48,373 nt of DNA from an uncultured Mycoplasmatota bacterium (GCA_948432605.1 CAOJCV010000001.1:1-48373); one strand, 5' to 3'; shown: positions 1 through 48,373, numbered from the stretch's first letter. Numbers and translations are program-made. Notes: generated from the sequence alone by a model not told the origin.

Positions 1-45
1 CTTTTGATAAATATCTATTTTATCTTCATAACTCAATTTACTCAT
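1..45 (-). CDS. 5' end (15 codons, MSKLSYEDKIDIYQK) of a gene running off the left edge; the N-terminus resembles small HTH / IS3-family OrfA-type proteins
   Basis: ATG at 43-45 on the minus strand, preceded by AAGAAAGG (53-60). Only 15 codons are visible, so the product call is weak. Confidence 0.3.
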   Translation of the reverse strand, partial: MSKLSYEDKIDIYQK

Positions 46-137
46 ATAAAAACCTTTCTTATGTCCAAGAAACGGGGTTCATATCACTTTTGCAATGTAG
101 CAAAATAATTTAATTAATTTTTTTATAATTTAAAATT

Positions 138-776
138 TTAATCTATTAATGTTGTTACTTTAGCTATTTCTTCTTTCTTTATTTTGCCTTCCCTTATAAT
201 AATTGCTTTTTCATTTTTTATTTCCACAATCGTGGAAGTAATATCATTACTTACATTTCCACTATCTAAAATATAATCCACTTTACCATTTAATTCATTC
301 ATAATATTTTCTATGTTTATTCCTGTAGGATTTCCAGAAAGATTTGCACTTGGCGCTACAAGAGGAACCCCTGCTGTTTTAATAAGATTATAGGCAAATC
401 CATCATTTAAAAGTCTAACTCTAACGAATTCATCTCCTGCAGAGATAATATCTGGTAAAACATTTTCCTTTTTTTTAAATTTTATTGTTAGTGGTCCAGG
501 CCAAAATGCATCAATTAGTTTTTTTTCTATCGGGCTAATGCAATCTACCATTTTTTTTAACATGGATAAATCTGAAATCAATACACATAATGGTTTTTGC
601 ATAGGTCTTCCTTTTATTTCATACACTTTTTTACAGGCTTCTTTATCAAATACATTTGTTCCAATTCCATATACTGTATCAGTCTTAAAAACTATGATTT
701 TTCCATCCTTTATGGCATTTGATATTTCAATCATAATATTGTCATCTATATCTTTTTCTTTTATATACTTTGTCAT
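138..776 (-). CDS. tsaC: L-threonylcarbamoyladenylate synthase (Sua5/YwlC/TsaC family)
   Basis: 212-aa ORF with family-typical segments KTDTVYGIG, PLTIK and PSANLSGNP. AGGAAGTGA RBS upstream. Confidence 0.85.
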   Translation of the reverse strand: MTKYIKEKDIDDNIMIEISNAIKDGKIIVFKTDTVYGIGTNVFDKEACKKVYEIKGRPMQKPLCVLISDLSMLKKMVDCISPIEKKLIDAFWPGPLTIKFKKKENVLPDIISAGDEFVRVRLLNDGFAYNLIKTAGVPLVAPSANLSGNPTGINIENIMNELNGKVDYILDSGNVSNDITSTIVEIKNEKAIIIREGKIKKEEIAKVTTLID

Positions 777-1039
777 TTTAAAATTTCACTTCCTAGTTAT
801 TTTATTATAACAGGTTTTGCCAGAAAAATTAGTCTATTATTAATATAGGTAGATAAAATTTGTAAAATAGTAAATTGACAGTAGGATAATTTTTATAAAT
901 TCCTATAATCCCATCAATATTTTCTTTTGAAATACATTTTCTATCTGTGGAACTATTATAATTTTAAATCCTTAGTTATTTTTATTTTTTTAATTTAAAG
1001 CTTAGTAAAAAAAAGAAGTTTTGCATTTTCTTCTTTCTT

Positions 1040-3184
1040 CTATGATTCTTGATAATCTAATCGTTTGTTATATTTATGAATTAAATTTCTGATATTTCTT
1101 AATCCAAACTTTTCAATGTCTGCTTCTTTTAATATTTCAGCCATTGTTATTTTTTCATTTTTTAGATTTTTTTGAATATATTCTTTAGCTATCGATTCTG
1201 AAATATTTTCATATTCTATTACTTTATCTATTCTTCCTAATAATTCTTTTGACAAGATACTATCAAAGGAAGCGTTTGTTTTTGCATCAAATCCAACACT
1301 CTTTTTTCCCATTACATTGCTCGTTAGAAAAATAAATGTATGGTCAAATCTAATTTTATTTCCTTTACGATCAGTTATAAATCCTTCATCTAATATTTGT
1401 AATAATAGATTTAATACTTGAGGATGGGCTTTTTCTATTTCATCAAATAAAATAGTAGAAAATGGATTATCTCTTAATGTTTCAAATACATAAGTATCTT
1501 CATATCCTATGTATCCAGCTGGAGATCCTAGTAATTTATTGATGCTTTCTAAACTTGAATATTCACTCATATCAACGCGAATTAAATTTGTTTTTAATGT
1601 TTCACTGACAATTTTTACTGTTTCAGTTTTGCCCACTCCACTTCCCCCAACAAGTAAAAAACTTGTCCCTTTTTGTTTAGGGCATTCCATAACGTCTAGT
1701 AAGTCATTTAATGCTTTTTTCTGACCTAAAATAGAGTTGAATAGATTATTTTTTAATTCTTCTATTTTTTCTTTTTGGTTTTTACGAATACATGATTTTG
1801 TTTTTATTTCTATCATCTCTAATATATCATCAGAGGTTAGTAATATTTCAGCTTGGGTATTGTTGTCTTCCAATTCTTTTTTTGCTTGAATTTCTAATGT
1901 AGCTTCATAAATTGCAGATTCATAGTCTCCTAATTTTACACATTTTTCTTTTCTTTTTTTAATTTTTTCAATTTCAAATGGGGTCTTTTTTCTATTTTTT
2001 TCAGTATGTTTTAGTTTTACTCTTGCACATACAGAATCAATTAATTCTATCGTTTTATCTGGATTACATTTTGAAAATAAATATTCTTCACTTATATCGT
2101 AAAAATCATTTAAATTTTCATCTGTTAACTTTATGCCATAATGAGTTTCTAAATTTGGTCTTAGTGTTTCTAAAATTAGCATCATTGTTTCTTTATCAGG
2201 TTCTTCTATCATAATACGTTCAAATCTTCTATCTAAAGCTTTATCTTTTTCTAGAAATTGATGATACTCTTCTAAAGTTGTAGCTCCTATAATTTTGATA
2301 TCGCCACGCGCTAAATAAGGTTTTAATATATCTGCGGCAGCAATTGCCCCTTCTGCACCTCCAGCATTAACCATGGTATGAATTTCATCAATAAATAAAA
2401 TTATGTTTCCTGAATTTTTGACTTCTTTTATGATCTTGTGTAATCTTTCTTCAAATTCTCCTCGATACTTTGTTCCAGCTACTAATGCTCCCATCTCTAA
2501 CATAACTATATCTGTATTCCAAAGCTCTTCTGGAACATTGCGATATTTTATTCGTCTTGCAAGTTCTTCTATCAATGCTGTTTTTCCAACTCCTGCTCTG
2601 CCAATTAATAGTGGATTATTCTTCTGCCTTCTTATTAACGTTTCTATGATATGAGTCATTTCATTTTCTCTACCAACTATTTTTTCATTTTTTGTGGCTG
2701 AGTCAGTTAGTGATATTCCTATTTTTAAGACTTCTAAATTTTTGCTTCTTGTTTCTTTAGGTAATACATTTTTTTTCAATTTTTGATATATCTCATCTAC
2801 TGAAATATCTAATGAAATCAAAATACGAAAAGCTACTCCTTCGCCTTCTTCTAATAAAGCTAGAAATAAATGACTTGGTGTGATGACTCCTTTATTATTT
2901 TCACTTGCATCCATTCCTGCTAGTTCAATAATTCTTTTTAACATTGGTGTATAAAGATTCAATTCTTGTTCTTTACTTGCTTGACCTACGATATCTATTA
3001 ATTCATTTTTAAAACTATTGTAAGTTATATTATATTCTTTTAAAAGATTAGAAACTTCATTTTCTTTTTTCAAAATAGCCAAGAATAAGTGTTCTGTTCC
3101 TACATATGGATGTCGTAACTCAAACCTTATTTCTTCTGCTTTTTTTAAAATTGTTGATACTTCATAACCAAAATTATGAAACAT
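1040..3184 (-). CDS. clpC: Clp/Hsp100 AAA+ ATPase, ClpC-like
   Basis: 714 aa. N-terminal Clp_N repeats, two Walker A motifs (GRAGVGKT, GGSGVGKT), a UVR-like linker, and a VGF tripeptide consistent with a ClpP-docking loop. AAGGAGG RBS. Confidence 0.8.
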   Translation of the reverse strand: MFHNFGYEVSTILKKAEEIRFELRHPYVGTEHLFLAILKKENEVSNLLKEYNITYNSFKNELIDIVGQASKEQELNLYTPMLKRIIELAGMDASENNKGVITPSHLFLALLEEGEGVAFRILISLDISVDEIYQKLKKNVLPKETRSKNLEVLKIGISLTDSATKNEKIVGRENEMTHIIETLIRRQKNNPLLIGRAGVGKTALIEELARRIKYRNVPEELWNTDIVMLEMGALVAGTKYRGEFEERLHKIIKEVKNSGNIILFIDEIHTMVNAGGAEGAIAAADILKPYLARGDIKIIGATTLEEYHQFLEKDKALDRRFERIMIEEPDKETMMLILETLRPNLETHYGIKLTDENLNDFYDISEEYLFSKCNPDKTIELIDSVCARVKLKHTEKNRKKTPFEIEKIKKRKEKCVKLGDYESAIYEATLEIQAKKELEDNNTQAEILLTSDDILEMIEIKTKSCIRKNQKEKIEELKNNLFNSILGQKKALNDLLDVMECPKQKGTSFLLVGGSGVGKTETVKIVSETLKTNLIRVDMSEYSSLESINKLLGSPAGYIGYEDTYVFETLRDNPFSTILFDEIEKAHPQVLNLLLQILDEGFITDRKGNKIRFDHTFIFLTSNVMGKKSVGFDAKTNASFDSILSKELLGRIDKVIEYENISESIAKEYIQKNLKNEKITMAEILKEADIEKFGLRNIRNLIHKYNKRLDYQES

Positions 3185-3377
3185 AAAAAATCCTCCTTAT
3201 TCATTCTATGATATTTATGGAAATTTTAAAATAGTTTTATTCTAAAAAGAATGTAAAAAAAAGAAAAATTTTGAAAGATATTTTTTTCTTTTCATAATAC
3301 CCCTCCCTTTTAGAACATACAATCATAATCTAGGGATTAGTTTTTTTTTAAACTTAAAATAAAATATAGGTGGTGTT

Positions 3378-3851
3378 ATGTCTAAATTACTTGAAAATAA
3401 TCTTAGACTAGAAGATCTGAGATTAGATCTTAATTTAAAGCAAGGTGATGTTGCTAATTTTTTAAACGTTAAGAGAAATACTTATTCAAAATGGGAAAAT
3501 TGTATTAATGATATGCCTTTAGAAATGTGTATTGAGCTTGCTAGTTTTTATCACGTATCTCTCGATTATTTATTAGGACTTTCTAGTTTTAGTGAACCTT
3601 TTGAAAATGAAGTTGATATAAAAAATCTTCCAAGAAAGCTTAGAAGTGAGAGAAAATCTAAATCTTTTACGCAAGAAGAGGTTGGTAAAAAAATTGGTTT
3701 TTCACAGCGAGCTTATTCTAACTACGAAACTGGTTCTCGAAGAATTACAACATTGAAATTATTAGCTATTGCTCAATTTTTTAATATTTCTATGGATTAT
3801 TTAGTCGGGCGTTCTTCTTATAAAGAGTTAAGAAAAAAAGTAACTATTTGA
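3378..3851 (+). CDS. XRE-family transcriptional regulator with two tandem HTH_3 domains
   Basis: Two repeats of the pattern LKQ..VA..L.V.R.TYSKWE ... SLDYLLG / SMDYLVG. AGGTGGTG RBS. Confidence 0.75.
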   Translation: MSKLLENNLRLEDLRLDLNLKQGDVANFLNVKRNTYSKWENCINDMPLEMCIELASFYHVSLDYLLGLSSFSEPFENEVDIKNLPRKLRSERKSKSFTQEEVGKKIGFSQRAYSNYETGSRRITTLKLLAIAQFFNISMDYLVGRSSYKELRKKVTI

Positions 3852-3861
3852 TATTTAATTG

Positions 3862-3889
3862 AAAAAAATCACAGCAAAGTGATTTTTTT
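3862..3889. terminator. Bidirectional rho-independent terminator between convergent genes
   Basis: Stem AAATCAC / GTGATTT (3866-3872 / 3879-3885), flanked by an A-run and a T-run. Confidence 0.7.
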
Positions 3890-5336
3890 ATAAATATGTT
3901 AATAAAGTAAATATAACTAATAAACATATAAACATTCCGACAACGAATTTCCAAATATATCCCATCCATTTCTTATAAGGTATATCCATATAAGAAAGAC
4001 CGAATAATAAGAAAATGCTAATAGGCGTAATGAATTGAACAAGTCCATGTATTAATGTAAAGATTAAATACATGATATTTGCTTCTTCTTCAGCAAAACT
4101 TGTTATATAGTAGCTTAGTGAGAATCCTACATATGCAAGATCACTATTAAAGAACCCAGCAATTAAGGCTTGTAAACTAGCTACAAATGGATTAAATGAA
4201 TCTGTTAATTTTCCTAATTCGTTTATGATTGTTGGTACAATTGGTGACCAATATAATACGATAAAAATCATATATGCAAAAATTAGGAATGCTGTTGGTT
4301 TAGCTATTTTTTTCATACCTTCCCATGCATTTGAAAAAAAGTCATTTAATTTCATTTTTGAAACTATTGCTACAAATAATGTTACAAATGCTATGACAAC
4401 GATATAGTTAAATAAATACCATTTTCCAAATTCTACTACAATGTCAGCTTCAATATTAGGTATTATGATACCAAATATATTTCTGAATACTTCAAATTCG
4501 CCTATTGTTACACCTAATATTTTTTCATGGAAATTTGAAAATACTTCTATATCAAAAATATCCCATGAAACATATGCTAATATCATAAATACTAGCAATG
4601 TTACAAATGCAACAACAGTCGGCCATATCTTTTTATTTTTCTTTTTTGGTTCTTCTACGGCAAATACATCATCTTCTTTTTCTTCTTTTGCTTTTTTAGC
4701 TTCTTTTTTCATTAAAGCTAATAAGATGATACTATGTAGCATATAACCAAGAATTAAAATTCCAATACGCACAGTAAGTTCAGTAGTCATTGTAATTTCT
4801 GAATTATATGATATGTAACTTACAAATCCTGTTAATCCTTCTGTTCCTATTGTAGCTCCTAGTAATCCTACTAACATAGCACCAAAAGTCGATGCAAAGG
4901 CTGTTAGTTTGCTTAATCCTACACGTCTTAATACTGTTACTAAAAATGGCATGAATATTAATAATGCTATAGTATTATTTAATATAGATGTTAATAGTGC
5001 AGTAAGCAATGATACTCCAAGTACTACTCCTGTTTCTTTTCCTTTCCCAAATTTTGCTAAGCGTGCTACAAGTGCTTTGTATCCTTCTGTATGGCTAATA
5101 ACTCCATAAAAAATTCCAACCATAACTAAGAATGCTATTTGCATGTAATTACTTGATATTGCAAAAGACATTCCATATCCTAAATGTACAAGACCTATTC
5201 TTAGCATTTCACCATCTGTAAAAACAGCATCTCTACCAAATGATCCTGTAGGAATAATCCAAGTTAGAATTACCACTAACAGTAATAGCATTGAAACTAA
5301 TTTTACTAGATCATGTTCTTTAAACATTTTCTTCAT
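3888..5336 (-). CDS. Polytopic membrane transporter, YfcC / C4-dicarboxylate anaerobic carrier-like
   Basis: 482 aa with more than 10 predicted TM segments. The N-terminus LTWIIPTGSF is typical of YfcC-type carriers. Strong GAAGGAGGA RBS. Confidence 0.55.
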   Translation of the reverse strand: MKKMFKEHDLVKLVSMLLLLVVILTWIIPTGSFGRDAVFTDGEMLRIGLVHLGYGMSFAISSNYMQIAFLVMVGIFYGVISHTEGYKALVARLAKFGKGKETGVVLGVSLLTALLTSILNNTIALLIFMPFLVTVLRRVGLSKLTAFASTFGAMLVGLLGATIGTEGLTGFVSYISYNSEITMTTELTVRIGILILGYMLHSIILLALMKKEAKKAKEEKEDDVFAVEEPKKKNKKIWPTVVAFVTLLVFMILAYVSWDIFDIEVFSNFHEKILGVTIGEFEVFRNIFGIIIPNIEADIVVEFGKWYLFNYIVVIAFVTLFVAIVSKMKLNDFFSNAWEGMKKIAKPTAFLIFAYMIFIVLYWSPIVPTIINELGKLTDSFNPFVASLQALIAGFFNSDLAYVGFSLSYYITSFAEEEANIMYLIFTLIHGLVQFITPISIFLLFGLSYMDIPYKKWMGYIWKFVVGMFICLLVIFTLLTYL

Positions 5337-5527
5337 TATATATCCTCCTTCACTAAGATTATAGCATAAAATATGAAAATGTTAATAAATTTAATATGAA
5401 AAATTGGTGAAAATGACTATAATTATTTCAATATCTATTGCATAATTAATTTTATTTCTTTTTCGATTTAGAAATGTAGATTTTTTTCATAATCTATGTT
5501 AAAGTAAACAGCCAAGGAGGATTTTAT

Positions 5528-6271
5528 ATGTTAAATTTATATGATGAAATTTTGATTGAAGAGGTAAACAAAGTTTCACAAGAAAAAAAGGACTTTACTT
5601 TTTTGGGTCTTTATCTTGCTAATGAGAAAAATGTTAGTGCTTTAAAAATTTTAAACTGGCTTACTGTTGCTATACAACAGAATTGGATTGCTAAGGAAAT
5701 TGATTTTAATAAAAAAAATACGGTTGTAATCAGAGATTTAGGTTCTACATATACTTTTCAAGAAAACATTCCTAGTAAATTAATTGAAAATCCAATGTAT
5801 GTTGCTAAGGAAGTTTTAGATTATATTTCTAAAACTAATAAAGTTGACTTTAATTTTAGACCTTATAAAAATTATTCTTTAAAAGAAATGCTTGCTAAAG
5901 TATTAGTTGATTTTCAAAACCCTGAATCTTCTTTTTATCAATGCGATCGCGTTGCTGAAAAAACATTAGAAATTATTTTCTATTTTTCTCAACATACCAC
6001 AATGAATATTAATAGTACTATGCAACATTTTCTTCTCACTGCAATGAAACAAGATATTCCTTTATTTTTAAAACAACTTATTGTTGATATTTTATCTAAA
6101 AGTAGTAAACCTCATAAAAAATATGCTACTCTTGTTGAAGAGAATTTAGAAGCTAAGAAAAATCTTTTGCTATTAGAACAACAACATCGTTTTATTAATG
6201 AAGTAGATTATCGATACTTTATGAATAATTTGTGTCCTAAATTAAAAAGACATGAGATTAAATTAAAATAA
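5528..6271 (+). CDS. Hypothetical protein
   Basis: 247-aa ORF with AAGGAGGA RBS. No motif recognised. Confidence 0.5.
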   Translation: MLNLYDEILIEEVNKVSQEKKDFTFLGLYLANEKNVSALKILNWLTVAIQQNWIAKEIDFNKKNTVVIRDLGSTYTFQENIPSKLIENPMYVAKEVLDYISKTNKVDFNFRPYKNYSLKEMLAKVLVDFQNPESSFYQCDRVAEKTLEIIFYFSQHTTMNINSTMQHFLLTAMKQDIPLFLKQLIVDILSKSSKPHKKYATLVEENLEAKKNLLLLEQQHRFINEVDYRYFMNNLCPKLKRHEIKLK

Positions 6272-6301
6272 CTTAGATTTTTTCTAAGTTTTTTAATTTT
6301 A

Positions 6302-6577
6302 CTAATGAGTTACTTTCTTATAATTTTTTATTCTTCCACTTACTTTTTCACATGGTTCCAGTAATTTTGCAGGAGCTATTTCAAGTGCAGTAGCGATTTC
6401 TATTAAAGTATAAACAGTTATTCCCATATGAGCATTCTCTAATAAACTCACATAATTCACAGTTTTATTAATCTTTTCTGCAAATTCTTCTTGTGTATAT
6501 CCTTTTTGTAAACGATATTTTTTCACATTGTTTCCTAAATTAATAAAATGTTTATTGTACTCCATATATTCACCCAA
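6302..6577 (-). CDS. XRE-family HTH transcriptional regulator
   Basis: HTH_3 pattern (LQKGYTQEEFAEKINKTVNYVSLLENA). The real start is probably the ATG at 6565. Confidence 0.7.
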   Translation of the reverse strand: MGEYMEYNKHFINLGNNVKKYRLQKGYTQEEFAEKINKTVNYVSLLENAHMGITVYTLIEIATALEIAPAKLLEPCEKVSGRIKNYKKVTH

Positions 6578-6712
6578 GTTAATTGTACCTAAGATGTTCT
6601 ATGTTTAACATTGAGTATGAATCAAAGTTATTGCTTACAAAGATTTTATTTTTTATTTTTAAATTAATAACATTGTACCACATTTATTACTATGTGTAAA
6701 TGTTTTGAGTTA

Positions 6713-6740
6713 TAAAAAAAAAGGAATTTTTTTTCCTTTT
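6713..6740 (-). terminator. Rho-independent terminator after asnB
   Basis: Minus strand AAGGAA-loop-TTCCTT followed by T8. Confidence 0.65.
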
Positions 6741-8578
6741 TATCTTTTTATAAAATATTCTTCGTACCATATTAAAAAGCAATATATATTATAAATTTTT
6801 CGACCATTATTTACTTTATTTTGATAATGATCTTCAAGTAATTTTAGAATATATTTTTGATCGAAAAATTTTATAACATAATCTTTTTCAAACATTGTTT
6901 TTACTTTCTTATAATATTTTTCTTCGCGTATCCATTTTGAAAATGGTACTGGAAAACCACATTTTCTTCTTTTGGCCCATTCATTTGGTATTTTGTCTTT
7001 TGATATATCGCGAAATAAATATTTTGTTTCTTTATTTTTTAATAAATATTTGTTTGGTAATGTCTTAGCAAAGTTAAAAACATCAATATCCATTAAAGGT
7101 GTTCTCAGTTCAATTGAGTGAGCCATACTCATTTTGTCAGCTTTTAGTAATATGTCTTGTGGTAACCAAAAATGAAAATCAATAAATTTTTTCTTGGTTA
7201 CTTCATCTGCTTTTTTTATTTTAGAATATACAGGTTCTAATACGTCTGATATTTTTTCATTATTTTTTAAATCTTTTGCTAATATTTTATTTGCATCCTC
7301 TGGTTCCATAAACGTTCCATGTCCAATATAACGTTCGTTAAATGGAAGGCCATATAAAATTAAAGTATTTCGTCCTGGAAAGTGTGGTAAATGCTTACAA
7401 ATATTACGTATAAATTTTCTAAAAAATAGTGGAATTTTTAAGTAAATTTTAAGTAGGGTTGGATCATTATATTCATTATATCCTGAAAACATTTCATCGC
7501 TGCCTTCTCCTGATAAACAAACCTTTACTTCTTTTCTTGTTAGTTCACTTAAAAAATATAAAGGAACAGTAGAAAGATTTGCATGAGGTTCATCTGTATG
7601 CCATTCGACTTTTGGCAAGGCATCGAAGAAATCATCTGGGCTTATTTTTTTACGATAATTTTTTATTTCTAATAAATTCGATAAATCTTTTGCTAAATCT
7701 GTTTCATCAAACCCTTCGTAAGAAAAACCAACAGAAAATGTTTTATCTGGTTTTGCAACACTTACAACATATGAAGAATCCACTCCTCCAGATAAGTAGG
7801 CTCCTACTTCCACTTCACTAGTAGTTTGATGATAATAGATTGAATCTTCTAAGATGCTTTTTAATTCATTTTTCATTTCTTCATAAGTTTTTTTTGTATC
7901 TTCCTGATAATTTAATTCAAAATAGGGTTTTATTTCTAATTCATTATTTTTATAATGAAAGTAATGTCCAGGTTTTAGTTTAAATACATTTTTAAAAAAT
8001 GTTTCTTCTTTTACAGAATATTGAAATATTAAATACATTTTTAAGGCATCTGTATTGATTTCTTTTTTAAAATTTGGGTGTACTAACATTGATTTAATTT
8101 CAGAGGCAAACATAAATTCTGAATCATTAAAGTAATAATATAACGGCTTCATTCCAAAATGATCTCTAGCACCTACTAATTCTTTTGTTTTTTTGTCATA
8201 TATGACAAATGCAAACATTCCTCTAAGACGAGGAAATAAGTCATCTTTCCATGCTTCATATCCATGTAATATTACTTCAGTATCTGTTTTTGTTCGGAAT
8301 TCATGACCTAACTTTATTAGTTCTTCTTTTAATGATTCATAATTGTATATTTCACCATTAAAAATAATTACTTTATCATTATCTTCATTCATTATCGGTT
8401 GGCATCCATTTGAAACATCAATTATTGAAAGTCTTCGATGACCTAATGCAACAACATTATCACAATAATAACCTTCTCCATCTGGTCCACGATGAATGAT
8501 TTCTTTTGCCATGTCTTTTACTATTTTTTCTTTTTCTTTGGCTTTTATTTTATCAACAAATCCTACTATTCCACACAT
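6740..8578 (-). CDS. asnB: Asparagine synthase (glutamine-hydrolysing)
   Basis: N-terminal MCGI nucleophile, RGPDG, and the SGGVDSS PP-loop motif. 612 aa. Lies 12 nt downstream of lysS, so probably co-transcribed. Confidence 0.9.
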   Translation of the reverse strand: MCGIVGFVDKIKAKEKEKIVKDMAKEIIHRGPDGEGYYCDNVVALGHRRLSIIDVSNGCQPIMNEDNDKVIIFNGEIYNYESLKEELIKLGHEFRTKTDTEVILHGYEAWKDDLFPRLRGMFAFVIYDKKTKELVGARDHFGMKPLYYYFNDSEFMFASEIKSMLVHPNFKKEINTDALKMYLIFQYSVKEETFFKNVFKLKPGHYFHYKNNELEIKPYFELNYQEDTKKTYEEMKNELKSILEDSIYYHQTTSEVEVGAYLSGGVDSSYVVSVAKPDKTFSVGFSYEGFDETDLAKDLSNLLEIKNYRKKISPDDFFDALPKVEWHTDEPHANLSTVPLYFLSELTRKEVKVCLSGEGSDEMFSGYNEYNDPTLLKIYLKIPLFFRKFIRNICKHLPHFPGRNTLILYGLPFNERYIGHGTFMEPEDANKILAKDLKNNEKISDVLEPVYSKIKKADEVTKKKFIDFHFWLPQDILLKADKMSMAHSIELRTPLMDIDVFNFAKTLPNKYLLKNKETKYLFRDISKDKIPNEWAKRRKCGFPVPFSKWIREEKYYKKVKTMFEKDYVIKFFDQKYILKLLEDHYQNKVNNGRKIYNIYCFLIWYEEYFIKR

Positions 8579-8590
8579 AGTTTTTCCTTT

Positions 8591-10051
8591 CTAATCTTTT
8601 GGTCTCATTAATGGAAATAATATTACATCTTTTATATTTTCTGAAGATGTTAATAACTGTACTATTCTATCAATTCCCATTCCCCATCCACTGATAGGTG
8701 GCATTCCATATTCCATTGCAGAAATATAATCATAATCCATTGGCATAGCTTCGTCATCACCTTGAGCTTTTAATTTTGCTTGTTCATTAAGACGTTTTTC
8801 TTGTTCAATTGGATCTACTAATTCTGAATATGCATTTATTATTTCGGCTCCGTTAATAACTAATTGGAAGCGATCTGTAATATTTTTATTTTCGTCATTT
8901 GCACGCGCTAAAGGTGATAAGCTAATTGGATGTTCTACTAAAAATACTGGTTCTACTAAATGTGGTCTTGCTACTTTTTTATATAGCTGATCTACTAAAT
9001 TTCCATATCCTAAATCTTCTAGTGGTGTTTCTGAATCTATTTCTATATTAAATTTTCTAATTTCTTTTAATAATAGTTCTTTTGTGTTTGCTATATTTAT
9101 ATCAATGGCAGCATATTTTAATATTAAATCACGGAAACTTACACTACCCCATTCTCCACTTAAATCGACACATTTATCTCCAATTTGGATTTGTAGAGTT
9201 CCAAATAATTTTTGAATAATTGTTTGTAGCATTTTTTGGAGTAAAACCATATTATCTTTATAATTTAAGTATGCTCCATATCCTTCAATCATTGTAAAAT
9301 CTTGTAGGTGAGTTGCATCCAACCCTTCATTACGGAAACATCTCGCAATTTCAAATACTTTTGTAAATCCTCCAACTATAGCTCGTTTTAAATAAGTTTC
9401 TGGGGCAATTCTTAAATATAAATCAATATCTAGCGCATTATGATGGGTAATAAATGGTTTTGCCGTAGCTCCACTTGCTTTATTATTTAAAATAGGTGTT
9501 TCTATTTCAATATAACCTATCTCATTTAAGTATTCCCTAATTTCACGAATAAATGCACTTCGAAATAAAAATTTCTTTTTTTCTTCTTCATTCATTATTA
9601 AGTCAACATATCTTTCACGATATATTAATTCTTGATCTTCTAATCCATGAAATTTCTCTGGAAGTGGTTTTAAAGCTTTTCCTAGAAATGTTATGCTATT
9701 TGCACGTATTGTTTTTTCTCCTGTATGTGTTGTAAACATTTCTCCTTCTATTCCGATAAAATCACCTAAGTCATAGTTTGTTTTAAATTCGCTGTAAGAT
9801 TCTTCTCCAATCATATCCATTTTTACAGATATTTGAATTCTTCCTCCAATATCCCCAATCGTGAGAAAACTCATTTTTCCCATTTTACGCATCAATACGA
9901 TACGACCAGCAACTCTGATTTCTGTTGTTCCATCAGGAAGATTTATTGCATCTTTTATTTCTGTATTTGTTTCAAATCTTTCTGGATAAGGATTTTTTAT
10001 ATTTTGTAATTTTTCTCTTCTTACTCTTTCTTGTTCTGTAAATTCTCTCAT
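8591..10051 (-). CDS. lysS: Lysine--tRNA ligase, class II
   Basis: 486 aa with an OB-fold N-terminus and class II motifs (FRNEG, GMGIDRL-like GMGIDRIV). Confidence 0.93.
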   Translation of the reverse strand: MREFTEQERVRREKLQNIKNPYPERFETNTEIKDAINLPDGTTEIRVAGRIVLMRKMGKMSFLTIGDIGGRIQISVKMDMIGEESYSEFKTNYDLGDFIGIEGEMFTTHTGEKTIRANSITFLGKALKPLPEKFHGLEDQELIYRERYVDLIMNEEEKKKFLFRSAFIREIREYLNEIGYIEIETPILNNKASGATAKPFITHHNALDIDLYLRIAPETYLKRAIVGGFTKVFEIARCFRNEGLDATHLQDFTMIEGYGAYLNYKDNMVLLQKMLQTIIQKLFGTLQIQIGDKCVDLSGEWGSVSFRDLILKYAAIDINIANTKELLLKEIRKFNIEIDSETPLEDLGYGNLVDQLYKKVARPHLVEPVFLVEHPISLSPLARANDENKNITDRFQLVINGAEIINAYSELVDPIEQEKRLNEQAKLKAQGDDEAMPMDYDYISAMEYGMPPISGWGMGIDRIVQLLTSSENIKDVILFPLMRPKD

Positions 10052-10290
10052 TTTTTTCTACTCACTTTCTAAAATTAAAAACAGGAATTTCATCCAATTA
10101 AGGACGAACTTTCCTGTTTAGCCCGCGGTACCACCTTACTTCATGTTTCCATGCTCTTTAAAAGTTTTAAGGGACTACTCCCATACACTCCAGTGCTTTT
10201 TTCGATAATTTTTCTTTGATAAGTTTCACCAACCCTTATCTCTCTAAAAAAGTTTAAAATTTCTACTCCACCTTCGCCGTGTTTCTAAAA
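10052..10290 (-). promoter_or_regulatory. T-box leader (tRNA-sensing transcription attenuator) upstream of lysS
   Basis: Minus-strand GGTGGTACCGCG T-box core (10124-10135). AGTA, AGAGAG and GGTGAAA stem I elements. Intrinsic terminator AAACAGGAA...TTCCTGTTTTT (10077-10119) overlaps the antiterminator. GAA-AAA-A at 10197-10203 is a plausible Lys specifier. Confidence 0.8.
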
Positions 10291-10292
10291 TG

Positions 10293-10321
10293 AATATACT
10301 AATTTTTTTTTAAATTGTCAA
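10293..10321 (-). promoter_or_regulatory. Sigma-A type promoter of the lysS T-box leader
   Basis: Minus strand TTGACA (10316-10321), 17-nt spacer, TATATT (10293-10298). Confidence 0.7.
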
Positions 10322-10341
10322 TTCTAATTTTTATTAGTAGT

Positions 10342-13255
<2,914 letters not shown>

Positions 13256-13329
13256 TTCTTTCCCTTTCTATTTGTTATATTCTTTTTTATTTTGTAACTT
13301 AAGTATTAGGTTTATACTTTTTTAAAGCC

Positions 13330-14025
13330 CTATTTTTTTAGTAATTTATATTCTTTTTCCTCTTTTAGACTATTTTCTAATGCACACAGTAACTCTAATA
13401 ATGACAAAGATACAATTTTCTTTTCTTTTAAAACTATTTCATACATTTTGGTCTTTTCTATATAGCTTAGATATAGGGAATTACCTTCTTTTATATTACT
13501 AGCTATACTAGGAAATAATTTTGTAAAATTTTTTAAAAATGCTTCTCTTCCATTCCAAAGATTTGTTGTTTTGTCTAAATAGCATGCTTGTAAATTTTCC
13601 ACTTCTCCGTAGATTTCTAAAACGTCATTGTGGTGTTCTTGTAAATTTTTTTCTAATGTATTAAATTCTTCTTTAGAAAAAGATTCTAAATTAGAAAGTA
13701 ATCTTTCTATAGTATTTTCACCTTTTACTTTTAATAATTTCTTTTGATAAGTTCTAGCTAGTTCATAATAGTATATTTCTCCAAAGAACGTTCCTTCTTT
13801 ATAAGTAAATTTTAATGTATATTTGGATAATATTTTAGATATGGTTGGATAGTTTTCAAAAGTGCGAATTAAAGAATGATGTCCAGTTAAAACGATTTGA
13901 TGATTGTTCTTTGTTAAAGCATTTATATATAATTTGTCGTTCATGTAGTGTAATGCTATTGAACACTCTTCTTTACCCCAATCATATATTAATTTTTCTA
14001 GCAAACATAATCTAAATGATTTCAT
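13330..14025 (-). CDS. Hypothetical protein
   Basis: 231-aa ORF inside the pcrA-ligA gene string. No motif recognised. Confidence 0.45.
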   Translation of the reverse strand: MKSFRLCLLEKLIYDWGKEECSIALHYMNDKLYINALTKNNHQIVLTGHHSLIRTFENYPTISKILSKYTLKFTYKEGTFFGEIYYYELARTYQKKLLKVKGENTIERLLSNLESFSKEEFNTLEKNLQEHHNDVLEIYGEVENLQACYLDKTTNLWNGREAFLKNFTKLFPSIASNIKEGNSLYLSYIEKTKMYEIVLKEKKIVSLSLLELLCALENSLKEEKEYKLLKK

Positions 14026-14075
14026 TTTTTATTTTTCTCCTTATTTTTTGCTAGTCTAACTCCTTTTTCTTTCTA

Positions 14076-16163
14076 TTATATTTTTTTTAAGCTTTTATGA
14101 TTTTTCATTAATTTTCTTATTCCATATGCTCTTGAAAATGCGATTGTTACAATGGAATTTTCTAATCCTACGACAACTCCTCGTCCATATATCGTATGTA
14201 TTACAACATCTCCAATGTTATATTCTACTTCTGTTTCATTATACATATTTTCTTTTTCAATTTTATGAGACATTAATGAATTATTTTTCTTTTCTATTTC
14301 TAGTAGTTCTTCATCTATTTCTTTTAAGAATCTACTTTCTGGATTGCTATTTGTATGTCCATACATCATTCGAGAATACGCATTTAGAAGATAAAGTTTT
14401 TCTTTTGCTCTTGTAATTCCAACATAGCATAATCTTCTTTCTTCTTCAATGCCATCTTCTTCGTTAAATGAATTTTGGTGTGGAAATATTCCATCTTCCA
14501 TCCCTACTAAAAAAACAACTTTAAATTCAAGCCCTTTAGCACTATGAAGGGTCATTAATGTCACAACATCTTCTGTATTTTTATGTTCAGAAATATCGGC
14601 AATTAAGCTTATTTCTTCTAAAAAATCATTTAAATCTACGCTTCCTGTTCTTTCTTCAAATGTTGCTGTAATACTTTTAAATTCCATTAAGTTGTCTAAA
14701 CGAAGTTCTGCTTCTAAAGATGGATCTAATTCTAGTTCTTGTTTCATTCCACTTTTTTCTAAAACTGCATCAACTAATTCAGTTAAGCTCATAGATTCTT
14801 TGTCTTTTTGTAATTCTAATATTAAATTTTTAAAACTAGCTTCTTTTCCACTTGTGATAGCATCAAACATGCTTTTTCCTTCAATGTTTGCCAATATTTC
14901 AAGTTTATCAACAGTAGTAGTTCCAATTCCTCTTTTTGGTACATTAATAATTCTTCTTAGAGAAATATCGTCATCTTTGTTTAAGATTAATCTCAAATAG
15001 CATATAAGATCTTTTATTTCTTTTCTAGAATAGAAGTAATAGCTTCCTACAACTTTATATGGTATATTCGATTTTAAAAATTGTTCTTCTACTGCACGTG
15101 ATTGAGCATTTGTTCTATAAAAAACTGCAATATCTTTTTTTTGATATCCTTCATCTAATAATTTTCTTATTTCAGAAATAACTAAATTTGCTTCTTGCTT
15201 TTCATCAGAAGCTCTTAAATATTTTGTTTTTTCCCCTTCTCCATGATGACTTATTAAATCTTTTGGCTTTCTATCTTTATTGTTTTTTATTACAGAATTT
15301 GCAGCATCCAAAATCATTTTGGTACTGCGGTAGTTGTCAACGAGCGCTACTACAACAGTATCTTTGTAGTCTTTTTCAAAATTTAAAATATTTTTGTAAT
15401 TTGCTCCACGAAATTGATAAATAGATTGATCTGGATCTCCAACTACAAAAAGATTTTTATGTTTGCTAGCTAAAAGTTTCACTAGTTTATATTGGACTTC
15501 GTTTGTATCTTGATATTCATCTATTAATATATATTGAAATTTATTTTGATAATGTTCTAAAATGTCTTTGTTATTTTGAAATAGTAGTACAGGAAGCTTT
15601 AATAAATCATCAAAATCTACTGAATTATTTTTCTTTAATTTTATATTATATTCTTTATATATATCAAAAGCGATTTTTTCCATGTCACTTTGGAAATATT
15701 TTTCTATTTCGGCGTCTGTTAACATTTCATTTTTTATAAAACTAATTCGATTTTTTATATAGGATGGACTAATTTGTTTTACATCATAGCCTTTTTCTTT
15801 TAAAATCTTTTTTATTAAACTTGTGACATCATCGCTATCTAAAATGGTAAAGCTTCTGGATAAGCCAAGTTTTAAAACATTTTCTCTAATAATTCTTAGA
15901 CCAAAGGAATGGAATGTTCCTACAAATGCATCACTGTTAGGAGTTATTTTCTCTATTCTTTCTTTCATTTCTTTTGCTGCTTTATTCGTAAACGTTATAG
16001 CTAAAATGTTATATGAAGGAACTCCTTCTGTAATTAAATTAGCTATTCTCGTTGTTAAAACTTTGGTTTTTCCTGATCCTGCTCCTGCTATTACTAAACA
16101 AGGACCATTTTGGTGCATTACTGCTTTTCTTTGTAATTCATTTAAACTTGTCATATCTATCAT
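14076..16163 (-). CDS. pcrA: ATP-dependent DNA helicase PcrA (UvrD/Rep superfamily 1)
   Basis: GAGSGKT Walker A, DEYQDT motif II, TLHSAKGLEF and VGITRA motifs. The start is set at the ATG after GAGGGTGA; the ORF track opens at 16184. Confidence 0.9.
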   Translation of the reverse strand: MIDMTSLNELQRKAVMHQNGPCLVIAGAGSGKTKVLTTRIANLITEGVPSYNILAITFTNKAAKEMKERIEKITPNSDAFVGTFHSFGLRIIRENVLKLGLSRSFTILDSDDVTSLIKKILKEKGYDVKQISPSYIKNRISFIKNEMLTDAEIEKYFQSDMEKIAFDIYKEYNIKLKKNNSVDFDDLLKLPVLLFQNNKDILEHYQNKFQYILIDEYQDTNEVQYKLVKLLASKHKNLFVVGDPDQSIYQFRGANYKNILNFEKDYKDTVVVALVDNYRSTKMILDAANSVIKNNKDRKPKDLISHHGEGEKTKYLRASDEKQEANLVISEIRKLLDEGYQKKDIAVFYRTNAQSRAVEEQFLKSNIPYKVVGSYYFYSRKEIKDLICYLRLILNKDDDISLRRIINVPKRGIGTTTVDKLEILANIEGKSMFDAITSGKEASFKNLILELQKDKESMSLTELVDAVLEKSGMKQELELDPSLEAELRLDNLMEFKSITATFEERTGSVDLNDFLEEISLIADISEHKNTEDVVTLMTLHSAKGLEFKVVFLVGMEDGIFPHQNSFNEEDGIEEERRLCYVGITRAKEKLYLLNAYSRMMYGHTNSNPESRFLKEIDEELLEIEKKNNSLMSHKIEKENMYNETEVEYNIGDVVIHTIYGRGVVVGLENSIVTIAFSRAYGIRKLMKNHKSLKKI

Positions 16164-16424
16164 GATTATCACCCTCGTGTTCATATTATATCAAATGCCA
16201 ATCAAAAAAACTATGAAAAGACACAAGTTTTACTTCTTTGATTTATGATATTTTATATTTTCTTTTTTGGAATAAAATTCAATCATTTTAAATGAATAAT
16301 ATAATTGTTTAAGAACATTATTATCAATTTACTATTTTAAAACAAAGAGTTACGAGTTTACAAATTTTAAGCTAAATTTGTAATATTTTTTGTATAAATT
16401 ATTATTCAGAAATAAAACAAGATT

Positions 16425-16455
16425 AATAAAAAACAGAAAAAGTTATCTTTTTCTG
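16425..16455 (-). terminator. Rho-independent terminator
   Basis: Minus strand CAGAAAAAG-ATAA-CTTTTTCTG followed by TTTTTT. Confidence 0.7.
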
Positions 16456-16562
16456 AATCAGTATTACTATCGAATCCGTATTCTCTTAAATCTCGCGATT
16501 CCATCCGTGATGCACAAATAATACTGGTGTGCATATTTATAGTATTTAAAATTTTTTTCTTT

Positions 16563-17396
16563 TTACTCTTCCTTTTTTTGCCAACTAAGTATATCTTCTT
16601 GATTGATTGCGATTCCGATAGTAATAATATACGCTATGATATAAAACCAAATCATTAAAACTATAAAATGAGATAATCCTCCATATAATATATCGTAATG
16701 TGCTACATTATTTACATAAAATGAGTATATTCCTGTACTTATTACAAATCCAAATGTCGTAAATAATGATCCTTTTGTTGTAAATTTACTAGGTAAATTT
16801 TTGTCAGGTGCCATGGTATATATTATTTTTATTAGAAAAAATATTAATAGCCATGAAATTGGTCCTTTTGAAATATTTACAATAAATATTAAAGAATTAG
16901 TAATTGTTCTGTTAAAATGAATTAATTTTATTAGGTTTATTATTTTATCTCCAAATGCTGGAACTAGTAATAAGAATATAATCAATGTTATTAATAAAAA
17001 TGTCATAATTAATCCTTTTATTTTTCTTTTTAAAAAAGTAGAATTTTCTATATGATAAAGTTCATTTGAAGTTATTATAATTGAACTCGCCCCACCACTT
17101 GCAGCGTAGTAAGCAACACAAAGAGGCACTAGAAATTCTTTTGTAAATTTAATTTCATTAATGATCGGAATTAGTAAATCTTTTATATCATTTCCAAATG
17201 CTCGTATTAAAAAGCTAGATAAAAAGTCTGGTGAGACATTGAAAAGAGAAATCCCATACACTATTAAAGTTACCATAGGTACAATTGCTAATAATAAAAA
17301 GAAAGCAAGTTGACCTGGTAACACTAACATTTCTGGTTTGATTAGAATTTCCCATAATCTTTCTATTATATTTGTTGCTTTCTTTGTTATTTTCAT
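16563..17396 (-). CDS. YihY/BrkB-family integral membrane protein
   Basis: 277 aa with about 6 TM segments and a family-like N-terminus. ATGA start/stop overlap with the upstream gene. Confidence 0.65.
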   Translation of the reverse strand: MKITKKATNIIERLWEILIKPEMLVLPGQLAFFLLLAIVPMVTLIVYGISLFNVSPDFLSSFLIRAFGNDIKDLLIPIINEIKFTKEFLVPLCVAYYAASGGASSIIITSNELYHIENSTFLKRKIKGLIMTFLLITLIIFLLLVPAFGDKIINLIKLIHFNRTITNSLIFIVNISKGPISWLLIFFLIKIIYTMAPDKNLPSKFTTKGSLFTTFGFVISTGIYSFYVNNVAHYDILYGGLSHFIVLMIWFYIIAYIITIGIAINQEDILSWQKKEE

Positions 17397-19408
17397 TTTT
17401 CTTCTTCCTTTTTACTCTCTTTTTGCTTTTTTATATCTTCTATACATTCATTAATCGCATCTTCTATTGATTTTAAATCGTCTAATATCATGCTATAAGT
17501 TATGCATGCTCCATATTCATATGGTAAACTTTTAAATTCTTTATTTAATTTATGAATGTAGCTTGTGATTTGTTTTTGGGAGTATCCAACTAAGTAAATC
17601 ATAAATTCATTTCCATTTGTTCTTATGATATCTGTATTTTCTAGTTGTGAACGAATTAAGATGTTTGCTGCTCCCTTAATTTGTCTGTCGCCTTCTTCAT
17701 ATCCTAAAGTATCATTTATATTTTGGATTTTATTTAAATCGATTATTATAACACTTTGTGGATATATGGTATTTTTATTCCAATTTGGTAAACTTTCATT
17801 TAAGTAATTTCGGTTCTTTAAAGAAGTCAGTTGATCCATCAATTTTATTTTGTCTTCTTTTTTTAATTTTTTTTGCATTCTTACTCTTTTGCTTGAACGA
17901 TAAATAAGCCCTAAAATTATAACGGTTAAAATGATCATATAAAGAGCATATTTTGCTAAACTATTTATAAATGAACCTTTTGTTTCTGCAAGTGATGCTA
18001 AAAAGTTCCCTTTATTTATTAAAGTATTTTGATCGAAGTAATTAAAGTATCTTAACAGTAACGTATTTAATGTTTCATTCCCTAATGAACGGATTGAATA
18101 TGTATTATTTAAATTAAGTTGAAATCTAGAACTATATTTTTCTAAATCAGAACGTCTTAAATATTCTCCTTTTAAGCTATCCATAGCTATTAGATTACTT
18201 TTATCTTTTAAAATTGTATTTAATTTGTCTTTTTTGTATGTTTTAACTTGCAGTCCTTCTATTCCGATTAATTTTTGATGTAATGTTGTATTTTCTTCCA
18301 CATAAATAATATAGTTTTTTAAAGTTGATAACGAGTTTATAACTATAGGATTAGATTCATGAGCATATATATTAAATTTTATTGGAATTCCTGTGTTTAT
18401 TGTAGCTCCTGTAGAAATAGCTGTACCATAATTGAAATATAAATCAATTTTATTATCATTTAAATCTCTTATAATTTTTTTATCTGATTTATATTCTTTA
18501 TAATATATATCGACTCCAGCAAATCCTGCAAAAGAATCCATAATTTCTGACAGTATTCCACCGAATGTTGTATTTCCATCTACTGTATAAGGGACATGAT
18601 TTTTATAAGCAAAATTTAATGTTTTTTTCTGTAATTCCCCTAAAGATGCTACGCTTATATTTAAATTTTCTAAAAATAATTTTCTTTCTTGCTCTTGTAT
18701 TTCTTTAGTTAATTCTTTTTTCCATAAATTATAATATTTTTCTATGATGTGAAAGAAGGTTGTATTTTTTGAATCATGAACGTAATAATATCTTTTTAAA
18801 TCACTAAAGTGATAAGAAATCCAATATTTTTTTGAAAGTATTCTATCAATATTTTCTATTCTAGGTATAATAATATTATTTATTTCGCCACTTTCTAATT
18901 GAGTTTGCATTTCTTCTAATGTGTTATAGGCAATAAATGTATTAGAATTTGATCCTAAATAATTTTCTATGATATTTTTTGAATTGTTTAAAACACCAAT
19001 TTTTCGATTTTTTATTTCTGAAAATGAAGTTATATTTTCTTCGATTTTTCCTACTAAAACATAAAAATCTTCATAGAAAACAAATGAATTTTCTTTTAGT
19101 GTATCGCCAACCATAAAGGCGAGACTATCTTCCACTTCATCTCTTTTCATAGTTACAGGATTTATTTTTATTCCGTATTCATTTGCTAAACTTTGGATAA
19201 AATTGTAATAAACTCCTTGTCCTAAGTTTCCAAATATATTTGCATCATTAATTAAGTGAACATTTTGAACAATTTGTTCATTTTCACTTACCCATTTTCT
19301 TTCTTCAGCATTTAATTTATTTTGATTGTTGTTTAGTATGAAAAAGATGCTTATTATAATCGCTATTAAAATTCCTAATCCAAGTATTTTTTTCACATTT
19401 TTATTCAT
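17393..19408 (-). CDS. Membrane sensor with extracytoplasmic solute-binding-like region and a degenerate GGDEF domain
   Basis: N-terminal TM, about 460-aa extracellular part, second TM, then DQLTSLKNR ... RTNGNEF, where NGNEF replaces GG(D/E)EF. Start set at the ATG at 19408. Confidence 0.65.
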   Translation of the reverse strand: MNKNVKKILGLGILIAIIISIFFILNNNQNKLNAEERKWVSENEQIVQNVHLINDANIFGNLGQGVYYNFIQSLANEYGIKINPVTMKRDEVEDSLAFMVGDTLKENSFVFYEDFYVLVGKIEENITSFSEIKNRKIGVLNNSKNIIENYLGSNSNTFIAYNTLEEMQTQLESGEINNIIIPRIENIDRILSKKYWISYHFSDLKRYYYVHDSKNTTFFHIIEKYYNLWKKELTKEIQEQERKLFLENLNISVASLGELQKKTLNFAYKNHVPYTVDGNTTFGGILSEIMDSFAGFAGVDIYYKEYKSDKKIIRDLNDNKIDLYFNYGTAISTGATINTGIPIKFNIYAHESNPIVINSLSTLKNYIIYVEENTTLHQKLIGIEGLQVKTYKKDKLNTILKDKSNLIAMDSLKGEYLRRSDLEKYSSRFQLNLNNTYSIRSLGNETLNTLLLRYFNYFDQNTLINKGNFLASLAETKGSFINSLAKYALYMIILTVIILGLIYRSSKRVRMQKKLKKEDKIKLMDQLTSLKNRNYLNESLPNWNKNTIYPQSVIIIDLNKIQNINDTLGYEEGDRQIKGAANILIRSQLENTDIIRTNGNEFMIYLVGYSQKQITSYIHKLNKEFKSLPYEYGACITYSMILDDLKSIEDAINECIEDIKKQKESKKEEEK

Positions 19409-19416
19409 AAGAAACA

Positions 19417-19923
19417 CTACTCCTCGTTACTACTTTCTGGTATTGGGGTATTATTATTCCATATTAAGTTTGTACGATTAATATTTTTGGCTCCCATTAG
19501 TGTAAAACCTTTGGCACTTTCAGTATCATTTTTTACTATAGTAAAATGTATATCATATAATTCTTTTATTTCATCACTTATTTCAGGAATTGTTGAAGAT
19601 GCTATTTCTTTTGCTTTTTCTAAGGAAACACCATCAAATTCTATTCGAATATAAACTATTTTTCCTTGTGTATGAATCTCAACAGTCTTTACGGTTTCCT
19701 CTTCTTTTAGCTTATTTATAATTTTTGTTTTTTCTTCTTCTTTTAATGTTACATTTTGGATATTATCTAATCTATCTCCATAATTAGATGAACTCGCTCC
19801 AAAAAAATATTTAAAGCAAATTCCAACGATAATAAAGAAACATATGATTATAATTGTAGATAAAATAATTAATATTCGGTTGTTATCCCAAATCTTTTTC
19901 ATTTTTTTCATTTTTTCACCCAT
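19417..19923 (-). CDS. Membrane-anchored hypothetical protein
   Basis: 168-aa ORF with a single N-terminal TM. Its stop abuts the next gene. Confidence 0.5.
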   Translation of the reverse strand: MGEKMKKMKKIWDNNRILIILSTIIIICFFIIVGICFKYFFGASSSNYGDRLDNIQNVTLKEEEKTKIINKLKEEETVKTVEIHTQGKIVYIRIEFDGVSLEKAKEIASSTIPEISDEIKELYDIHFTIVKNDTESAKGFTLMGAKNINRTNLIWNNNTPIPESSNEE

Positions 19924-20014
19924 TTCAATTTGTATTCTTATTATATCTTAATTTTATAATTTTTTAAAGTATCTATTCATTTTCTTTATTTTCTAAAAAA
20001 AAATAGTTTTTTTA

Positions 20015-20602
20015 CTATTTCTTTTCCTCTAATGTTATGGCTTCTAAAGATTGATTTTTTATTTTATTTAACGATTCTGTTTTATTATCTTTCTTTAATT
20101 TAAACCATTTTGTAAAAATATTTATAAATACCATAACTGCTACAATAATATAAATAATATCTAATACAATAGACCAAATATTTAATAAAATTGGCTTTTC
20201 TAATGGTAATAATAAAGTGTCTCCAATGTTTCTAATAAAAATGAAAGGAAGTTTTATTATACAAATTAGAAATAATAAAACCAATAAATCCATAATAATT
20301 TTAGCATTTTCTTTCATATTATTTTTTGACATTTGCTCAACTATATTTTGAATTATTTTAAATAATTCTTCTAATTTTTTTGATATAGTCTCTTTTTTTA
20401 TTCGTTTGGGATTTATGCCATGATTTAATAAAATATCTTCATATATTTTTTCTATACTACCTAGCTTTTTTATTGATTCTTCTTCACTTAAATTATCATT
20501 TTCTATTAATTTTTGATAATTATTAAGTATATTTTCTTGTTCTTTTTCAGTAAATATATCTAATTTCGTTTTTAATTTATTTAAAAATTCTTCTTTTTTC
20601 AT
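20015..20602 (-). CDS. DUF1700 (HAAS)-like membrane protein
   Basis: N-terminal pattern EFL..L...L......E.E.IL.NY...I, followed by C-terminal TM helices. ATGA overlap with the upstream gene. Confidence 0.5.
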   Translation of the reverse strand: MKKEEFLNKLKTKLDIFTEKEQENILNNYQKLIENDNLSEEESIKKLGSIEKIYEDILLNHGINPKRIKKETISKKLEELFKIIQNIVEQMSKNNMKENAKIIMDLLVLLFLICIIKLPFIFIRNIGDTLLLPLEKPILLNIWSIVLDIIYIIVAVMVFINIFTKWFKLKKDNKTESLNKIKNQSLEAITLEEKK

Positions 20603-22320
20603 TCTTCTATCCTTTCTATTACTGTTGTTTTATATAATGTAACTGTTTCCTGTTCTAAATCACTTACTAATGTTATTTTTTTTATTTTCTTTTTAAATTC
20701 ATAATTCATTACTTTTATTATAACCGCATTTTCATCTTTTCTTACATTTTTTTGAAAATCTATTATAAATAATGGACAATTTTTTTCTAATACTAAGGTA
20801 TCTCCTAATAGGTAATTCTTTTTTAATTCACTTGGAATAAATAAAACTTCACAATTTTCTTTTAATTTTCCTATGTATGTAATATCATTTTCACCAGCAT
20901 TTTGACAGGGAGCAAGTATTCTTTTAGTTGATGCTTTTATTCTTTTTTCCATTTTTCGATTAGATTTCCAAAAGACATTTATATTACCTTTTACTTTTTG
21001 AGTTTGTAAAGTCTTTATTTTTTCTTCCATTTTTATTATAGATTTTAAACACGCTGTATTACTAGTTAAATTAATATTTTTAAAATATTTTACTTTTATC
21101 ATAATATTATTAGGATTCGATAATGTATTTATAAATTCTTCTACATTATTTTTTTGATCTTCTATATTTTCTGATAAAACATTTTTAGAAATATAAGAAT
21201 ATGCAATTAATAGCTCTTGGTCTTCTTTCTTTTTTTTATAAAATTCATTTTCTAGTTCTTTCATAGTCTCTTCATAAGTTAGTTTTTTATTTTCTATTTG
21301 ATTTTCGTCTTCTATTTTTGGCTCTTCTATTTTTAAGTTGTCAAATTCTATAAAGAAATCACCAATTGTTCTAATATCTAAGTCTGGTATTATTTTATAT
21401 TTTTCCATAATTCTATTTATTTCATTTTCTTTATAATGTTCATAACTTACTATTTGATGAATAGAATTTTTGTCTTCAATTTCTTTTATTATCTTTTCAA
21501 AATCTTGTTTTTTCGAAAATAATCCCTTTTTATTATTTTTCTCTTTTTCTATTGCTTCTATTTTTTCTTTTAAAGTATTTGTTTCTAATGGAAGTTTTAT
21601 TAATTGGTATTTATTTTTTAAAAAACCTTCTTCAATTTCTAAAGATTGTATAAAATCAACAAGTTCTTTTATATATTTTTCTAGTAAATCTTTTTCTTTT
21701 AGTTCGTTTATTTCTATTTTCCATGATTCTACAGTATCTTTATAGGTAACATCATCACTTTCTGCAGCTAGTTTTTTAATTTTTTCTACAGTTAAATTTT
21801 TCTTATCTTTAATTATTTCATTCCAATAATTTTGTTTTTCGTTATGTTCATTGGTTAATTTTATTAAGTTTTGATAAGTTACTTTTTGGATTCTAATTTT
21901 TTCTTCCATGACTTCTAATAAAATTAAAAAAGTACGTTTTATTTTTTTTAAATATAAGTTTTCTTTCGTAGGATTTGATCTTTTTTTTACTTCAGGGTTA
22001 ATATTTTGCAATTCGTCTTTTTTCAATTCTTTGGTTTCTAGTTTATATATTATATCTGTTATTTTTTTATTATAATAAGGCAAGTCAATACTTACTGATG
22101 ATTTCTTGCCAACTCTTTTATACCAAGAATATTTGGCTAAAAAATCTTCTGCATCTTCTCTATCTTTTGGTATATAAATTCTTTTTAATTCTCCATAATA
22201 AGGCATTTTTATACTGTATGCGATTCCGATATCTAACCCATTTACATACAAAAATGGCTCTTTTTTTAGAGATTGAAATCCATATTTATTGAATAATTTT
22301 ATTAGTTCTTCTTGCTTCAC
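20599..22320 (-). CDS. Hypothetical 573-aa Lys/Glu-rich, probably coiled-coil protein
   Basis: Long ORF, translationally coupled to the DUF1700-like gene. No catalytic motif recognised. Confidence 0.5.
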   Translation of the reverse strand: MKQEELIKLFNKYGFQSLKKEPFLYVNGLDIGIAYSIKMPYYGELKRIYIPKDREDAEDFLAKYSWYKRVGKKSSVSIDLPYYNKKITDIIYKLETKELKKDELQNINPEVKKRSNPTKENLYLKKIKRTFLILLEVMEEKIRIQKVTYQNLIKLTNEHNEKQNYWNEIIKDKKNLTVEKIKKLAAESDDVTYKDTVESWKIEINELKEKDLLEKYIKELVDFIQSLEIEEGFLKNKYQLIKLPLETNTLKEKIEAIEKEKNNKKGLFSKKQDFEKIIKEIEDKNSIHQIVSYEHYKENEINRIMEKYKIIPDLDIRTIGDFFIEFDNLKIEEPKIEDENQIENKKLTYEETMKELENEFYKKKKEDQELLIAYSYISKNVLSENIEDQKNNVEEFINTLSNPNNIMIKVKYFKNINLTSNTACLKSIIKMEEKIKTLQTQKVKGNINVFWKSNRKMEKRIKASTKRILAPCQNAGENDITYIGKLKENCEVLFIPSELKKNYLLGDTLVLEKNCPLFIIDFQKNVRKDENAVIIKVMNYEFKKKIKKITLVSDLEQETVTLYKTTVIERIEE

Positions 22321-22393
22321 TTTTATTATCCCCTTTTAACTCATTATAGCACAAAGTATTTAATTTGTGATATAATCTTTTTAGGAGGCACAT

Positions 22394-22933
22394 ATGAAAG
22401 TTACTGTTTTGAAGGACAAAAAACCTAACACTCAACTACCAGAATTTTTATCTTCTATTTTTCTATTTATTTTAGGAATTCTTTTGATTTTTAATTCGGA
22501 CGGTCTTATAAGCTTTATTTTCACTATTCTTGGTGCATTTGTTATTTTGTATGGAATTAGCAAATTTTTGAGATATTATCAGTTAAAAAATCAATTACAT
22601 GTGGATCAGCCAGATATTTTAATCTCAGCTATTTCTGTTACATTTGTAGGCTTACTTGTTGTTCTTTTATCAAATATTTTAGTAAGTGCTATTAAGATCG
22701 TAACAGGTATATGGTTATTTTTTGTAGGAATTTCTAAATTGAATCATGCAATTGCTTTAAAGGGTGTAAATTCTAAACAATATTTTATTGAATTGTTTTC
22801 TGCGATTATTTTATTATTACTCGGATTTTATACTATATTTGCTAAAAATGTTGTGTTAGTATTTTTAGGAATTGTTTTGATTTTTTATGCTGGAGCCGAT
22901 CTAATGAAATACTTCTTTCAAAAAAAAGCTTAA
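22394..22933 (+). CDS. Small integral membrane protein (HdeD/DUF308-like)
   Basis: 179 aa with about 6 TM helices. AGGAGG RBS. Confidence 0.5.
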   Translation: MKVTVLKDKKPNTQLPEFLSSIFLFILGILLIFNSDGLISFIFTILGAFVILYGISKFLRYYQLKNQLHVDQPDILISAISVTFVGLLVVLLSNILVSAIKIVTGIWLFFVGISKLNHAIALKGVNSKQYFIELFSAIILLLLGFYTIFAKNVVLVFLGIVLIFYAGADLMKYFFQKKA

Positions 22934-22947
22934 TTTAAGCTTTTTTA
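22922..22947 (+). terminator. Rho-independent terminator
   Basis: AAAAAGCTT-AATTT-AAGCTTTTT followed by a T-run; overlaps the stop codon. Confidence 0.65.
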
Positions 22948-22991
22948 TATTCTTATTTATTTTTAAAATTAGTAGAGAAATACTAATTTTT

Positions 22992-24614
22992 TTATATACT
23001 TATTTTAAAGGGATTACTAGAACTACCTGTTCCTGATATGATTTTAACATCAGATTTTAAATAAGCAGTTGGAAATATTTGATATGTAGCTGTTTTTGCC
23101 TCAGGATTAGATGTATTACCTGGTATTAATATCCCCACTACAGTTTTTTTTCCATCTGAATGGCCATTTGTAAAATATAAATGAGTTATTGTCCACATTG
23201 CTCCTTTATGAATCCAAGAGCCATTTTTACAATCTACATTAGCATTCTCCCAATTATAGATTGCTGTTTTTAAACATGTTTCTCTATTTTTACTTGACCC
23301 TCCTGCAGTTGAGTAACCATAGTCACTTGGATATATTAATCCTATTTGTCCTGTCCAACTAACGGGATTTCCAGAATATACTGATGTACTTCTTTCTGAT
23401 TTATAAAACGAAGAGGTTATTATTCCACTCGTATATGCCGATGTTACTCCTCCTAAATTCCACACTGCATTTTCTATTAAACTTCTGGCTTCTACAGATA
23501 AACTATTATAATAACTTCCATTCAATTCATTTTTCATACTTGCATTATTCCAATTATTTCTATTATTTGTACTCCATGCCGCTCTTTTATAATTTGCATT
23601 TCTTATTATCTTCAGTCTACTTTCTTTTTTTCCTGTTCCATCATTTATATTGTTCATTACTCCTATCACCCGCCATAACTCATTATTAAATAATACATAG
23701 TTATTTGGATTTGATCCGATATATCTTAGATTATTATCTACTGTTCCATCATATACTAAAGATGCATTTCTTACATAAACTCCTTTTTTAACTTCACTTT
23801 GATTTCCAAAGCCATCTTCTACTTTTGCATATACTTCAAAATCTTTCGAACTTTTTATTGCATTCACTCCTATGCCATATGTAATTCCTTCATCTTTTAC
23901 TCTTAATATAGCTTCCTCACTTTCAATCCAATTTATATTATCATAACTATAATAATACTTTTTTATTCCTGAATATTCATCTTTAGAATTACTTGCATCT
24001 ATCACTAAATCATTTCCATTTTTACTTACATTTACATTAGCTATAGGAGGCGTTTTATCATAATGTTCTATATAGTTCGTTATAATAGTAATCTTACTTT
24101 CTAATATCTTTCCCATTAATTCTTCTTTTGGAGGAGCTTCTTCACTTATCCACATTTTAAAATCAAATTCTTTTTCTTCTAATTCGTCTATATATCCTGT
24201 TTCTAATTTATAAGAAGTCACAGCATTTGTAACTGTTGGTTTTGTCTCTTCTTTTAATTTTAAATATTCTAAGTTATCATTTAACATTACTTTGATATAT
24301 TCTAAATTTGCCAGTGTACTAGAATCTAATACTTCTAAATTAATTTGATAAGAAGTTGCAGTTTTACATGTATTTCTAATTTTAAATTGATAAGGTTGTA
24401 CATTTTCTAGTTCTTCTTCTTTCATTGGAGAGGCATTTGTTAATTGAATATTACCTTTTTCTTCAAAATTAATTTCAAAACAATTTGATTCTACTATATT
24501 ATTTGATTCTTGTTCAATATAGATTTGCCAGGACGCATAACTTGTTCCTACTAATACTAAAAATACAAATAAGAAACACATTATATATATAATTTTTCTA
24601 TTTTGATTTTTCAT
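22992..24614 (-). CDS. Exported/surface protein with N-terminal signal anchor
   Basis: About 540 aa with a hydrophobic N-terminus, a Cys-containing beta-rich body and a C-terminal region rich in G/S/Y/W. Start taken at the ATG at 24614; the ORF track opens with a GTG at 24623. Confidence 0.6.
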   Translation of the reverse strand: MKNQNRKIIYIMCFLFVFLVLVGTSYASWQIYIEQESNNIVESNCFEINFEEKGNIQLTNASPMKEEELENVQPYQFKIRNTCKTATSYQINLEVLDSSTLANLEYIKVMLNDNLEYLKLKEETKPTVTNAVTSYKLETGYIDELEEKEFDFKMWISEEAPPKEELMGKILESKITIITNYIEHYDKTPPIANVNVSKNGNDLVIDASNSKDEYSGIKKYYYSYDNINWIESEEAILRVKDEGITYGIGVNAIKSSKDFEVYAKVEDGFGNQSEVKKGVYVRNASLVYDGTVDNNLRYIGSNPNNYVLFNNELWRVIGVMNNINDGTGKKESRLKIIRNANYKRAAWSTNNRNNWNNASMKNELNGSYYNSLSVEARSLIENAVWNLGGVTSAYTSGIITSSFYKSERSTSVYSGNPVSWTGQIGLIYPSDYGYSTAGGSSKNRETCLKTAIYNWENANVDCKNGSWIHKGAMWTITHLYFTNGHSDGKKTVVGILIPGNTSNPEAKTATYQIFPTAYLKSDVKIISGTGSSSNPFKISI

Positions 24615-24648
24615 TTTTACCACTTACTCTCTTTTTTATCTTATCATA

Positions 24649-24659
24649 CCCCCCCCCCC
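24649..24659. repeat. 11-nt homopolymeric C tract (poly-G on the coding strand of the downstream gene)
   Basis: Counted directly: C at 24649-24659. This is exceptional in such AT-rich DNA, and it lies between -35-like TTTACT and -10-like TATGAT. Confidence 0.9.
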
Positions 24660-24667
24660 TAAAAGTA

Positions 24668-24696
24668 AAGAAAAAATCCCAAAATTTGGGATTTTC
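24668..24696 (-). terminator. Rho-independent terminator after the thioredoxin-like gene
   Basis: Minus strand AAAATCCCA-AATTT-TGGGATTTT followed by a T-run. Confidence 0.75.
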
Positions 24697-25401
24697 TTAT
24701 TTTGTTTTTTTAGTATTTTTTTTGTTATTATTACTATTTTTCTTAGTTGTTGTTTTTTTTACTTGTGTTGTGTTTGTTTTTTCTTCTTTTTTTACTTCTT
24801 CTTTTTTAGGTTCTTGTTCTATATCTTCCTCTTCTTCACCACGAGCAAAATAAATTGTAGATCCAATAATTCCGGCTGCTACTATAAGTATTATAATTGT
24901 AGTTGCTATTGTTCCGCCTTCTTCTCCAACTAATAATTCTCCTGCATCTCCAACAATATTTTTTATTTTGTCCTCTTTGTTGTTATTATATGCATCTTTG
25001 ATAGCATTTTTAATATTTGTATCAGAACTTGAAGAATATCCTCCAAAAGTCTTATCTCCAATAACTATATATGGTACTGATCCATTAATTGGTTCATCTC
25101 CCATTGCTTCGCTAGCTTTATTTGCTAATTCAGAATTAGTTGAACTTCCCCATATTTCAATAGCACGAACTTGAAAAATATCTTTAAATTCATCATTTTT
25201 TAATAATTTTTTTAAGAAAGCTAGTGCATCTTGGCAATGTGGACAAGTGCTTCCATGAAATAAATACAACGTTACTGGTTCTTTTTCAGTAGCATTTACT
25301 ACTGGTGAGAAAACTGAGATGAACAAAGAACATATCATAACAATTAACAAACACATAATACTTTTTCTTTTTGACATTTTTTCAACACTCCTCTTAGACA
25401 T
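24697..25401 (-). CDS. Exported thioredoxin-fold thiol-disulfide oxidoreductase with C-terminal TM anchor and Lys-rich tail
   Basis: Signal peptide, CPHC active-site motif (HGSTCPHCQ), a TM segment (TTIIILIVAAGIIG) and a K/T/N-rich tail. Confidence 0.65.
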   Translation of the reverse strand: MSKRSVEKMSKRKSIMCLLIVMICSLFISVFSPVVNATEKEPVTLYLFHGSTCPHCQDALAFLKKLLKNDEFKDIFQVRAIEIWGSSTNSELANKASEAMGDEPINGSVPYIVIGDKTFGGYSSSSDTNIKNAIKDAYNNNKEDKIKNIVGDAGELLVGEEGGTIATTIIILIVAAGIIGSTIYFARGEEEEDIEQEPKKEEVKKEEKTNTTQVKKTTTKKNSNNNKKNTKKTK

Positions 25402-25447
25402 TATAACAAAACTACATTTGAAATACTAGTTTTTTTCATAAAACTTT

Positions 25448-25666
25448 TTATTTTGAGTTTATTTTACAATATACATCAGTTAATGTATTTAAAATTTCTA
25501 ATGTAATATTTGTTGTTTGATAATTCGCGTTTTGACATTCTACGTTTATCTCTTGTGTATTATTAAAAGTAAATGTTTTAGTTTTTAACTTTTCTATTTT
25601 TTCAACTGCTATGACTGCTGATGTATCATAATATGGTATGTATTTATGCCCCTCCCTAAAAGTCAA
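25448..25666 (-). CDS. Doubtful small ORF
   Basis: 72 codons opening with TTG. The AGGGAGGGG sequence lies inside the ORF with no canonical start codon after it. Confidence 0.25.
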   Translation of the reverse strand: MTFREGHKYIPYYDTSAVIAVEKIEKLKTKTFTFNNTQEINVECQNANYQTTNITLEILNTLTDVYCKINSK

Positions 25667-25691
25667 ATTAAGACAAAATAAAGAAGAAGTT

Positions 25692-25949
25692 TTACTCTTC
25701 TTCTAATGTAGAATTAAATTTGTTTTGGACTTTTGATATTTTGGTTTCTGTAACATTTTCTACTGTATACATTCCTTCATCACTCATTAATGTATATAAA
25801 TCATTTTGAAGTGTTAATACTTCATCTAATGCATCTCGAAAAGTTTTATGTATATTCTTTGTTCCTGATTCTATAGAACCATGTAAAAACAAATCTCCTA
25901 AAGTTTTTAAATCCCATAAAATTCCTTCTAACATAGTTTTGTTGTCCAT
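25692..25949 (-). CDS. Spore coat protein F (CotF)-like small protein
   Basis: Four-helix CotF-type pattern (L.D.K......L.G.IES........F...L.E.L..Q..LY..M...G.Y). Confidence 0.6.
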   Translation of the reverse strand: MDNKTMLEGILWDLKTLGDLFLHGSIESGTKNIHKTFRDALDEVLTLQNDLYTLMSDEGMYTVENVTETKISKVQNKFNSTLEEE

Positions 25950-25952
25950 TTT

Positions 25953-26135
25953 TTATTCTCCTTTCAATAATTCATAAAATGTCTTATACATGCTATCACA
26001 TTTTTTTTCAATTTTCTTTAAAATTGAAACTTGCGTATTTTCTGTTACACATTCTTTATTAATGCATAAATGTCTTTTAAAATACTCTAAATGTCCTAAT
26101 GTATCCTCAACATATAATAATTCTTTTTCACTCAT
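25953..26135 (-). CDS. Small helical protein paired with the CotF-like gene
   Basis: 3-nt gap to the downstream gene. GGGTGA RBS before the ATG at 26135. Confidence 0.4.
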   Translation of the reverse strand: MSEKELLYVEDTLGHLEYFKRHLCINKECVTENTQVSILKKIEKKCDSMYKTFYELLKGE

Positions 26136-26180
26136 TTTTATCACCCATTGTTATTATGGTTTTACCCATTAAAAAAATAC

Positions 26181-26669
26181 TTATTTTGAATTGTAAGTAT
26201 TTTCCAGTTTTAGATTTTTTAGAGGATGCCATATTAAACGGTACTCTTTTTCATATATTAAGGCTTTTAATAAATCATTTAAATACATTTGTTGATTATT
26301 TTTTAATATTTCTAAATAGCTTAACTTTTCTGGTTCAATTCTGTTTGTTAAAGTATAATAGTCATCAGACAGACGACTTTTGTAATGTATTGTTCGATTC
26401 ATTAAATTAAATTTGAGTAAAATTAAAGTTTTAATATCGGTATCTGGATAAAGCATTTCTATCCAACTTTTTACGCCATAAATATTATCCGTAAAAAATA
26501 TTCCTTTAATATCTTCTTTGATTCTTTTACAGCGTTCCCCAGTTTTAGATTCTAAGCCTTGTTCTTTTATAGAAAATATATTTTTTCTCTCTGTTACATG
26601 ATAAGCAAAGTAATCATCATAGCAATAAATGCTATCTTCTCCAAAATAGAAAAATGGTGATTCGTTCAT
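26181..26669 (-). CDS. Hypothetical 162-aa protein translationally coupled to the radical SAM gene
   Basis: ATGA overlap with the upstream gene. The N-terminal YHVTERKNIFSIKEQGL resembles the beta1-alpha1 element of ADP-ribosyltransferase/Tpt1-like folds; this resemblance is weak. Confidence 0.5.
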   Translation of the reverse strand: MNESPFFYFGEDSIYCYDDYFAYHVTERKNIFSIKEQGLESKTGERCKRIKEDIKGIFFTDNIYGVKSWIEMLYPDTDIKTLILLKFNLMNRTIHYKSRLSDDYYTLTNRIEPEKLSYLEILKNNQQMYLNDLLKALIYEKEYRLIWHPLKNLKLENTYNSK

Positions 26670-27565
26670 ATTTCTTCTCCAAATAGACTCATTTGTTCAT
26701 TTTGTGGGATTTCTTTTTTGTAGTCCTCAATAATTGTGTCCATATCTGTTAAAATATGTGCTTCACTGCAACGTTTAAAAAACAATTCCATTAAATGTCT
26801 AAATTGTAATGTATTACAAATATGTTTTTTTCCATAAACAGCAATGTAATCTTCTTTTAAACCTGGATACAATATATCAAGAGCATTATAGTAATAGTCA
26901 CGTTGATTTGTTTTTAATGTCATTCCCATTTTTGTATAAATAAATTTTGCATCTACTTTTTTACTTTTACTTATCATGTTTAAAACATTTTCTTCTGTAT
27001 CGGTTAAAAATGGTAGTACAGGCGTCATTAAGACTCCAGCATAAATACCATTTTTTCTTAATTCTTCTAATACTTCAAATCGTCTTGTAGAACTTATGAC
27101 ATTTGGTTCTATTTTTCTTGCTAATTCATCATCATATGTTGTAATAGAAATTTTTACAATTACACTATTCCTTTCTGCAATTTTTTTTAATAAATCGATA
27201 TCTCTTAATATTAAATCACTCTTTGTATCAATTGATACTCCAAATCCATATTTCAATATTAACTCTAATGCTTTTCTTGTTAATTGTAATTCATTTTCTT
27301 CAGGATTATAAGGATCTGATAATGTTCCAAACGAAACTACTCCTTTTAATCCTTTGCTTTTTAACTCTTCTTCTAATATCTCAATTGCATTTTCCTTTAT
27401 TTTTACTTTATCAAATTGTTCTATGTGATAAGATTCACATCTGGAATCGCAATAGATACATCCAAATGGACAACCTTTATATAAGTTCATATGATAATCA
27501 ATTCCAAACCATTTTGATCCTTGATCCGATTTAGTCATGATTGTTCTAGTCTTTATAATATCCAT
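26666..27565 (-). CDS. Radical SAM protein, SPL (spore photoproduct lyase)/COG1533-like
   Basis: CPFGCIYC = the CxxxCxxC cluster, with family-like flanks (YKGC...YCDS). Start at the ATG at 27565 after an AGGGGT RBS. Confidence 0.8.
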   Translation of the reverse strand: MDIIKTRTIMTKSDQGSKWFGIDYHMNLYKGCPFGCIYCDSRCESYHIEQFDKVKIKENAIEILEEELKSKGLKGVVSFGTLSDPYNPEENELQLTRKALELILKYGFGVSIDTKSDLILRDIDLLKKIAERNSVIVKISITTYDDELARKIEPNVISSTRRFEVLEELRKNGIYAGVLMTPVLPFLTDTEENVLNMISKSKKVDAKFIYTKMGMTLKTNQRDYYYNALDILYPGLKEDYIAVYGKKHICNTLQFRHLMELFFKRCSEAHILTDMDTIIEDYKKEIPQNEQMSLFGEEI

Positions 27566-27630
27566 CTTTACCCCTGTGCCTTTCTGATTTCTATTATACT
27601 TATTTTTCACTAAAATGCAAACGCTTGTTT

Positions 27631-28365
27631 TTACTTTTCTATATTTATGGTCGCTATTTTTAAAAATATATAATTTTTTACTTCAATAATTCCTACTTCG
27701 CCGTTTGTTAATTTTAAAGATTGGATAGGTATAAATTTTTTATTATTTTTTTCTTCATAATATTTGATTTCTTCTAATCCTGTATCATAAGCTTCTGTTA
27801 TATATCCTTTTAGAAATATTGCTAATCTTGAGGCTCCAGTATATGTAAAATATGAATACCATGTAATTATACTTAATAAAATAATCGTTATAATTATATA
27901 GTTTTTTTTCTTTTTCCAGTACTCTTTTATTAAATTATAAAGAATTGCTCCTATTAATATAAGGATTATTATATTTGCTTTTTGACTAAATAATAAAATT
28001 ATAAATATAAATATTATTATTGTGATAATTGTATACAATATTTCTTTTAAAAATTCTTTTTGTTTTCCTTTTTTTGAAGCGTAATTTATTACATAGATTA
28101 TATTTCCAATATTTATAATATTTAAAGTAATCCATAAAAAATTAATTATTGGATGTTGGTGAATTTCTTCTGATAAAAAATTTAATACTGGTACAGACAA
28201 ATTAAATGTATTTGAAAAGCGAATAGCATTTAAAATTATTCCAATTGTATTAGTTATGATTAATATTGAACTTCTTTTTCGAAGGCCTTTTTTATAAAGT
28301 TGTATTGATTCTATATAGATTAATAAATGAAATATAATAAATATTATGAACAACATATGCACCAC
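27631..28365 (-). CDS. Integral membrane protein, unknown function
   Basis: 244 aa with multiple TM helices. Confidence 0.45.
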   Translation of the reverse strand: MVHMLFIIFIIFHLLIYIESIQLYKKGLRKRSSILIITNTIGIILNAIRFSNTFNLSVPVLNFLSEEIHQHPIINFLWITLNIINIGNIIYVINYASKKGKQKEFLKEILYTIITIIIFIFIILLFSQKANIIILILIGAILYNLIKEYWKKKKNYIIITIILLSIITWYSYFTYTGASRLAIFLKGYITEAYDTGLEEIKYYEEKNNKKFIPIQSLKLTNGEVGIIEVKNYIFLKIATINIEK

Positions 28366-28391
28366 CTAAGTTTTAAGTTTGTCAAAACACT

Positions 28392-29579
28392 TTAATTTTT
28401 ATATTCGCTTGTTATACCAAAGTATTCTTCTAAACTTATCCAATTCCCTTCATTATATAATTTATAAGATAGATCTGTTCCTACATATCTTAAATGCCAA
28501 GATTCATACTTATATCCTGTTTCGTTTTCTTTCCCATTTGGAAATCTTATAATAAACCCATATCGATAAGCATTTTCGTTTACCCATCTTCCTTCATTTG
28601 TAGATGCAAATGCATCTGAAATAGAATTTAAGTCAAAGCATAATCCAGTTTGATGTTCAGAGTGCCCAGGTCTAGAGGAATATGTATCTGCTGCGTTTTT
28701 TCCATCTCTTGCAACATAATCATTATAAAGTCTTTCTTGTAAACTTTGAGGGCGATATCCACTTTGGATCCAAATATTAAGTCCTAGTGCTGTCGCGTCT
28801 CTTTTCATGTCTAACCATGCATTGTAAGCAACATTATTAATACATGTTGCACATTGACTTGTAACTCCATCTGCACTTGTATATGTATCTGTTGGTACAT
28901 AACCATTTTTTAGTGGATATGTCTTATTGGCAATTAAAATACTATCTATATATGTTGATCCATCTACTTCGTAAACTGTAAAACCTTTTTCAGTTTTCGA
29001 AACTTCTTTTCCACCTTCTGGTACGATGAGTTTAGGATAATTTGTTCCTATAATTTTCTTTGTTACTATTAATGTAAATTCTTCTACTGTTTTATTTCCT
29101 GAAGAATCTTCTGCTTCATATTGAAGATTGTATTTATCTTCTTTATTTATATCATATTCCCCATTTACTTTAACTATAATTTCTTCTCCTGAATTATCTG
29201 TTACTTTTACGTCTTTTAATAAATCAATACTTTCTCCAACATTTATTTCTATTTCCTTTTCATAATTGATCACAGGAGATTCTGTATCAACTATTTTTAT
29301 CGTCAATTCTGTTTCATGCTCTTTCTCTTTTTGTTTATATCTTATTTTAATTTTTTGTTCTCCTAATTGGTCGGTGTTCAAATATTCTTCTTCATTTGTA
29401 ATTGTACAGTTTTTGCTATCTTTTATAATATCTTTTATTTTTATTTCACTTTTTATTTCAAAATTTAAATTTTCTTGCCAAATTATTAATTCTTTTTCTT
29501 TTCTAAAAAATATTATATATCCTACTATTAAAAGTAAAAATACTACTAACCAGATCCATACTTTTTTCTTAATCCTCAT
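28392..29579 (-). CDS. M15B/VanY-type D-alanyl-D-alanine carboxypeptidase with N-terminal Ig-like (DUF5011-type) domains
   Basis: SGYRPQSLQ, SEHQTGLCFD and ESWHLRYVG zinc-peptidase motifs. Signal anchor at the N-terminus. Confidence 0.8.
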   Translation of the reverse strand: MRIKKKVWIWLVVFLLLIVGYIIFFRKEKELIIWQENLNFEIKSEIKIKDIIKDSKNCTITNEEEYLNTDQLGEQKIKIRYKQKEKEHETELTIKIVDTESPVINYEKEIEINVGESIDLLKDVKVTDNSGEEIIVKVNGEYDINKEDKYNLQYEAEDSSGNKTVEEFTLIVTKKIIGTNYPKLIVPEGGKEVSKTEKGFTVYEVDGSTYIDSILIANKTYPLKNGYVPTDTYTSADGVTSQCATCINNVAYNAWLDMKRDATALGLNIWIQSGYRPQSLQERLYNDYVARDGKNAADTYSSRPGHSEHQTGLCFDLNSISDAFASTNEGRWVNENAYRYGFIIRFPNGKENETGYKYESWHLRYVGTDLSYKLYNEGNWISLEEYFGITSEYKN

Positions 29580-29694
29580 AAAAATACACCTCTTTATTAC
29601 TAATAATAGTTTATCATAAATGATTCATGTTATCAATTTCTTGTTGTAATTAAGTGGATTATTCTATAAAAAAAACTTAAAGCAATTTAAAGTT

Positions 29695-30327
29695 TTAAGC
29701 CTTTTTTATTGGATGACGTATTACAGTTTTTTGTTTATTTATTTTGCATTTTCTTGGATCGCTAAGGTATATCTCATGATGATATCTTGAATCAGTTATA
29801 TCAAGTTCATAATTATTTTCTTTCATGTAGTTATGCATTAATTCTACAGTCTTTGGTTCATCATCATAAGGGCCAATGTGCATGCATTGAACACATTCTC
29901 CTTCATCATACACAAAAAACTCAACTTTTGAAAAATCCATTTTCTTTTTCTTTGTTGCTTCATTAATAGCCCAGTCAAAATCATTTTTCGTCACAAAATC
30001 AGGTAATCTAATCAAAGAAATAAAATGTAAATCTTCTTTTCTATTATAATCCATTCCTTTTGTATTTTCTTGCCACCAGAAACCTTCTAATGGGGGGACT
30101 ATATATTCAAAGTAGCCTTCCATTTTGTATGTACCTTTATAACTCATTTTAATTGTATAAGCTATATTATATAATAAATTTATCGATTTTTTGTATTCTC
30201 CATTTTCTTCATTGGGATTGCCCTTTCCTCTTACTGCAAGATAGTTCATTTTAGGAATCTTTATAATGCTTGGTTTATTTTTAGGAGAATAAAACTCTTT
30301 ATATTCTTTTTTATAATCAAATGCCAT
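29695..30327 (-). CDS. GyrI-like small-molecule-binding domain protein
   Basis: Pattern typical of GyrI-like/SOUL proteins (YLAVRGKGNP ... EGFWW ... HEIYLSDPRK). Start at the ATG at 30327 after GAAAGGA. 11 nt downstream of the DUF2075 gene. Confidence 0.7.
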   Translation of the reverse strand: MAFDYKKEYKEFYSPKNKPSIIKIPKMNYLAVRGKGNPNEENGEYKKSINLLYNIAYTIKMSYKGTYKMEGYFEYIVPPLEGFWWQENTKGMDYNRKEDLHFISLIRLPDFVTKNDFDWAINEATKKKKMDFSKVEFFVYDEGECVQCMHIGPYDDEPKTVELMHNYMKENNYELDITDSRYHHEIYLSDPRKCKINKQKTVIRHPIKKA

Positions 30328-30338
30328 GCTAGTCCTTT

Positions 30339-32108
30339 CTAATTTACACATTTTTTTAATTGTTTTTGAAGTTCATCATCACAGGCATAAATATATAATC
30401 CATTTACGCCTCTAGTAAGCAATACACCTAATTCGTTTCTTAAAAATTCTTCTCCGAAACTCTTTTTTTGACCATCACTCAAAGTTCTTTTCTGAATTGC
30501 TTTTGCATTGTAGCTTTTTTTAGTATCAAATATTATTTTATTGTCTCGAAATTTTACAGATGGTCCTATAATTACTCCTACATAATTTAAATCAAATCCT
30601 TGAATCGTAAAAATTGATCCAATTTCATCTATTGTTTGTGGTTGTTCAGCCCATGATAATCCTTTAATAGCACTTTTATCTTTTGGAGAAGAAAATTTTA
30701 TAATTTCTCTATTCCATGGTTTACTCCAATTCGAAATTGTCACTTCCCAATATTTAGAATCTTCTGGGCTTTTTTTACTATTGTATGGCCAATCATAAGT
30801 TGCTACCATGCGTGATAGAGTGGTTTCTTTTTTGCTTGCTTTTTGTTTAATCGCATTTTCTAATTCTTCAGGACTATCAAATATTTTTATTTCGTAATTA
30901 TTTCTTTGCTTTGTTAAGGGTTCAATTTTTTGAAAATCGATTATGGTATCTAACCACGCTATTATTTTTTTATTTGCCATCATTCTCATTTGTTCATTTA
31001 ATTCTATGAAACTATGATTTCTTTTTGCTATATTTATAATGCTTTTCAATTCTTTTTTTTCTAAATATTGTTGGGCATTCATTATTTGTCTATTGTCAAA
31101 CATTGCCACGACTACTTTTGAATATTTTAAAATTTCTTGTAATTGTTTATTTCCGTTAAAAGATTGATTATTTTGTGTTAATAACAAATGTGCTTCATCC
31201 ACAAATACTACATCAAATAATTTTTCTCTTTTTTTCTTTTTAAATAAATTTATAAATTCTGTTGGATTAAATACAATATTTTTATTTCTTTTTTCTAAGT
31301 CAAGTTTTTTTACAATATCTTTATAAACTGTTAATTGTTCTTGATGATTTACCAAAATTGCACATTCAATTTCTTTTATATTTATATCGCTTTCGCTCAC
31401 TGTAAATTCTTGCTGATTTACTAGTTGATAAAAAATACTGCTCATTAAAACACTTTTACCAGTTCCAGATCGTCCTTTAACAAATATAAGTTGATTTGAG
31501 TCTCCCTTTAAAAGACATTCAACAATTTTATCTAATATTACTTCTTGAGCTTTTAGTTGCTCATTATTTAATTTGTGCAAAGGAGAGGCTTTATATATGA
31601 CAGATTCTTTTATTTCATGCGTATCTAAAAATAAGTCTTTATTACAATTTTTTAATTGTTTCCAAGTTTTACTAAATATTTCTTCAAATTCTTCAACAGG
31701 AAAATATTTATTTTGAGGATTACCTTTTGCATTATGAATCTTTTCAACACTTTTTACGCCACTTAAATAGTGGATTAATTTATTTTCGATATCTAAAGTT
31801 AATGATTTATTAAAATCTGGATGCGCTATTATATATAAATCTCCTTTGGTATTTTTCAAAGCATTTTGCCAAGTTCCACTTTTTTTGCTTAAACTAAAAT
31901 GCTGCTCTGTTCTTTTAAAAAAATTTTTTGATTCTCCTACGTAAAGATGGTATTTATTATTTTTCTTCCATGTATACAAATAAACAGTCGGATAATTTCT
32001 AATTAAATCACTTTTTTTATTTAGTTGATTTTCTAATGTTTTTTCAAATAGTTCTACACTTTTCTTTGTTGTTTCTATTTTTTCTATTATAGGATTTTCT
32101 ATATTCAT
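30339..32108 (-). CDS. GIY-YIG nuclease domain fused to a DUF2075 / Schlafen-like P-loop ATPase
   Basis: VYLYTW...YHLYVGESKNFFKRTEQH (GIY-YIG), GRSGTGKS (Walker A), VVFVDEAH (Walker B), and C-terminal TIQGFDLNYVGVIIG and LLTRGVNGLYIY. Confidence 0.75.
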   Translation of the reverse strand: MNIENPIIEKIETTKKSVELFEKTLENQLNKKSDLIRNYPTVYLYTWKKNNKYHLYVGESKNFFKRTEQHFSLSKKSGTWQNALKNTKGDLYIIAHPDFNKSLTLDIENKLIHYLSGVKSVEKIHNAKGNPQNKYFPVEEFEEIFSKTWKQLKNCNKDLFLDTHEIKESVIYKASPLHKLNNEQLKAQEVILDKIVECLLKGDSNQLIFVKGRSGTGKSVLMSSIFYQLVNQQEFTVSESDINIKEIECAILVNHQEQLTVYKDIVKKLDLEKRNKNIVFNPTEFINLFKKKKREKLFDVVFVDEAHLLLTQNNQSFNGNKQLQEILKYSKVVVAMFDNRQIMNAQQYLEKKELKSIINIAKRNHSFIELNEQMRMMANKKIIAWLDTIIDFQKIEPLTKQRNNYEIKIFDSPEELENAIKQKASKKETTLSRMVATYDWPYNSKKSPEDSKYWEVTISNWSKPWNREIIKFSSPKDKSAIKGLSWAEQPQTIDEIGSIFTIQGFDLNYVGVIIGPSVKFRDNKIIFDTKKSYNAKAIQKRTLSDGQKKSFGEEFLRNELGVLLTRGVNGLYIYACDDELQKQLKKCVN

Positions 32109-32121
32109 AATTCAGCCTTCT

Positions 32122-32436
32122 TTATAATTTATTATATTTAGTACATTTTCCTTTTGCTTTTTCTATTGGATATTTTTTTGCTGTTTCTTTCATTTTATTT
32201 AAAACAATTTCTTCAGGATCAACTTCTAATTTTTCTGCAAGCAATAAGGAATAATTGATTACATCAGCTAGCTCTTTTTTTACTTCTTCTATGTCATACT
32301 CGTTATTCCATTGAAAGCATTCCAATAACTCTCCAGCTTCTATACTAATACTTTTAGCTAAGTTTTCGGGTGAATGAAATTTTCCCCAATCTCTCTCTTC
32401 ATTAAATTTTATTATTTCAGTAATTAATTTTTTCAT
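32122..32436 (-). CDS. MazG-like all-alpha nucleoside-triphosphate pyrophosphohydrolase (dCTPase/YpjD type)
   Basis: FNEERDW..FH.P.NLA.SI.IEAGELLE.FQW and ELADV..Y metal-binding motifs. Start at the ATG at 32436 after AGGAAGGAAAAG; the ORF track opens at 32502. Confidence 0.75.
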   Translation of the reverse strand: MKKLITEIIKFNEERDWGKFHSPENLAKSISIEAGELLECFQWNNEYDIEEVKKELADVINYSLLLAEKLEVDPEEIVLNKMKETAKKYPIEKAKGKCTKYNKL

Positions 32437-32573
32437 TTCTTTTCCTTCCTTTAGAGCATAATCAAATGTCTTTTTGATGCCTTTTATTATATTAAAAAAC
32501 ACTACATTTGTAAATTAAATATTTTATTGATTTTATTTAGAATTTATTATAAAATAACAAATCAGACGAAAGG

Positions 32574-33551
32574 GTGATTATTGTGTTTAATCCAAATGTA
32601 AAGAAAGATATTTCAAAATTATGTGAAAAGGCTAATACTAATTATCTATTTGAAGATTTATATCAAGAATACTCTAAAGTATTTCTTTATACTAACGAGA
32701 GCATATGTAAAATGCTAGAATTGGTTCCTCAAAATTTGCATAATTTAAATGTTTTAGGTATTTTAAGTGGAGGTACTTTTCCACTCGAATGTATTTTAAA
32801 AGGTTTTAGAGAAATAGATTGTATTGATTTAAATCGCTTTTCTTTTTACTTTTTTGAATTGTTACTAGCTTCTTTTAGAGGCCTTGACTATGAGGAATTT
32901 TTAAAATTTTGGGGTCTTACTGATCCTTATGAGAAACAGAACTTTTTAAATGAAAATATATATCAAAAATTTGAATCTTTTTTAAAAAAAGAATTTCAAA
33001 CAGTTTGGAATTCTTTCTATGATTTTTGTGGAGGATTGAGTCAAAATCAAAGTCTTATTATTTTTAAAACCGCCAATTATAAAAAGCCTTCCTATTTAAG
33101 TAAAGATGTATTTTTGAAATTAAAAAATACTTTATTATATGAAGAATTAAAATTAAGATATTTTTCTATGGATTTGGGGAATTTGTTTAATGAAAAAGAA
33201 ATAGGTACTTATGGATTAATTTATTTTTCCAATGTTTTACAATTTTACCATCATAATCAATTAGCTAGTATTGATTTCAAGATAGATCTGGCACATAAAA
33301 CTTTTCAAGAAAAACTTATGCAAGATGGTATATTTTTTGTGAATTATCTTTTTCAAAATAGTCTACTTAATGCTAAAATGGAAGCTATCTTCAAAACAAA
33401 TATGGAAAGTTTTTTTCAAAATTTCGGATATAATGTACAAATTGATCCAAATCATTATTGGGATATTCTTGTTAAAAAGTATAGCGATATTTTTCAAATT
33501 GAATCTATTCCAAACAGTGAAGACTTTGTAGTTATGGCTAGAAAAAAATAA
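32574..33551 (+). CDS. DUF3419 (BtaA-like, SAM-dependent transferase fold)-like protein
   Basis: VLGILSGG...IDCIDLN resembles the SAM-binding motif I/II arrangement of DUF3419. The start may be the GTG at 32583. Confidence 0.45.
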   Translation: MIIVFNPNVKKDISKLCEKANTNYLFEDLYQEYSKVFLYTNESICKMLELVPQNLHNLNVLGILSGGTFPLECILKGFREIDCIDLNRFSFYFFELLLASFRGLDYEEFLKFWGLTDPYEKQNFLNENIYQKFESFLKKEFQTVWNSFYDFCGGLSQNQSLIIFKTANYKKPSYLSKDVFLKLKNTLLYEELKLRYFSMDLGNLFNEKEIGTYGLIYFSNVLQFYHHNQLASIDFKIDLAHKTFQEKLMQDGIFFVNYLFQNSLLNAKMEAIFKTNMESFFQNFGYNVQIDPNHYWDILVKKYSDIFQIESIPNSEDFVVMARKK

Positions 33552-33672
33552 TTTTTTGTAGTTTTTTTCTTTTTCATCTTTTTAAATTTAAGAAATAGTA
33601 TGTGTGGTAATAATTGTATAACTATTAGTTATCTTTATATTATAAATTTCATAAAATCTGTATTTATTGTAT

Positions 33673-34599
33673 TTATAATAATTCTAAATATTTCTTTAAC
33701 ATCTCTATTTCTAGCCTTGTTATTAATTTAACAAAATCATTATAATTGCCAGTTGTATGAGCTTTATCTAATGTTTCATAATATTCTAATCTATCCTCTT
33801 TTTTAATTATTACTGGATTAAACCCATGATTCATTAAATCTAAATTCATAAGTAATCTTGATGTCCTACCGTTGCCATCTACAAATGGGTGAATTTTAAG
33901 TAATTCACCATGTAGCAAAGCTGCTTGAATAATAGGATGAAACCCATTCCAATTTTCGTAATTTAAAATCAATTTTTCCATTAATTCTGGAACTTTTAAA
34001 TAATCAGGAGGAGTATGAGCAGCCCCTTTTATAGTAACATTTTCTCTTCTGTATCTTCCTGCATTCTCATCATCAATCTCTTTTAAAACTAATTGATGAA
34101 TATTTTTAATGTTCCATTCAGTAATTGGATTATTTTCTTTTACCAGTTCATTTAAATATATAATAGCTTTTTCATGATTAATTGCCTCTAAATGTTCTTT
34201 TATTGATTTTCCACCAACTGTAATTCCCTCTAATACTATTTGTGTTTCTCTAAGCGTTAAAGTATTCCCTTCTATACCATTACTGTTAAATGTCCATTCA
34301 AGATTAATAGATTCTTCCAAAGATCTTAAAGTTTCTTTTGGTATCGGTCTTTTACCATCTAATGTTTTTTTTAATTCATCAACCTCATTAAAATAATTTT
34401 CTTCTAAATCAATAATAAATTCTTTAGAATCTGGTTTGATAACTCGTTTATCCACAGGTTTTATTGCATCAACTGGAATATTCCAACTGTTTCCGTTTTT
34501 AACAGCCCCTTCAATTCTACCATCTTGTAATAATTGTCTTATTCTTCTTTCACTAATATTCCACTTTTTTACTGCATCTTTTGTAGTTATGAATTTCAT
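33673..34599 (-). CDS. Fic-family protein (probable AMPylase) with N-terminal HTH and intramolecular inhibitory motif
   Basis: HPFVDGNGRTSRLL Fic motif. SNGIEG matches the (S/T)xxxE(G/N) inhibitory helix N-terminal to the core, as in class II Fic. N-terminal excisionase/MerR-like HTH. Start at the ATG at 34599 after GAGAGGTGA. Confidence 0.85.
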   Translation of the reverse strand: MKFITTKDAVKKWNISERRIRQLLQDGRIEGAVKNGNSWNIPVDAIKPVDKRVIKPDSKEFIIDLEENYFNEVDELKKTLDGKRPIPKETLRSLEESINLEWTFNSNGIEGNTLTLRETQIVLEGITVGGKSIKEHLEAINHEKAIIYLNELVKENNPITEWNIKNIHQLVLKEIDDENAGRYRRENVTIKGAAHTPPDYLKVPELMEKLILNYENWNGFHPIIQAALLHGELLKIHPFVDGNGRTSRLLMNLDLMNHGFNPVIIKKEDRLEYYETLDKAHTTGNYNDFVKLITRLEIEMLKKYLELL

Positions 34600-34722
34600 A
34601 CTTTTCACCTCTCTTATATATTATACCGTTGTAGGTAGTTTTTATCAACTCCAGAATATTAATTTTTAACTTTTTATAATTTCATTTATAGTTTCCGATT
34701 GAGAGTCTCTCAAATCTTTCAC

Positions 34723-35390
34723 TTACTTCTTTAAGTGTTCAGTATAATCCCTCATATTCCTATCTTTTGCAAGTTCTGGATTATTATCTCTCCATTCTTT
34801 ATCTGTCATACCAAATAAGGAAACATTTAAAATATCTGCTTCTTCAGCATATATAAATTTTTTTTGATCTTCAATAAGCGGTGAAACTATATAAGTTTTT
34901 ACTGTATCAGTATGAATTACATAATTTAACTTTGAAAGTATTCTATTAGCTTGCCAATCTACTTTTTCTTGATATGCTTCATTAGTTTTTAATCTCTCAA
35001 ACTCAGTTATTAAATACAATTTAAACTCTGGAGATAACCAACTAACAAATTCAAAGATAATTCTGGATGATCTAATGTTCCAATGCTATACTTTCTGCTC
35101 TTAATACCTATTGCATTAATTCGTTTAATCCATTGAGATGAGGACATTGCAAAAAAATTTCTACCATACTCAGTTTTAATTGGTCGAATTCGACCAAATT
35201 AAAATCAGGATTGTAGATTTCTTCCCATCAACCAATTCTTTACTGTAAAAGATGGATCACTAGAACTTTGATACTTAGCCAAGTCTGTTAATGAAATATA
35301 ATTTACATTTCCTACTCTTAAAATTCCAACTTTATTTTCTTTTACAATTATTTCTGCTGTTACTTCATCTTTTTTCAATAGATATTACCT
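34723..35390 (-). pseudogene. Decayed KilA-N domain gene, paralogue of 37348..38235
   Basis: The minus-strand translation matches the intact copy (LKKDEVTAEIIVKENKVGILRVGNVNYISLTDLA ... EFERLKTNEAYQEK...) but is broken by several frameshifts and stops between 35020 and 35300. It is also C-terminally truncated. Confidence 0.8.
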
Positions 35391-35591
35391 CACTTTCTTG
35401 AATTTTAAAAGGATGTTCACATATTTTTTCTGTTTACATCCTTTATTTTAGGGCATTTAAGCCATATTTTCTAATTATTTGCAAACAAATCTCTATTTGT
35501 TAACATTTTTTAACTTTGTAAAATCCTCGCAAAGCCTTTATTTATCTCACTTTCCACAGCAATTTTTGTACTTTTTGCCCGAACCGCAAGG
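34741..35591. repeat. Direct repeat copy A: secA-tail remnant plus intergenic region plus KilA-N module
   Basis: Aligns by eye with 37555-38446. The last 46 nt (35546-35591) equal the secA 3' end (38401-38446), with only 2 substitutions. Confidence 0.85.
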
Positions 35592-35947
35592 TCTTTGATT
35601 ATTTTATTAGCCCAAGTTCTAAATTTAATTGCCTTTTTGGAATTAACTCTGAATCCAATAGAAATAATCATATCAAGACTATAATATTTTGTATTATAAG
35701 TTTGTTTTCCGTCATTACCCATATGTGCAATTTTTGCACATGTGCTACTTTCATTTAATTCTTCATCTTTATAAATATTATTGATATGCCTAACAATGCC
35801 ACTTCTATCAATATTAAAAAGTGTAGATAAAACTTCAGTATTTAACCAAACATCTTCGTTTTCAAGTAATACTTCTACTTTAGTATTCCCATCTTCATCA
35901 TTATAAAATAAAATATTTTTTTCATTTCCAATTAGTTTATCATTCAT
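35510..35947 (-). pseudogene. RhuM-family gene, N-terminal fragment, truncated at the repeat junction and reading out of frame through the orphan secA tail
   Basis: RhuM-like N-terminus (ILFYNDEDGNTKVEVLLENEDVWLN...IGFRVNSKKAIKFRTWA). Similarity stops at 35591, where the secA-tail repeat begins. AAGGAGG RBS before the ATG at 35947. Confidence 0.6.
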
Positions 35948-36032
35948 TACTAGCACCTCCTTTAACAATTATTCATTAAGTAATCAGCTAATAATATTAT
36001 ACTATTTTTTATCTTGCTTAACAATGTTACTA

Positions 36033-37279
36033 CTAAAATTTATCTCTCAAATTTATATCTATTTCTTTTTCTATTGATTCACAAATTTTAATTAAATCAT
36101 TAGTGGTACTAGTAATATAATAATTTTCTGTTGTTTCAGTTCTACTATGACCTAACAACTTAGAAATGTCTTTTATTTCATTTCCTATTCTTAATGCTTT
36201 TGTAGCAAAACTGCCTCTTAAATCATAAAATCTGCAGTTGATTCCTAATTCGTGATGAATAATTTTAAATGGATATCTTATAATATCTGTTCCAGAATAT
36301 GCGCCATCTTTCCTAGTAAATACCATTTCTACTCTATTGCGTTTAGAATAACTTTCCATAATTTTATATTCCACTAACTTACCAAATTTATTTTTTACTT
36401 CTTCTATAATATATCTTTTATACTTTTTTCCATATTGATTTTTTAAATTATTTTGTATATTTTTATAATCTATTAGTACTGTATATAAACTATCACAAAT
36501 ATAAACCTCCCTTTGACTACCTGGTGTTTTAGTTGTACCTAAGTACCATCTTCCACTTTCTCCTTTATCTTTTGCATACACAGTTTTATTTATGTTAATA
36601 ATTCTATTATCTAAATCTATATCATCCCAAGTTAAAGCAAATACCTCTCCTGTTCGCATCCCTGTATAACAAGCGGTTAGAAAGGCACATGTAAAAGTAT
36701 AGTTATTTTTAAATCTTAATAAAATCATATCTATCTCTTCCTGAGTATAAATATGTTTTATATCGTTTTTTTTACATCAAAAGAATAATATCTTGGTAAT
36801 TGCAAATCTGCTGCTGGATTATTTTCAATAAATCCAAAATAATAAGCTGCATCTCTTAATGAACTTCTAATTACTTTTTGATAATTTCTTAGAGCATCTT
36901 TTGAAGTTACTCTTTGAGCTATTCAAAGAAGTGCTTGATTTAAGATATATGATGTTAAATATGCAAGTTTATATTTACCTATTTCCTTTTTTATAGTTTC
37001 AAATGCTTCAGAATATCGTTTTGATGTTGTGTACTTGTAATTAATTTCAAAATATTCCTTCATCCAATAATCAAGATAATCAGAATACAGCATTTGTGAT
37101 TGTTTAAATGTTACTCCTCCATTAATATATTTTTCATAGGCAAGTTGTTCAGCAGCATAGGCTTCATTTTGAGTTTTAAATCCAGACTTATTAATAAACT
37201 TTCTTTTACCATTAATAGTTCCAATTTCAAATTGATATTGATAAACCTTTCCTCTTTTTCTTACATTTACTCTTCTCAT
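36033..37279 (-). pseudogene. Tyrosine recombinase/phage integrase, disrupted
   Basis: N-terminal Arm/AP2-like domain (KRGKVYQYQFEIG...FKTQNEA). C-terminal catalytic region has TGMRTGE, HELGINCRFYDLRG and LLGHSRTETTENYY. Interrupted by an in-frame TGA (36923-36925) and a frameshift in the A8/T8 run (36766-36773). Confidence 0.85.
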
Positions 37280-37347
37280 ATAATCATCCTTTCCTTTTCT
37301 ATATAAAACAAAAGAGCATTAACATTGTCTGTTAACACTCTTCTATT

Positions 37348-38235
37348 TTAATCAATTAATAATTCTTTTTCTTCATTAACTTGTTTTTGTAATAATTCTA
37401 ATTCTTTGATATTCCTATTGTCTTTTAATACTTTCATTTGTCTTCTTGCAGAATTATTGAGTCTAACAAGTCTTTCTCTTTGAGGCACTTTTTCTTCAAT
37501 TAACTCAGCATTTGTATTTTGAAGATTATTTAATATTACTAAATGTAGTAAATCAGTATAATCTCTCATATTTCCTTCTTTTGCTAGTTCTGGATTATTA
37601 TCTCTCCATTCTTTAGCTGTCATACCAAATAAAGCAACATTTAAAACATCTGCTTCTTCAGCATATACAAATTTCTTTTGTGCCTCAGTAAGTGTTGGAA
37701 CTATATAAGTTTTTACTGCATTAGTATGAACAACATAATTTAATTTAGATAATAATCTATTTGCTTGCCAATCAATTTTCTCCTGATATGCTTCATTACT
37801 TTTTAATCGTTCAAATTCTTTTATTAAATATAACTTAAATTCAGGACTTAACCAACTAGCAAATTCAAACGCAATATCTGGATGAGCAAATGTTCCCTTA
37901 CTATATTTCCCACTGCTTGGAATAATTCCAATAGCGTTAAAATCCTTTTTCCAACGATTAGGTGTCATAGTAAAGCGATTATAAGGAGCTTCATCAATTT
38001 TAATTCTGTGGGATTCCACGGAATTAAAATCTTCATTATTAATTTCTTCCCATAAACTATAATAATCAAATGAATTTTTATTTGACATCCAATTTCTAAT
38101 TACGCCAGATGGATCTTCAGAATTTGCCTGTCTAGCTAAATCAGTTAATGAAATATAATTTACATTGCCTACTCTTAAAATTCCTACTTTATTTTCTTTT
38201 ACAATTATCTCTGTAGTTACTATATCTTTTTTCAT
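37348..38235 (-). CDS. KilA-N domain-containing protein (intact copy)
   Basis: 295 aa with YISLTDLAR...IRNWM...FAHPDIAFEFASW, typical of Firmicute KilA-N proteins. GTGAGGTGA RBS. Confidence 0.8.
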   Translation of the reverse strand: MKKDIVTTEIIVKENKVGILRVGNVNYISLTDLARQANSEDPSGVIRNWMSNKNSFDYYSLWEEINNEDFNSVESHRIKIDEAPYNRFTMTPNRWKKDFNAIGIIPSSGKYSKGTFAHPDIAFEFASWLSPEFKLYLIKEFERLKSNEAYQEKIDWQANRLLSKLNYVVHTNAVKTYIVPTLTEAQKKFVYAEEADVLNVALFGMTAKEWRDNNPELAKEGNMRDYTDLLHLVILNNLQNTNAELIEEKVPQRERLVRLNNSARRQMKVLKDNRNIKELELLQKQVNEEKELLID

Positions 38236-38446
38236 TATGTCACCTCACTTTTTTTGAATTTTAAAAGGATGTTCACATATTTTTTTGTTTACATCCTTTA
38301 TTTTTAAGGCATTAAGCCATATTTTTTAATTATTTGCAAACAAATCTCTATTTGTTAACATTTTTTATCTTTGCTTGAGTCTAGCAAACCCTTTATTTAT
38401 CTCACTTTCCGCAGCAATTTTTGTACTTTTTGCCCGAACCACAAGG
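37555..38446. repeat. Direct repeat copy B: functional secA tail plus intergenic region plus KilA-N module
   Basis: Partner of 34741-35591. Includes a 9-bp-stem hairpin AAAGGATGT...ACATCCTTT that is present in both copies. Confidence 0.85.
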
Positions 38447-40894
38447 ACACATGTCATTACGTCCTACTTTATCTTTATTAATTACAGTTCTATTAGTTGA
38501 TTCTTCTTTTTCGTTTGTTTTTCCTTTTATAGTTTGTTCTCTTTGTGTATTTTGTTCAATATTTGCTTTTAATAAAAATTGAGCAATTGTATCATCTATT
38601 CTATTTAATGTTTGTTCAAACATTTGATATCCTTCCATTGTATAAGCTTGAAGAGGATTTGTTTGAGCATATTGTCTTAAAAATATACCTTCTTTTAGAC
38701 CTTCCATTGCATTTAAATGTTCTACCCAAATTGAATCAATAATTCTTAATGATATTGCACGTTCAAATTCTTCAAAATTTGGTGCATCTTTGATCTTTAA
38801 CTCATAATCTTCATTAATCATATTTGTTAAATATTCAATCATTTTTCCTTCATCTAAATCTTTAATTTCGTCTATTGTAAGTTGTTGTGTTTTTAAGAAA
38901 TTTGTATTTAAATAATTTACTATTTCTTCTAAATCTTTTTCAGTTAACATTCCTTCTGGAGCAATATGGCCTGTTACTAAGTCTTCCATTGTATTTCTAA
39001 ATGTTTCTTTAATAGAGTTATGAATACTTTCATTATCAATTACATTATTTCTTTGTTCATATATAATTCTTCTTTGTTCATTTACGACATTATCATAATC
39101 AAGTAAGTTTTTACGCATGTCAAAGTTGTTTCCTTCTACTTTCTTTTGTGCTGATTCAATTGATTTTGTAAGTGATTTAGAACGTATTGCTTGATCTCCT
39201 ACTAATCCAAGCGCCATTACCATACTTTTTACTTTATCAGTTCCAAATCTTCTCATTAGGTCATCTTCGAATGAAACAAAAAATTGACTCATTCCAGGAT
39301 CTCCTTGACGACCTGCACGTCCACGCAACTGATTATCTATACGACGAGACTCATGACGTTCTGTTCCTATTACACAAAGCCCTCCTATTGCTCGTACTTC
39401 ATCAGTTAATTTAATATCAGTACCACGTCCTGCCATATTAGTAGCTATTGTAATTGCACCTTTTTCTCCAGCTTGAGCAATAATCTCTGCTTCTCTTGCA
39501 TGGTTTTTCGCATTTAATACTTCATGTTGCAACCCTTCTTTTTTTAGCATTGCAGATAATCGTTCATTATTTTCTACAGAAATAGTTCCTACTAATATCG
39601 GTTGTCCAGTTTCATGAATTGTTTTTATTGTTTTTACTATAGCTTCATATTTCCCTGATTCTGTAGAATAAACCAAATCTGCTAAATCTTCTCTTACTAC
39701 TGGTTTGTTTGTAGGAATTCTTATTACATACATATTGTATATATTTCTAAATTCTTCTTCTTCTGTTTTTGCAGTTCCAGTCATACCAGAAAGTTTACTA
39801 TACATTCTAAATAAATTTTGGAATGTTATTGTTGCCATAGTTTGGGTTTCTTCATTTATTTTAACATTTTCCTTTGCTTCAATTGCTTGGTGAAGTCCTT
39901 CACTAAATTGGCGTCCTTGCATTAATCGACCTGTAAATTGATCTACTATCACAACCGAACCATTATCTACAACATAATCTACGTCTTTTTTGAAACCATA
40001 GTTTGCCTTTAGAGCATTGTTTACATGATGAACTAAAGCTGAATTTCCAAAATCATATAAATTTTCTAATCTAAATATTTTTTCTAAATGCTCTGCACCT
40101 TTTTCTGTAATAGATACATTTTTTGTTTTATTATCTATTAGGTATTCATCTTCTTCTAATGCCTTTACTGCTTTATCTGCATCAATATATAAGTTTTTAG
40201 AATTCTGTTTTCCACCTGAAATAATTAATGGCGTTCTTGCTTCATCAATTAAAATAGAATCCACTTCGTCAACAATACAAAAATTTAATGCTCTTTGTAC
40301 TCTATCTTCTTTTTTTACAACCATGTTATCTCTTAAATAATCAAATCCAATTTCGTTATTTGTAGAATAAAGGATGTCACAATTGTATGCTTCTTGTTTT
40401 TCTTTAGGAGACATTTCTCTCATATTTAGCCCAACAGTTAATCCTAAAAATCTAAAAATATTCCCCATCCATTCTGAGTCACGTTTTGCTAAGAATTCGT
40501 TTACTGTTATAATGTGAACTCCTTTTCCATCTAATGCATTTAAGTAAGCAGGCATTGTTTCTGTTAAAGTCTTTCCTTCTCCTGTTTTCATTTCGGCAAT
40601 ATTTCCATAATGGATTGCTAATCCACCTAATATTTGTACATAATATGGTTTTTCACCTAAAATACGGCTGTCTACTTCTCTAACTGTTGCAAAAGCATCC
40701 ACCACTAAATCATTTAATGTTTCTCCATTTGCAAGTCTTTCTTTAAATTCTTTTGTTTTATTTTTTAGCTCTTCATCAGTTAAAGCAGCCATTACACTTT
40801 CTTTTTCTATAATTTGATCTGCTATTTTTTCAAATTTTTTTAATTCTTTATATTCTGAATCAATTAATTTTCTAAATATTCCCATGTTTTTCAC
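38402..40894 (-). CDS. secA: Preprotein translocase ATPase SecA
   Basis: 830 aa with MKTGEGKT Walker A, DEVDSILIDEARTPLIISG, and the C-terminal zinc motif CPCGSGKKYKNCCGK. Confidence 0.95.
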   Translation of the reverse strand: MKNMGIFRKLIDSEYKELKKFEKIADQIIEKESVMAALTDEELKNKTKEFKERLANGETLNDLVVDAFATVREVDSRILGEKPYYVQILGGLAIHYGNIAEMKTGEGKTLTETMPAYLNALDGKGVHIITVNEFLAKRDSEWMGNIFRFLGLTVGLNMREMSPKEKQEAYNCDILYSTNNEIGFDYLRDNMVVKKEDRVQRALNFCIVDEVDSILIDEARTPLIISGGKQNSKNLYIDADKAVKALEEDEYLIDNKTKNVSITEKGAEHLEKIFRLENLYDFGNSALVHHVNNALKANYGFKKDVDYVVDNGSVVIVDQFTGRLMQGRQFSEGLHQAIEAKENVKINEETQTMATITFQNLFRMYSKLSGMTGTAKTEEEEFRNIYNMYVIRIPTNKPVVREDLADLVYSTESGKYEAIVKTIKTIHETGQPILVGTISVENNERLSAMLKKEGLQHEVLNAKNHAREAEIIAQAGEKGAITIATNMAGRGTDIKLTDEVRAIGGLCVIGTERHESRRIDNQLRGRAGRQGDPGMSQFFVSFEDDLMRRFGTDKVKSMVMALGLVGDQAIRSKSLTKSIESAQKKVEGNNFDMRKNLLDYDNVVNEQRRIIYEQRNNVIDNESIHNSIKETFRNTMEDLVTGHIAPEGMLTEKDLEEIVNYLNTNFLKTQQLTIDEIKDLDEGKMIEYLTNMINEDYELKIKDAPNFEEFERAISLRIIDSIWVEHLNAMEGLKEGIFLRQYAQTNPLQAYTMEGYQMFEQTLNRIDDTIAQFLLKANIEQNTQREQTIKGKTNEKEESTNRTVINKDKVGRNDMCPCGSGKKYKNCCGK

Positions 40895-40928
40895 ACCTTC
40901 CGTGTAATCATTTTACCATATAAATAAG

Positions 40929-40967
40929 AAAAAAAGCAAAAATATATGGTCATTTTTCGCTTTTTTT
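40929..40967 (-). terminator. Possible imperfect hairpin terminator upstream of secA
   Basis: AGCGAAAAAT...ATTTTTGCT with one mismatch, followed by a T-run on the minus strand. Confidence 0.35.
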
Positions 40968-40998
40968 CTTTTTCATCATAATTTTATTCTTAATTTTT

Positions 40999-42103
40999 CT
41001 ATTTCGTTAATTCTAGTTTTAATTCGGTCTCATTTATTCTATGTAAAGCATTCGATATATATAGATTCATTTCTTCATCATTTTGACAAGTTAACATAAC
41101 TCGAAAAAGCACAATAATCTCTATTTCGGTCATATATTTTAATAACTTTTCTTCAAATTCTTTATAAGTATTGTAAGATTCTCTTATACCATATTCTGTA
41201 ATGGCACTCCAAATAATTTTAAAATATGGATATTCTAAATTGTAAGAATACAATAATTCTTTCGTAATTGCTTCTTTATAATTTTGATTACGTTCATCTA
41301 AACTGAATTCAAAAATGTAAATATGTTATAAATACTATCATACTCTATTTTATTTTTCTCATTGGTTTTGATATATCCAAAAAATGTATCTTTTAAGTAA
41401 CTAGCAATCAAATCCTCTTCTGGTGATTTTTGATATTTTTCCTCATATAATAATTCATATATATTCCAAAATTCTTGTTTTCTTGACTAGTAGTTTCTCC
41501 TAAGATGTAACCTTCTTTATAAATAAGTAGAAGTAATTCTTCTAGTCTTTCTATCTCTTCTTTTCTATTTGTAAATCCTTCTTGAAGTTCTTCCCATATT
41601 TTTTCTAAATTTTTAGTTATAATATTTTTGGCTAATGTTTTTCTATTCATTAACTCACCGAGTAGCCTTATTGCTACTCTTAAATTATAATATCCGTCTT
41701 GAGAACCAAAGCTCGCTAATAACTCATCTTGTAAAGAATAGGTGTACATGTTATTCTCAAAATCTTCTTTAAATAAATACTTATACCAATCATTATAACT
41801 AAATCAAAGATCATCTGCATGTAATTTTTCATGAAAAAAATCGCTTTCTTCATTATAAAATTTTATAGTATGAGAGTAAGTTTGATAACTTCCAGATGTA
41901 ATTAAATTATTACTTTTAATTTGTTGTTCTAATTTTTTAACTTTAACAAATCTTGTAGAATACATTGTTCCTAAGTAATCCCATCTCGTATAAAATTCAC
42001 CATATTCTTCCATAAACGTTTTATATTTTTCATTTAATAAGTATCTAATTTCTTCTGTAAAATCTGAATTATTTAATGCGAGTGTATTAATTTGTTCCAA
42101 CAT
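40999..42103 (-). pseudogene. Decayed gene of about 365 codons, unknown function, split into three listed ORFs
   Basis: ORFs 41804..42103 and 41408..41749 are separated only by an in-frame TGA (41804-41806) plus 18 open codons. The coding signal then continues in shifted frames near 41420-41440 and near 41300 into ORF 40999..41253. Confidence 0.6.
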
Positions 42104-42216
42104 TATTTTTCTTCTTGTTCTAGGTTATCCCATATTAAAAATGTTTTATATACACGCGGATTATCTAAAGCTATTTTACTGTGATCTTTTATAATAAAAG
42201 CTAAAATAATAAACAT
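42103..42216 (-). CDS. Small ORF (37 codons) whose stop overlaps the next start (TAATG)
   Basis: MFIILAFIIKDHSKIALDNPRVYKTFLIWDNLEQEEK. May be another fragment of a decayed gene. Confidence 0.25.
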   Translation of the reverse strand: MFIILAFIIKDHSKIALDNPRVYKTFLIWDNLEQEEK

Positions 42217-42251
42217 TAGTATTTTCTTTTGTAATTTTACTTTTTTCTTTT

Positions 42252-42371
42252 TTATTGGAATTCTTTTTTTAAATAATAATTATCGTTTTCTATTTCAACT
42301 ATATAAACGCAATCTTTTCTTTTATACCAAACAATTCTTTTATTATTCCTAATAATATCTTTTATAATCAT
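42252..42371 (-). CDS. Small ORF (39 codons) with a strong RBS
   Basis: TAGGGGGA RBS 7 nt before the ATG at 42371. MIIKDIIRNNKRIVWYKRKDCVYIVEIENDNYYLKKEFQ. Confidence 0.3.
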   Translation of the reverse strand: MIIKDIIRNNKRIVWYKRKDCVYIVEIENDNYYLKKEFQ

Positions 42372-42427
42372 AGGATATTCCCCCTAAAGCTTCAAATAGA
42401 TTATTTCGTTTTTTTTTAACAAGTCAA

Positions 42428-42450
42428 GAAAAAAAACACCTTTGTGGTGT
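42428..42450 (-). terminator. Rho-independent terminator after hpf
   Basis: Minus strand ACACC-ACAAA-GGTGT followed by T8. Confidence 0.7.
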
Positions 42451-42977
42451 TATTCTGCATCAATGATACCATAAGTACCATCTTTTCTTTTATAAACTAC
42501 AGATATTTTGTTTTCTTCCTTTGCATTTTTAAAAATATAAAAATCATGATCTACTAATTCCATTTGAAGAACAGCTTCTTCTTCATCCATTGGCTTTAAT
42601 TCTAATGTTTTTCTTTTTGCTATAGTTGATAGTTCTTCTTCTTTTTCTTCTTGTAATATCATTTCATATTGTAAAATATCTTTGAATCTTTTTTTCATTT
42701 TTGATTTATATTTTCTAATTTGTCTTTCTAGTTTATCCATACTTAAGTCTAATGCTGCATATAATTCTTCATGAGAGGTTTCTGTTCTTAATGTAAATTT
42801 TGGTGTAGGTATCGTTATTTCGATAATTTCCTCTTTATTTCTTGAACGCACTACTACATAAGCTTTAATCTCTTCTGGATTTTCAAAATATGCATCTAGT
42901 TTTCCAAGTTTACTCTCGATGTGATTTCTGATTCCTTCTGTTACTTTTAATTTGTCTCCACGTATATCTATTCTCAT
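42450..42977 (-). CDS. hpf: Ribosome hibernation promoting factor, long form (YvyD type)
   Basis: 175 aa with an S30AE N-domain (MRIDIRGDKLKVTEGIR..IE.KLGKLD.YF) and a C-terminal dimerisation domain (...VVYKRKDGTYGIIDAE). Confidence 0.9.
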   Translation of the reverse strand: MRIDIRGDKLKVTEGIRNHIESKLGKLDAYFENPEEIKAYVVVRSRNKEEIIEITIPTPKFTLRTETSHEELYAALDLSMDKLERQIRKYKSKMKKRFKDILQYEMILQEEKEEELSTIAKRKTLELKPMDEEEAVLQMELVDHDFYIFKNAKEENKISVVYKRKDGTYGIIDAE

Positions 42978-43051
42978 GTTATCACCTTCCTAGTATTAGT
43001 ATAACAAATTTTCATGAAAAAAACTACCAATTTTGGTAGATTTCTTCTCTA

Positions 43052-43267
43052 TTAGTTAACGGCATATTCGATTTCTTCAACATCAATAGCTTGTAAACCT
43101 TTAGCAGTTTCAATTAATTTAAAATCAACTTTGTTACCTTCTTTTAATGTTTTGTAACCATCTTTACGAATAGCAGAATAATGGACGAATATATCTTCAA
43201 GATCACCATATTCTATAAATCCATATCCTTTCGTATTGTTGAACCATTTAACAGTCCCTCTAATCAT
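43052..43267 (-). CDS. Cold-shock protein (CspA family)
   Basis: [15 protein letters not shown] (RNP1) and IFVHYSAI (RNP2). GGAAGGGAG RBS 8 nt before the ATG at 43267. Confidence 0.9.
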
Positions 43268-43552
43268 AAAAGTCACTCCCTTCCTATTACTCTAAATCGT
43301 CGTATTTTAAAAATATCCTGGCGCCAACTACAATTGGAATATATTCAAAACACGACAAACAGAATTTTATCATAGATTTACTTTTACGAACCCTAAAATG
43401 CATCAAATGCCCACTTTTTTGCTTCAAATTATCTTTTATGTAGATTACTTTCATTTTTTCGGAGTTTTAATCCACAAATTAAACTATTGATTCTAACTAA
43501 AAATTTTTATGTTTTTTTTCTGATAAACTTTGTGTCGTGAGGGGATGATGTA

Positions 43553-44158
43553 GTGAAATTTAAGTTTATTCAAGCTTCTCTAAATCTTATAAAAGAGAAA
43601 AGAGAAATAACAGCGCTTGAAGAAAAGAAACTTAAATATGGATTGGAAGGCTTTTATAACGTTGCAACAAAGACTGTTGTATTTCTAGCATTAGCTATTG
43701 TACTTGATATAGTACCAGAATATTTCATGCTTATATTTGTTTACTCTACTTTAAGGCTGTACGGTTTTGGTATTCATATGAAAACTAGTTTTCAATGTTG
43801 GATGACGTCTTTACCAATGTATATTGGTGGTTGTTTTCTTATAAAACATGTAGTTTTTCCAGATATTATTTTGTTTATTATGTGGGCTTTTGGTTTTATA
43901 TCATTTTTATTATTTGCTCCAGCTGATACCCCATCTAGACCACTGATTTACAAAAAGAAAAGGGTTAGAGCTAAAATTTTATCCATATTAATTCTTTCAA
44001 TTTATCTTGGTGTTTATTTAAACTCAACTAGCTCTATTACACATAACTTAATTGTTTATGGGATATTTATGGAATCTATTGCTATTAATCCAATTGTTTA
44101 TAAATTATTTCATACCTCATTTAATAATTATAGGCAGTACGAACAAAATATGGTTTAA
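43553..44158 (+). CDS. agrB: AgrB-type accessory gene regulator protein (AIP-processing membrane peptidase)
   Basis: 201 aa with polytopic, AgrB-like features (...LRLYGFGIHM..., PADTPSRPL). GTG start after a GAGGGGA RBS. Followed by an AgrD-like ORF. Confidence 0.8.
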   Translation: MKFKFIQASLNLIKEKREITALEEKKLKYGLEGFYNVATKTVVFLALAIVLDIVPEYFMLIFVYSTLRLYGFGIHMKTSFQCWMTSLPMYIGGCFLIKHVVFPDIILFIMWAFGFISFLLFAPADTPSRPLIYKKKRVRAKILSILILSIYLGVYLNSTSSITHNLIVYGIFMESIAINPIVYKLFHTSFNNYRQYEQNMV

Positions 44159-44209
44159 ATTATTAAATATATATTTAAACAAAATAAAGATATGAAAGGG
44201 TGTGTACTA

Positions 44210-44323
44210 ATGTTTTTAGCAAATATTTTATCAGGAGTTGCAAATCTTTTTGCAAAATCAGTTTCTTCTGCTTGCTGGTGCTTTTTCTTCGATGAACCAA
44301 AAGCTGATTTAGACATTATGTAA
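44210..44323 (+). CDS. agrD: AgrD-like autoinducing peptide precursor (37 aa), absent from the ORF track
   Basis: MFLANILSGVANLFAKSVSSACWCFFFDEPKADLDIM: amphipathic N-terminal helix, a Cys-containing hydrophobic core, and an acidic DEP..D tail. GAAAGGG RBS. An alternative in-frame ATG lies at 44192. Confidence 0.7.
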   Translation: MFLANILSGVANLFAKSVSSACWCFFFDEPKADLDIM

Positions 44324-44326
44324 TTT

Positions 44327-44347
44327 AGACTATTATAGTCTTTTTTT
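44327..44347 (+). terminator. Short hairpin terminator after agrD
   Basis: AGACTA-TTA-TAGTCT followed by T6-7. Lies between convergent operons. Confidence 0.5.
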
Positions 44348-44362
44348 CATAAAAAAAGAAGC

Positions 44363-45643
44363 CTATTTTGTTTCTTGATTAGCCTTCTTTTTTATTTCCA
44401 AAAAATTTATAAATCTATTATTTTTAATACTTGTTGTTATTGTTAGATTTTTTCTTCCAATTAAAGAAAATAAGCCAAATCCATGACCTTTTTCTTTTGT
44501 AGTGTATTGGACTGTTCCTAATTTGTCTAATTCAATATCACCAGAAAAAGTATTTATAACTTTTATAGTAACTTTATCATTTGTTTCATTAAACTCTAAA
44601 TAAAATAACTTTTCTTGACTATTTTTACTTGCTTCTAATGCATTGTCTAAAGTAACACCTAAAGCTTCACAAAATAAATTATAATTTCTTGATCCGACAG
44701 AATCTAAAATGTTATTTTTTATTTTGTTCGTTACTGAAATATCTAAATTTTCGTCTTGATATTTATACAATTTTTCGAAGACAAACCCGTTGATACCTAA
44801 TGGCATTGCATTTACGTCATGCTTAATAAAAAAGGAAGAATTGTAATCCAGAATCATTTCATCAATAAGTTGTTTTGCTTCATCGTTTGAAACAGTCTTG
44901 ACTCCCATTAATTTACTTTCCAAGTTATGTTTCAATACACGATATTGTGTAATAACTTTTCGATTAACTATGTCATTTTTCTCTAAAATTTCATTCGTTT
45001 TTTTAAATAAAATTAATTGATATTTCATAGTAATAAATGATATGATTACTACCAAAATTGCAAATCCTGCAATCAATAAAATCGTTACAACAAACTTGTC
45101 TCCCAAATTTTCTGAACTCATGAAACCTAGAAACAAATAAGTCATTACTATTAAAGTAATATGATTCATACTTAATTTTAAATTCAAAACTTTATTATAA
45201 ATATTGTTTATTAAACGAATCATTATTTTTGAATTTGCTAATGCAAATAATGTAGCTGACATAGTAAATGAACCTATAGTTTTACAAATTTGTACATTTC
45301 TTTCATAAAACTCTATTAATTCAAATTGGTTCACTGCCATCATTACACATATATCCCATAATAAATTTATAATCCAGAAAATTGCACTATAATTTATTGA
45401 CTCTTTTGATTTACAATTATATATACTTTTGAAAATATATGAAAAGTAAAATATAGTTATTAATGGCATAATAATTTTAAAATCGAAATACACTAATATA
45501 ATTTGTAGTGCAGCAAATAAAAAGCCTAGAAAAATGTGAATTAACTTTATTTTCCTTTTCTTTTTTATTAATTTTTCAAACAAAAATATTTCTGAAATTT
45601 GAAATACTAAAATTGAAACAAAATCTAGTATTAGATTAATCAT
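44363..45643 (-). CDS. AgrC-like (HPK10) membrane sensor histidine kinase
   Basis: About 6 N-terminal TM helices, a candidate phospho-His region (VLKHNLESKL), an N-box (DNALEAS) and a G-box (GHGFGL). Confidence 0.75.
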   Translation of the reverse strand: MINLILDFVSILVFQISEIFLFEKLIKKKRKIKLIHIFLGFLFAALQIILVYFDFKIIMPLITIFYFSYIFKSIYNCKSKESINYSAIFWIINLLWDICVMMAVNQFELIEFYERNVQICKTIGSFTMSATLFALANSKIMIRLINNIYNKVLNLKLSMNHITLIVMTYLFLGFMSSENLGDKFVVTILLIAGFAILVVIISFITMKYQLILFKKTNEILEKNDIVNRKVITQYRVLKHNLESKLMGVKTVSNDEAKQLIDEMILDYNSSFFIKHDVNAMPLGINGFVFEKLYKYQDENLDISVTNKIKNNILDSVGSRNYNLFCEALGVTLDNALEASKNSQEKLFYLEFNETNDKVTIKVINTFSGDIELDKLGTVQYTTKEKGHGFGLFSLIGRKNLTITTSIKNNRFINFLEIKKKANQETK

Positions 45644-46347
45644 TCTTCAATATCCTTTCTAAATTTCTTAGAAAGCAAATCTACTTTTATTCCATTATCT
45701 AATATGAAATAGCCTTTTGAATAATTTCTCTCAGCCATTCGTGTTTTATTTGCTATACAACTTTTATGAGTCTGGACAAATCTTGAATCTAGATTTTTTA
45801 ATAGCTCTGTTAAGGAATATCCTACTTTAAATTGAACTTCTTCTGTATGTATTATTGATTTTCTTTCTTCTTTATCTCTTGTTATGTACAAAATATTTTT
45901 CATATATATTTCTAACTCTACAAATTTTCCACTTAGTTTTAATACTCCACTATCTATTTTCTTATTGAATATTTTTTGTATATCGTTTTCTAATCTTTGC
46001 TCCATATCATCAAATTTTTCTATAAAGTCAAATACATCTAATATTTTTCGATGGGCACTTTCAAATAACTGATCATGCTTTGTTACAAATATGATTTCAC
46101 TATCCCAATCTTTCTCTCTTATTTTATCGGCTATTTCTAATCCACTTATTGAATCTTCTAATTCAATATCCATTATATATACTTTTCTATATAATTCGGT
46201 ATCAATCTCTTTTTGGAGTTCTTTACAATATTTACTAAAGTATTGTACTTCTAAATTTTGATTATTTTTTATTGAAAGTTTTCTTAATATTTGTTTAAAT
46301 GTGTCTTGTACTAACTTCCCATCCTCCACGATAATGAATTTCATCAT
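45640..46347 (-). CDS. LytTR-family (AgrA-like) response regulator, copy 1
   Basis: Receiver domain (IIVEDG...YIMDIEL...IIFVTKHD) plus a C-terminal LytTR DNA-binding domain (ILYITRD...FVQTHKSCIAN). Its stop overlaps the kinase start (ATGA). Confidence 0.85.
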   Translation of the reverse strand: MMKFIIVEDGKLVQDTFKQILRKLSIKNNQNLEVQYFSKYCKELQKEIDTELYRKVYIMDIELEDSISGLEIADKIREKDWDSEIIFVTKHDQLFESAHRKILDVFDFIEKFDDMEQRLENDIQKIFNKKIDSGVLKLSGKFVELEIYMKNILYITRDKEERKSIIHTEEVQFKVGYSLTELLKNLDSRFVQTHKSCIANKTRMAERNYSKGYFILDNGIKVDLLSKKFRKDIEE

Positions 46348-46386
46348 TTCTTTTCTCACACTCTCCCTATTTATTTACTGAAAGTA

Positions 46387-46395
46387 ATTATATCA
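46387..46395 (-). promoter_or_regulatory. Extended -10 element (TGATATAAT) upstream of response-regulator copy 1; an identical element lies at 47226-47234 upstream of copy 2
   Basis: Minus-strand TGnTATAAT about 40 nt upstream of each start. The -35 is weak. Confidence 0.45.
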
Positions 46396-46472
46396 TAGTT
46401 TTTTATAAAAAAGAAATACCTTTTTTAGGTATTCTTTTTATTATGAGCGCGTGATTATGTTATATTTTTATT

Positions 46473-47186
46473 TTATGTAACTTTTTCTATTTCCTTTCTA
46501 AATTTCTTAGAAAGCAAATCTACTTTTATTCCATTATCTAATATGAAATAGCCTTTTGAATAATTTCTCTCAGCCATTCGTGTTTTATTTGCTATACAAC
46601 TTTTATGAGTCTGGACAAATCTTGAATCTAGATTTTTTAATAGCTCTGTTAAGGAATATCCTACTTTAAATTGAACTTCTTCTGTATGTATTATTGATTT
46701 TCTTTCTTCTTTATCTCTTGTTATGTACAAAATATTTTTCATATATATTTCTAACTCTACAAATTTTCCACTTAGTTTTAATACTCCACTATCTATTTTC
46801 TTATTGAATATTTTTTGTATATCGTTTTCTAATCTTTGCTCCATATCATCAAATTTTTCTATAAAGTCAAATACATCTAATATTTTTCGATGGGCACTTT
46901 CAAATAACTGATCATGCTTTGTTACAAATATGATTTCACTATCCCAATCTTTCTCTCTTATTTTATCGGCTATTTCTAATCCACTTATTGAATCTTCTAA
47001 TTCAATATCCATTATATATACTTTTCTATATAATTCGGTATCAATCTCTTTTTGGAGTTCTTTACAATATTTACTAAAGTATTGTACTTCTAAATTTTGA
47101 TTATTTTTTATTGAAAGTTTTCTTAATATTTGTTTAAATGTGTCTTGTACTAACTTCCCATCCTCCACGATAATGAATTTCATCAT
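46473..47186 (-). CDS. LytTR-family (AgrA-like) response regulator, copy 2
   Basis: Identical to copy 1 except for the last few residues (KEIEKVT versus KDIEE). Confidence 0.85.
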   Translation of the reverse strand: MMKFIIVEDGKLVQDTFKQILRKLSIKNNQNLEVQYFSKYCKELQKEIDTELYRKVYIMDIELEDSISGLEIADKIREKDWDSEIIFVTKHDQLFESAHRKILDVFDFIEKFDDMEQRLENDIQKIFNKKIDSGVLKLSGKFVELEIYMKNILYITRDKEERKSIIHTEEVQFKVGYSLTELLKNLDSRFVQTHKSCIANKTRMAERNYSKGYFILDNGIKVDLLSKKFRKEIEKVT

Positions 47187-47261
47187 TTCTTTTCTCACAC
47201 TCTCCCTATTTATTTACTGAAAGTAATTATATCATAGTTTTTTATAAAAAAGAAATACTTT

Positions 47262-47840
47262 TTAGGGTATTTCTTTTTCTAAAAGATATGTGCTTGCATT
47301 ATTAAAATAAAAGATTTTTCTATTTTCTAATTCTTTAATAATTGTTATTATTTCTTTGTTACTTCCTAAAAAATAATAACGATATTTTTCTGAATTGTTT
47401 TCTAATAAAGCTTTTATTATTTGTTTTAGTGATTTAAAAAACATTGTTGGAACATAATTTTTTTCTATTTTGTTATTTTTCTTTTTTAATATTGTAAAGT
47501 AATTATCATGAATATTTATTATGATTTGATTTTTTTTTAAATTAAACAATGTACTTTCTTTTACATATGAAATAATTTTTATTCCATTATTTTTTAAAAT
47601 ACTTGTTAGTATTTGTTTGTCTATTTCTTCGTAATGGATGGGTAGGATAATCTTAATTTTTTTAGAATAAATTAATGTACTCCACTTTTCTTTTTTTATT
47701 AATTTAATTAATTCTTCTTCAAAAAGTGGTATGTTTTTTATTTTTCCATATTTCATTGCTTTTTTTGAAATTGTGTATTCTTTAATTTCTTCTTTCTCCA
47801 TATATTGGATTTTATTTTCGTATAAGTATAATGTTATCAT
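47262..47840 (-). CDS. Hypothetical protein
   Basis: 192-aa Lys/Ile-rich ORF upstream of the response-regulator genes. No motif recognised. Confidence 0.4.
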   Translation of the reverse strand: MITLYLYENKIQYMEKEEIKEYTISKKAMKYGKIKNIPLFEEELIKLIKKEKWSTLIYSKKIKIILPIHYEEIDKQILTSILKNNGIKIISYVKESTLFNLKKNQIIINIHDNYFTILKKKNNKIEKNYVPTMFFKSLKQIIKALLENNSEKYRYYFLGSNKEIITIIKELENRKIFYFNNASTYLLEKEIP

Positions 47841-47863
47841 TTTTAAAAAAATCCCTTGTGGGA

Positions 47864-48367
47864 TTAATTTAATTCGTTAATGTCTTTTTCAAATATTGTA
47901 TTAGGATTTACTAGTATTCCATCCATATATACTTCAAAAAGAAGAGTTTGTGGTTTTTCAGTTTGTAATTTTGTTTCACCTGATTTTGCAATGATATCTC
48001 CCATTTTTACTGTATCCCCAACATTTACTTTTGTTTCACCATGTGTGTAATAAATTGTAGTCATTTTAGTAGTATTTTCAACTGTTATGACATTTCCTAG
48101 TATTTCATCTTGTTTTATATCTTTTATTTTTCCATTCATTATAGCAACACAATCGAATTCTTCATCACTTTCGTAAAGAATTCCTGTATTAGGCATATAA
48201 GTATTTTCATAAAAAATTAAAGCTTTTGATTGATTTTCTGCTTCATCATCTTTATTATAAAATTCTCTTGCAACTGTAACTTTTTCACTGGTAAAAGGTT
48301 TTGTAACTTTTATAGTATTTTCATTTTCTTCGCTTGGTTTATCCTCTGATTCATTAAACACACTCAT
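47864..48367 (-). CDS. LytM/M23-domain protein with degenerate active site (SpoIIQ-like); may extend beyond the window
   Basis: M23 scaffold GNVITVEN...TIYYTHGE...VGDTVKMGDIIAKSG...LLFEVYMDG, with the usual catalytic His positions replaced. No stop codon between the first Met and the window edge. Confidence 0.55.
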   Translation of the reverse strand: MSVFNESEDKPSEENENTIKVTKPFTSEKVTVAREFYNKDDEAENQSKALIFYENTYMPNTGILYESDEEFDCVAIMNGKIKDIKQDEILGNVITVENTTKMTTIYYTHGETKVNVGDTVKMGDIIAKSGETKLQTEKPQTLLFEVYMDGILVNPNTIFEKDINELN

Positions 48368-48373
48368 AGTATA

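Follow-up and report, generated by a model that had tools for sequence, protein, structure and literature searches.

A MazG-like pyrophosphatase paired with a GIY-YIG–DUF2075 nuclease-helicase: a candidate defence module on mobile bacterial DNA

Introduction

What do three genes packed almost end to end on one strand of an uncultured Mycoplasmatota genome do, and do they belong together? The window analysed here is a stretch of 48,373 nt (GCA_948432605.1, CAOJCV010000001.1:1-48373). A sequence-only reading of it had proposed that the genes for a MazG-like pyrophosphohydrolase, a fusion of a GIY-YIG nuclease with a DUF2075/Schlafen-like ATPase, and a GyrI-like protein form one tightly coupled operon, a candidate uncharacterised system of defence or nucleotide surveillance. 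The wider interest of the question lies in the helicase: the proven single-gene defences Nhi and Nhi-like are nuclease plus DUF2075 helicases, and the same helicase domain occurs in the human Schlafen antivirals.

Results

Gene layout and the MazG-like gene

The three open reading frames are intact, all on the minus strand, and lie where the sequence-only reading had placed them. The close packing that it described, with gaps of 11-13 nt, was read again as 13 nt between the MazG-like stop and the DUF2075 ATG at 32108 (AGAAGGCTGAATT) and 11 nt between the DUF2075 stop at 30339 and the GyrI-like ATG at 30327 (AAAGGACTAGC). For the MazG-like gene, the ORF finder set the start at GTG 32502. A consensus scan placed a promoter-like site, TTTACA-17-TATAAT (32486..32514, minus strand, 11/12 match), upstream of the gene; this putative promoter overlaps the GTG, and a ribosome-binding site read directly from the sequence, AAAGGAAGG (32444..32452, minus strand), stands 7 nt ahead of ATG 32436. 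Because of that overlap and of the position of the ribosome-binding site, we take the product to be 104 aa long, encoded at 32436..32122, in keeping with the length of about 104 aa first suggested. The island setting was also found as described, with Fic, KilA-N, RhuM and integrase genes all present together with secA (38402-40894), RhuM being truncated and the integrase split into two ORFs.

The product of the gene at 32122..32436 is a MazG-like all-alpha NTP pyrophosphohydrolase of the DCTPP1/RS21-C6 type, as indicated by Pfam (PF12643 at 1.6e-17) and by PDB sequence matches to 4qgp (1.1e-17) and DCTPP1/RS21-C6 (1.8e-14). The EAGELLE and ELADV acidic motifs that had been pointed out are present, and an ExxE...ExxD metal site, together with the Pfam and PDB homologues, upholds the original call of a MazG/dCTPase-type enzyme. 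The metal-binding residues E33, E36, E55 and D58 are conserved at 95% or more among 75 partner sequences, which argues for selection on catalysis and not on mere binding.

The nuclease-helicase

The gene at 30339..32108 (minus strand) encodes a 589-aa protein in which Pfam, homologues and an AF2 model place a GIY-YIG-type nuclease head at the N-terminus and a DUF2075/Schlafen-group-3 SF1B-like helicase at the C-terminus, the same fusion that had been described from the sequence. The SLFN-g3_helicase/DUF2075 family (PF09848) is matched at 3.2e-88 over residues 206-577, and GIY-YIG (PF01541) at 1.7e-5 over residues 43-112, with 25.4 bits against a gathering cutoff of 22.6. Both motifs quoted for the ATPase are in place, Walker A GRSGTGKS at 31452-31475 and Walker B VVFVDEAH at 31188-31211. 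The fusion protein has 2911 homologues at E<=1e-10. In a 48-sequence alignment, the head residues Y43, Y56-V57-G58, R66, H70, E108 and N126 are invariant, and so are K218, D304, E305, Q341, R375, R566 and the T501..G504 region of the helicase.

The helicase core spans residues 171-589 (30342..31598, minus strand) and includes the Q-motif region, Walker A/B and R566 of motif VI. The AF2 model of the whole protein (pLDDT 86, pTM 0.82) finds its best Foldseek matches in the PDB in Dna2, Upf1, RecD2, RecD and Dda, with a probability of 1.0 to the first three. With Walker A/B, motifs III, V and VI and, in the model, a RecA-like tandem fold, the core is predicted to be an SF1B helicase. The head (residues 40-130, 31719..31991, minus strand), defined by its invariant residues and the Pfam match, has the GIY...YIG hairpin, the catalytic Arg and the metal-binding Glu/Asn expected of a GIY-YIG nuclease, which makes it a good candidate for one. 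Its best PDB profile match, a weak one (E = 0.13), is the I-TevI catalytic domain, with which the head motif aligns as YVGSAKDFEKRWKRHF vs YVGESKNFFKRTEQHF. Modelled in isolation, the domain reached pLDDT 88.7 and shows the expected beta-beta-alpha-beta-alpha order; a Foldseek search of this isolated model against the PDB gave no match at E<=0.001. The PD-(D/E)XK signature is absent from the head.

Conservation of the pair

In 74 of 80 species-level genome loci the GIY-YIG–DUF2075 gene has a MazG-like gene as its immediate neighbour on the same strand, in the order DUF2075>MazG in 55 of them and MazG>DUF2075 in 19, with gaps mostly between -4 and +16 nt. Because this adjacency recurs in independent loci, the tight packing of the two genes in the window is not due to chance, and the coupling first proposed is borne out for them. 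Among the other six loci, four truly have no MazG gene within 6 kb and two are cut by contig ends. The pairing persists where DUF2075 identity is low, 26-41% for IMG/VR contigs and about 43% for Lactobacillaceae plasmids. In the reciprocal test, which covered 80 MazG-anchored metagenome loci, 12 of them with flanks too short for judgement, DUF2075 was adjacent in 39 and within about 1 kb in some 10 more. The same MazG subfamily partners 18 GIY-YIG-headed and 23 PD-(D/E)XK-headed DUF2075 proteins, so that MazG is kept while the head is swapped, and at locus L033 a single MazG gene is flanked by one DUF2075 gene of each kind. Species-representative genomes, mostly of gut Clostridia and Bacilli, contain at least 582 matches to the DUF2075 branch, which food-Lactobacillus plasmids carry as well.

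The third gene

The gene at 29695..30327 (minus strand) encodes a 210-aa protein whose GyrI-like domain was correctly recognised (PF06445 at 2.2e-18). The idea that it serves as a small-molecule sensor did not hold up, since the protein is a full-length homologue of Lin2189 (PDB 3b49/5x5m, E = 2e-60) and keeps its HHEIY, PPLEGFWW, EGECVQ and YxxxYTIKMS motifs, with the acidic pair E157/E185 and the aromatic cage. Hydrolysis by Lin2189 has been demonstrated for the DNA alkylators yatakemycin and CC-1065 (PMC5684135), and the window's protein would probably be a cyclopropanoid hydrolase of this type, related to the Lin2189/YtkR7 cyclopropanoid cyclopropyl hydrolases.

The GyrI-like gene is adjacent to the DUF2075 gene and probably co-transcribed with it: the two share a strand, and in the 11-nt gap we found neither a terminator nor an internal promoter that was convincing. 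The hairpin 3' of the GyrI-like stop is weak (-7.4 kcal/mol, z = -1.1). This arrangement would suit a three-part system with the GyrI-like protein as sensor of a small molecule and as controller of the MazG-like enzyme and the nuclease-ATPase, but we find that proposal hardly credible, given that the gene occurs in none of the 172 other loci carrying the pair or its MazG and that the protein belongs, with catalytic residues intact, to the Lin2189 hydrolase subfamily, whose members act as standalone proteins. Because of this absence and of the close Lin2189 homologue, we regard the gene as a local passenger; the likeness to Lin2189/YtkR7 is confined to it, and no other locus ties it to the pair. 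Its sequence speaks rather for a xenobiotic-resistance gene in its own right, co-oriented by chance, which would have landed in the pair's transcription unit. Thus the unit of three genes first proposed stands in part: the conserved unit is the MazG-like and GIY-YIG–DUF2075 pair, and the GyrI-like third member falls away.

Genomic neighbourhoods

The 945 genes flanking the pair fell into 653 clusters, and neighbours were almost never shared between loci. Recurrent neighbours were PLD-ResIII-DUF3427 type IV restriction enzymes in 10 loci (PADLOC mREase_IV at 4.9e-188), HNH_4 in 8, C5 methylases in 6, MutH/Sau3AI-like nucleases in 5 and the YhcG nuclease in 4. Thoeris ThsA/ThsB were among the sampled neighbours, and in loci L082-086 the pair is surrounded by a Hma-like cluster, a MutH-type REase and an AAA_23 ATPase. 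The pair's flanks on an L. salivarius megaplasmid carry type I RM genes and an integrase, on an L. plantarum plasmid it has a DUF2357 protein close by, and a homologue on a B. cereus plasmid (31% identical), which is without MazG, adjoins Wadjet JetD. In the prophage L087 the pair occupies the moron slot after the endolysin. With restriction-modification, type IV and Thoeris neighbours and carriage by plasmids and a prophage, many examples speak for a mobile, defence-rich setting of the two genes. Ordinary housekeeping genes are also frequent as immediate neighbours, among them those for SpoIVA, a tRNA synthetase and nitroreductases.

The carriage by phages and plasmids raises the possibility that the pair serves the element that bears it, for instance by breaking down host DNA and altering the dNTP pool, as supposed for phage MazG. 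MazG-type genes are common phage auxiliaries (PHROG 3301 match at 4.5e-12), and the pair was found in L087 and in IMG/VR contigs. However, four IMG/VR loci and four weak GenBank phage matches stand against the at least 582 matches in species-representative genomes; in L087 the pair is at a moron position expressed in lysogeny and not with replication genes, and phage genes are absent near most loci. An auxiliary role of this kind is therefore very unlikely in our judgement.

Other neighbours suggest a role in genome maintenance. NUDIX genes (MutT-type, a second, unrelated NTP-pyrophosphatase fold) recur on the same strand in 17 loci, and genes of an Ogt-type 6-O-methylguanine DNA methyltransferase and of RNase_T are found among the pair's neighbours. 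An S24 (UmuD/LexA-type) peptidase gene separates MazG from DUF2075 in L119 and L129, P0132 is a fusion of such a peptidase with DUF2075, and in L110, L111, L117 and L120 MazG comes after a Y-family polymerase and YolD. MazG/DCTPP1 enzymes are classic house-cleaning enzymes, GIY-YIG is the repair nuclease fold of the UvrC/Slx1 type, and the presumed action of the window's Lin2189-type hydrolase on DNA alkylators fits the same theme. In such a module the pyrophosphatase would clean damaged or non-canonical dNTPs, while the GIY-YIG helicase would remove lesions or process stalled forks, the outcome being damage tolerance and not immunity. We consider this a serious but rather unlikely explanation. 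No LexA/Cheo box was found upstream in any of the 63 loci searched, and the loci with the Y-family polymerase belong to one lineage and have identical flanks; in them MazG partners an HNH-related protein and not DUF2075. Also against it are the unconserved flanks, the plasmids and the prophage moron slot, the neighbouring RM, type IV, Thoeris and Wadjet genes, and the fact that the alkylator-type hydrolase never accompanies the pair elsewhere; swappable nuclease heads, moreover, are typical of conflict systems.

Discussion

The claim that these genes belong to no named system is sustained, with one reservation. PADLOC 2.0.0 matched no named system, giving weak matches to PDC-S14 (4.8e-5, on the GIY-YIG part) and mad8 (1.8e-4), and at E<=10 PADLOC-DB 2.0.0 returned only PDC-S14, mad8 and type IV DinG, with no Nhi match. 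However, a related pairing is already an unnamed candidate of Millman et al. (2022), who chose pyrophosphatase plus DUF2075 as one of 45 defence-island-derived candidates. It appears as 'Pyrophosphatase' in their Table S2, with SG192 from Bacillus firmus LK28 and SG193 from B. thuringiensis Lr3/2, was never named and is confined to that supplementary table (bioRxiv 10.1101/2022.05.11.491447). In their assays the PD-(D/E)XK-headed SG192 did not protect E. coli or B. subtilis from the 26 phages used and was marked 'x', not verified, and the cloning of SG193 failed (bioRxiv 10.1101/2022.05.11.491447). As in our pair, both consist of two genes, an approximately 100-aa MazG-like pyrophosphatase beside a DUF2075 helicase, in both orders. 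The SG193 pyrophosphatase is 46% identical to the window's MazG over its full length (E = 9e-32), and the SG192/193 helicase core is homologous to that of the window (27% identity over 168 residues, E = 6e-8). They differ in the head, which is of the PD-(D/E)XK type (...VDFIV...VIVELKQW) where the window has GIY-YIG; the first ~180 residues of the window protein show no similarity to the SG192/193 DUF2075 proteins.

The failure to clone SG193 could reflect toxicity, and this would be in line with a toxin-antitoxin-like or abortive-infection function. The nuclease-helicase would then be a latent toxin held in check by the pyrophosphatase, through binding or through destruction of a nucleotide activator, and loss or inhibition of the small partner would release it. 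Plasmid and prophage carriage fits this explanation as well, and the strict adjacency in both orders, with overlaps or very short gaps, suggests stoichiometric co-expression. Nevertheless, one failed cloning can be explained in many ways, the conservation of the pyrophosphatase metal site speaks for selected catalysis, and four loci keep DUF2075 with no MazG within 6 kb, as does the B. cereus homologue. We regard such a function as quite improbable.

The closest validated analogues of the pair are Nhi and Nhi-like, although by sequence it is a member of neither. Nhi (SERP2475) of Staphylococcus epidermidis is an experimentally validated defence with Dda, Upf1 and Dna2 as structural neighbours (Bari et al. 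2022). The window protein resembles it in joining a nuclease head to a DUF2075 SF1B-like helicase within ~600 aa and in having those same structural neighbours, whereas Nhi has a PD-(D/E)XK/HsdR-like head, works as a single gene and has no pyrophosphatase partner; as for membership, the window protein has the DUF2075/SF1B core, does not have the PD-(D/E)XK head and gave no match to any PADLOC Nhi model at E<=10. Nhi-like SG141 of Bacillus cereus FSL H8-0482, a verified defence (Millman et al. 2022), likewise combines a nuclease head with DUF2075 in a defence-island context, but it consists of one gene alone, with a PD-(D/E)XK-like head; in BLASTP against the first 399 aa of SG141 the window protein gave E = 0.13, with the Walker A region alone matched. 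The PF09848 helicase-like domain is also common to the Schlafen group III proteins (SLFN5/11/13), which differ in that the N-terminal nuclease domain of these eukaryotic proteins is of another (tRNA/RNA) type. SLFN proteins act in virus restriction and in the response to replication stress.

From the conserved pairing, the swapped heads, the mobile and defence-rich surroundings, the intact active sites and the likeness to validated nuclease-DUF2075 defences, we think it somewhat probable that the pair is an Nhi-type nuclease-helicase defence module, active against phages or plasmids, with a dNTP pyrophosphatase as obligate partner. The recurrence of NUDIX, a second NTP-pyrophosphatase fold, in 17 loci is in line with this too. 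The functional unit would be a self-contained, horizontally mobile cassette of a DCTPP1-like (d)NTP pyrophosphohydrolase and a nuclease-helicase, whose products may form a physical complex. The DUF2075 core would load onto foreign or aberrant replicating DNA, driven by ATP, and the GIY-YIG head would cleave the DNA so loaded. To our knowledge, no described defence system has an all-alpha NTP pyrophosphatase as an obligate partner.

What the small enzyme hydrolyses can be approached through its relatives. Homology to DCTPP1/RS21-C6 and the archaeal 4qgp (1e-17 to 1e-14) extends to the metal site and to a C-terminal KY motif, but DCTPP1 is a stand-alone housekeeping sanitiser, whereas in the window the enzyme is tied to the gene of a nuclease-helicase, on mobile DNA. 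Among the substrates of DCTPP1 relatives, dCTP and 5-modified dCTP are preferred (PMC7162842, PMC13291643); for the window's enzyme we infer that non-canonical or 5-modified pyrimidine dNTPs are most plausibly the substrate. By hydrolysing them, the pyrophosphatase may starve phages that build modified DNA, or it may exclude modified nucleotides from the host chromosome so that the nuclease spares self.

A more specific form of the second option, which we hold to be speculative and unlikely as it stands, assigns self-protection to the pyrophosphatase and the attack on DNA with non-canonical or modified bases to the nuclease-helicase. The cell would not mark its own DNA, as in restriction-modification, but clear the offending nucleotides from its dNTP pool, and only invader DNA would then carry the target of the nuclease-helicase.

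Whichever function applies, a large DUF2075 branch is locked to a dCTPase-like pyrophosphatase, and this lock survives both flips of gene order and exchange of the nuclease head. The negative test of SG192 used a phage panel in which suitable targets may be missing. As a defence, the pair would bring a new enzymatic activity to the nucleotide-depletion and nucleotide-editing theme of bacterial immunity and a concrete hypothesis on phages with modified bases; as a repair module, it would represent a mobile cassette for genome maintenance of a new kind. Should the self-protection proposal be true, the parallel pairs of NUDIX with helicase-nucleases (DUF3427 type IV) that lie next to it would obey the same logic, a general rule of immunity by pool sanitation that the biology of human DCTPP1 and Schlafen proteins would echo. 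On the L. plantarum plasmid, NUDIX is also paired with a DEAD/DEAH helicase.

Organization of the locus

The stretch 29695-32502 contains three intact ORFs, all on the minus strand, encoding a MazG-like protein (Pfam PF12643, 1.6e-17), a 589-aa protein and a GyrI-like protein (PF06445, 2.2e-18). The 589-aa protein matches SLFN-g3_helicase/DUF2075 (PF09848, 3.2e-88, residues 206-577) and, with a score that barely exceeds the Pfam cutoff, GIY-YIG (PF01541, 1.7e-5, residues 43-112). The ORF finder lists the first ORF from GTG 32502. We found a sigma-70-like site, TTTACA-17-TATAAT (32514..32486, minus strand, 11/12 match), overlapping this GTG, and a ribosome-binding site, AAAGGAAGG, read in the sequence 7 nt upstream of ATG 32436 on the same strand, so that the product is taken to be a 104-aa MazG-like protein. 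The MazG stop codon lies 13 nt before ATG 32108 of the fusion gene, and stop 30339 lies 11 nt before ATG 30327 of the GyrI-like gene. The G+C content is about 26% all along the window, and the module of the MazG-like and fusion genes (hereafter, the pair) is compositionally like the rest. The three ORFs, their spacing, the 104-aa product and the island setting are thus as the sequence-only reading had described them, in every particular.

Conservation of the pair

Homologues of the fusion protein are numerous: a 90%-clustered collection contains 2911 at E<=1e-10, mainly full-length proteins of about 590 aa, and clustering at 50% leaves 254 representatives at E<=1e-30. When one genome per GTDB species was scanned, at least 582 matches were confirmed, the best 80 of which (46-59% identity; Clostridia, Lachnospiraceae and uncultured Bacilli) were analysed as loci. 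In 74 of these best 80 loci, a MazG-like ORF is the immediate same-strand neighbour, DUF2075 preceding MazG in 55 and following it in 19, with gaps mostly of -4 to +16 nt. By the family HMM, MazG is absent within 6 kb in only four of the 80; contig ends truncate two further loci. Clustering by similarity divides the 945 flanking genes of the pair into 653 groups, and no neighbour cluster occurs in more than 12 loci. That the pair remains intact through inversion of its order and changing surroundings marks it as a self-contained mobile module, and its comparative signal is unusually clean.

The reverse test started from close MazG homologues (55-75% identity) at 80 metagenome loci. DUF2075 was the immediate neighbour in 39 of them, and in some 10 more a small gene separated the two, at a distance of up to about 1 kb; flanks were too short for judgement in 12, and the remaining loci include a lineage with an HNH_4-related protein after MazG. 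MazG also stands beside DUF2075 relatives on IMG/VR contigs (41% and 26% identity) and on plasmids of Lactiplantibacillus plantarum and Ligilactobacillus salivarius (about 43% identity), while a Bacillus cereus plasmid homologue, 31% identical, occurs without it. The pair is widespread in gut and food Bacillota.

The third gene does not share this behavior. GyrI-like, DUF3419 and VanY neighbours were found in 0 of 172 other loci, which refutes the earlier proposal of the three genes as a conserved unit and leaves the triad model hardly credible. The DUF3419-like gene of the window (32574-33551, plus strand, 325 aa), divergent from the MazG promoter region, has a partial match to that family (3.6e-10, residues 59-133 only).

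The GyrI-like gene

The GyrI-like protein had been proposed as a small-molecule sensor for the module. It is a full-length match to Lin2189 of Listeria innocua (E = 2e-60); two DNA-alkylating cyclopropanoids, yatakemycin and CC-1065, are hydrolysed by Lin2189 and YtkR7, which also protect cells, and about 1700 proteins similar to them are known (PMC5684135). The window protein keeps the E185/Y187 'HHEIY' site, the adjoining acidic EGECVQ segment and the aromatic-cage residues. This homology and the kept residues speak for a resistance enzyme instead, and the protein appears to be a stand-alone one, passenger to the pair. The earlier interpretation is supported in part, the conserved unit being two genes and not three. 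As the gene follows an 11-nt gap, has no promoter-like site just upstream and shows a weak hairpin 3' of its stop, it is probably co-transcribed with the pair in the window. A terminator after it was rejected, the hairpin being no better than shuffled sequence.

Active sites and nuclease heads

A PDB sequence search with the MazG-like protein recovered the archaeal pyrophosphatase 4qgp (1.1e-17) and mammalian DCTPP1/RS21-C6 (1.8e-14). Conservation among 75 partner sequences is complete or at least 95% for the metal ligands E33, E36, E55 and D58, for W17 and for the C-terminal KYP...KY motif. In a 48-sequence alignment of the fusion protein, the invariant residues are Y43, Y56-V57-G58, R66, H70, E108 and N126 in the head, and K218 of Walker A (GRSGTGKS), D304 and E305 of Walker B, and Q341, R375 and R566 of further motifs in the helicase. 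From these residues, both proteins look active.

The AlphaFold2 model of the fusion protein is confident (pLDDT 86, pTM 0.82) and, of the PDB entries, matches best the SF1B helicases Dna2, Upf1, RecD2, RecD and Dda, the same structural neighbours reported for the nuclease-helicase defence protein Nhi (Bari et al.). A PDB sequence search with the full-length protein gave no matches. The predicted order of the head is beta-beta-alpha-(alpha)-beta-alpha, as in GIY-YIG domains, and the top match in a PDB profile search, weak at E = 0.13, was to the catalytic domain of I-TevI across the motifs, where YVGSAKDFEKRWKRHF in I-TevI aligns with YVGESKNFFKRTEQHF in the window head. Foldseek with the isolated head model gave no significant match. 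The GIY-YIG fold of the head is supported by sequence and unconfirmed by structure.

The DUF2075 partners in the MazG-anchored set carry a GIY-YIG head in 18 cases and another head in 23, the latter with the PD-(D/E)XK-like signature ...R[IV]DF[IL]xSG...V[IV]IELKQW.... At locus L033 (3708-7779), a single MazG lies between two DUF2075 helicases, PD-(D/E)XK-type upstream and GIY-YIG-type downstream. The occurrence of two head types with one MazG subfamily indicates that MazG and the helicase core are constant and that the nuclease is a swappable effector. Both head types are also present at locus L060. In longer relatives of the fusion protein, the N-terminal extension is a second GIY-YIG copy, which rules out a fused MazG there.

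At four other loci (L110, L111, L117 and L120; about 2965-5990), MazG comes after a Y-family polymerase (IMS) and a gene of YolD type; next to it follows a 220-aa relative of the HNH_4 neighbour, and DUF2075 is absent. This partner suggests that MazG is able to pair with a different nuclease-type protein.

Relation to named systems

The sequence-only reading had not recognised the set as a named system, and the searches agree. PADLOC-DB 2.0.0, run at its default threshold and at E<=10, gave weak matches alone for the two proteins of the pair, with no Nhi model even at the looser setting, and NCBIfam and PHROGs gave nothing specific for the window genes. Among the full-text papers searched, none joined DUF2075 with MazG or any pyrophosphatase term in its main text, nor MazG with Nhi. 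The sole trace of the pair is Table S2 in the supplement to Millman et al. (2022), whose 'Pyrophosphatase' candidates are SG192 from Bacillus firmus LK28 (a 98-aa pyrophosphatase and a 643-aa DUF2075 protein, marked 'x') and SG193 from B. thuringiensis Lr3/2 (a 619-aa DUF2075 protein and a 108-aa pyrophosphatase, 'Cloning failed'). In that study 'v' means verified, as for the Nhi-like system SG141 ('v' in Table S2, 'Verified' in Table S17), so the 'x' on SG192 means no protection against 26 phages in E. coli and B. subtilis; this negative is the one related experiment. Since the pair is listed in that table only, it was recognised in a defence-island screen and never validated, named or discussed.

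The SG193 pyrophosphatase is 46% identical to the window MazG, and the helicase cores are homologous too, whereas the nuclease heads are unrelated. The Nhi-like protein (SG141) has no significant similarity to the fusion protein (E = 0.13). The GIY-YIG-headed branch of the pair is undescribed before. By its domains, the pair can be described as a Nhi-style nuclease plus DUF2075 helicase in which the nuclease head is of another type and the MazG-like partner is obligate.

Genomic neighbourhoods and possible role

The neighbours that recur beside the pair are genes of restriction type: PLD-ResIII-DUF3427 proteins (10 loci), which match the PADLOC type IV methyl-directed REase at 4.9e-188, an HNH_4 protein of 390 aa (8 loci), C5 methylases (6), MutH/Sau3AI-like nucleases (5) and the YhcG PD-(D/E)XK nuclease (4). 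Lutz et al. (2019) described DUF2075 NTPases adjoining DUF3427 modification-dependent enzymes, with GIY-YIG fusions possible (PMC6765204). The 149 genes sampled at most two positions from the pair in 74 loci belong most often to the Pfam families ResIII (6), HNH_4 (5) and PLDc_2 (3), and Thoeris ThsA/ThsB, NERD and AAA_21 also occur; ordinary genes such as SpoIVA, a tRNA synthetase and nitroreductases are numerous. A Subdoligranulum-type lineage has the pair amid a Hma-like cluster (C5 methylase, SNF2 helicase, NOV_C), a MutH-type nuclease and an AAA_23 ATPase, with one identical protein in 149 collection blocks. At loci L082-L086 (801-7545), a Hma-like set of a C5 methylase, a hypothetical protein, a SNF2 helicase and a NOV_C protein lies with a MutH-type nuclease immediately upstream of the pair, and this island recurs in many gut metagenomes. 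Integrase and type I RM genes are directly upstream on the L. salivarius megaplasmid.

We consider Nhi-type defence the best-supported reading of the pair, and a moderately probable one. An ATP-driven SF1B-like motor would carry the nuclease to invading or aberrantly replicating DNA, which the nuclease would destroy, with a catalytically active dNTP pyrophosphatase as obligate partner. DCTPP1 prefers dCTP and 5-modified dCTP and excludes them from DNA (PMC7162842, PMC13291643). The MazG-like gene is repeatedly beside type IV (modified-DNA-dependent) enzymes and C5 methylases, and a second, unrelated NTP-pyrophosphatase fold, a MutT/NudG-type NUDIX, occurs in the same clusters at 17 loci, at times lying between MazG and DUF2075 and at times forming a pair with a helicase-nuclease of its own. 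The DCTPP1 homology, these neighbours and the recurring NUDIX point to non-canonical or modified pyrimidine nucleotides as the putative substrate. The pyrophosphatase may destroy modified dNTPs needed by some phages, or it may exclude modified nucleotides from host DNA, which would spare the cell attack by its own nuclease; dCTP depletion in general is also possible. An antitoxin-like role of the enzyme is possible too, and a toxin-antitoxin-like reading of the pair appears quite improbable.

The main rival, a genome-maintenance cassette, is in our view unlikely. At two loci (L119, 3653-4078; L129, 5325-5744), MazG is separated from a PD-(D/E)XK-headed DUF2075 gene by the gene for a 138-aa S24 (UmuD/LexA-like) peptidase, and P0132, a GIY-YIG-DUF2075 relative, has an S24 domain fused at its C-terminus. 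MazG follows the polymerase and YolD genes in one lineage, MutT-type NUDIX and Ogt-type neighbours occur, and the window has a putative genotoxin hydrolase. However, no LexA/Cheo box was found in 63 upstream regions, and SOS control of the pair was rejected on this ground. The polymerase context is a single lineage where MazG accompanies the HNH-related protein, not DUF2075, and the pair shows unconserved synteny, plasmid and prophage carriage and restriction-type company. In prophage L087 (IMG/VR UViG_2806310834_000001, 8004-10005), the pair comes after tail, holin and endolysin genes and before integrase-side genes, which is the usual slot of lysogen-expressed morons; a phage auxiliary role of the pair seems very improbable.

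On the L. plantarum plasmid NZ_CP028230.1 (L091, 3342-8737), a NUDIX '(deoxy)nucleoside triphosphate pyrophosphohydrolase' and a 961-aa DEAD/DEAH helicase lie directly upstream of the pair, placing two parallel NTP pyrophosphatase and helicase pairs side by side, and a DUF2357 protein is encoded downstream. A long same-strand cluster recurs at L035, L031, L032, L021, L055, L070 and L076 (about 5800-13600), comprising small HTH, DUF2075, MazG, a 104-aa protein without Pfam match, HNH_4, sometimes PNPOx-like, PLD-ResIII-DUF3427 (type IV restriction enzyme) and NUDIX; either a composite island or a system of larger size may be present there. The 260-280-aa protein of neighbour cluster c4, without Pfam match, occurs in 12 loci (including L095-L098, L116, L027 and L082-L086) and is placed either inside the pair, separating MazG from DUF2075, or shortly downstream of it; absent from the window, it could have an accessory role.

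In loci with DUF2075 first (L019, L023, L032, L035, L055, L070, L076, L079 and L029), the DUF2075 start is overlapped or abutted by the gene of a 58-aa HTH_17 protein, a candidate for the transcriptional regulation of the module. A third component of Fic type was considered and discarded: the apparent matches directly upstream of DUF2075 in nine loci are this protein, which aligns to the N-terminal domain of the window Fic only. True Fic genes are occasional neighbours of the pair only.

The flanking element in the window

Upstream of the pair lie, in order, the divergent DUF3419-like gene, the HTH_17-Fic gene, broken ORF fragments, a truncated RhuM, a split integrase, KilA-N and secA. The HTH_17-Fic gene (33673-34608, minus strand), two genes upstream of the pair, matches PADLOC SoFic (2.2e-34) and PDC-S04 (1.4e-35) and is a probable stand-alone Fic defence gene. 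The tyrosine integrase is divided into two ORFs, N-terminal (Arm-binding/SAM-like) and catalytic, among 36033-36728 and 36923-37279 (both minus strand), 35510-35968 and 34723-35378. The same stretch holds short broken ORFs and the RhuM, truncated to 152 aa against a 252-position profile, and with the split integrase next to secA they look like a decayed integrative element. Elsewhere in the window, a T-box leader (RF00230, 101.8 bits, 10097-10286, minus strand) is found upstream of a 486-aa gene (8591-10051).
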